The notes: a model not told the origin generated them from the letters alone. A stretch of DNA of 24,000 nucleotides from an uncultured Candidatus Woesearchaeota archaeon (GCA_963835585.1 CAWIGF010000003.1:217347-241346), one strand, 5' to 3'; shown: positions 1 to 24,000, numbered from the stretch's first letter. Translations and numbers: made by a program.

Positions 1-1002
1 TAAATCGATGATTCTCCTTCGCGCGGCATCAGCCAATTGTTCTATCTCTGCAGCAATGTCATCTATGTTCTTCTTGTCGGCGATTTTCAAAACAGGAACC
101 ATCAATCCATTTTGTGTATCTACAGCAAATCCGATGTTGTAATATTTTTTAAGAACAATTTCCTCATTTTCATCATCCATGTTTGCATTCAGATACGGAT
201 GTAGTTTCAGTGCTGCTATGACTGCCTTTATCACGAATGGGAGGAACGTCAAATGAATTCCTTTCTTCAATAGAACTTCCTTTTCCTTTTGTTGTATTTC
301 GAAAAGGTGTGTGACATCTACTTCATCAAAGTGACTGACTGGAACGGTTTTATGTGCAGCATCCATTAGATGGGATGCTATCGTCCTTCGTATACCGTTC
401 AACGGTATTTTCTCAACATATCCATAGACATCATAGTCCCTTTTTATGATTTTTACACCTGAGCTTGTTTCCACGACAGAGGATGTTGCTACCTTTACTT
501 CTCCAATTGAATGAAGAACATCCTCTTTTGTTACGGTTCCGTCCATGCCCGTCGGTGTTATGGTTGAAATATCAACTCCTTTTTCTTCGGCAAGCTTTCT
601 GACTGAAGGCAAAGCCTTTGCTTTCTTCCCTTCTTTTTGGGTTTCCTTTTCTGCAACAGCTATTTGCGTCACTTTAGGTTCTTCATATTCTGGCAATGAT
701 CCGACGACGGAGCCTGCATCTTTCGGTTTTTTTGTTTCCTGTTTTTGGGAGGCAATTCCTTTGCTTCCGTCGTCAATGACAACAAGCACGGCGCCGACTT
801 TCACATGCTCGCCTTCCTTTCCGAATATCTTTAATATCTTTCCAGCCTTGGGGCTTGGAATTTCAGCAATCGCCTTGTCTGTTTCAATCTCAAGAATGAC
901 TTGGTCTTGCTTTACTACATCTCCTTCTTTGACTTTCCATTTAATTATCTCTCCTTCCGTTATTCCTTCTCCAACATCAGGGAATTTGAATTCAAAGCTC
1001 AT
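1..1002 (-). CDS. 2-oxoacid dehydrogenase complex E2 (dihydrolipoamide acyltransferase), 3' end cut by window edge
   Basis: Absent from the ORF track because it has no stop in the window. I checked every minus-strand codon from ATG 1002-1000 to base 1 and the frame is open. Translation: MSFEFKFPDVGEGITEGEIIKWKVKEGDVVKQDQVILEIETDKAIAEIPSPKAGKILK (lipoyl domain, lipoyl-Lys codon 876-874). Then a charged linker, LPSVRKLAEEKGVDISTITPTGMDGTVTKEDV (peripheral-subunit-binding domain) and the start of the catalytic domain. ATGA start/stop overlap with E1beta. Confidence 0.9.
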   Translation of the reverse strand, partial: MSFEFKFPDVGEGITEGEIIKWKVKEGDVVKQDQVILEIETDKAIAEIPSPKAGKILKIFGKEGEHVKVGAVLVVIDDGSKGIASQKQETKKPKDAGSVVGSLPEYEEPKVTQIAVAEKETQKEGKKAKALPSVRKLAEEKGVDISTITPTGMDGTVTKEDVLHSIGEVKVATSSVVETSSGVKIIKRDYDVYGYVEKIPLNGIRRTIASHLMDAAHKTVPVSHFDEVDVTHLFEIQQKEKEVLLKKGIHLTFLPFVIKAVIAALKLHPYLNANMDDENEEIVLKKYYNIGFAVDTQNGLMVPVLKIADKKNIDDIAAEIEQLADAARRRIIDL

Positions 1003-1970
1003 CGCATCACCTTACTGATTGCTTCTATAATTCTTTCTTCATTAGGAAGGTAACTTGCCTCATTTTTGTACAATGGCATTATAGTATCGAATCCAGTGAC
1101 TCTTTTTACCGGTGCCTCTAACTCAAAAATTGCTTGTTCGTTGATTAATGCGCTTATTTCTGCTGCAACACCAAATGATCGTGGCGCTTCCTGCACTATT
1201 AGGCATCGTCCTGTTTTTTTGACTGAGTTTATGATTGTTTCAACATCCAATGGAGAAATTGTGCGTAAGTCAATAAGTTCTATGTCGTATTTGTCTTTTA
1301 TTTGATCAATTGCCTTTTGTGCAATCCACAACATTGCTCCGTATGCAATGACAGTTATATCTTTTCCTTCTTTGACGATTCTTGCCTTTCCTATTGGTAT
1401 TGTGTATGATTTTTCCGGAACTTCTTCCTTTATTGCTCTGTAAACTCTCTTCGGTTCCATGAAAATGACCGGATCGGGGTCTCGTATGGCGCTTGCCAGC
1501 AATCCTTTCGCCTCGTAAGGCGTTGCAGGAATTACGACCTTTATTCCGGGAATGTGGCCGTAATGGGCTTCAGGAGATTCTGAGTGATGTTCTAATGCTC
1601 GTATTCCTCCCGAATACGGGAATCGTATCACCAATGGGCATGTAAAATGCCCCCTGGATCTGTTTCGCAAACGTGCAACGTGATTGACAATCTGATTGAA
1701 CGCAGGATATGCAAATCCATCGAACTGAATTTCAGCGACTGGTTTCAATCCATATAACGCAAGCCCGATTGACGTTCCGACAATTCCTGATTCTGCCAAA
1801 GGTGTATCGATAACCCTGTTTTCCCCAAATTTCCTTACCAAACCATCCGTAACCCTGAATACGCCGCCATCAACACCAACATCTTCTCCAAGGATTATAA
1901 CATTTTTGTCTCTTTTCATTTCTTGCTCAAGCGCAAGGTTCAACGCCTCAACCATATTCATCTGTGCCAT
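999..1970 (-). CDS. 2-oxoacid (pyruvate/branched-chain) dehydrogenase E1 component beta subunit
   Basis: 323 aa. The N-terminus MAQMNMVEALNLALEQEMKRDKNVIILGEDVG..GGVFRVTDGL and the transketolase-like C-terminal region are typical of the E1beta family. 1-nt overlap with E1alpha (TAATG). Confidence 0.93.
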   Translation of the reverse strand: MAQMNMVEALNLALEQEMKRDKNVIILGEDVGVDGGVFRVTDGLVRKFGENRVIDTPLAESGIVGTSIGLALYGLKPVAEIQFDGFAYPAFNQIVNHVARLRNRSRGHFTCPLVIRFPYSGGIRALEHHSESPEAHYGHIPGIKVVIPATPYEAKGLLASAIRDPDPVIFMEPKRVYRAIKEEVPEKSYTIPIGKARIVKEGKDITVIAYGAMLWIAQKAIDQIKDKYDIELIDLRTISPLDVETIINSVKKTGRCLIVQEAPRSFGVAAEISALINEQAIFELEAPVKRVTGFDTIMPLYKNEASYLPNEERIIEAISKVMR

Positions 1971-3037
1971 TATTTCTTGAACTCCTTTATGTAATCCAGC
2001 TGCTCTTTCATCGATGGTGTAATTTCACTATATAGATATTTGAACATATCATCCAATTCAGGTGCAGGCATAGCTTCCGCGGCTGCGACCTCCGCCTCTA
2101 TTATTTTGTCAGTATCCCTTATGAATTTCTCTTCATTCTTCTCGGACCATATTTTTTCTTTTGTGATATATTTTTTCAGTCGTGCAATTGGATCTTTCTT
2201 TATCCATTCCTTCACTTCAGAATCTTTCCTATATTTTGTCGCGTCATCGGATGTTGTATGATTTGCAATTCGATATGTATACATCTCAATTAATGTCGCA
2301 CCTTTTCCCTCTCTCGCACGTTTTGCAGCCTGTTCCGCTGCAGAATACATTGCAAACACGTCGTTTCCATCAACTTTTATTCCCTCAATGCCGTATGCAA
2401 TCGCTTTCTGCGCAAGAGTTTTTGACGCTGTTTGTTTTCTCACGGGAACTGAAATTGCATATTGGTTGTTTTGGCATAAAAATATGGCGGGAACCTTGAA
2501 CACGCCTGCAAAATTCATTGCTTCGTGGAAATCTCCCTCGCTTGTTGCTCCATCTCCAAAGAAACCAAGTGCGACGTTCTTCTTGTTTTTTAATTTCATT
2601 CCCCATGCCAACCCTGCAGTGTGCAGCACTTGTGAACCGACTGGAATTGTAATTGGCAACGTTGTTGGAGAATCCTCTGAGAAATTTCCTCTTTCATCAC
2701 CGCCCCACACAAGAACATAGTTTCTTGGTTTGACTCCCCTGTAAAGTCCAGCTGCCATCTCCCTAAATGACTGAACCATCCAATCATCCTTTGTGAGGAC
2801 AGCTGCTGCCCCAACTTGCGCTTCCTGTCCTCTAATTTGGGCGAATGTACCGATTCTTCCCTGTCTTTGCAATGCAAGAAGCTTATCGTCAAATTTTCTT
2901 GCAAAAACCATTGTTTTGTACAGTTTGAGAATAATTTCTTTGCTGATTTTTGGCATGAGTGCTTTGTCTACATTGCCTTTCTCATCAAGAATTTGAAGAT
3001 ACTCTATTTTAAACTCAGCAATTGTTTGCTTTGTCAT
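1970..3037 (-). CDS. 2-oxoacid dehydrogenase E1 component alpha subunit (TPP-dependent)
   Basis: 355 aa. TPP-binding signature GDGATSEGDFHEAMNFA...NN, family-typical YRxxxHTTSDD. GAGG-type SD (aaagaggcg) upstream of the ATG. Confidence 0.93.
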   Translation of the reverse strand: MTKQTIAEFKIEYLQILDEKGNVDKALMPKISKEIILKLYKTMVFARKFDDKLLALQRQGRIGTFAQIRGQEAQVGAAAVLTKDDWMVQSFREMAAGLYRGVKPRNYVLVWGGDERGNFSEDSPTTLPITIPVGSQVLHTAGLAWGMKLKNKKNVALGFFGDGATSEGDFHEAMNFAGVFKVPAIFLCQNNQYAISVPVRKQTASKTLAQKAIAYGIEGIKVDGNDVFAMYSAAEQAAKRAREGKGATLIEMYTYRIANHTTSDDATKYRKDSEVKEWIKKDPIARLKKYITKEKIWSEKNEEKFIRDTDKIIEAEVAAAEAMPAPELDDMFKYLYSEITPSMKEQLDYIKEFKK

Positions 3038-3059
3038 ACGCCTCTTTGTAATGGAAATC

Positions 3060-3983
3060 TCATTTATTCTTTATAAGGCTATTGCTCGGTTTTAGTATGT
3101 TTTTGATGAACAATTCCCCTGCCTTGTATGAGCTTCTCACAAAAGGGCCTGATGCTACAAAAGCAAAACCAAATTTTTCTCCTTTTTTTCTGTAATCCTC
3201 AAAAACATCCGGATGTATGTATTCAACAAATGGAAGGTGTCGTTGGCTTGGCCTTAGATACTGGCCTATTGTGAATATGTTGACTCCTATTTTGAGCAGA
3301 TCTTTCATTGCTTGTTCTACTTCTTCTCTTGTCTCTCCCAGACCGACCATGATTCCTGATTTTGTTATGATGTTTTTATCGAGTTTTTTTACATTTTCAA
3401 GAACTGAAAGCGATTGCGCGTAGTTTGCACGGATATCTCTTGTCCTTCTTTGCAGTCGTTCAACAGTTTCTATGTTGTGGCTGATTACATCTGGCTTTGC
3501 ATCCGTGATATTTTTCAATAATTTGATGTCTCCATTAAAATCAGGGATGAGCACTTCAACAATCATATTGGGATTCCCTAGCTTTATTGCTCTTATGCAA
3601 TTCGCAAAATGAATGCTTCCTTGATCTTCCAAATCATCCCTGTCGACGGATGTCAGAACGACATAATCGAAGATTCCGATCTCTTTCAATGCTTTAACGA
3701 GCTTTTGTGGTTCTTCTTTGTCTATGTCCTCTCCTTTCGCAGCGGTTTTCACGTTGCAGAATCTGCAGCCTCTTGTGCACGTGTCCCCCAAAACCATGAA
3801 TGTTGCAGTTCCTCCTGACCAGCACTCGGAATTATTCGGGCAATGCCCCTCTGCGCAGATTGTTGTCAGCCTATATTTTTTTATGATTCTCTTGACATCA
3901 GAAAACTGATTTGTGGAAGGCTTTATTTTGAACCATTCGGGCTTGTGAGAAATTCCCTTGAAGACTACGTTGGTGTCTGTCAT
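3060..3983 (-). CDS. lipA: lipoyl synthase (radical SAM)
   Basis: 307 aa. CAEGHCPNNSECW plus the radical-SAM cluster CTRGCRFCNV, the two Cys triads diagnostic of LipA. Lies directly upstream of the lipoate-dependent E1/E2 genes. Confidence 0.95.
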   Translation of the reverse strand: MTDTNVVFKGISHKPEWFKIKPSTNQFSDVKRIIKKYRLTTICAEGHCPNNSECWSGGTATFMVLGDTCTRGCRFCNVKTAAKGEDIDKEEPQKLVKALKEIGIFDYVVLTSVDRDDLEDQGSIHFANCIRAIKLGNPNMIVEVLIPDFNGDIKLLKNITDAKPDVISHNIETVERLQRRTRDIRANYAQSLSVLENVKKLDKNIITKSGIMVGLGETREEVEQAMKDLLKIGVNIFTIGQYLRPSQRHLPFVEYIHPDVFEDYRKKGEKFGFAFVASGPFVRSSYKAGELFIKNILKPSNSLIKNK

Positions 3984-4006
3984 TTTTTTATTTTAAAAAT
4001 AAAAAT

Positions 4007-4306
4007 TTACTTCCCTGTTGCCCAGTCTTTCAACTTACCATATGGTGCGAAGCCGCAGATGAACTTTCCTGTTTTTTTGTTTACGAAGAAAGGAACTCCG
4101 TTGCATTTGCCTATTGATTCTTTTTGGAATTCTGCCTGGTTAGCCGCATTGTGCCAGCACTCTTTCTTTACAACTTTAACACCTATGTCTTTTTCGAGTT
4201 TTTCAATGTCAGGAGCCATCTGAACGCAGAAGTGGCATTCTGTTCCATAATACTCAACCAAATCCCCTTCGCTTGGTCCTTTTTCTGTTTTTTTTGCCGC
4301 TGCCAT
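4007..4306 (-). CDS. thioredoxin-fold CxxC protein (paralogue A)
   Basis: CHFC active-site motif, cis-Pro loop NGVPFF, about 40% identical by eye to ORF 10566-10832. The ORF track starts at TTG 4360 and an ATG lies at 4354. I prefer ATG 4306 because GGTGAT (SD-like) sits 3 nt upstream; the start is uncertain. Confidence 0.75.
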   Translation of the reverse strand: MAAAKKTEKGPSEGDLVEYYGTECHFCVQMAPDIEKLEKDIGVKVVKKECWHNAANQAEFQKESIGKCNGVPFFVNKKTGKFICGFAPYGKLKDWATGK

Positions 4307-4362
4307 ATGATCACCTATATTACGAATAGATGAAGGGTTTAAAATGTTTTTCATAAGCAAGC

Positions 4363-4370
4363 TTTAAAAA
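4363..4370. promoter_or_regulatory. TATA-like element (tttaaaaa) in divergent intergenic region
   Basis: Centre is about 27 nt upstream of ATG 4395 (MDAFFNPKTIAVIGAS). May also serve the minus-strand Trx/lipA/E1/E2 operon. Confidence 0.4.
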
Positions 4371-4394
4371 CACTGTTTGATGTATTTGTTCTTT

Positions 4395-5627
4395 ATGGAT
4401 GCATTCTTCAACCCAAAGACAATCGCAGTAATAGGCGCCTCTTCAAGTCCAAATAAAATAGGGAGGGTTGTGTTTGATACCTTGCTTAATTCAGGGAAAA
4501 AAGTTTATCCAATAAATCCAAATGCGGAATTGATTTCTGGAGTTAGATGCTATCCGAACCTAACTGCAATAGGCAAGGTCGACTTGATTGTCGTGGCTGT
4601 TCCTGTCCCTCAAACACTGGAAGTGATGGAAGAGGCAGGGAAAATAGGAATCAGGCATGCAGTGATCATAACGGCGGGATTCAAAGAGGAAGGAAATTAC
4701 GATGCAGACACTAAGCTTACTGAAATTTGCTCAAAATATAAGATAGACGTAATCGGTCCAAACTGTCTTGGCATAATTGACACGTATTCGGGTATTGATG
4801 CGGTATTCCTGCCACCAAACAGGCTGAAAAGGCCTAAAAAAGGAGGAATAAGCTTCATAACACAGTCTGGTGCAACAGGCTCTGCAATCCTTGACGTTCT
4901 TGGCTCATTGGGAGTTTCAAAGTTCATCAGCTACGGCAACGCCCTTAATCTCAATGAAACAGATTATCTGGAATATCTTGCGAAGGATAGATCGACGAAA
5001 ATAATCTGCATGTATGTGGAAGGGATCAAGGATGGACACAGATTTTTCAAAGTCTGCTCAAAAATAAAAAAACCAATTGTTGTGTTGAAAGGCGGGACTA
5101 CAAAGGAAGGAGGCAAGGCAACATTGTCCCATACAGGTTCGTTGGCAGGGGATGCTGAAATATATTCTGGAATCTTCAAGCAATTGAATATGATTGAAGC
5201 TTCAGGAATAAGGGAAATGCTCGGAGCCTTAGAGTTGCTGAACAAAAACATTAAAGGAAAAACAATTGGTGTCATTACCAATGGTGGCGGTTACGGAATT
5301 CTTACCGTGGATAATTTGATAAAAGCAGGGTTGCATTTCGCAGGCCTTGTTGATTTATTCGGGGACGCGAGCAATGAGTCTTATAAAAAGGCGATAAATG
5401 CAATGAAATCGGACATTATTATCTGTAATGTTCTGTTCCAAACTCCACTTCTAGACGAATCTCTTGTCGACATACTGATTGATGAGGCAAAAAAGAAGAA
5501 GCTTGTTGTCGTTTCAACAGGCTCTGAATATGTTGATGTATTGAAGCACAAACTTATTGCTAATGGTGTTTCTGTGTTCGACACTCCAGAAGAGGCGGTC
5601 GATGCGTTGCGGTTGGTCGTTGAATGA
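4395..5627 (+). CDS. CoA-binding protein, ADP-forming acyl-CoA synthetase (ACD) alpha-subunit-like
   Basis: N-terminal CoA-binding motif KTIAVIGASSSPNKIGR, SucD-like ligase domain with phospho-His loop LSHTGSLAG, then NGGGYGILTVD flavodoxin-like domain. Alternative starts at TTG 4377 and ATG 4380. No ATP-grasp beta subunit in the window. Confidence 0.8.
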   Translation: MDAFFNPKTIAVIGASSSPNKIGRVVFDTLLNSGKKVYPINPNAELISGVRCYPNLTAIGKVDLIVVAVPVPQTLEVMEEAGKIGIRHAVIITAGFKEEGNYDADTKLTEICSKYKIDVIGPNCLGIIDTYSGIDAVFLPPNRLKRPKKGGISFITQSGATGSAILDVLGSLGVSKFISYGNALNLNETDYLEYLAKDRSTKIICMYVEGIKDGHRFFKVCSKIKKPIVVLKGGTTKEGGKATLSHTGSLAGDAEIYSGIFKQLNMIEASGIREMLGALELLNKNIKGKTIGVITNGGGYGILTVDNLIKAGLHFAGLVDLFGDASNESYKKAINAMKSDIIICNVLFQTPLLDESLVDILIDEAKKKKLVVVSTGSEYVDVLKHKLIANGVSVFDTPEEAVDALRLVVE

Positions 5628-6163
5628 TTGAACGGATTGGGGCAATTCTTAGAGAACAAGAAATATTAAACGAACATGGAAACTTTTCAACAATAAGCAA
5701 GGAAACAGGAGTGCTTCTTTATGCTTTGGTTAAAATCAAAAATCCGAAAGCAGTCCTTGAAATCGGAACATCGATAGGTTATTCGAGCGTTTGGATTGCT
5801 TCTGCTTTTAAAAAAGGTTCAAAACTTATCTGCATAGACCGCTGGCCAGAGCGTTGTCACATTGCAAAGCAGTTTTTCAAGAAATCAAGATTGCCCATAA
5901 CATTAATGGAAGGAGATGCTTTGAAAATTATCCCACAACTTAAGCAGAAGTTCGATGCTGTTTTCCTCGATGCAACTAAATCAGAATACCTCAGATACTT
6001 GAAACTTCTGATAAATCACAATAAGCTAAATAGGAATGCGATGATTGTTGCGGACAATACAATTTCGCATGCAGACAAGATGCGTGATTTTCTCGAGTTC
6101 GCGAAGAAAAGAAAAGCTATGACTCTAAGTACAGGAAAGGGTATAACTATTTTTTCTGTTTGA
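5624..6163 (+). CDS. class I SAM-dependent O-methyltransferase (family 3 / caffeoyl-CoA OMT-like), short form
   Basis: 179 aa. SAM motif I VLEIGTSIGYS, downstream FDAVFLDATK and VADN typical of OMT family 3. ATGA overlap with the preceding gene. Confidence 0.72.
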   Translation: MIERIGAILREQEILNEHGNFSTISKETGVLLYALVKIKNPKAVLEIGTSIGYSSVWIASAFKKGSKLICIDRWPERCHIAKQFFKKSRLPITLMEGDALKIIPQLKQKFDAVFLDATKSEYLRYLKLLINHNKLNRNAMIVADNTISHADKMRDFLEFAKKRKAMTLSTGKGITIFSV

Positions 6164-6184
6164 GCACAAAAAATCTGAGTAAAG

Positions 6185-6193
6185 TTTATATAA
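6185..6193 (+). promoter_or_regulatory. TATA box (tttatataa)
   Basis: Centre is 26 nt upstream of ATG 6215, implying a leaderless transcript. Confidence 0.5.
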
Positions 6194-6214
6194 GGACTTT
6201 ATTTGGTTATTTGT

Positions 6215-7303
6215 ATGGCAAATATGGATATGTTTGACGAGGTAGGTCCTGAAAAGATTCTTGAGGTATATGATCCAAAGACAAAAGTGCATGGCTTCGT
6301 AGTTATAGATAATACGAAGCGGGGACCTGGCAAAGGCGGTATCCGAATGACGCCAACGGTATCCAGAGAAGAGGTTTTCAAATTGGCACGCACAATGACA
6401 TGGAAATCTGCCATGGCGGACTTGCCGTTCGGCGGTGCCAAGGCAGGAATCATCGCAAATCCTCATGCTATGAGCAGCAAGCAGAAACAAGATGTGGTAA
6501 GATCATTTGCTAAAGCGATTTCCTGCATTTCTCCTTCATTATATGTCGCAGCTCCGGACATTAATACTGCTGAACAAGATATGGAAACTATCGCAAAAGT
6601 TCTTGGCCCGAAATCATGCACTGGAAAACCTGCATACATGAAAGGACTGCCTCATGAACTTGGTTCAACAGGATTTGGTGTAGCTCATTCAACAAAAGTT
6701 GCATTGCAGTATCTAAATTTCAATCCAAAGACGACAACATTTGCAGTAGAAGGGTTCGGTAATGTTGGCTGGTTTGCAGCGAAACAACTCGTTGACATGG
6801 GATTAATACTAGTTGCAGTTTCTGATTCAAAGGGAGTTCTCTATAATAAAAATGGAATTGACTTCAAGAAGCTCGCAAAAGTTAAAAAGCAAACAGGCAG
6901 CGTAACAAACTACAGGCCAGGCAGCTTGCTTCCAACGCAAGATATCATAAATGTAAATGCGGACGTACTGGTTACTGCAGCGATTCCTGATTTGATACGA
7001 ATGGACAATTACAGTCGAGTAAAATCAAAGCTTGTCATTGAGGGTTCAAACATTCCCATGACGCAGGAAGTTGAACTTGCCTTGCATAAAAAAGGAATAC
7101 TTGTCGTTCCTGATTTCGTTGCAAACGCAGGTGGCGTAATTTCAAGCTACGTCGAATATATTGGCGGTTCCAAGAGGGAAATGTTTAAACTCGTTGATAA
7201 AAAAATAACAAAGAACACAAAAATAGTTCTTGATAGGGCAAAAAAAGAACGGGTTGCTCCGCGAACAGCCGCGATGAAGATAGCATTGGAAAGAATACAA
7301 TAG
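6215..7303 (+). CDS. Glu/Leu/Phe/Val dehydrogenase family protein, GDH-like, short form
   Basis: GPGKGGIRM, MTWKSAMADLPFGGAKAGI (catalytic Lys loop), Rossmann motif VEGFGNVG. The ORF track starts at TTG 6203; ATG 6215 fits the TATA spacing. Confidence 0.87.
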   Translation: MANMDMFDEVGPEKILEVYDPKTKVHGFVVIDNTKRGPGKGGIRMTPTVSREEVFKLARTMTWKSAMADLPFGGAKAGIIANPHAMSSKQKQDVVRSFAKAISCISPSLYVAAPDINTAEQDMETIAKVLGPKSCTGKPAYMKGLPHELGSTGFGVAHSTKVALQYLNFNPKTTTFAVEGFGNVGWFAAKQLVDMGLILVAVSDSKGVLYNKNGIDFKKLAKVKKQTGSVTNYRPGSLLPTQDIINVNADVLVTAAIPDLIRMDNYSRVKSKLVIEGSNIPMTQEVELALHKKGILVVPDFVANAGGVISSYVEYIGGSKREMFKLVDKKITKNTKIVLDRAKKERVAPRTAAMKIALERIQ

Positions 7304-7306
7304 TTT

Positions 7307-7936
7307 CTACAACTCAAGATAACTTATCAATTTTACGTTCTTATTTTCTCTTAAGAAATCCTGCAGTCTTACTATGCAGTCGAATTCAGCTTCTCTTTGC
7401 TTGTTTAGGCTTGATTTGCTCGATGAATCATATTTTCCAGGATGCATTGCTATTTCATAGCTATGTCCATCATTCATTTTCTTTAAGAAATTGAGTATCT
7501 CTTCGTAGTCTCCTTTTACAGACACCAGCACACGATCTGTTGTTTGCTTTGTATCTGATGGAATATCGTGATTTCTAGTAGGAAGATTGTGTTTATGTGC
7601 AAATTCGTTAATAGTTTTAACTGCATTTTCATTTCTTGTCATTTTGTGCACGTCCAAATGGCTAGGTTTAAAACCAAATACTTTGATGAATTTATTGTAT
7701 TGCTCTTCAACTTGTTCAGGCATTGGTTTTTCTAAATCAAGCTCTACGTGAAGTCCTATGCTAATTTTATCTTTCAAAGAAACAAGTTTGTTCAATTGTG
7801 TTCTTTGTTCTTCGGTTACCCTATTTATCATAACTGTTGTGGATTTGATTAATCTCTTTTCAAGCAGTTCGAGAATTTTTTCATTAAATATCATGCTCAT
7901 CCCAAAGTCGTCGGCATTTATGATGAGTTTAATCAT
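7307..7936 (-). CDS. YdjC/ChbG-family carbohydrate deacetylase-like protein
   Basis: 209 aa. MIKLIINADDFGMS, HLDVHKM and EIAMHPG match the conserved metal/active-site blocks of the YdjC family as I recall them. 9-nt spacer after the nitroreductase gene, so probably an operon. Confidence 0.78.
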   Translation of the reverse strand: MIKLIINADDFGMSMIFNEKILELLEKRLIKSTTVMINRVTEEQRTQLNKLVSLKDKISIGLHVELDLEKPMPEQVEEQYNKFIKVFGFKPSHLDVHKMTRNENAVKTINEFAHKHNLPTRNHDIPSDTKQTTDRVLVSVKGDYEEILNFLKKMNDGHSYEIAMHPGKYDSSSKSSLNKQREAEFDCIVRLQDFLRENKNVKLISYLEL

Positions 7937-7945
7937 TTTGTATTA

Positions 7946-8725
7946 TTAAAATTTTCTTGTCGCTGGTCTTTTAGGCAATTCCCTTGGTATCTCTGTGACA
8001 TTATTGGTGGGTTCTTCTTTTGGTCTCTCTTCCAAGAAATGATCCTGTGCAGGAGTTTCTTCTTTTTTCCTGCTGAATAATGATTTTATCTTTTCAAACA
8101 ATCCTTTTGTGTTTCTCTTTGTGATTTTTGCGATTTCCGATGTTACCTGCTGCCCTGCATTTCCCCATTCGCCGAACGCAACTGCAAGGTTCGCGATGTG
8201 CTCGCCATACTCTTCGAAATAGACAAACTTGCCTAATTCATATTTGCTTGATTGTTTTACGTTCTCAGCTGGATATCCTATAGTTACTAATGCATGGATT
8301 TGCGCAGGTGCTTTTATTTTAAGAACATCATTCAGTTGCTCTTCAGTGAATCCTACTACAAGCGAGCAGCCAAGACCGAGATTTGTAGCCTCAAGAAGCA
8401 TGTTTTCCACGGAAAAAGAGGTGTCTTGTACCGAATAAACTTTCTCACCTTTTGTTCCAAAGAATTTTCCGAGTTTCTGGTTCTCAGAGATAATCGCAAT
8501 TATCACAGGCGTGCTTTGCATCCATGTCTGGTTTCCGCATGCCTGTGCGATTGCTGTTTTTGTTTGATCTTTTTTTATGACAATGAAGCTCCTGTCTTGG
8601 AGATTTCCAGCGGAGGGGGCGAGGCGTCCTGCGTCGAGAATTAGGCCGAGCATTTCCCTGTCGACTGGCTTATCTGTGTACTTTCTGCAGCCCCATCGTT
8701 GTTCGATTGCAGCGTATGCATCCAT
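7946..8725 (-). CDS. nitroreductase-family flavoprotein with C-terminal charged extension
   Basis: N-terminal RWGCRKYTDKPV...ILDAGRLAPSAGNLQ is the nitroreductase signature. The last ~80 aa are low-complexity and Lys/Glu/Pro-rich. Confidence 0.82.
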   Translation of the reverse strand: MDAYAAIEQRWGCRKYTDKPVDREMLGLILDAGRLAPSAGNLQDRSFIVIKKDQTKTAIAQACGNQTWMQSTPVIIAIISENQKLGKFFGTKGEKVYSVQDTSFSVENMLLEATNLGLGCSLVVGFTEEQLNDVLKIKAPAQIHALVTIGYPAENVKQSSKYELGKFVYFEEYGEHIANLAVAFGEWGNAGQQVTSEIAKITKRNTKGLFEKIKSLFSRKKEETPAQDHFLEERPKEEPTNNVTEIPRELPKRPATRKF

Positions 8726-8747
8726 GCAAGTATTGCATGAAACTTCC

Positions 8748-8755
8748 TATATAAA
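8748..8755 (-). promoter_or_regulatory. TATA box (tatataaa) for nitroreductase operon
   Basis: Centre is about 26 nt upstream of ATG 8725 on the minus strand. Confidence 0.5.
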
Positions 8756-8773
8756 CATATCGCTACAAATAGA

Positions 8774-8781
8774 TTTTTAAA
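8774..8781 (+). promoter_or_regulatory. TATA box (tttttaaa) for DNA ligase
   Basis: Centre is about 27 nt upstream of ATG 8804. Confidence 0.5.
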
Positions 8782-8803
8782 TGTTCATTCATAATACCTG
8801 TAC

Positions 8804-10576
8804 ATGAATTATGCCGATTTGGTGGATGTTTATGAAAAACTTGAGAAGACAACAAAGCGTCTAGAAAAAACACATATTCTTTCCGAATTCCTGAAGACAG
8901 TCAGCATTGATTCCTTGCCGTATGTTGTTCTTCTGCTGCAAGGAAATGTCTACCCTGCTGTGGAAGAGAAGAAGATTGGTGTTGCTGCCAAGCTAGTTCT
9001 GAAGGCATTGGCTGCGGCTACTGGCATTCCTTCCAACAAGGTCGAAAACCTATGGGCAAAAACGGGCGATTTGGGAGAGACTGCACAACAAATGATTTCC
9101 AAGAAGAAGCAAGTCACGCTATTCAAGACAGACATTACTGTAAAGAAAGTCATGGAGAATCTCAGGAAACTCGCTGAGATGGAAGGTGAAGGAACCGTTT
9201 CAAGAAAAGTCGATTTGATTTCTGAACTGCTAACTTCAGCCACTCCAAGGGAGGCAAAGTTCATAATAAGGACTGTACTCGAGGAATTGCGCGTCGGTGT
9301 CGCGGACGGAACACTTCGGGACGCAATAGTATGGTCGTTCTTTGCGAAGGACATAGGGTTCACATATGAATCGAATGAGAATGATTTCGTTGTTAAAGAC
9401 AGGCAACTCTACCAGAAATATGTAGATGCGGTGCAGCATGCATATGATTTGGTAAACGATTTCTCTGAGGTTATTGTTGTGGCGAAAGAAAAGGGACTTG
9501 CAGGCCTTGAAAGAATGTCGCTGAAACCAGGAGTTCCTATCAAAGTCATGCTCTATAAAAAAGCGAAAGACATAAAGGATGCTTTCGAGACAGTTGGAAA
9601 GCCGGCGCAGCTGGAATATAAATTCGACGGGTTCAGGATTGAGGGGCACAAGACTAACGGAAAAATAATTCTCTATACGCGTCGATTGGAAAATGTGACG
9701 CATCAATTTCCTGATTTGGTGCAGTTCATCAAGGAATACGTTAAGGCGGATAATTTCATCATTGACTCGGAGGCAGTTGGTTATGATCCGAAGACAAAGA
9801 AATATCTGCCTTTCCAGAAGATTTCGCAAAGAATAAAGAGAAAGTACGACATAAACGAGATGGCGGAGAAATTCCCCGTCGAATTGAATGTATTTGATAT
9901 AATTGAATTGAACGGAGAGAGTTGTCTGCACAAACCTTTCAAAGAAAGGAGAAGATTGCTTGAGAAGATAATTCCAAAGCAGCAGCTGTGGAAGATTAAG
10001 CTGGCAAATGCAATTGTAACTGATGATGAGAAAAAAGCGACAAAATTCTATCATGAATCGCTTGAGGCAGGCAATGAAGGCATTATGGTAAAGAGTTTAA
10101 TCGAAGGCTACCAACCGGGTTCTCGTGTAGGATACGGCATGAAAGTCAAGCCAATCATGGAGACTCTTGATGTTGTCATTGTGGGAGCTGAACATGGAGA
10201 AGGAAAGCGTGCGGGTTGGTTGAGTTCATTTGTCATCGCGTGCCTTGATGAAGACACTGATGAACTTGTTGAGATAGGCAAGGTAGCGACAGGATTCAAG
10301 GAAAAATCAGAAGAAGGTACGAGTTTCGATGAGATGACTGATCTGTTAAAGCCTTTGATTATCGAGGAGAGGGGGAAGATAGTGAAGGTTAAGCCAAAAA
10401 TTGTCATCGAAGTTGCGTATGAGGAAATACAGAAATCTTCTGAGTATTCATCCGGTTATGCATTGCGGTTCCCACGCTTGGTTAGGTTAAGAGAAGATAG
10501 GGGTCCTGACGATGCATCCACATTAAGAGAAGTCGATATTTTGTACAAGAATCAAAGGGGAAGGAATGAAAAATAA
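8804..10576 (+). CDS. lig: ATP-dependent DNA ligase (archaeal Lig1-type)
   Basis: 590 aa. N-terminal DNA-binding domain, adenylation motif I EYKFDGFR (KxDG), EGIMVK, OB-fold and C-terminal LRFPRLVRLREDR, all typical of archaeal/eukaryotic ligase I. Confidence 0.96.
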   Translation: MNYADLVDVYEKLEKTTKRLEKTHILSEFLKTVSIDSLPYVVLLLQGNVYPAVEEKKIGVAAKLVLKALAAATGIPSNKVENLWAKTGDLGETAQQMISKKKQVTLFKTDITVKKVMENLRKLAEMEGEGTVSRKVDLISELLTSATPREAKFIIRTVLEELRVGVADGTLRDAIVWSFFAKDIGFTYESNENDFVVKDRQLYQKYVDAVQHAYDLVNDFSEVIVVAKEKGLAGLERMSLKPGVPIKVMLYKKAKDIKDAFETVGKPAQLEYKFDGFRIEGHKTNGKIILYTRRLENVTHQFPDLVQFIKEYVKADNFIIDSEAVGYDPKTKKYLPFQKISQRIKRKYDINEMAEKFPVELNVFDIIELNGESCLHKPFKERRRLLEKIIPKQQLWKIKLANAIVTDDEKKATKFYHESLEAGNEGIMVKSLIEGYQPGSRVGYGMKVKPIMETLDVVIVGAEHGEGKRAGWLSSFVIACLDEDTDELVEIGKVATGFKEKSEEGTSFDEMTDLLKPLIIEERGKIVKVKPKIVIEVAYEEIQKSSEYSSGYALRFPRLVRLREDRGPDDASTLREVDILYKNQRGRNEK

Positions 10577-10832
10577 GAATCTGATTGAATTTTACGGCAG
10601 GGAGTGCCCTCATTGCAAACGGATTGAGCCTGTTGTTAAGGAATTTGAGAAGAAGTTCGGGGAAATAACAAAGTTTGAAATCTGGCATGATGCCGAGAAT
10701 AAAAGTTTATTTGATTCATTCGCTTCAAAGCGCTGCAATGGCGTTCCATTCTTTTTCAACACAGAGAACAAAAAATTTATTTGTGGGGAGTGTGATTTAG
10801 GGCAATTAGAAGAGTGGATGACTGGTTCTTAG
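10566..10832 (+). CDS. thioredoxin-fold CxxC protein (paralogue B)
   Basis: 88 aa. CPHC motif, CNGVPFF, KFICG. The start overlaps the ligase 3' end by 11 nt. Confidence 0.78.
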   Translation: MKNKNLIEFYGRECPHCKRIEPVVKEFEKKFGEITKFEIWHDAENKSLFDSFASKRCNGVPFFFNTENKKFICGECDLGQLEEWMTGS

Positions 10833-10900
10833 TTTTTTCATAATGAGTTCATTCTTTTGGTTGCAACAATAGCTGTACCTGTAGGATAGTGGATAGTAAT

Positions 10901-10910
10901 ATTTATATAT
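10901..10910 (+). promoter_or_regulatory. TATA box (atttatatat)
   Basis: Centre is about 27 nt upstream of ATG 10932. Confidence 0.5.
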
Positions 10911-10931
10911 TGTAAATTTTCTTGAATTTAT

Positions 10932-12098
10932 ATGAGAATTCTTTTATCAAAAAAGTCAAGAAAATACTTGTTTGAGTTTTTGAAACAAAAATATGTAGTT
11001 GATACATTGCCATCTCTTTCTCATAAACTCAAAATTCCATATGATACTTTTAAGAAATGGGCATATGGCGATGTATACCTTCCGAGTTCCATAATCCCTT
11101 CTGAACTAACTGGATTGAAAGTTATTGATCAACGCGAGGAAGGTTGGGGTCGTAAAAAAGGAGCGTCAATAGGAGGAAAGAGAAATGTTGAAATCATGAA
11201 GCAGCGACTTGGCGAAAAGAGGTATTTTGAGGTCAGAAGCAAGCTCGGTACAAAAATAATGCATAGTCTGTGGAGGAAATACGGATCAAATCTGACTAAT
11301 CGTGCGATTAGTGCAAGAATTCGAATACGGGAACGGAGTGCTTCACAACTAGAGGAACAACACAGTTCATTCTTTACTAATCAGATCGTTACATTAAATA
11401 ATTCGACTATTTCATTTAGTAATGCAGACAAGAAGAAAAATATACAATTTCCAACCGAAATGACATCCGAACTTGCCGAGGAAATTGGAATTCATCTCGG
11501 GGATGGATGTATGTCTTACAATCGAAATTATTTCTCTGTGAAGTGCAATAAAAAAGAAGAAGACTATATGTGTGGTAGATTGTTTTATCTTTACAAAACT
11601 CTTTATGGTGTGAATCTTAATCTTATGAGACTGCCAAGTGTTTCTGGGTTTGAAATATATTCAAAAGCATTATGTGAATTCAAGAATAAAATTCTGGGTA
11701 TTCCTCGTGGCGAAAAAGTCGGACGCATTAGAGTTCCTTCTGTAGTACTCAAAACTAAAAACAAGAGCATATATTGCTCTTTTATTAGGGGACTCTTCGA
11801 TACGGATGGTTGTATTCACTTACGTTATGGAAAATATCCTGTTATATCTATTGGAATACATTCAGAGATACTAATGGCACAAGTTGGTGAGATGCTGAAG
11901 AAAATGGGATTTTTGCCAGCTGTGTATGATAAGGCAGTAATATTGAGTGGTTTCACCATGCTAAGAAAATGGTTAAAATACATAGGTTCAAATAATCCTG
12001 TCAAACTTAGGAAACTCAATTGGGCGAGTAGTTCAGTGGATAAAATTATCGGTTGCGGTCCGGTAGACCGGGGTTCGATTCCCCGCTCGCTCGTTTGA
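10932..12098 (+). CDS. free-standing double-motif LAGLIDADG homing endonuclease-like protein with N-terminal HTH-like region; 3' end reads through the tRNA gene
   Basis: Two LAGLIDADG-type motifs: LAEEIGIHLGDGCM (~11472-11510) and FIRGLFDTDGCI (~11781-11816). Family-typical C-terminus LRKWLKYIGSNNPVKLRKL. No stop until TGA 12096-12098, so the last ~25 codons are tRNA sequence. Confidence 0.85.
   Translation: MRILLSKKSRKYLFEFLKQKYVVDTLPSLSHKLKIPYDTFKKWAYGDVYLPSSIIPSELTGLKVIDQREEGWGRKKGASIGGKRNVEIMKQRLGEKRYFEVRSKLGTKIMHSLWRKYGSNLTNRAISARIRIRERSASQLEEQHSSFFTNQIVTLNNSTISFSNADKKKNIQFPTEMTSELAEEIGIHLGDGCMSYNRNYFSVKCNKKEEDYMCGRLFYLYKTLYGVNLNLMRLPSVSGFEIYSKALCEFKNKILGIPRGEKVGRIRVPSVVLKTKNKSIYCSFIRGLFDTDGCIHLRYGKYPVISIGIHSEILMAQVGEMLKKMGFLPAVYDKAVILSGFTMLRKWLKYIGSNNPVKLRKLNWASSSVDKIIGCGPVDRGSIPRSLV
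12022..12093 (+). tRNA. tRNA-Arg (anticodon GCG), no intron, no encoded CCA
   Basis: Hand fold. Acceptor GGGCGAG/CTCGCTC (one G-U). U8 A9. D-arm GTTC-AGTGGATA-AAAT (weak: 3 pairs plus a C/A mismatch). Anticodon stem ATCGG/CCGGT, loop TTGCGGT. Variable AGAC. T-arm CGGGG-TTCGATT-CCCCG. Discriminator G. Confidence 0.8.
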
Positions 12099-12116
12099 TT
12101 CTTTGTTGTGATTTTC
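12094..12116 (+). terminator. T-rich tract after tRNA (tttgattctttgttgtgatttt)
   Basis: Oligo-T runs immediately 3' of the tRNA; archaeal termination uses oligo-T. Confidence 0.3.
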
Positions 12117-12134
12117 GCAAGGAAGAATCTAAAC

Positions 12135-12641
12135 TTACATCTCGTCCATTTCTATCTTGAGAATATTTTCCTTCGCTTGTATTTCCTTAAATTTTTTGTC
12201 AAGCCTGAAGAAAGATTGTGAATCAATCTGCCTTTCGAGAATAGGGATTCCTTTGTTGATCATTGAGAAGACATGGGCCTTTACCGTCAATTCCGTGAGT
12301 CCTGTTCTCATAGAAATGTCCCCGTAACTAAGAGGGGTCTGCTCAACCGCATATAAAACCATGAACACTTGTTTTTCTGATTCCGTAAGGGAGAATTCCT
12401 TGTTCTGCGAGATCGCTTTAGATACCAAGAAGTGTATCTCATCAACCTGCTCCCTGAGTTTCTCGAGCTTCAACTCAATTTCATCAAGCTGCGATCCGTG
12501 ATTAGTGAGTTCATCTGTATTTTCATTTATGGAAGTCAAATGATCATCCATTTCGTCGCGAACAGCCTTGAATGCAGAACGAACGTGTCTATCGAGCTCA
12601 ACCAACTGAGACTCCTCTTTTTTACTTCTGAACATTACCAT
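12135..12641 (-). CDS. coiled-coil plus C-terminal winged-HTH putative transcription regulator
   Basis: The N-terminal half has heptad-like periodicity (LDEIELKLEKLREQVDEI). The C-terminal region QVFMVLYAVEQTPLSYGDISMRTGLTELTVKAHVFSMINKGIPILER looks like a MarR/TrmB-style wHTH. The ORF track starts at GTG 12659; ATG 12641 fits the TATA spacing. Divergent from the 992-aa surface gene. Confidence 0.55.
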   Translation of the reverse strand: MVMFRSKKEESQLVELDRHVRSAFKAVRDEMDDHLTSINENTDELTNHGSQLDEIELKLEKLREQVDEIHFLVSKAISQNKEFSLTESEKQVFMVLYAVEQTPLSYGDISMRTGLTELTVKAHVFSMINKGIPILERQIDSQSFFRLDKKFKEIQAKENILKIEMDEM

Positions 12642-12666
12642 CCCCACTGAGACAATCACAAATTCA

Positions 12667-12680
12667 TTTATAAATATTTA
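12667..12680 (-). promoter_or_regulatory. TATA box (tttataaatattta)
   Basis: About 27-30 nt upstream of ATG 12641 on the minus strand. Confidence 0.45.
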
Positions 12681-12793
12681 TGTAGTCAAGATATGATGAA
12701 AATAATCCAGTTTTTATACAAATGCAGTGACGAAATATGTTCAATTTACTATTTCTAAACTCAAATTTGTTATTTATAAGCAAATCATAAAGG

Positions 12794-12803
12794 ATATATA
12801 TTA
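12794..12803 (+). promoter_or_regulatory. TATA box (atatatatta) for 992-aa gene
   Basis: About 45 nt upstream of ATG 12843. GGGGGT (SD-like) lies at 12824-12829. Confidence 0.4.
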
Positions 12804-12842
12804 ATCGCCTGTTGAAATCTACAGGGGGTTATTGGGTACATT

Positions 12843-15821
12843 ATGGGGCGTTTAGATGATTTAAAAGAGAGGAAAATTTTTTCTTCAACAGATGTTTCAA
12901 TAATATCGACTTTTATCTTATGCCTTATTTTTATTTTCTTCCTTCATTTCGTTACGACTCTTCATAATTCAGTCGGGTCGATTCAGATTGCGACGGAAAA
13001 GGCAACAATAAATCTTCAAAGCATCAATAACATTCAAATTCCTGCACAGGTTGTTTTCTACGGAAACACGACATCCAATAATCCCAAAATCGGTGCTGTC
13101 GTGACGCCGAAAGAGACGCCTGTGCTTCAAATTTCTTTCTCGGGTGCAGATAAGGACTCGATCAAAAACTTGAGAATCGAAGACGTTCCCAAGACAATAC
13201 CAAAACTCGATGAAAAGCATGCCTGGGTTCAACTTTATGCCATAGATTCTACCGCAGTAAACTTCACAAACGCTACAGTGAATGTTGTCGCAAAAGGCAC
13301 AAATCTCTATAAGTGCAAGTCATGGAATTTCGATAACCAATCCTGCAGCGGCACATGGGTATTATTCAAGACAGGGCTTGTTCCAGGACAGAAATATGAA
13401 TTTGAGCTGAGTCACGATGATCCTGCATTCGCTGAGATTATTGTAGCGATAGATGCACAGCATCTGGATGAGAATTACACTTTCATTTCAGACATATATC
13501 CTGAAATCGAGGCAATTGACAATAATTGGAGCGAACCAATTTATGAAAATCAATATGTAAGAGTAACATACGCTGAGAATCTAACTAGTAGTAACTTTAT
13601 TGACTATGTCGCTCGCTCAAACACTTCCGCATACTTCGATGTGTATATTGCTGGAACTGATCAGAAAGTCGGTACGAGCGATATTGTCTCTGGATCCCAG
13701 CAATACATCAATATGAGCGGGCTTAACCAACCAGAAGACACATTTGACTTCAAGATACAGGATCCTAACGAATCAGATGCGAATCCATTCATACAATTCG
13801 ACTACATCCATGACCAAGCTCCCAACAATCTGACAGCAAACTCTGGCATTTATTTCGATGGTTTCGAAACCGGAACATTAGTAACAGATGGTTGGACGGT
13901 ATCAAGTGGATGGGAGCGTAACATTACGGCTCCTTACGCGGGAACATATGATGTAAGGGATAATACAACAGTAACCACTGCAGCATATCTCTACTTGAAT
14001 ATGAGCACAGCTTACTATCAGAACATAAATATCTCATTCTATGCCAATACAACAGGAACATCAGTTACGAAATACATGGCAGAGTGGTGGAATGGAAGTG
14101 TATGGGGAGTATTAATGAACACAACGCACCTGGCAACATATACTTATTATAACTATCTTCTTACCGCAAACAATTCAAACAACAATGCAAATTTCCGTTT
14201 GATGTTCAATTGCACCGTTAGTGCGACTGCTGGACGGGGATGCTATCTTGATAACGTCAACATATCAGGAACCACAATGGATCCTAATATTACAGGAGTG
14301 ATGAATTACAGTGTAACGAATCAAAGTGTCATGATAAACTGGACAACCTATCTCAATTCAAATACAACGCTGCGGTATGGAAACCAAAGCTCAAATCTGC
14401 TTAGATTTAACATATCTGTTAATGACAATGGGGCTGTGCACAATGTTTCTGTGTCAGGATTGATGAACGGCACAATTTATTTCTACAATGTGACATCATG
14501 TACTCCTGCAGGAGCATGCAACACGTCTGGAATCTATAATTTCACGACATTGCCATATAATATTCCTCAAGTCTTTGCTGTGCTACCAGTCAATGGCTCA
14601 ATATTCAACACCAGTAACATCATTACAATACAGGCAAATGTAACTGGTCCTTTACCGGTAAATACAGTCTACACAAATATCACGTTGTCAAATAAATCGA
14701 TAACGCAGCTCACTTTGCCGGAATACGGAACATCGCCACAATACAATGCCACTTACACGGCCCCCAACTTGCTTGGAACCTACAACGTCACTTTCATAGC
14801 TAATGACACATTAAACAACATCAACAACACCATAAAGACTAATTTCACCGTAAATGACATAATCCCTCCAGCAGTGTTTTCTGTACTTCCTATTAATGGT
14901 ACTATCTTCAACATAAGCAATGTTATCACAATACAGGCAAATGTGACTGATAATATAAACGTGTCAACAGTCTACACAAATATCACGTTGTCAAATAAAT
15001 CGATAACGCAGCTCACTTTGCCGGAATACGGAACATCGCCACAATACAATGCCACTTACACAATCCCTGCACTGTCTGGCCAGTACAATGTGACATTCAT
15101 AGGAAACGATTCATCTGGAAATGTTAATTCTTCAATAACCACTTACTTCACAGTTGCATCTAGTATTTCGATTACTATACTTTCTGTTAATGCTACCCCT
15201 AATCCTGTGCTACCAAGTCAATTGGTGAATATAACTGCAAATGTTACTGATGGTGTCACAATCGATACTGTTTGGTTCAATCTTAATCTTATCAACATTA
15301 CCATGAAGGGATGCGGCACAGGAATATATTGTAACGATACCATTAATGTCTCTTCTTTGTATGCTGGTATCTACAGTTATACGGTCTATGCCAACGATAC
15401 TTCAAGTAATACCGCAACTCCAATGACTTCAAATTTCACTATATCTGCTGTTGTTTCAGTGAATCTGTATAACCAATCAATTAATTTCTCATCGGGACAA
15501 GTAGGCCAGACACTAAATGCACAACCACTATATGGTTTCCCGATGGTTGTCCAAAACACAGGAAACATAAACATATCTGTCAACATCAGCGGAACAAATC
15601 TTTCAGGGGCAACAAGTGCACGAATCACACCTAACTATGTTGATTGGTCGAATGCATCTGGATTTACGTCACTTGCGAATCTCAGCTATGCGCAGCAATT
15701 GGTTAACCCTCTTATGATGCAGCTGCAGACTACGAACATCTTTTTCAGAATCAATGTCCCGTTGGGAATCCCAAGTCAGCAGTATACTGGAAACATTACC
15801 ATTGTCGCAGAATCGAAATGA
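12843..15821 (+). CDS. large N-terminally anchored, heavily N-glycosylatable surface protein with FN3-like and tandem Ig-like modules
   Basis: 992 aa. N-terminal hydrophobic anchor IISTFILCLIFIFFLHFV. FN3-like segment (VMINWTTYLNSNTTLRYG...HNVSVSGLMNGTIYFYNV). Three Ig-like modules sharing an (I/L)xANVT(D/G) signature. C-terminal beta-sandwich-like module shared with ORF 18548-19432. About 65-70 N-x-S/T sequons by hand count. Confidence 0.8.
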   Translation: MGRLDDLKERKIFSSTDVSIISTFILCLIFIFFLHFVTTLHNSVGSIQIATEKATINLQSINNIQIPAQVVFYGNTTSNNPKIGAVVTPKETPVLQISFSGADKDSIKNLRIEDVPKTIPKLDEKHAWVQLYAIDSTAVNFTNATVNVVAKGTNLYKCKSWNFDNQSCSGTWVLFKTGLVPGQKYEFELSHDDPAFAEIIVAIDAQHLDENYTFISDIYPEIEAIDNNWSEPIYENQYVRVTYAENLTSSNFIDYVARSNTSAYFDVYIAGTDQKVGTSDIVSGSQQYINMSGLNQPEDTFDFKIQDPNESDANPFIQFDYIHDQAPNNLTANSGIYFDGFETGTLVTDGWTVSSGWERNITAPYAGTYDVRDNTTVTTAAYLYLNMSTAYYQNINISFYANTTGTSVTKYMAEWWNGSVWGVLMNTTHLATYTYYNYLLTANNSNNNANFRLMFNCTVSATAGRGCYLDNVNISGTTMDPNITGVMNYSVTNQSVMINWTTYLNSNTTLRYGNQSSNLLRFNISVNDNGAVHNVSVSGLMNGTIYFYNVTSCTPAGACNTSGIYNFTTLPYNIPQVFAVLPVNGSIFNTSNIITIQANVTGPLPVNTVYTNITLSNKSITQLTLPEYGTSPQYNATYTAPNLLGTYNVTFIANDTLNNINNTIKTNFTVNDIIPPAVFSVLPINGTIFNISNVITIQANVTDNINVSTVYTNITLSNKSITQLTLPEYGTSPQYNATYTIPALSGQYNVTFIGNDSSGNVNSSITTYFTVASSISITILSVNATPNPVLPSQLVNITANVTDGVTIDTVWFNLNLINITMKGCGTGIYCNDTINVSSLYAGIYSYTVYANDTSSNTATPMTSNFTISAVVSVNLYNQSINFSSGQVGQTLNAQPLYGFPMVVQNTGNINISVNISGTNLSGATSARITPNYVDWSNASGFTSLANLSYAQQLVNPLMMQLQTTNIFFRINVPLGIPSQQYTGNITIVAESK
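14565..15170 (+). repeat. intragenic tandem duplication, 2 x 303 bp (101-aa Ig-like module)
   Basis: Unit 1 is 14565-14867 and unit 2 is 14868-15170. 14664-14758 and 14967-15061 are 95/95 identical (offset exactly 303 bp), while the flanks are only about 60-75% identical by eye. Confidence 0.9.
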
Positions 15822-17769
15822 TATTCTTGATGTAGTGCTTAAAGTCGATTTCGGCAGGAAGATTCGATTTCTTGAGGGATTCGAACAACTTCTTGAAATA
15901 CGTAATGTCATTATTCTCATATTTTGGCTCAAGAACGCTCCACATACTCTTCTGCGCCTCCATGTCAAATGCATGAGTTTTACGCCCAGAATATATCTTC
16001 GCTTTCTTTATTGTTGCTCCTTTGAACTGCAATCTGCACTCATCATTTTTGAAGAGATCTATGAATTTGCAATCATTTGATTTTACAACAAAGATATATT
16101 TGCTTCCACTCTGTAGCATGAGAGGCCCAGAACTCAAGGATTTCTTGAAAAAGTCTCTAACATTTCCCTTGAAAACCGAGAAGTCAAATCTTTTGTTTGA
16201 ATATATGAGCTCGCTCTTTTCAGGGGACATATCGAAATCAACAACAGCCATAATTTGTGTTATTTCCTTCCCAGATAGCCACAATCTATTCTTAATATTG
16301 ATTGAATTTTTATCGAGAGTGATGGACAGAGGAGAATTAATTTGGGGAAAGAAAAATTTATTCGCAAACCCGAACAACGTCTTTAACATATACAATATGA
16401 TGATTATTCCAAGTATGATTGCGATGAATATACCAATGTATGTAACAGTCTTGGAAGAGAAGGAAGGAAGTATGGTAATTGATTGTTGTGCTGCGGCTAC
16501 CTGTGTAACGTTGTTATTATCAACGTAAGCCACCGTCGCCCTGATTACATATTCCCCGTTTAAATTTGCTGGTATCTGCAGTGTTCTAACGACGCTGGCG
16601 CTTGTCTCTACGGCTAATGTAGTGATATCGCTGACAAGTAGCTTTGATAAATCTTGACTCCACAACCTAACAGTCAACTGTACATCAACTTCTTTTGCTC
16701 CTCCTAGGTTGTATAGCTCTATGGTTACTGGAAGGTCGTTGCCTGCCTGGATATTTTCATTGATTTGGCCTAGTTGTATGTCAAGTAGTTTTTGTCCATA
16801 ATTAACAACGTCAATCGTCACAGGGACTGTTGTCATCATGTTGCCCAATGCTATCTCTATATTTCCGCTATATTTTCCGATTGGTGTATTGGGCTCAGTA
16901 TTAATTATTATATTGATATTATTCGATTCTCCGGGGCCGAGTGTGAAATCGGTCGTTTCAAAGCTTATGAATTGCGCAATATTTCCTGTGACACTTACCT
17001 TAACCTCTGTTTCCGTTGCGAGGGTGTTTGTTATGCTTATTTCAGATGTTTCGTGTTCATTTTGATATGCCTCAATAGTTAGAGGCACAGAAACAATGCT
17101 CTGAACTTCTTGCATTGTTTGGTTTATTGCGGTCTCAACAGCTGTGGCAACTATGCCCGCACTCGTTCCGCCACCAGTACTGCTCGGTGGCAAAGAAGGA
17201 GATGGGGGCAGTCCGAAAATACCGAATATGCTAAGGTGCGTTGTGTTGGCCCAAACATATTCATCAATAGTATCAACTCCCCCCTCCGGCGGATTAAATA
17301 CGGTCCACGTCTGACTACTATCATTGAAATACTCTAGCCTTAGAGAACCCTCGTCTAAATTTAATGCATTTACGGCGGCTTTCGAATAAAATACCTTTAC
17401 AATTACATCAGTTATGTTATCCACATTTTCGCTAAAATTTACATATTTTCCATAAGGTAGAAGGAAGTAATCGGATGTGTTTGTAGGATTGCTCGCATAG
17501 AATGAAGTATTCACTACAGCAAGCTGCGAACTTGACGTTGATACTGTTGCTTCCACTCCATAATCAGAGCCACCAATAGTTCCAGAATAATTAGAGCCAA
17601 TAGCTCCGGAACCAGATGAGGAATTGAGATTGAAAGCAAGAGAAGGAAATACACTTACTGAGCTTACTAAGGCCAAGGATAGAGATTCATTAGTGTCGCC
17701 ATAAGCTGCAACAAAAAATAGACACGATATTATCAGAATACTAAGGCACAGTTTCTTGTTCATGTTCAT
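15796..17769 (-). CDS. type-I membrane surface protein: signal peptide, PGF-pre-PGF-like and CARDB/NEW3-like beta-sandwich modules, TM helix, ~200-aa cytoplasmic domain of unknown function
   Basis: The ORF track starts at 17856. I prefer ATG 17769 (MNMNKKLCLSILIISCLFFVAAYG is a signal peptide), which cuts the overlap with the upstream gene to 29 nt. EGSLRLEYFNDSSQTWTVF...HLSIFGIFG resembles the archaeal PGF-pre-PGF domain. PSPSLPPSS linker. ELYNLGGAKEVDV is CARDB-like. TM helix YIGIFIAIILGIIIILYML. Confidence 0.75.
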   Translation of the reverse strand: MNMNKKLCLSILIISCLFFVAAYGDTNESLSLALVSSVSVFPSLAFNLNSSSGSGAIGSNYSGTIGGSDYGVEATVSTSSSQLAVVNTSFYASNPTNTSDYFLLPYGKYVNFSENVDNITDVIVKVFYSKAAVNALNLDEGSLRLEYFNDSSQTWTVFNPPEGGVDTIDEYVWANTTHLSIFGIFGLPPSPSLPPSSTGGGTSAGIVATAVETAINQTMQEVQSIVSVPLTIEAYQNEHETSEISITNTLATETEVKVSVTGNIAQFISFETTDFTLGPGESNNINIIINTEPNTPIGKYSGNIEIALGNMMTTVPVTIDVVNYGQKLLDIQLGQINENIQAGNDLPVTIELYNLGGAKEVDVQLTVRLWSQDLSKLLVSDITTLAVETSASVVRTLQIPANLNGEYVIRATVAYVDNNNVTQVAAAQQSITILPSFSSKTVTYIGIFIAIILGIIIILYMLKTLFGFANKFFFPQINSPLSITLDKNSINIKNRLWLSGKEITQIMAVVDFDMSPEKSELIYSNKRFDFSVFKGNVRDFFKKSLSSGPLMLQSGSKYIFVVKSNDCKFIDLFKNDECRLQFKGATIKKAKIYSGRKTHAFDMEAQKSMWSVLEPKYENNDITYFKKLFESLKKSNLPAEIDFKHYIKNIISILRQW

Positions 17770-18502
17770 TTGTATTTTCGCTCTTTTTCTTTTTAAATCT
17801 ATCCCTGGTTTTTCGTTTAATCCATGATGAGAATCCATGCTGCTTGATCTTTTCATATTCCTTTATCATCCTTTTCTTCTTCTGTCTAATATAGCGCATG
17901 ATTCTGTTCATCCGTATTCCTATATAGAATACGATTGTAAGGGCCATTAGGAAGAACAGTTCATTAAGCCACTTGTTTTGTTCATAGAATTTATCAATTG
18001 TCCTGGAAATCCAGTTGACTATTCCTTTTATGCCGCTGAATATCCCATTGAGTATTCTGTTTATGAAAGACGGTGGGTACTTGTAATCTATTTGTATGGA
18101 TCTGGTTACTTCCTCTATTATGTTGAATGTTCCTTTGTTTCCGCTAGCAACAGACGTGCTTATATCGAGACTGTATGTTCCGGGCGTAATTCCAGTAGAA
18201 TTGACACTTATTATCACATCGGCTATACCATCTTCGGCTGGGTTCCCTCTATGAATGACGGCAAGTGGCGGATTAATGGTCATTGTTTGCGGATATGCCG
18301 ATGCTCTGTGCCCCAAATCACCACCAAAAGAAACGCTATATTCGCTTGTTTGTCCATCATTATTTATGATAGAAATGCTTATGCTGAAATTTTGTCCGAT
18401 TGTCGCGTTGAATGTCTTTGAGGGGGGAATTGCCATGCCTACAGCAAACGCGCTGCTTGCAAGAATGAGAAGAAGTAATGGGATGGTTATGATTTTCTTC
18501 AT
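17741..18502 (-). CDS. type-I membrane protein: signal peptide, one Ig-like ectodomain, TM helix, highly basic cytoplasmic tail
   Basis: 253 aa. MKKIITIPLLLLILASSAFA signal peptide. Beta-sandwich-like pattern (GQNFSISISIINN...TPGTYSLDISTS). TM helix LFFLMALTIVFYIGI. Tail RYIRQKKKRMIKEYEKIK...RKTRDRFKKKK. Confidence 0.7.
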   Translation of the reverse strand: MKKIITIPLLLLILASSAFAVGMAIPPSKTFNATIGQNFSISISIINNDGQTSEYSVSFGGDLGHRASAYPQTMTINPPLAVIHRGNPAEDGIADVIISVNSTGITPGTYSLDISTSVASGNKGTFNIIEEVTRSIQIDYKYPPSFINRILNGIFSGIKGIVNWISRTIDKFYEQNKWLNELFFLMALTIVFYIGIRMNRIMRYIRQKKKRMIKEYEKIKQHGFSSWIKRKTRDRFKKKKSENTNEHEQETVP

Positions 18503-18547
18503 AAATTTGAAAGAAAAAGTGGGAATAAAAACCTGTCGGTTTCAGGC
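18503..18547 (-). promoter_or_regulatory. intergenic hairpin plus T-tracts (attenuator or internal promoter)
   Basis: Minus strand: gCCTGaaaccgaCAGGtttttattcccactttttc directly follows the stop of the 294-aa gene. The TTTTTATT element is also centred about 27 nt upstream of ATG 18502, so its role is ambiguous. Confidence 0.3.
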
Positions 18548-19432
18548 TTATCCCTGAATATTAAATGTCATATTTCCAGTATAGTTTTGTTGCGATATTC
18601 CATTTGGCGTGGAGATGTAAAAGTATACTTTCTGAACGCTTCCTCCTGTTACTCCGTTTGCGATAGTTGCAGGAGCTGCAGATGGAAGTGCAATCTTTCC
18701 GCCTGCTGATCCAACTCCAGTATCAGTTATATTGAACGTTACATTTCCAGGACCTATGGCTTGGGCAGGCGTTGTCTGGCCAACCAAACTCGTTCCGTTG
18801 ACGCTGTAGTTCGCTGGAATATTACCTGTATTGTTAAGAAGAAGTGGGAAACCATTTACCGTTCCGTAGTAGATCCCAGCTACTGCCGTTCCATTCTCTG
18901 CTCTTTGCGCAGTCTGACCGACTGTTTGGTTACCGAAGCTGATTGGAGCGTTTCCTAGTGCCGTCGAGAGAACGCTGCTGACAGTGAATGATGTTGCATT
19001 TACCACAGTAGCTATGCCATCACTAAATGTTATATTTACAGTCCATGTCCCTGCTGCCGCTGTACTTGGCAATGTGTATGTATTGTTCGAAAAGATTGCA
19101 CCAGTCAGGCTGGTTCCACTAGCTAAGCTGAGGTTTGTGGGTCCACCCTGTGCTGCTCCTGTCGTATTGTAATAAATTATACTTGCTGTAATTGTATCGC
19201 TGTTATTATCAGTGATGTTCGCTAGAAACGTGAGTGTATTTCCTGGACTCGCAGGATTTGGTGTTACATTTGCATATACAAGAACAGGAGGAGTATTAGT
19301 GATAAACACAGTCATAGTTGTGTTCAAGTATTGTGTTGTTGCAAAACCAACGCCAAGCAATGCTATGCTCGCAATCACAAGAAATACGAATAAAACTAGA
19401 TTACCTCTTGCAACAGTATGTCTTTCGTCCAT
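18548..19432 (-). CDS. secreted/anchored surface subunit with pilin-like N-terminus, Ig-like module and shared C-terminal module
   Basis: 294 aa. N-terminus MDERHTVARG-NLVLFVFLVIASIALLGVG (charged, then R-G, then a hydrophobic stretch). Module with LANITD signature. The last 147 aa are homologous to the C-terminus of the 992-aa protein (GFPLLLNNTGNI vs GFPMVVQNTGNI; SQQNYTGNMTF vs SQQYTGNITI). About 18 sequons. Confidence 0.72.
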   Translation of the reverse strand: MDERHTVARGNLVLFVFLVIASIALLGVGFATTQYLNTTMTVFITNTPPVLVYANVTPNPASPGNTLTFLANITDNNSDTITASIIYYNTTGAAQGGPTNLSLASGTSLTGAIFSNNTYTLPSTAAAGTWTVNITFSDGIATVVNATSFTVSSVLSTALGNAPISFGNQTVGQTAQRAENGTAVAGIYYGTVNGFPLLLNNTGNIPANYSVNGTSLVGQTTPAQAIGPGNVTFNITDTGVGSAGGKIALPSAAPATIANGVTGGSVQKVYFYISTPNGISQQNYTGNMTFNIQG

Positions 19433-19464
19433 CTACCCTCTTTGCTTTTTAGTTTGAAGTCTGA

Positions 19465-19472
19465 TTTATATA
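19465..19472 (-). promoter_or_regulatory. TATA box (tttatata) for 294-aa gene
   Basis: About 36 nt upstream of ATG 19432. AGAGGGT (SD-like) lies directly upstream of the ATG. Confidence 0.45.
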
Positions 19473-19565
19473 CTTTTCTCTTGTCTTTTTTGTCCCAGAA
19501 TAGTACTTATTTTAGCTTTTTTACCCTGGAAACTACTTTTGCTACATTCACAGATAATTCTAATC

Positions 19566-20051
19566 TTATATTTCTCTTTCTTTGCAGATCTCTTCCAGGT
19601 TGCGTTTCGATATCTCCATCTCATCTATATCATCATCAGTATAGAGCTGAGGATAAATTTTGCAATACTTGACCAATGCCTCGAAAAAATCTCTTCTCAT
19701 CTTAAGATATTCTGGCTTGATTGATTCAGGGACTAAATTTAGTTCCCTATCTAATGCAAGAACGCATCTGTTCCGTTCGTCATATCTTATTTCTGCAAAT
19801 TCAATGTATTCGTGAATTGCTACATATTTTCTGAAGCCTTCTTTCACTTTGTCAGATACACCAATAAGAACTCCATCTTTTGGATCTCCACTCATTCTGA
19901 ATGCAAAATTTTGTAAATTTGGGTTTATCGATTGTGGCAGGATGAAATAAGAAAAATCTCTATTTCCTAGTTCAACCCTCACTTCTTCGTAACCCTTACT
20001 TCTGAAATGTTTTTTCGTTTCCTCAATCTCTATTTTTGTGAATTTTTTCAT
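19566..20051 (-). CDS. hypothetical protein (161 aa)
   Basis: Long clean ORF with a TATA at -27. I recognise no family. HEYIEF is not a HExxH motif. Confidence 0.6.
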   Translation of the reverse strand: MKKFTKIEIEETKKHFRSKGYEEVRVELGNRDFSYFILPQSINPNLQNFAFRMSGDPKDGVLIGVSDKVKEGFRKYVAIHEYIEFAEIRYDERNRCVLALDRELNLVPESIKPEYLKMRRDFFEALVKYCKIYPQLYTDDDIDEMEISKRNLEEICKEREI

Positions 20052-20073
20052 GTTGCCAACTTCTGATTATTCA

Positions 20074-20080
20074 CTTATAA
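20074..20080 (-). promoter_or_regulatory. TATA box (cttataa)
   Basis: Centre is 26-27 nt upstream of ATG 20051. Confidence 0.45.
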
Positions 20081-20195
20081 GTTTTGTCTTATTTATTTTC
20101 TATATGGTGATTTATTCAAAGGTATAAACAAATCTCACTTCGTTGGTATTTTCCTTACAAAGTGTTATTCTCACTTTAGTTGATGTTCGAGATAA

Positions 20196-20281
20196 TGCCG
20201 ACATTTGTAGAAATCATTTGTGTAGGCATTCTGGATATTTTTGTCGACATTCGTATATTATATTGAACTCATGTCGAAATT
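20196..20281. repeat. dispersed short motif TG(Y)CGA(C/A)ATT x3 plus CATTTGT(GT)AG x2 in non-coding spacer
   Basis: tgccgacatt 20196-20205, tgtcgacatt 20242-20251, tgtcgaaatt 20272-20281. catttgtag 20202-20210 and catttgtgtag 20215-20225. Confidence 0.5.
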
Positions 20282-20377
20282 ATATCGTTAGTGCATTATA
20301 CCGAATGATTAAAACATTTAATCACTAAATATATCAAAAAAATAGAGCACGAAATATTTTGATTAAATTATTTAATT

Positions 20378-20872
20378 TTAGCTTAAATCTTCTTGTTTAT
20401 TTCTTTGTGTTGAAGCTATTTTTTCGTTTTTTATCAATTTCTGCAGTTCCTGAACATACTTCATTGATGTTTCAAGATGGTTATTGATTTTCTGCACTGC
20501 CTTCTCAAACGAGCTTTCCAAAGTGTTTCCGTTGAGCTTATACCCGATTATAACCTTTCCCTCATTGATATAGGACGTTTTGGTGATAAGATCAAGTTCT
20601 ATCCATCTTTTAAGGTAATCATACATAGTTTGCCTAGTGATTCCTGCGTGAATCCCCATCTCCTCTACAGTCATCACAGAAGCTTCCGGGTGTTTCTCTC
20701 GCTGCGCAAGCTTCATTTTCTCATACAGCTCAATAAGTACGTTGTGCATTTTGTCCGTTGCACCCTCTTTCCTTGGCATTAGTCCCATCCTGTGCATTAT
20801 CACTTTTGTGAGCTCCTCAGCAGTGGGATTCATGCTTGGTTCGTGATCTGAGATGATTATTTTTGCTGGCAT
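20378..20872 (-). CDS. winged-HTH DNA-binding protein (164 aa), putative regulator
   Basis: MTVEEMGIHAGITRQTMYDYLKRWIELDLITK is an HTH plus wing. The C-terminal helical tail is charged. AGAGGT (SD-like) lies 5 nt upstream of the ATG. Confidence 0.6.
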   Translation of the reverse strand: MPAKIIISDHEPSMNPTAEELTKVIMHRMGLMPRKEGATDKMHNVLIELYEKMKLAQREKHPEASVMTVEEMGIHAGITRQTMYDYLKRWIELDLITKTSYINEGKVIIGYKLNGNTLESSFEKAVQKINNHLETSMKYVQELQKLIKNEKIASTQRNKQEDLS

Positions 20873-21116
20873 TTTAACCTCTTTTATACCGAATTCTTTC
20901 GGCGTAATTTTTGTCTACTGTAGATATTATGCCGTTTGGTTAATAAGTCTCACGCGCGGTTGTCCTGTGGAAACTTATAAATTTTAATCAATGCTTAAAA
21001 GATATATAAAGAATCTATGTTTAAGGCCATAAAAACCACTTACTTCGCTTTCACGCCATAAATATCCTTATTTTTGCTATTTGTTTGCCAAAAATTTCTA
21101 TGGAAAATATACACCT

Positions 21117-21233
21117 TCGGAATTATCCCGTAATTAGCTCTTTTTGGATCAAACTTGTTTTTACGGCAAAACACCAAAGTCGTGCACTATCTCGACATAG
21201 TCGGAATTATCCCTGTTCTTTGGAAATCATCCC
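21117..21233 (+). repeat. iteron-like direct repeats TCGGAATTATCCC x2 plus degenerate TGGAAATCATCCC
   Basis: Exact 13-mers at 21117-21129 and 21201-21213 (84 bp apart), with a degenerate third copy at 21221-21233. They lie in the 531-bp non-coding spacer 20873-21403. Confidence 0.6.
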
Positions 21234-21403
21234 GACAAAAACCATCAACCCTTGCCTACTCAGGAAGGGGGGTTCCGCAATCAAACATGGCAAAACTATG
21301 TAGATTTGGAGAAGATAGCGACACACAGGGGAGTTTCAGGTGTGATTTGGAGATTTTCTCGGCAGAATATATTAGTATACGAAAATATGATGTCAATTTC
21401 TAA

Positions 21404-21757
21404 TCATTTTTGGTTGTAAAAAATCGAGTTTTGCTGCTCAAATGCATCTAAAAATTCACGCCGGAGCAATGCCCATGCTTGTCTGTTGTCAAAAGTGAGA
21501 TAATCAAAATTGAATAAGGGTGGATAAATGTGGTCTGTATAAAATTGTTTTATCGCCATGAAGTCTAGGTCTTGTTCCCGTTCGTATTGTGGTTTGTTGG
21601 CATATTCCTTTGCAGTGACGAGATCCGTTTCTGTTATTGCATTTAGGCATTGTTTGAAGAAAATATTGAGCATCCAGTTATCTGTTCGGTTAATCCGTTC
21701 CTGAAGCTCAAGATGCTCTTGCCTCTTTTGAGCCATGAATTTTGTAAGTGGGTCCAT
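21404..21757 (-). CDS. hypothetical protein (117 aa)
   Basis: ORF with its own TATA at -27. No family recognised. Confidence 0.55.
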   Translation of the reverse strand: MDPLTKFMAQKRQEHLELQERINRTDNWMLNIFFKQCLNAITETDLVTAKEYANKPQYEREQDLDFMAIKQFYTDHIYPPLFNFDYLTFDNRQAWALLRREFLDAFEQQNSIFYNQK

Positions 21758-21774
21758 ATTCCGACCATAACTAA

Positions 21775-21786
21775 CTTATATTTAAA
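21775..21786 (-). promoter_or_regulatory. TATA box (cttatatttaaa)
   Basis: About 26 nt upstream of ATG 21757. The same 12-mer occurs at 22790-22801. Confidence 0.5.
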
Positions 21787-21810
21787 TCTTAAAGAAAAAG
21801 TGAGAGTTTG

Positions 21811-22287
21811 TCATCTTGCCGCATATTTCTGTTCTGCTGCTTCTTTTGTGATGTATGGGAAAGGGATAACTGTCGCCATTTGTCTCTTTTTTGTTTCTTC
21901 ATATGCTTTCCTAACCAAGTTCTCAACAATTTCAAATCTTTTTAGTGGTCTTCCATGCTTTGGCCAATTTATCTCCGATAAAATACCAATGTGATCCTTT
22001 CCAAATCCATCATGATAACCTGAATTGGTAATTTCTATCTTGAATCCATCTCTTGTCAGAATATTGTACTTTATGTCTTGTGCAAAACGGATTTCTTTTT
22101 TCGTGAATCTTTCTCTTAGCTGAAGCTTTGTTCCAAAATCAAATGTGACTGATCGTTTTGAAGAATTTTCAATGTCGATTTTAACTCCATTTTTCTCAAG
22201 TCTATTTACGATATGCTCAATATCGAGTTCTGCCAAGTATTTCACTTTTCTTATGGTGTCGATGAAGAATGTGTGTATAATAGGCAT
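21811..22287 (-). CDS. hypothetical protein (158 aa)
   Basis: ORF with its own TATA at -27. No family recognised. Confidence 0.6.
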   Translation of the reverse strand: MPIIHTFFIDTIRKVKYLAELDIEHIVNRLEKNGVKIDIENSSKRSVTFDFGTKLQLRERFTKKEIRFAQDIKYNILTRDGFKIEITNSGYHDGFGKDHIGILSEINWPKHGRPLKRFEIVENLVRKAYEETKKRQMATVIPFPYITKEAAEQKYAAR

Positions 22288-22308
22288 TGTCGTTTCCTCT
22301 AGCTGCCA

Positions 22309-22317
22309 ATATATAAA
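22309..22317 (-). promoter_or_regulatory. TATA box (atatataaa)
   Basis: Centre is about 26-27 nt upstream of ATG 22287. Confidence 0.5.
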
Positions 22318-22360
22318 TTTTGTGATAATTTGTTATTGGTAAGAAATAGAAGAAATCAAA

Positions 22361-22771
22361 TCACAGTTTTCTATGACTTTTTGACTCAGCAAGATAACCC
22401 ATAATTATGTGACTAAGACTACTTATTATTTTGCCATCTTTTGGTATTTCTTTCACATTCAATCGTCCAACTATTGGCTTCAATAATGGACTATTAAAAT
22501 ATGGGTCCTTAAGATTAGTGCCAATTAAAAATATTTTCGGGGAATAGTGGGTAGTGTGCATGATTTCGGCGAATTTACCTGCGCTATTAGGAATTAGCGC
22601 GGTGGCGTCAATTGCAATAATATCTGATTTTGAGCTCTTGATATGTTCGCAACCATAGGCGATACTTTCTGAATAATAGATTGCGCAATTATTTTTGAAT
22701 ATATCATTTAATAATTCACATAATTCTTTTCGACTATCTTTGTCTGGGTAAATTAACGCAAATTCAACCAT
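22361..22771 (-). CDS. hypothetical protein, possibly a degenerate stand-alone receiver (CheY-like) domain
   Basis: 136 aa. ALIYPDKD (acidic pocket?), DIIAIDATAL (D55, phospho-acceptor position), IFLIGTN (T85), LLKP (K98-P). The order matches REC but the spacing to the Lys is short, so the functional call is weak. Confidence 0.45.
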   Translation of the reverse strand: MVEFALIYPDKDSRKELCELLNDIFKNNCAIYYSESIAYGCEHIKSSKSDIIAIDATALIPNSAGKFAEIMHTTHYSPKIFLIGTNLKDPYFNSPLLKPIVGRLNVKEIPKDGKIISSLSHIIMGYLAESKSHRKL

Positions 22772-22789
22772 TCACCAGACAAAACCAAG

Positions 22790-22801
22790 CTTATATTTAA
22801 A
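22790..22801 (-). promoter_or_regulatory. TATA box (cttatatttaaa)
   Basis: About 26 nt upstream of ATG 22771. Confidence 0.5.
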
Positions 22802-22817
22802 GTTTATTAGGTAGAAA

Positions 22818-23588
22818 TTACCTCATTCTCCATTTGACAACGTCTTTATATGGAAGATTTCCGCCGAATATATCAAGAGCGCTCCCGATGGTGAAATCTA
22901 TCTTTTCTTTCCCGAACTCGTGGATCGTTTTGAGGTCATCAAAAGAAGATATGCCTCCGGCGTATGTTAGTGGTTTGCTAATAGAGGAGTTGCTTATCCA
23001 AGAGCCTAATTTTGCTACTAAATCTTTTTGGATCCCTTGGCATTTGCCCTCAACATCTGCTGCATGGATCAGGAATTCCGAGCAATAACTTGCCAGCCTG
23101 TCAAGATTAGAATCATTTATTTGAAAGTCTGTGAATTTCTGCCATCTGTCTGTCACGACAAAGTAAATCCCATCTTTTTCCCTGCAGCCCAAGTCAAGGA
23201 CGAGCCTATCCTTACCGATAGTAGAGACTAATCTATCTAGATTCTCGAAATTTATCTTGCCGTCCTTGAATATATAGGACGTGACGATGACGTGGCTCGC
23301 GCCGGCATCAAGGAACTTATTTGCGTTCTCTGCATCGATTCCTCCTCCAATCTGGAGCCCATTTTTGTATGCACGCAGAGCCTTCAATGCCTCTTCCTCA
23401 TTCCCAGGACCAAGCATAATTACATGCCCTCCTGTCAGATTGTCTCGTTTGTACATATCTGCAAAATACGCAGCATCTTTATTTGATACAAAGTTCTCAA
23501 TAAGTTTTTTAGAACTGTTTTCAAGCGTACTACCAACTATCTGTTTGACTTTTCCTTCATGGATATCTATGCATGGCCTGAATTTCAT
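22818..23588 (-). CDS. hisA: ProFAR isomerase, eukaryotic-type HisA (His6-like)
   Basis: 256 aa. MKFRPCIDIHEGKVKQIVGSTL, GGHVIMLGPGN, EFLIHAADVEGKCQGI and LDIFGGNL line up with yeast His6 blocks as I remember them (CIDLHNGEVKQIVGGTL, EFLIHAADVEGLCGGI, LDIFGGNL). Confidence 0.88.
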   Translation of the reverse strand: MKFRPCIDIHEGKVKQIVGSTLENSSKKLIENFVSNKDAAYFADMYKRDNLTGGHVIMLGPGNEEEALKALRAYKNGLQIGGGIDAENANKFLDAGASHVIVTSYIFKDGKINFENLDRLVSTIGKDRLVLDLGCREKDGIYFVVTDRWQKFTDFQINDSNLDRLASYCSEFLIHAADVEGKCQGIQKDLVAKLGSWISNSSISKPLTYAGGISSFDDLKTIHEFGKEKIDFTIGSALDIFGGNLPYKDVVKWRMR

Positions 23589-23604
23589 GAATCAGCGAGT
23601 TTTT

Positions 23605-23619
23605 CCTTATTTATTATTC
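23605..23619 (-). promoter_or_regulatory. TATA-like box (ccttatttattattc)
   Basis: Centre is about 26 nt upstream of ATG 23588. Confidence 0.4.
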
Positions 23620-23665
23620 TTTCGCATATAATCAGAATGTAATTAGCATTAAATAAAGAATAGTT

Positions 23666-23998
23666 TTAGATAAAGTATTCAGGAGCTTTATAAAATTCAG
23701 AACCTTTAGTTGGATTTAGCTCTTTTCTCGCAAGTTTGAGGGCATCATCGAAACTGAGAAGAACGGGATTGCAGTTCATGCCACTTATGATGTCAAAATC
23801 TGTTTCTTCTAATTTTGGAAGAGAATTCACTCCTTTGTTTGTAAACCTATAAATTTCTTTGTTGCACAAAATGTCGAAGTGAATTGTGTTTTGACATCTG
23901 TATTCAATCACAATTGCATCTTTAGAAAGGCAAGCCGTAGATATCGATTCTATGTCTGATTCTTCAAGGAACTTCTTGACTTTGTCGACAATTGACAT
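23666..23998 (-). CDS. hypothetical protein (110 aa)
   Basis: Complete ORF whose start lies 2 nt from the window edge. No family recognised. Confidence 0.5.
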   Translation of the reverse strand: MSIVDKVKKFLEESDIESISTACLSKDAIVIEYRCQNTIHFDILCNKEIYRFTNKGVNSLPKLEETDFDIISGMNCNPVLLSFDDALKLARKELNPTKGSEFYKAPEYFI

Positions 23999-24000
23999 TT

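What the first reader, a model, noticed from the sequence alone, without database searches (positions are those of the whole stretch)
10932..12098. LAGLIDADG endonuclease ORF has no stop codon of its own and reads through an intact tRNA-Arg(GCG)
Seen: the endonuclease ORF, with both catalytic-type motifs intact (GDG and TDG), ends its recognisable domain at ...KLRKLNW. That is exactly where the tRNA begins (12022). The frame stays open across all 72 nt of the tRNA and stops 3 nt after the discriminator (TGA 12096-12098). The tRNA folds canonically apart from a weak D-stem. TATA-like elements lie inside the ORF (ggttaaaatac ~11971-11981; tcaaataat ~11987-11995), at distances suitable for separate tRNA transcription. 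Established: archaeal LAGLIDADG genes usually sit inside rRNA or tRNA bulge-helix-bulge introns or inteins, so a free-standing copy abutting and overlapping a tRNA on the same strand is atypical. Inference, option 1: the mobile gene homed next to the tRNA and borrows its 3' flank, in which case RNase P or tRNase Z processing would create a non-stop mRNA that couples or limits endonuclease expression. Option 2: this is a remnant of an intron or element insertion. Caveat: 25 stop-free codons occur by chance with probability about 0.3, so the abutment is the notable part, not the read-through itself.
Basis: partly seen in the sequence, partly recalled or inferred. Interest (0 to 1): 0.6.

Follow-up and report, generated by a model that had tools for sequence, protein, structure and literature searches.

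The report
Endonuclease cassette carrying replacement tRNA-Arg
A selfish DNA-cutting-enzyme gene in a tiny DPANN archaeon is joined, to the nucleotide, to its own spare arginine tRNA gene, and the pair sits in the wreck of the cell's original copy of that gene, a way of invading an essential RNA gene that I found described only for protein genes of fungal mitochondria.

Summary
ORF 10932-12098 (388 aa, LAGLIDADG) has no stop of its own. Its conserved part ends at tRNA-Arg(GCG) 12022-12093, and it stops at TGA 12096-12098.

The abutment is not chance and the tRNA is not a neighbour. About 85 homologues (41-55% identity) join the same tRNA in the same frame, while the stop falls 2-30 codons into it. 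Related loci have this layout:
- a 5' remnant of a different, resident-type tRNA-Arg(GCG), positions 1-24;
- 32 nt with a TATA box;
- the endonuclease ORF;
- a complete cargo tRNA-Arg;
- a decaying 3' remnant of the resident tRNA.

In the window the 5' remnant survives at 10878-10897 and matches the tRNA-Arg of same-genus genomes. One of these genomes has DNA ligase followed directly by tRNA-Arg, with no endonuclease. The 3' remnant is gone.

Best reading: a homing-endonuclease cassette cuts the resident tRNA-Arg gene between the D arm and the anticodon stem and brings a variant replacement tRNA. Cleavage, immunity and transcription are inferred, not shown.

The closest known kind is the mobile ORFs of fungal mitochondria. 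Earlier agents of this scan noted the same gene-plus-tRNA pairing on other DNA. I found no paper on it.

The parts
10878..10897 (+). Decayed 5' remnant of the resident tRNA-Arg(GCG): acceptor 5' strand, D stem and D loop. It possibly extends to 10872-10899.
   Evidence: A profile of the upstream regions of 10 other loci has its best hit in the whole window at 10878-10928, E 0.011. The remnant aligns to the tRNA-Arg genes of same-genus genomes G014 and G004 with scores 26 and 24, against a shuffle mean of 13, p=0.002. It does not align to the commoner GCCCC type, p=0.58.
10900..10931 (+). 5' end of the cassette, 32 nt, with a TATA box at about 10902-10909. The box is centred about 26 nt before the ATG, which suggests a leaderless endonuclease mRNA.
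   Evidence: In 9 related loci the resident-tRNA remnant ends 32 nt (34 in one) before the ATG and is followed at once by a TATA-like box. The promoter function is inferred.
10932..11441 (+). N-terminal extension of the endonuclease, about 170 aa. Residues 5-67 are weakly HTH-like and are followed by three long helices.
   Evidence: The AlphaFold model has pLDDT 88. VIA-align gives Z 4.4-5.3 to many XRE/Cro-type HTH domains over residues 5-67, below the tool's caution level. Foldseek finds nothing at E<=0.001. Pfam finds nothing.
11442..12021 (+). Double-motif, monomeric-type LAGLIDADG endonuclease domain. Motif 1 is at 11487-11510 and motif 2 at 11790-11813. The conserved protein ends here.
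   Evidence: Pfam PF14528. Foldseek matches I-Tsp061I (2dch, TM 0.69) and I-DmoI (TM about 0.70) and intein endonuclease domains. D191 and D292 are invariant. dN/dS is 0.15-0.23 in the closest pairs.
11990..11997 (+). TATA-like octamer inside the ORF, in the Asn-Asn-Pro codons, at -32 to -25 from tRNA +1. It is a candidate internal promoter for the tRNA.
   Evidence: TATA boxes of endonuclease-free tRNA-Arg genes lie at the same distance (G004; G014). The motif and its spacing to the tRNA are conserved in homologues. Function is untested, and conservation may reflect the protein alone.
12022..12093 (+). Complete cargo tRNA-Arg(GCG), the only one found in the genome. Its acceptor stem is of the cassette type.
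   Evidence: Rfam 52.2 bits and ARAGORN. There is a single pattern match in the genome and a single ARAGORN call. Cassette-linked tRNAs share one acceptor type in 12 of 12 loci, against 4 of 28 endonuclease-free genes.
12022..12098 (+). tRNA-encoded tail of the ORF: 25 codons plus TGA.
   Evidence: The tail has pLDDT below 50. Tail length is 2-30 aa among homologues.
12094..12134 (.). Spacer before the convergent gene 12135-12659. No 3' remnant of the resident tRNA can be detected.
   Evidence: Local alignments to four tRNA-Arg references score no better than shuffles, p>0.6.
8804..10832 (+). Context: ATP-dependent DNA ligase (8804-10576) and a small thioredoxin (10566-10832) upstream of the cassette.
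   Evidence: In same-genus genome G004 the ligase stop is followed after 33 nt by an uninterrupted tRNA-Arg(GCG), with no thioredoxin and no endonuclease. Pfam identifies the thioredoxin.

Best explanation
The ORF and the tRNA form one mobile cassette of about 1.2 kb. It consists of a TATA box, a leaderless LAGLIDADG endonuclease gene with no stop codon of its own, and a complete tRNA-Arg(GCG) that begins inside the ORF's last conserved codon.

The cassette was inserted into the resident tRNA-Arg(GCG) gene between the D arm and the anticodon stem, after about position 24. This destroyed the resident gene and replaced its function with the cargo tRNA.

Inferred mechanism:
1. The endonuclease recognises the D-loop to anticodon-stem segment of resident tRNA-Arg genes.
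2. It makes a double-strand break there.
3. Repair copies the cassette in, using the two tRNA halves as homology.
4. The cargo tRNA escapes cutting because it differs exactly around the insertion point. The weak D stem in the window is part of that difference.

The window holds an old insertion. The 5' remnant is decayed and the 3' remnant is lost, while the endonuclease still has every invariant residue.

What is shown: the architecture, its recurrence, the empty site, one pair of cassettes in different genomic contexts, and purifying selection. What is inferred: cleavage, immunity, and how the tRNA is transcribed (from an internal TATA-like box, or by read-through followed by RNase P processing).
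For: 1. The junction is fixed to the nucleotide. It holds in about 85 proteins, and 14 non-duplicate DNA loci, plus two apparent duplicates, carry a tRNA-Arg(GCG) joined at the end of the conserved protein.
2. Nine loci carry resident positions 1-24 ending 32-34 nt before the ATG. Seven of 12 loci carry a 3' remnant just after the cargo tRNA, with scores 30-54 against a shuffle maximum of 24. The acceptor strand of the 3' remnant complements that locus's own 5' remnant.
3. The outer remnants are of the same sequence type as the commonest endonuclease-free tRNA-Arg(GCG) genes of the phylum. The inner tRNAs are of another type.
4. The 3' remnants are decaying. One has a mutated anticodon loop, others have broken T stems or are truncated.
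5. The window's 5' remnant matches the tRNA-Arg type of its own genus. Same-genus G004 has ligase followed by an intact tRNA-Arg with no endonuclease.
6. L043 and L049 share 83.5% nucleotide identity over the 1100-nt endonuclease gene, but their flanks beyond the remnants show no detectable similarity.
7. L133 holds a cassette-type tRNA nested between both remnants with no endonuclease. This looks like a footprint of endonuclease loss.
8. The catalytic Asp residues are invariant, dN/dS is 0.15-0.23, and the fold is that of I-DmoI and I-Tsp061I.
9. The cargo tRNA differs from the genus-type resident at 6-7 of 21 positions, clustered at the insertion point, with identical flanks. No sequence within 4 mismatches of a resident-type site exists in the genome.
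10. In the wider family, 63 of 108 loci have a tRNA at the end of the protein homology. This is an ARAGORN-only lower bound. Two further free-standing paralogues in this genome lie just upstream of tRNA genes on the same strand: one ends inside a tRNA-Val gene, the other 200 nt before tRNA-Ser(GCU).
Against: - There is no biochemical evidence of cleavage or of a target site. The recognition sequence is only placed by the insertion point.
- In the window itself only a weak 5' remnant remains (profile E 0.011) and there is no 3' remnant. The nested architecture rests mainly on relatives.
- The nearest relative of the window's protein is only 55% identical. In this genome the element may be long resident and no longer mobile.
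- Endonuclease identity correlates more with the outer remnant (rho 0.61) than with the cargo tRNA (rho 0.32). One pair, L047/L051, has syntenic upstream flanks. Much of the inheritance may therefore be vertical.
- Stand-alone tRNA-Arg genes of the cassette type exist (L148, L149), so that type is not exclusive to cassettes.
- No endonuclease-free allele was seen in the metagenome contigs.
- The cloverleaf is not the computed minimum-energy fold of the tRNA.
Confidence: 0.74

Rival explanations
1. A free-standing endonuclease gene homed next to a pre-existing, resident tRNA-Arg gene and merely overlaps it. The tRNA is host property, not cargo.
For: The ORF does abut and use tRNA sequence. In the own-genome paralogues next to tRNA-Val and tRNA-Ser no flanking remnants were detectable.
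Against: Remnants of a second, different tRNA-Arg flank the ORF-plus-tRNA pair in many loci, and on the 5' side in the window. The linked tRNA type travels with the endonuclease across orders. The same-genus empty site holds a different tRNA-Arg type.
Confidence: 0.1
2. This is an old, vertically inherited relic. The cassette arose as described but is no longer mobile, and the endonuclease is retained for a host function or by chance.
For: The nearest relative is 55% identical. The remnants in the window are decayed. No empty allele was found in the metagenome contigs. L047 and L051 have syntenic flanks.
Against: All invariant residues are kept and there is purifying selection. The cassette is absent from both same-genus genomes. 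L043 and L049 carry it in unrelated contexts. Full-length matches occur in only 3 of 401 genomes searched.
Confidence: 0.12
3. The whole insert is a giant bulge-helix-bulge intron of the resident tRNA. It is spliced out so that the outer pieces form the working tRNA.
For: Archaeal LAGLIDADG genes are classically intron-encoded. The insertion lies at a position where non-canonical tRNA introns occur, for example a D-arm intron in L052.
Against: The outer 3' pieces are truncated or mutated, or absent as in the window. A complete tRNA of the same identity lies inside the insert. By my reading of the sequences printed, the junctions do not form a 4-bp helix flanked by 3-nt bulges.
Confidence: 0.03
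4. The adjacency of an ORF and a tRNA is chance.
For: A 25-codon open stretch is itself unremarkable.
Against: The junction is identical in about 85 homologues. In the wider family 63 of 108 loci are tRNA-linked.
Confidence: 0.01

Closest known systems
Mobile endonuclease ORFs (mORFs) of fungal mitochondria, e.g. atp6 of Allomyces macrogynus and atp6, atp9, cox2 and nad3 of Glomus sp. (PMC3630166, read)
   Same: A LAGLIDADG or GIY-YIG ORF is inserted into an essential gene. It brings a foreign, divergent copy of the displaced gene part, leaves the native part as an unexpressed remnant, and can be in phase with host sequence without its own stop.
   Different: Here the target is a tRNA gene, not a protein gene. 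A complete gene is carried, not a C-terminal piece. The native gene is split in the middle, so remnants lie on both sides. The hosts are DPANN archaea. The ORF runs into the cargo, whereas in mORFs the cargo precedes the ORF.
I-DmoI and I-Tsp061I, archaeal monomeric double-motif LAGLIDADG homing endonucleases of rRNA introns
   Same: The C-terminal 200 aa have the same fold (TM about 0.7), with two motifs and conserved acidic residues.
   Different: Those enzymes are encoded inside spliced introns. This one is free-standing, has a 170-aa N-terminal extension, and relies on a replacement gene instead of splicing.
Phage T4-type free-standing endonuclease SegB in the tRNA gene cluster (named in PMC13096335, abstract seen; details from memory)
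   Same: A free-standing homing endonuclease gene lies among tRNA genes and spreads with co-conversion of neighbouring tRNA sequence.
   Different: SegB belongs to the GIY-YIG family, sits in an intergenic position in a phage, and leaves no disrupted resident copy and no nested architecture.
Integrative elements at tRNA genes that carry a copy of the tRNA end
   Same: The inserted DNA restores the tRNA it interrupts and leaves a partial repeat. L137 shows an example next to tRNA-Arg.
   Different: Those elements use an integrase and duplicate only the 3' part. Here the only protein is an endonuclease and the whole tRNA is replaced by a different allele.
Synthetic cleave-and-rescue and home-and-rescue gene drives (from memory, not checked here)
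   Same: The logic is the same: a nuclease cuts an essential gene and is linked to a cleavage-resistant rescue copy.
   Different: Those are engineered Cas9 systems in insects. This is a natural protein-guided element in archaea, and its resistance to cleavage is only inferred.

Membership tests
LAGLIDADG homing endonucleases (monomeric, double-motif) | Two LAGLIDADG motifs, each with a conserved acidic residue | tested here: met
   GDG at residues 190-192 and DTDG at 290-293, invariant in 29 sequences. Pfam PF14528.
LAGLIDADG homing endonucleases (monomeric, double-motif) | Alpha-beta-beta-alpha-beta-beta-alpha fold, present twice | tested here: met
   The model has pLDDT 88.9. Foldseek gives 2dch at TM 0.69 and I-DmoI at about 0.70, E 1e-7 to 1e-4.
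LAGLIDADG homing endonucleases (monomeric, double-motif) | Site-specific double-strand cleavage of the allele that lacks the gene | not testable with these tools
   Needs an enzyme assay. Only the insertion point, at about tRNA position 24/25, is known.
mORF-type elements (endonuclease ORF plus replacement gene copy) | The endonuclease ORF is inserted within an essential host gene | tested here: met
   Resident tRNA-Arg halves flank the cassette in relatives. The 5' half is present in the window.
mORF-type elements (endonuclease ORF plus replacement gene copy) | The element carries a divergent, functional copy of the displaced sequence | tested here: met
   The complete inner tRNA-Arg(GCG) is of another sequence type. 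It is the sole copy in the genome, and CGU plus CGC make up 5.5 per 1000 codons. Function is inferred, not shown.
mORF-type elements (endonuclease ORF plus replacement gene copy) | The native remnant resembles the gene of close relatives more than the inserted copy does | tested here: met
   The window remnant matches the G014 and G004 tRNA-Arg at p=0.002. The inner tRNA gives p=0.12.
Archaeal bulge-helix-bulge intron with endonuclease ORF | Intact exons that give a functional RNA after splicing at a bulge-helix-bulge motif | tested here: not met
   The 3' pieces are truncated, mutated or absent. No bulge-helix-bulge pairing is seen at the junctions, by my inspection.
tRNA (functional gene) | Cloverleaf with conserved elements and an anticodon | tested here: met
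   Rfam 52.2 bits against a gathering score of 29, full length. ARAGORN agrees. Caveats are a mismatch in the D stem and a computed fold that is not the cloverleaf. tRNAscan-SE was not available.

The most novel reading that the evidence does not exclude
These cassettes are natural 'home-and-rescue' drives against tRNA genes. A protein nuclease cuts an essential tRNA gene and spreads because it is welded to a cleavage-resistant replacement. This would repeatedly overwrite tRNA alleles across DPANN archaea (and, by earlier notes of this scan, CPR bacteria). It would select for tRNA variants that break the target site, such as weak D stems and introns placed beside the cut. It could therefore be one cause of the unusual, fragmented tRNA genes of these lineages.
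Probability: 0.5. Interest if true: 0.82.

Novelty: new variant of a known kind. Interest (0 to 1): 0.72.

Why it matters
Homing endonuclease genes are thought to survive in essential genes by hiding in self-splicing introns or inteins. Here, as in fungal mitochondrial mORFs, the element instead brings a spare copy. In this case the spare is a whole RNA gene, the host is an archaeon, and the layout is so compact that the ORF borrows its stop codon from the cargo.

If the enzyme is active, three things follow:
- It would be a natural counterpart of engineered cleave-and-rescue drives.
- It would be a source of nucleases that recognise tRNA genes.
- It would provide a testable mechanism for horizontal replacement of tRNA alleles, and for the origin of oddly placed tRNA introns in DPANN archaea.

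For genome annotation it explains ORFs that run into tRNAs and the tRNA-like fragments beside them.

Tried and rejected
- Absence of RNase P. I tested whether the exact junction reflects leaderless tRNA transcription in an organism without RNase P. This is rejected: RNase P RNA is present at 149.5 bits.
- RNA evidence. No RNA holder was listed. The runs laid were DNA contigs of low depth. They confirm the junction but show no endonuclease-free allele and cannot show transcripts.
- 3' remnant in the window. None was found, p>0.6 against four references.
- Remnants around the two own-genome paralogues (tRNA-Val and tRNA-Ser loci). None was detectable.
- Extra T-loop motifs beyond the linked tRNA in other subfamilies. 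Few were seen. The His subfamily shows 5' remnants only.
- Giant-intron reading. Rejected, see the rival explanations.
- N-terminal domain. Pfam and NCBIfam give nothing specific. Foldseek finds no match at E<=0.001. VIA-align finds only weak HTH resemblance, Z about 5.
- Synonymous-site conservation of the internal TATA-like box. I judged it by eye and it is not convincing.
- The promoter/terminator scanner was not used because it models bacterial sigma-70 sites.
- tRNA pair in G147, 1.4 kb apart. It is a different element, not an endonuclease cassette.
- Literature. Five full-text searches found no description of tRNA-targeting LAGLIDADG cassettes in archaea or CPR bacteria. The library is partial.

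Full report
**Observation.** The window holds an ORF at 10932-12098 (+, 388 aa) with a Pfam LAGLIDADG_3 match. It also holds a single tRNA, tRNA-Arg(GCG), at 12022-12093 (Rfam 52.2 bits, full length; ARAGORN). The ORF stays open through the tRNA and stops at TGA 12096-12098. The D stem has one mismatch and one G-U pair, and the computed minimum-energy fold of the unmodified RNA is not the cloverleaf. Low-depth metagenome contigs cover the junction without a difference. The window is G000:C3:217347-241346 of a 1.08-Mb, 39% GC, 99%-complete genome. Relatives are labelled Nanoarchaeota, Woesearchaeota and Pacearchaeota.

**The abutment is a family trait.**
- The genome has three free-standing paralogues and one intein copy. 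All three free-standing genes lie just upstream of a tRNA gene on the same strand.
- One paralogue ends with its stop codon inside a tRNA that I read by hand as tRNA-Val(GAC) with a D-loop intron. Another ends 200 nt before tRNA-Ser(GCU).
- Across the phylum, 183 of 401 genomes have homologues.
- In 63 of 108 loci ARAGORN alone finds a tRNA at the end of the protein homology, 49 on the same strand and 14 convergent. Subfamilies are tied to His(GTG), Arg(GCG), Arg(UCG), Ile(GAU) and others.

**The Arg(GCG) subfamily.**
- About 85 database proteins are 41-55% identical over the full length.
- In 82 that could be anchored, the conserved C-terminus is followed by a tail that is the tRNA 5' end read in one fixed frame. 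At least 69 tails start with Ala, and in 75 the preceding codon ends in G.
- Tail length ranges from 2 to 30 residues. The junction is therefore fixed to the nucleotide, but the stop is wherever the tRNA happens to supply one.
- The tail is disordered in the model.
- Fourteen non-duplicate DNA loci, plus two apparent duplicates, show a tRNA-Arg(GCG) joined at the end of the conserved protein. L036/L043 and L038/L047 appear to be the same sequences from two collections.
- Two variants, L046 and L052, have their own stop and a spacer, so the fusion is inherited rather than obligatory.

**Nested architecture.**
- *5' remnant.* Upstream of the ATG, nine loci carry the first 24 positions of another tRNA (acceptor 5' strand and D arm). 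It ends 32 nt (34 once) before the ATG and is followed at once by a TATA-like box.
- *3' remnant.* Downstream of the complete tRNA, seven of twelve loci carry the matching 3' part: T arm, acceptor 3' strand and discriminator. In L043 and L054 the anticodon arm is also present. The acceptor strand complements that locus's own 5' piece.
- *Decay.* These outer pieces are decaying. L054 has a mutated anticodon loop and L047 a broken T stem.
- *Two tRNA types.* A pattern search gave 30 loci of tRNA-Arg(GCG) genes without the endonuclease. Their commonest type is the type of the outer remnants. The inner tRNAs share a different acceptor stem in 12 of 12 loci, against 4 of 28 endonuclease-free genes.
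- *Loss footprint.* One of those four, L133, is an inner-type tRNA lying between both remnants with no endonuclease, which looks like a footprint of endonuclease loss.

The unit of promoter, endonuclease and complete tRNA therefore sits inside a disrupted resident tRNA-Arg(GCG), with the break between the D arm and the anticodon stem.

**The window itself.**
- A profile of the upstream regions of ten other loci has its best window-wide hit at 10878-10928 (E 0.011).
- The piece 10878-10897 aligns to the tRNA-Arg genes of same-genus genomes G014 and G004 (p=0.002 each). It does not align to the common type (p=0.58). The target was therefore the lineage's own gene.
- No 3' remnant is left.
- G004 has the ligase stop, 33 nt with a TATA box, then an intact tRNA-Arg, with no thioredoxin and no endonuclease. 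G014 also lacks the Arg-type cassette; its only homologue of the family lies beside a tRNA-Thr gene.
- The cargo tRNA is the only tRNA-Arg(GCG) found in the genome. CGU plus CGC make up 5.5 per 1000 codons.
- The cargo differs from the genus-type gene at 6-7 of 21 positions clustered at the insertion point, with identical flanks. Nothing within four mismatches of a resident-type site exists in the genome. The weak D stem is part of that difference.

**Is it mobile?**
- L043 and L049 share 83.5% identity over the endonuclease gene, but their flanks beyond the remnants have no detectable similarity.
- L047 and L051 have syntenic upstream flanks, so some inheritance is vertical.
- Endonuclease identity correlates with outer-remnant identity (rho 0.61). 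This fits transfer mostly among related hosts, but also fits vertical descent.
- dN/dS is 0.15-0.23, and the catalytic Asp residues are invariant.
- The C-terminal half has the I-DmoI/I-Tsp061I fold.
- The N-terminal 170 aa are only weakly HTH-like.

**Expression (inferred).** The cassette TATA box at about 10902-10909 is centred about 26 nt before the ATG, and no Shine-Dalgarno motif is evident, so a leaderless mRNA is likely. An AT-rich octamer at 11990-11997 lies at the distance where endonuclease-free tRNA-Arg genes have their TATA box. The tRNA may therefore have an internal promoter. Alternatively it is cut from a read-through transcript by RNase P, whose RNA is present. That would leave the endonuclease mRNA without a stop codon. 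No RNA data were available.

**Comparison with what is known.** The closest published kind is the mobile ORFs of fungal mitochondria. These insert into atp6, atp9, cox2 or nad3 with a foreign replacement C-terminus and leave the native one as a remnant (PMC3630166). The differences here are the RNA-gene target, the whole-gene rescue, remnants on both sides, and the archaeal host. Five literature searches found no description of this element.

**Earlier notes of this scan.** Other agents reported the same gene-plus-tRNA pairing, and the replacement reading, on other DNA and elsewhere in this genome. I reached the remnant reading, before reading the notes that state it.

**Unpublished genomes.** The tallies include the unpublished genomes G395, G243 and G359. 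L026, from G395, is one of the 108 loci and has no tRNA call. No sequence-level claim rests on them.

Noticed in passing
L052:2600-2800 (metagenome contig Ga0209541_10000118): In this subfamily variant the endonuclease has its own stop and a spacer with a TATA box. The linked tRNA-Arg(GCG) carries an insert of about 21 nt between the D loop and the 3' strand of the D stem. That is about 3 nt from the point where cassettes insert, so an intron may break the target site.
   Followed up: partly
L133:1446-1568 (G267:C1): A cassette-type tRNA-Arg lies directly between a 5' and a 3' remnant of a resident-type tRNA-Arg, with no endonuclease gene. This is a probable footprint of endonuclease loss.
   Followed up: partly
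window 12047-12059 compared with L035 and L151: The cargo tRNA's anticodon arm is identical over 13 nt to the resident tRNA-Arg genes of the same genus and differs from other cargo tRNAs. It may be a conversion patch from the lost 3' remnant.
   Followed up: no
G000:C3:290374-291521 (L003): A paralogous endonuclease of 349 aa ends with its stop codon in the D loop of a tRNA that I read as tRNA-Val(GAC) with an intron of about 22 nt in the D loop. Rfam missed it and ARAGORN mislabels it. No flanking remnants were detectable.
   Followed up: partly
G000:C3:187499-188644 (L002): A shorter paralogue of 259 aa, without the N-terminal extension, lies 200 nt upstream of tRNA-Ser(GCU), which has a 59-nt insert in the anticodon region.
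   Followed up: no
L137:1480-2982 (G147:C1): A tRNA-Arg(GCG) is followed 1.4 kb downstream by an exact repeat of its 3' part, from the D loop to the end. The two enclose two small ORFs on the same strand. It looks like a small integrated element, unrelated to the endonuclease.
   Followed up: partly
L058-L075 (His subfamily loci): Endonucleases linked to tRNA-His(GTG) also have a tRNA-His 5' remnant plus TATA box before the ATG. In two loci the ATG that my script picked as the ORF start lies inside the remnant's D loop. No 3' remnant is visible.
   Followed up: partly
window 10566-10832: A small thioredoxin gene overlaps the end of the DNA ligase gene by 11 nt. It is absent at the syntenic site of same-genus G004.
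   Followed up: no
G000:C3:1972-2739: ARAGORN calls a tRNA-Lys(CUU) here with a 681-nt intron. This is unverified and could be a false call or another interrupted tRNA.
   Followed up: no
L041, L042, L053: Several cargo tRNA-Arg genes carry introns of 12-57 nt at the canonical position after the anticodon.
   Followed up: no

Follow-up and report, generated by a model that had tools for sequence, protein, structure and literature searches.

We have found in the window (the whole 24,000-nt stretch of DNA that was analysed) a conserved cluster of four genes, here called a, b, c, and d. Our preferred reading, to which we give somewhat less than even confidence, is that their products form one dedicated, membrane-tethered surface glycoprotein complex of a Woesearchaeota-type (DPANN) archaeon, likely an attachment device whose parts would be joined by beta-strand docking. 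Its adhesion function we infer from the domain types alone. We know of no DPANN envelope or adhesion protein with a solved structure, and to our knowledge the means by which these archaea hold on to hosts or surfaces are largely unknown. The cluster offers a concrete, conserved four-gene unit with a family signature (C-terminal head, orphan N-terminal strand, c-type anchor, and novel cytoplasmic domain), which lends itself to genome searches and complex modelling and can be traced in cryo-ET and metaproteomes of Woesearchaeota enrichments.

In the proposed complex, a shared head would be presented at a distance from the membrane by two means: a would carry it at the tip of its own long membrane-anchored stalk, and the head of b would be held through a conserved N-terminal orphan beta-strand. 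The docking of this strand would proceed by beta-strand addition, with the sequon-poor sandwich of c, with d, or with both as acceptors, or alternatively with the head of a further a or b molecule. Target specificity would come from the variable middle of a-like proteins, which in relatives is lectin-like, esterase-like, or glycosidase-like, and the cytoplasmic domain of d, where present, would tie the complex to something inside the cell.

Gene layout, annotation, and conservation

Recomputation of the ORFs returned the sizes and coordinates given in an earlier note on this DNA: gene a (12843-15821, plus strand) encodes a giant surface glycoprotein of 992 aa, gene b (18548-19432, minus strand) a small secreted glycoprotein of 294 aa, gene c (17741-18502, minus strand) a type-I membrane protein of 253 aa, and gene d (15796-17769, minus strand) a type-I membrane protein of 657 aa. 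The 45-nt gap between b and c and the 29-nt overlap of c and d were likewise reproduced, and the topologies assigned to the four proteins are backed by hydropathy. Genes a and d are convergent and overlap by 26 nt. The ORF of d is 686 aa long when started from an upstream ATG, and the public gene call P0010 gives 657 aa.

None of the four proteins, nor any of the neighbours scanned with them, has an above-cut-off match in Pfam, NCBIfam, PHROGs, or PADLOC. The lack of PGF-CTERM, LPXTG, SLH, archaellin, secretion ATPase, and prepilin peptidase that had been noticed by eye agrees with our scans; Pfam detected none of them among the window ORFs (all those of at least 150 aa and several shorter ones), and the NCBIfam scan covered the products of a-d and of four neighbours. 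In particular, the PGF-CTERM motif (C-terminal PGF, transmembrane helix, and basic tail) is absent from a-d of the window in both libraries, and 55 and 195 residues follow the transmembrane helix in c and d, respectively; a near-threshold PGF-CTERM match (15.8 bits, cut-off 18.8) was found on a c-like protein of a distant locus, L011. MoxR ATPase, vWA protein, and DUF4350/pfam07760 membrane proteins were found neither in the window nor in the related loci, and the arCOG01314-associated putative secretion system (PMC5898192) was rejected on its different gene content.

As to whether the genes travel together in relatives, all four co-occur in no fewer than seven further contigs, with varied flanks and with b identity as low as approximately 35-40%. 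Synteny of a-d is kept in L001/L003/L004, L007, L009, L010, L012, and the P0160 contig, where the neighbours and the gene order differ; the gene sizes in the last are the same as those of the window cluster. The neighbour in L001, L003, and L004 is the Hef helicase, and those in the window are small hypothetical genes. Eight loci (the window, L001, L003, L004, L007, L009, L010, and L012) each have exactly one b-like and one a-like head gene beside a c-like gene, which according to the c HMM directly follows b in the seven loci outside the window, and a d-like gene is present wherever the contig reaches far enough. Among more distant family members, L008 is without c or d, and the arrangement in L011 differs. 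Judging from these comparisons, genes a-d are inherited together, with synteny statistics that are thin (ten loci). A pattern-based scan of a genome collection returned one locus only, identical to L001, and the same kind of scan returned zero loci from a viral set and two metagenome sets. Of the earlier proposal of a dedicated, undescribed surface structure, the conserved surface gene set without library annotation has been retained, and two other parts, a pilin-like N-terminus of b and a coiled-coil/wHTH gene, have been dropped. The latter gene (12135-12659, minus strand) is divergent from a and lies next to the cluster as had been described, but it gives only sub-threshold HTH matches, and no homologue of it stands beside the cluster in any related locus.

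The edge of the cluster is separated by 40 nt from a tRNA-Arg, and many small hypothetical and wHTH genes flank the cluster. Both observations would suit a mobile element or virus that had integrated at this tRNA and brought a-d with it, for example as viral attachment or fusion glycoproteins. We consider such an origin very improbable on several grounds: there is neither an integrase nor a direct repeat derived from the tRNA; the four proteins are without PHROG or PADLOC matches; IMG/VR returned no relatives; and the fold matches in BFVD are generic. The neighbours in relatives also speak against it, the cluster there adjoining Hef, PCNA and malic enzyme, or FtsZ and ribosomal protein L11.

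The giant protein and the head module

The a and b products align by BLASTP (a 783-986 with b 55-289, 28% identity) at an E value of 8e-14, and therefore the Ig plus C-terminal module that had been described as common to both is real and not a chance resemblance. In a, this portion consists of a terminal Ig domain and a C-terminal beta-sandwich module (aa 783-992; 15189-15818, plus strand), on which the b-family HMM gives a domain iE of 9e-59. The b-type module family, searched for among 1.8 billion proteins, comprises 371 clusters at 50% identity, and the module occupies the extreme C-terminus in 71 of the 73 family matches listed; that the giant protein carries the module of the small one, as pointed out for the window, has proved to be a family-wide rule. 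The family has no Pfam or NCBIfam match above cut-off, its profile found nothing meaningful among PDB sequences, and a word-indexed protein search with a broad b alignment returned 13 proteins only. Protein c is not convincingly related to the b family (hhalign probability 22%).

Hydropathy gives a single hydrophobic segment near the N-terminus of a (aa 20-38), which we read as a signal-anchor, and the first domain (aa ~23-227) has conserved counterparts in the L007 and L009 a-like proteins (iE 3e-20 and 4e-20). No AxA-type cleavage site was found in the N-termini of a-like proteins, and a looks N-terminally membrane-anchored rather than a free tip adhesin. The middle of a contains a predicted jelly-roll (~335-480), an FN3-like domain (492-569), and then two tandem Ig repeats, with sub-threshold FN3/Big matches in Pfam; the two repeats correspond to a tandem 303-nt duplication (14570-15114, plus strand; 79% nucleotide identity). 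In relatives this part varies widely: the length of a-like proteins ranges from approximately 400 to 2500 aa, that of L003 contains SGNH/SASA-like and LamG-like sequence, and those of L009 and L010 have CBM96, disaggregatase, GH43, and BNR matches. N-glycosylation sequons number 69 in a (7.0 per 100 aa) and 18 in b (6.1 per 100 aa), and are sparse in c. Protein a is predicted to be long and heavily glycosylated, its variable middle being preceded by a conserved N-terminal signal-anchor.

These properties bear on the reading that a and/or b form the lattice or canopy of an S-layer or surface coat, with c and d as SlaB-like stalks, so that the cluster would encode an ordinary envelope and not an accessory attachment device. 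Multi-Ig, heavily glycosylated, unannotated proteins and Ig proteins with a C-terminal transmembrane helix do resemble the candidate DPANN S-layer and anchor proteins, such as Nanobdella MJ1_0160 and MJ1_0707 (doi 10.1101/2023.10.27.564410), and a, at approximately 1000 aa, has the size of those candidates; the same juxtaposition of a glycosylated multi-Ig secreted protein and a C-terminal-TM Ig protein is seen for SlaA/SlaB. Curated S-layer models in NCBIfam (SLH, PACE-CTERM S-layer, and others) gave no match above cut-off, the best, which is weakly in favour, being that of c to a putative S-layer model, NF033506, at 15.5 bits against a cut-off of 110, and the cluster proteins are without similarity to known S-layer families. 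The wide range of lengths and the enzyme-like or lectin-like inserts of a-like proteins are atypical of lattice proteins, the N-terminal anchor of a also speaks against one, the family is patchy in its distribution and not lineage-universal, and the cluster includes a small paralogue bearing an orphan strand, unlike SlaA/SlaB and the DPANN candidates. We accordingly regard a surface coat as distinctly unlikely.

The small protein and its N-terminal strand

On the basis of the homologue alignment and AlphaFold, b is divided into a Sec signal peptide (aa 1-31), an orphan strand with an NxAP linker (~32-49), an MG2-like Ig domain (49-150), and a C-terminal domain (156-294); weak MG2 matches in Pfam were found in 10 of the 23 family members scanned. 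The N-terminus had been described as charged residues, RG, and a hydrophobic stretch, and this pattern is indeed present (ARG|NLVLFVF), but the RG is found in the window copy only, being replaced by SF, EH, EL, TL, or EA in homologues, whereas GFA at positions 29-31 is invariant across them (GFA|T). Because of this the pilin-like, class III signal that the pattern had implied was ruled out by the homologue alignment. Distant b-family members have classical AxA-type signal peptides, and the h-region is followed by a conserved small-x-small site (GFA|T, with AxA-like variants) that fits signal peptidase I; b is predicted to be exported by Sec with a conserved site of this type. A type IV pilin-like b, matured by a prepilin peptidase and dependent for its assembly on an ATPase gene located elsewhere, is effectively refuted; what spoke for it was the superficially class III-like sequence of the window copy. 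Besides the alignment, an ATPase, a TadC-like protein, and the peptidase are absent from the scanned window ORFs and from all related loci, and mature b would have no hydrophobic N-terminal helix if cut at GFA.

The mature N-terminus is conserved. The orphan strand and NxAP linker of mature b, TTQYLNTTMTVFITNTPP, are encoded at 19286-19339 (minus strand), and T38, M40, V42, I44, N46, T47, and P49 are invariant in close homologues. In multi-Ig proteins the same strand and NxAP motif is seen once in each ~90-aa repeat; b-like and extended b-like proteins have it 8-15 aa past the signal peptide, and a-like proteins, which have signal-anchors instead, are without it. The segment resembles the final strand of an Ig repeat that has no domain before it. 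In the AlphaFold model of b (pLDDT 89.4), two beta-sandwiches are formed and the N-terminal residues 25-48 are unpaired; neither of two monomer models gives the orphan segment any secondary structure. Both sandwiches seem complete in the secondary structure, and therefore no missing-strand or acceptor groove is evident in the monomer model, as judged from secondary structure and not from coordinates.

Gene b also has signals of its own, read from the sequence: a putative promoter with a TATA box, TATATAAAT (19464-19472, minus strand), a putative Shine-Dalgarno sequence, GAGGGT (19435-19440, minus strand), and, between b and c, a hairpin followed by two oligo-T runs (18503-18547, minus strand; RNA fold -13.5 kcal/mol, z -1.96). 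The hairpin and oligo-T runs may act as a partial terminator setting the ratio of b to c and d. With respect to abundance or polymerisation of b, this whole set of signals is only suggestive.

The above features raise the alternative of a Sec-dependent, non-type-IV pilus with b as its major subunit. The orphan strand of one subunit would then enter the head of the next, a would be a membrane-anchored base or nucleator, or an adhesin, at one end, and c and d would anchor the fibre or assist its assembly. It would be a further class of archaeal donor-strand pilus beside threads, ABP/TasA-like pili, cannulae, and Tafi. We hold this to be possible but on the unlikely side. In its favour, a conserved strand-like segment, unpaired in the monomer model, comes right after the signal-peptidase site, as it does in thread and ABP pilins (PMC9715654, PMC9245690); the motif equals the terminal strand and linker of an Ig domain whose preceding domain is missing; a-like proteins have an acceptor-like module without the strand, as in two-domain tip or anchor proteins; and the promoter-like signals and hairpin of b, together with dense, thread-like N-glycosylation, are in keeping with a fibre. 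Known archaeal pilus loci, too, hold single-TM beta-sandwich anchors and a larger pilin-like protein (Tafi, PMC12337348). On the other hand, the best 50 Foldseek matches of the b model are generic tandem sandwiches with no TasA, AbpA, thread, or CanA chain among them, TasA/peptidase_M73 has no Pfam match in a-d or in 23 family members, and no acceptor groove is evident. The extended b-like proteins, which have two or three Ig domains and 380-500 aa, would be unusual as a repeating pilin. An elaborate version, which we rate as unlikely, has an ATPase-free strand-exchange DPANN fibre of b rooted or capped by an exchangeable lectin- or enzyme-bearing giant for host contact, and coupled inward through the novel ~195-aa cytoplasmic domain of d.

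Membrane partners and comparison with known systems

In our preferred reading of a tethered attachment complex, c and d are the membrane partners. In protein c (minus strand), a signal peptide and a beta-sandwich (aa ~22-140) precede a YPPSF motif and an amphipathic segment, which are followed by a transmembrane helix (aa 178-196; nt 17915-17971) and a basic tail with GFxxW...FKKK. Protein d (minus strand) begins with a signal peptide and a variable N-domain; a Pro/Ser/Gly linker then leads to two CARDB/NEW3/PapD-like sandwiches (aa ~230-425), after which come a transmembrane helix (aa 444-462; nt 16384-16440) and the cytoplasmic domain. By hhalign, the sandwich of c matches the first of the two in d (probability 67%, E 5e-5), and the two proteins are predicted to have a related beta-sandwich adjoining the membrane helix. 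The c-family profile found nothing meaningful among PDB sequences, and a word-indexed protein search with d returned d itself only. The sequence pattern of c suggests a seven-strand sandwich that, like both sandwiches of the b model, seems complete, an observation that weighs against strand docking. Across loci, the sequon density per 100 aa is 0.8-2.3 in the c ectodomain and 4.6-6.8 in b, and a sequon-poor c beside sequon-rich a and b fits a protein-protein interface near the membrane.

The cytoplasmic domain of d (~195 aa; 15799-16383, minus strand) has a mostly beta-strand-like pattern and a C-terminal ...NIISILR helix, as assigned by eye and not computed. It is conserved in L001, L003, and L004 (32-37% identity, 33 invariant columns), with no Pfam match at E<=1 and no PDB sequence match at E<=10. 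The d-like proteins of L010 and L012 are without it, and it is therefore inessential to the core. These absences, together with the deviating loci L008 and L011, are observations against one complex.

In chaperone-usher systems, FimH and PapG combine a variable N-terminal receptor-binding part with a C-terminal pilin-like domain of the major subunit, without the donor strand. Protein a is built alike, from a variable part and the C-terminal module common with b, again without the strand, and the d sandwiches give sub-threshold Pfam matches of Cep192_D6 (E 1e-3), CARDB, and TRAP_beta, all far below cut-offs, which include a PapD-like/ASH-type likeness to the PapD-like chaperones. The cluster differs in having no usher and no outer membrane, and in the N-terminal anchor of a.

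Archaeal strand-donation pili include threads (Saci_0406/0405, PMC9715654), the TasA-like AbpA/AbpB bundling pili (PMC9245690), Tafi (TafA/E, TafC, TafF; PMC12337348), and cannulae (doi 10.1101/2024.12.30.630787). The likeness to them lies in predicted processing by signal peptidase I and not by prepilin peptidase, in conserved residues right after the cleavage site, in densely N-glycosylated beta-sandwich subunits encoded in a locus without an ATPase, and in a larger protein with the fold of the subunit accompanied by single-TM beta-sandwich proteins as proposed anchors. Unlike them, b has no sequence or fold match to TasA/AbpA, thread, Tafi, or CanA pilins, has two full sandwiches, and is at most a candidate for polymerisation; in addition, no dedicated signal peptidase (TafD, SipW) lies near the cluster, and a is apparently N-terminally membrane-anchored.

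[quoted passage not shown] There, as here, one domain, always C-terminal, is common to a small secreted protein and a large protein of several domains, both encoded beside a single-pass membrane protein with Ig-like ectodomains; variable binding domains are found on the large protein, the gene cluster is the unit of inheritance, and the proposed assembly is by strand insertion into a beta-sandwich. By analogy, c and d resemble WxLIP in having a signal peptide, one or more Ig-like sandwiches, and a C-terminal transmembrane helix. The parts themselves differ: the WxL domain (PF13731, two W-x-L motifs) has no match at E<=1 in a or b and none at E<=0.1 in 23 family members, and DUF916 and DUF3324 have no Pfam match in c, d, or their homologues. 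Because the host here is an archaeon without peptidoglycan, binding to the wall cannot be the anchor, unlike in WxL systems. Further differences are the extra Ig domain and N-terminal orphan strand of b, the N-terminal signal-anchor of a, the heavy N-glycosylation, and the presence of two membrane partners, one of them with a cytoplasmic domain. The best reading by analogy is that the cluster follows a WxL/Csc logic realised with unrelated archaeal parts, resembling both WxL and strand-donation pilus loci and being a member of neither; if strand docking is true, a WxL-like or pilus-like logic would have arisen independently in archaea.

Gene anatomy and co-inheritance

The four-gene anatomy described in the earlier note was confirmed by ORF listing and translation: gene a (992 aa) lies at 12843-15821 on the plus strand, and genes b (294 aa, 18548-19432), c (253 aa, 17741-18502) and d (657 aa, 15796-17769, with a start agreeing with the public gene call P0010) lie on the minus strand. 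The spacing was also as claimed, with a 45-nt gap between b and c and a 29-nt overlap of c and d, and a and d indeed converge, overlapping by 26 nt. In a hydropathy scan, a had one hydrophobic segment, which is N-terminal, and b had a signal-like segment at the N-terminus; both c and d had a signal peptide and a transmembrane (TM) segment (178-196 and 444-462, respectively), followed by a basic tail in c and by 195 residues in d. The count of N-glycosylation sequons is 69 for a, 18 for b, 3 for c and 11 for d. The module said to be common to a and b was recovered by aligning the last 210 residues of a with residues 55-289 of b (28% identity, E 8e-14); we call this unit, an Ig domain plus a C-terminal beta-sandwich, the head. 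No Pfam or NCBIfam match above cut-off was obtained for any of the four proteins, and the reported absence of PGF-CTERM, LPXTG, SLH, archaellin, ATPase and prepilin-peptidase signals holds for all scanned window proteins. Gene a also carries a 303-nt tandem duplication (copies 14570-14811 and 14873-15114, 79% identity) corresponding to two Ig repeats, which suggests a recent change in stalk length.

Co-occurrence of the genes was looked for in related loci, collected by exact-match and neighbourhood look-ups, and the same genes were found together elsewhere. In three Woesearchaeota-like contigs (L001, L003 and L004), where b is 52-56% identical to the window b, the order is b, c, d and then a convergent a-like gene; the upstream neighbour there is a Hef helicase, and in the window it is a set of small hypothetical genes. 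More distant loci have a-like, b-like, c-like and d-like genes in this order on a single strand: L007, whose contig stops inside the c-like gene; the P0160 contig, whose arrangement was assigned from gene sizes alone; L009, with proteins of 2488, 485, 371 and 773 aa; and L012. In L010, a lies apart from b-c-d because of an inserted AbiEi toxin-antitoxin segment (4291-5665), which holds an AbiEi-type antitoxin gene, a partner gene and three small ORFs. HMMs built locally from our own alignments were run on all these loci and detected in each a single b-like ORF and a single a-like ORF bearing the head, with a c-like ORF directly after b. Two divergent loci have other arrangements: L008 (70% G+C) carries a tandem pair of b paralogues but neither c nor d, and in L011 b-like and c-like genes alternate.

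The coiled-coil/wHTH gene that had been counted with the cluster dropped out, having no counterpart at any related locus. A 164-aa protein with weak wHTH matches (20378-20872, minus strand; HTH_Crp_2 E 1.5e-3, PADLOC Csa3 E 7e-4), encoded two genes upstream of b, has no homologue in the related loci, and the remaining window neighbours of a-d likewise have no counterpart in any of them; therefore, the conserved core is limited to a-d. The data establish these four genes as a dedicated four-component surface glycoprotein module. That they are cargo of a mobile element is extremely improbable, this reading having been effectively excluded by repeat, viral-relative, PHROG and PADLOC searches.

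The head and the N-termini of a and b

A query profile of b and the a head, searched against 1.84 billion representative proteins, gave 371 matches with E<=1e-3, of which 74 had E<=1e-10. The module lies within 12 residues of the C-terminus in 71 of the 73 listed matches that reach the profile end, and these 71 comprise 35 proteins of up to 320 aa, 20 of 321-700 aa and 16 longer ones (maximum 2506 aa). The family Ig domain has weak MG2-type similarity in Pfam (10/23 members, best E 2.2e-6), and no PDB sequence profile matched the b family. Prediction of b from a 10-sequence alignment gave pLDDT 70, and that from 41 sequences gave pLDDT 89.4 and pTM 0.73. The model begins with a signal helix (2-24); residues 25-48 have no secondary structure and are followed by an Ig domain of seven strands (49-150) and another sandwich (156-292). 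The invariant sequons N168-Q-T and N180-G-T sit in a low-confidence loop at about 171-190. In a Foldseek search against the PDB, b matched only generic tandem sandwiches (RbmA, complement MG domains and the Gram-positive basal pilin EbpB); the second domain matched NPC2, RhoGDI, GM2-activator and Wzt-CBD-type sandwiches at target TM-scores of at most 0.55. A BFVD fold search with b gave nothing specific. No description of the family or the cluster was found in curated libraries or the literature; in kind, the cluster is another surface adhesion/anchoring cluster built of generic sandwiches.

The RG at the N-terminus of b, to which the earlier note drew attention, is not conserved among b homologues; G-F-A at 29-31 is invariant in their alignment, and distant family members have ordinary AxA-like signal peptides. 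These features argue that b is a signal-peptidase-I substrate, as predicted from the alignment, and not a class III pilin; the reading of b as a type IV pilin is effectively excluded by the same variable RG and invariant GFA, and we give it almost no weight. The most conserved stretch of b directly follows the GFA site (x-M-T-V-F-I-T-N-T-A/P-P-x-V; family-wide T-x-x-x-V-x-x-x-N-x-A-P). The pattern [hydrophobic]-x-[hydrophobic]-x-N/D-x-x-P-x-V is found every 88-92 residues in giant tandem-Ig proteins matched by the profile, and at Ig-to-Ig junctions within extended b-like proteins, where it makes up the final strand of a domain together with the linker leading into the following one. In b-like proteins it also lies 8-15 residues past the cleavage site with no preceding domain, and we call this segment (aa ~32-49 of b) the orphan strand. 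It was found in all six extended b-like proteins (380-500 aa) and in none of the a-like proteins, whose N-termini begin with a charged stretch and continue as a long hydrophobic one lacking a small-x-small site; the L007 and L009 a-like proteins both conserve this N-terminal region, aa 23-227 in a (iE 3e-20 and 4e-20). Thus, a and b end in the same head but differ in the N-terminal device that goes with it, which is a signal-anchor for a and the orphan strand for b.

Upstream of the b ATG there are a promoter-like TATATAAAT box (32-40 nt) and GAGGGT (3-8 nt), and in the b-c gap a hairpin is followed by oligo-T runs (-13.5 kcal/mol, z -1.96); together with the c/d overlap, these would fit more product being made from b than from c and d. 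Intergenic motifs repeated at 21763-21791 and 22778-22806, and at 18502-18524 and 21783-21805, sit upstream of minus-strand genes (minus-strand reading ...TTTAAATATAAG... and ...CACTTTTTCTTT...) and probably serve as common promoter (TATA) and T-rich terminator elements.

Membrane partners and possible architecture

Among close relatives c is 42-50% identical, and it has a signal peptide, one sandwich beginning G-x-A-x-P-P, a YPPSF motif, a TM segment and a basic tail; its ectodomain carries 0.8-2.3 sequons per 100 aa, as against 4.6-6.8 in b. The variable ectodomain of d has two CARDB/NEW3/PapD-like sandwiches (sub-threshold matches only), the first of which aligns with the c sandwich (hhalign probability 67%, E 5e-5).

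Our favoured, still tentative reading is a membrane-tethered complex, in which c and/or d would hold b by its orphan strand and a, on an anchored stalk of its own with variable inserts of lectin-like or enzyme-like type, would show the same head. Such inserts are LamG-like and SGNH-like in L003, as read by eye, and CBM96, disaggregatase, GH43 and BNR in L009 and L010. This logic is like that of Firmicute WxL clusters, where a small and a large protein have a common C-terminal domain into which a strand of an Ig-like, single-pass membrane protein is proposed to insert (PMC10599100), but every Pfam test speaks against placing the a-d module among them. The fibre originally proposed is rather unlikely, although the conserved strand-like stretch past the cleavage site, the dense glycosylation, the lack of an ATPase and the combination of a larger fold-sharing protein with single-TM sandwich proteins all parallel the loci of threads (PMC9715654), ABP (PMC9245690) and Tafi (PMC12337348): the b model has no fold similarity to those pilins, with TasA, AbpA, thread and cannula subunits absent from its top 50 Foldseek matches. 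Such a fibre would be a strand-exchange structure new to DPANN archaea. An S-layer or coat role is improbable, because a-like proteins are extremely variable and N-terminally anchored.

The cytoplasmic domain of d (about 195 aa; 15799-16383, minus strand) is kept in L001, L003 and L004, has no Pfam or PDB relative and may be a new membrane-proximal domain; its motifs 'FFK..L.SGP' and '...NIISILR' are missing from none of these three loci. In L010 and L012, d-like proteins have a short basic tail in its place. Two features recur in the ectodomains of a-like and d-like proteins at different loci, a 'YKC..WNF....C..W' domain and the cysteine motif 'CGDG.CNG.E....C..DC' (d-like proteins of L001, L003, L004, L009, L010 and L012; window a at aa ~122-202), and window d has a Pro/Ser/Gly linker instead of the cysteine motif. 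In L011, a c-like protein with three sandwiches (1783-2997) has at its end a PGF-CTERM signal close to threshold (IPGF...KSRR), and for this reason the membrane partner there may be lipid-anchored by archaeosortase; N-glycosylation sequons are almost absent from the b-like proteins of this locus (none and one).

Genomic setting

The window has a G+C content of about 39%, and the nearest named homologue of gene b is from a Candidatus Woesearchaeota MAG. Its archaeal-type genes encode an ATP-dependent DNA ligase, pyruvate dehydrogenase (PDH) E1 alpha and beta, a radical SAM protein like lipoyl synthase, an ADP-forming acyl-CoA synthetase and a glutamate dehydrogenase. All but the ligase belong, with a lone gene of the HisA/HisF family, to a metabolic set at 999-7303 and 22818-23588 that is unusually rich for a DPANN-type genome. 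A free-standing LAGLIDADG-type ORF of 388 aa (10932-12098, plus strand; PF14528 E 2e-8, intein-like NCBIfam matches) reads through a tRNA-Arg(GCG) gene (12021-12094, plus strand), whose sequence forms its final ~26 codons; this is either a spurious ORF end or a pair of overlapping genes.
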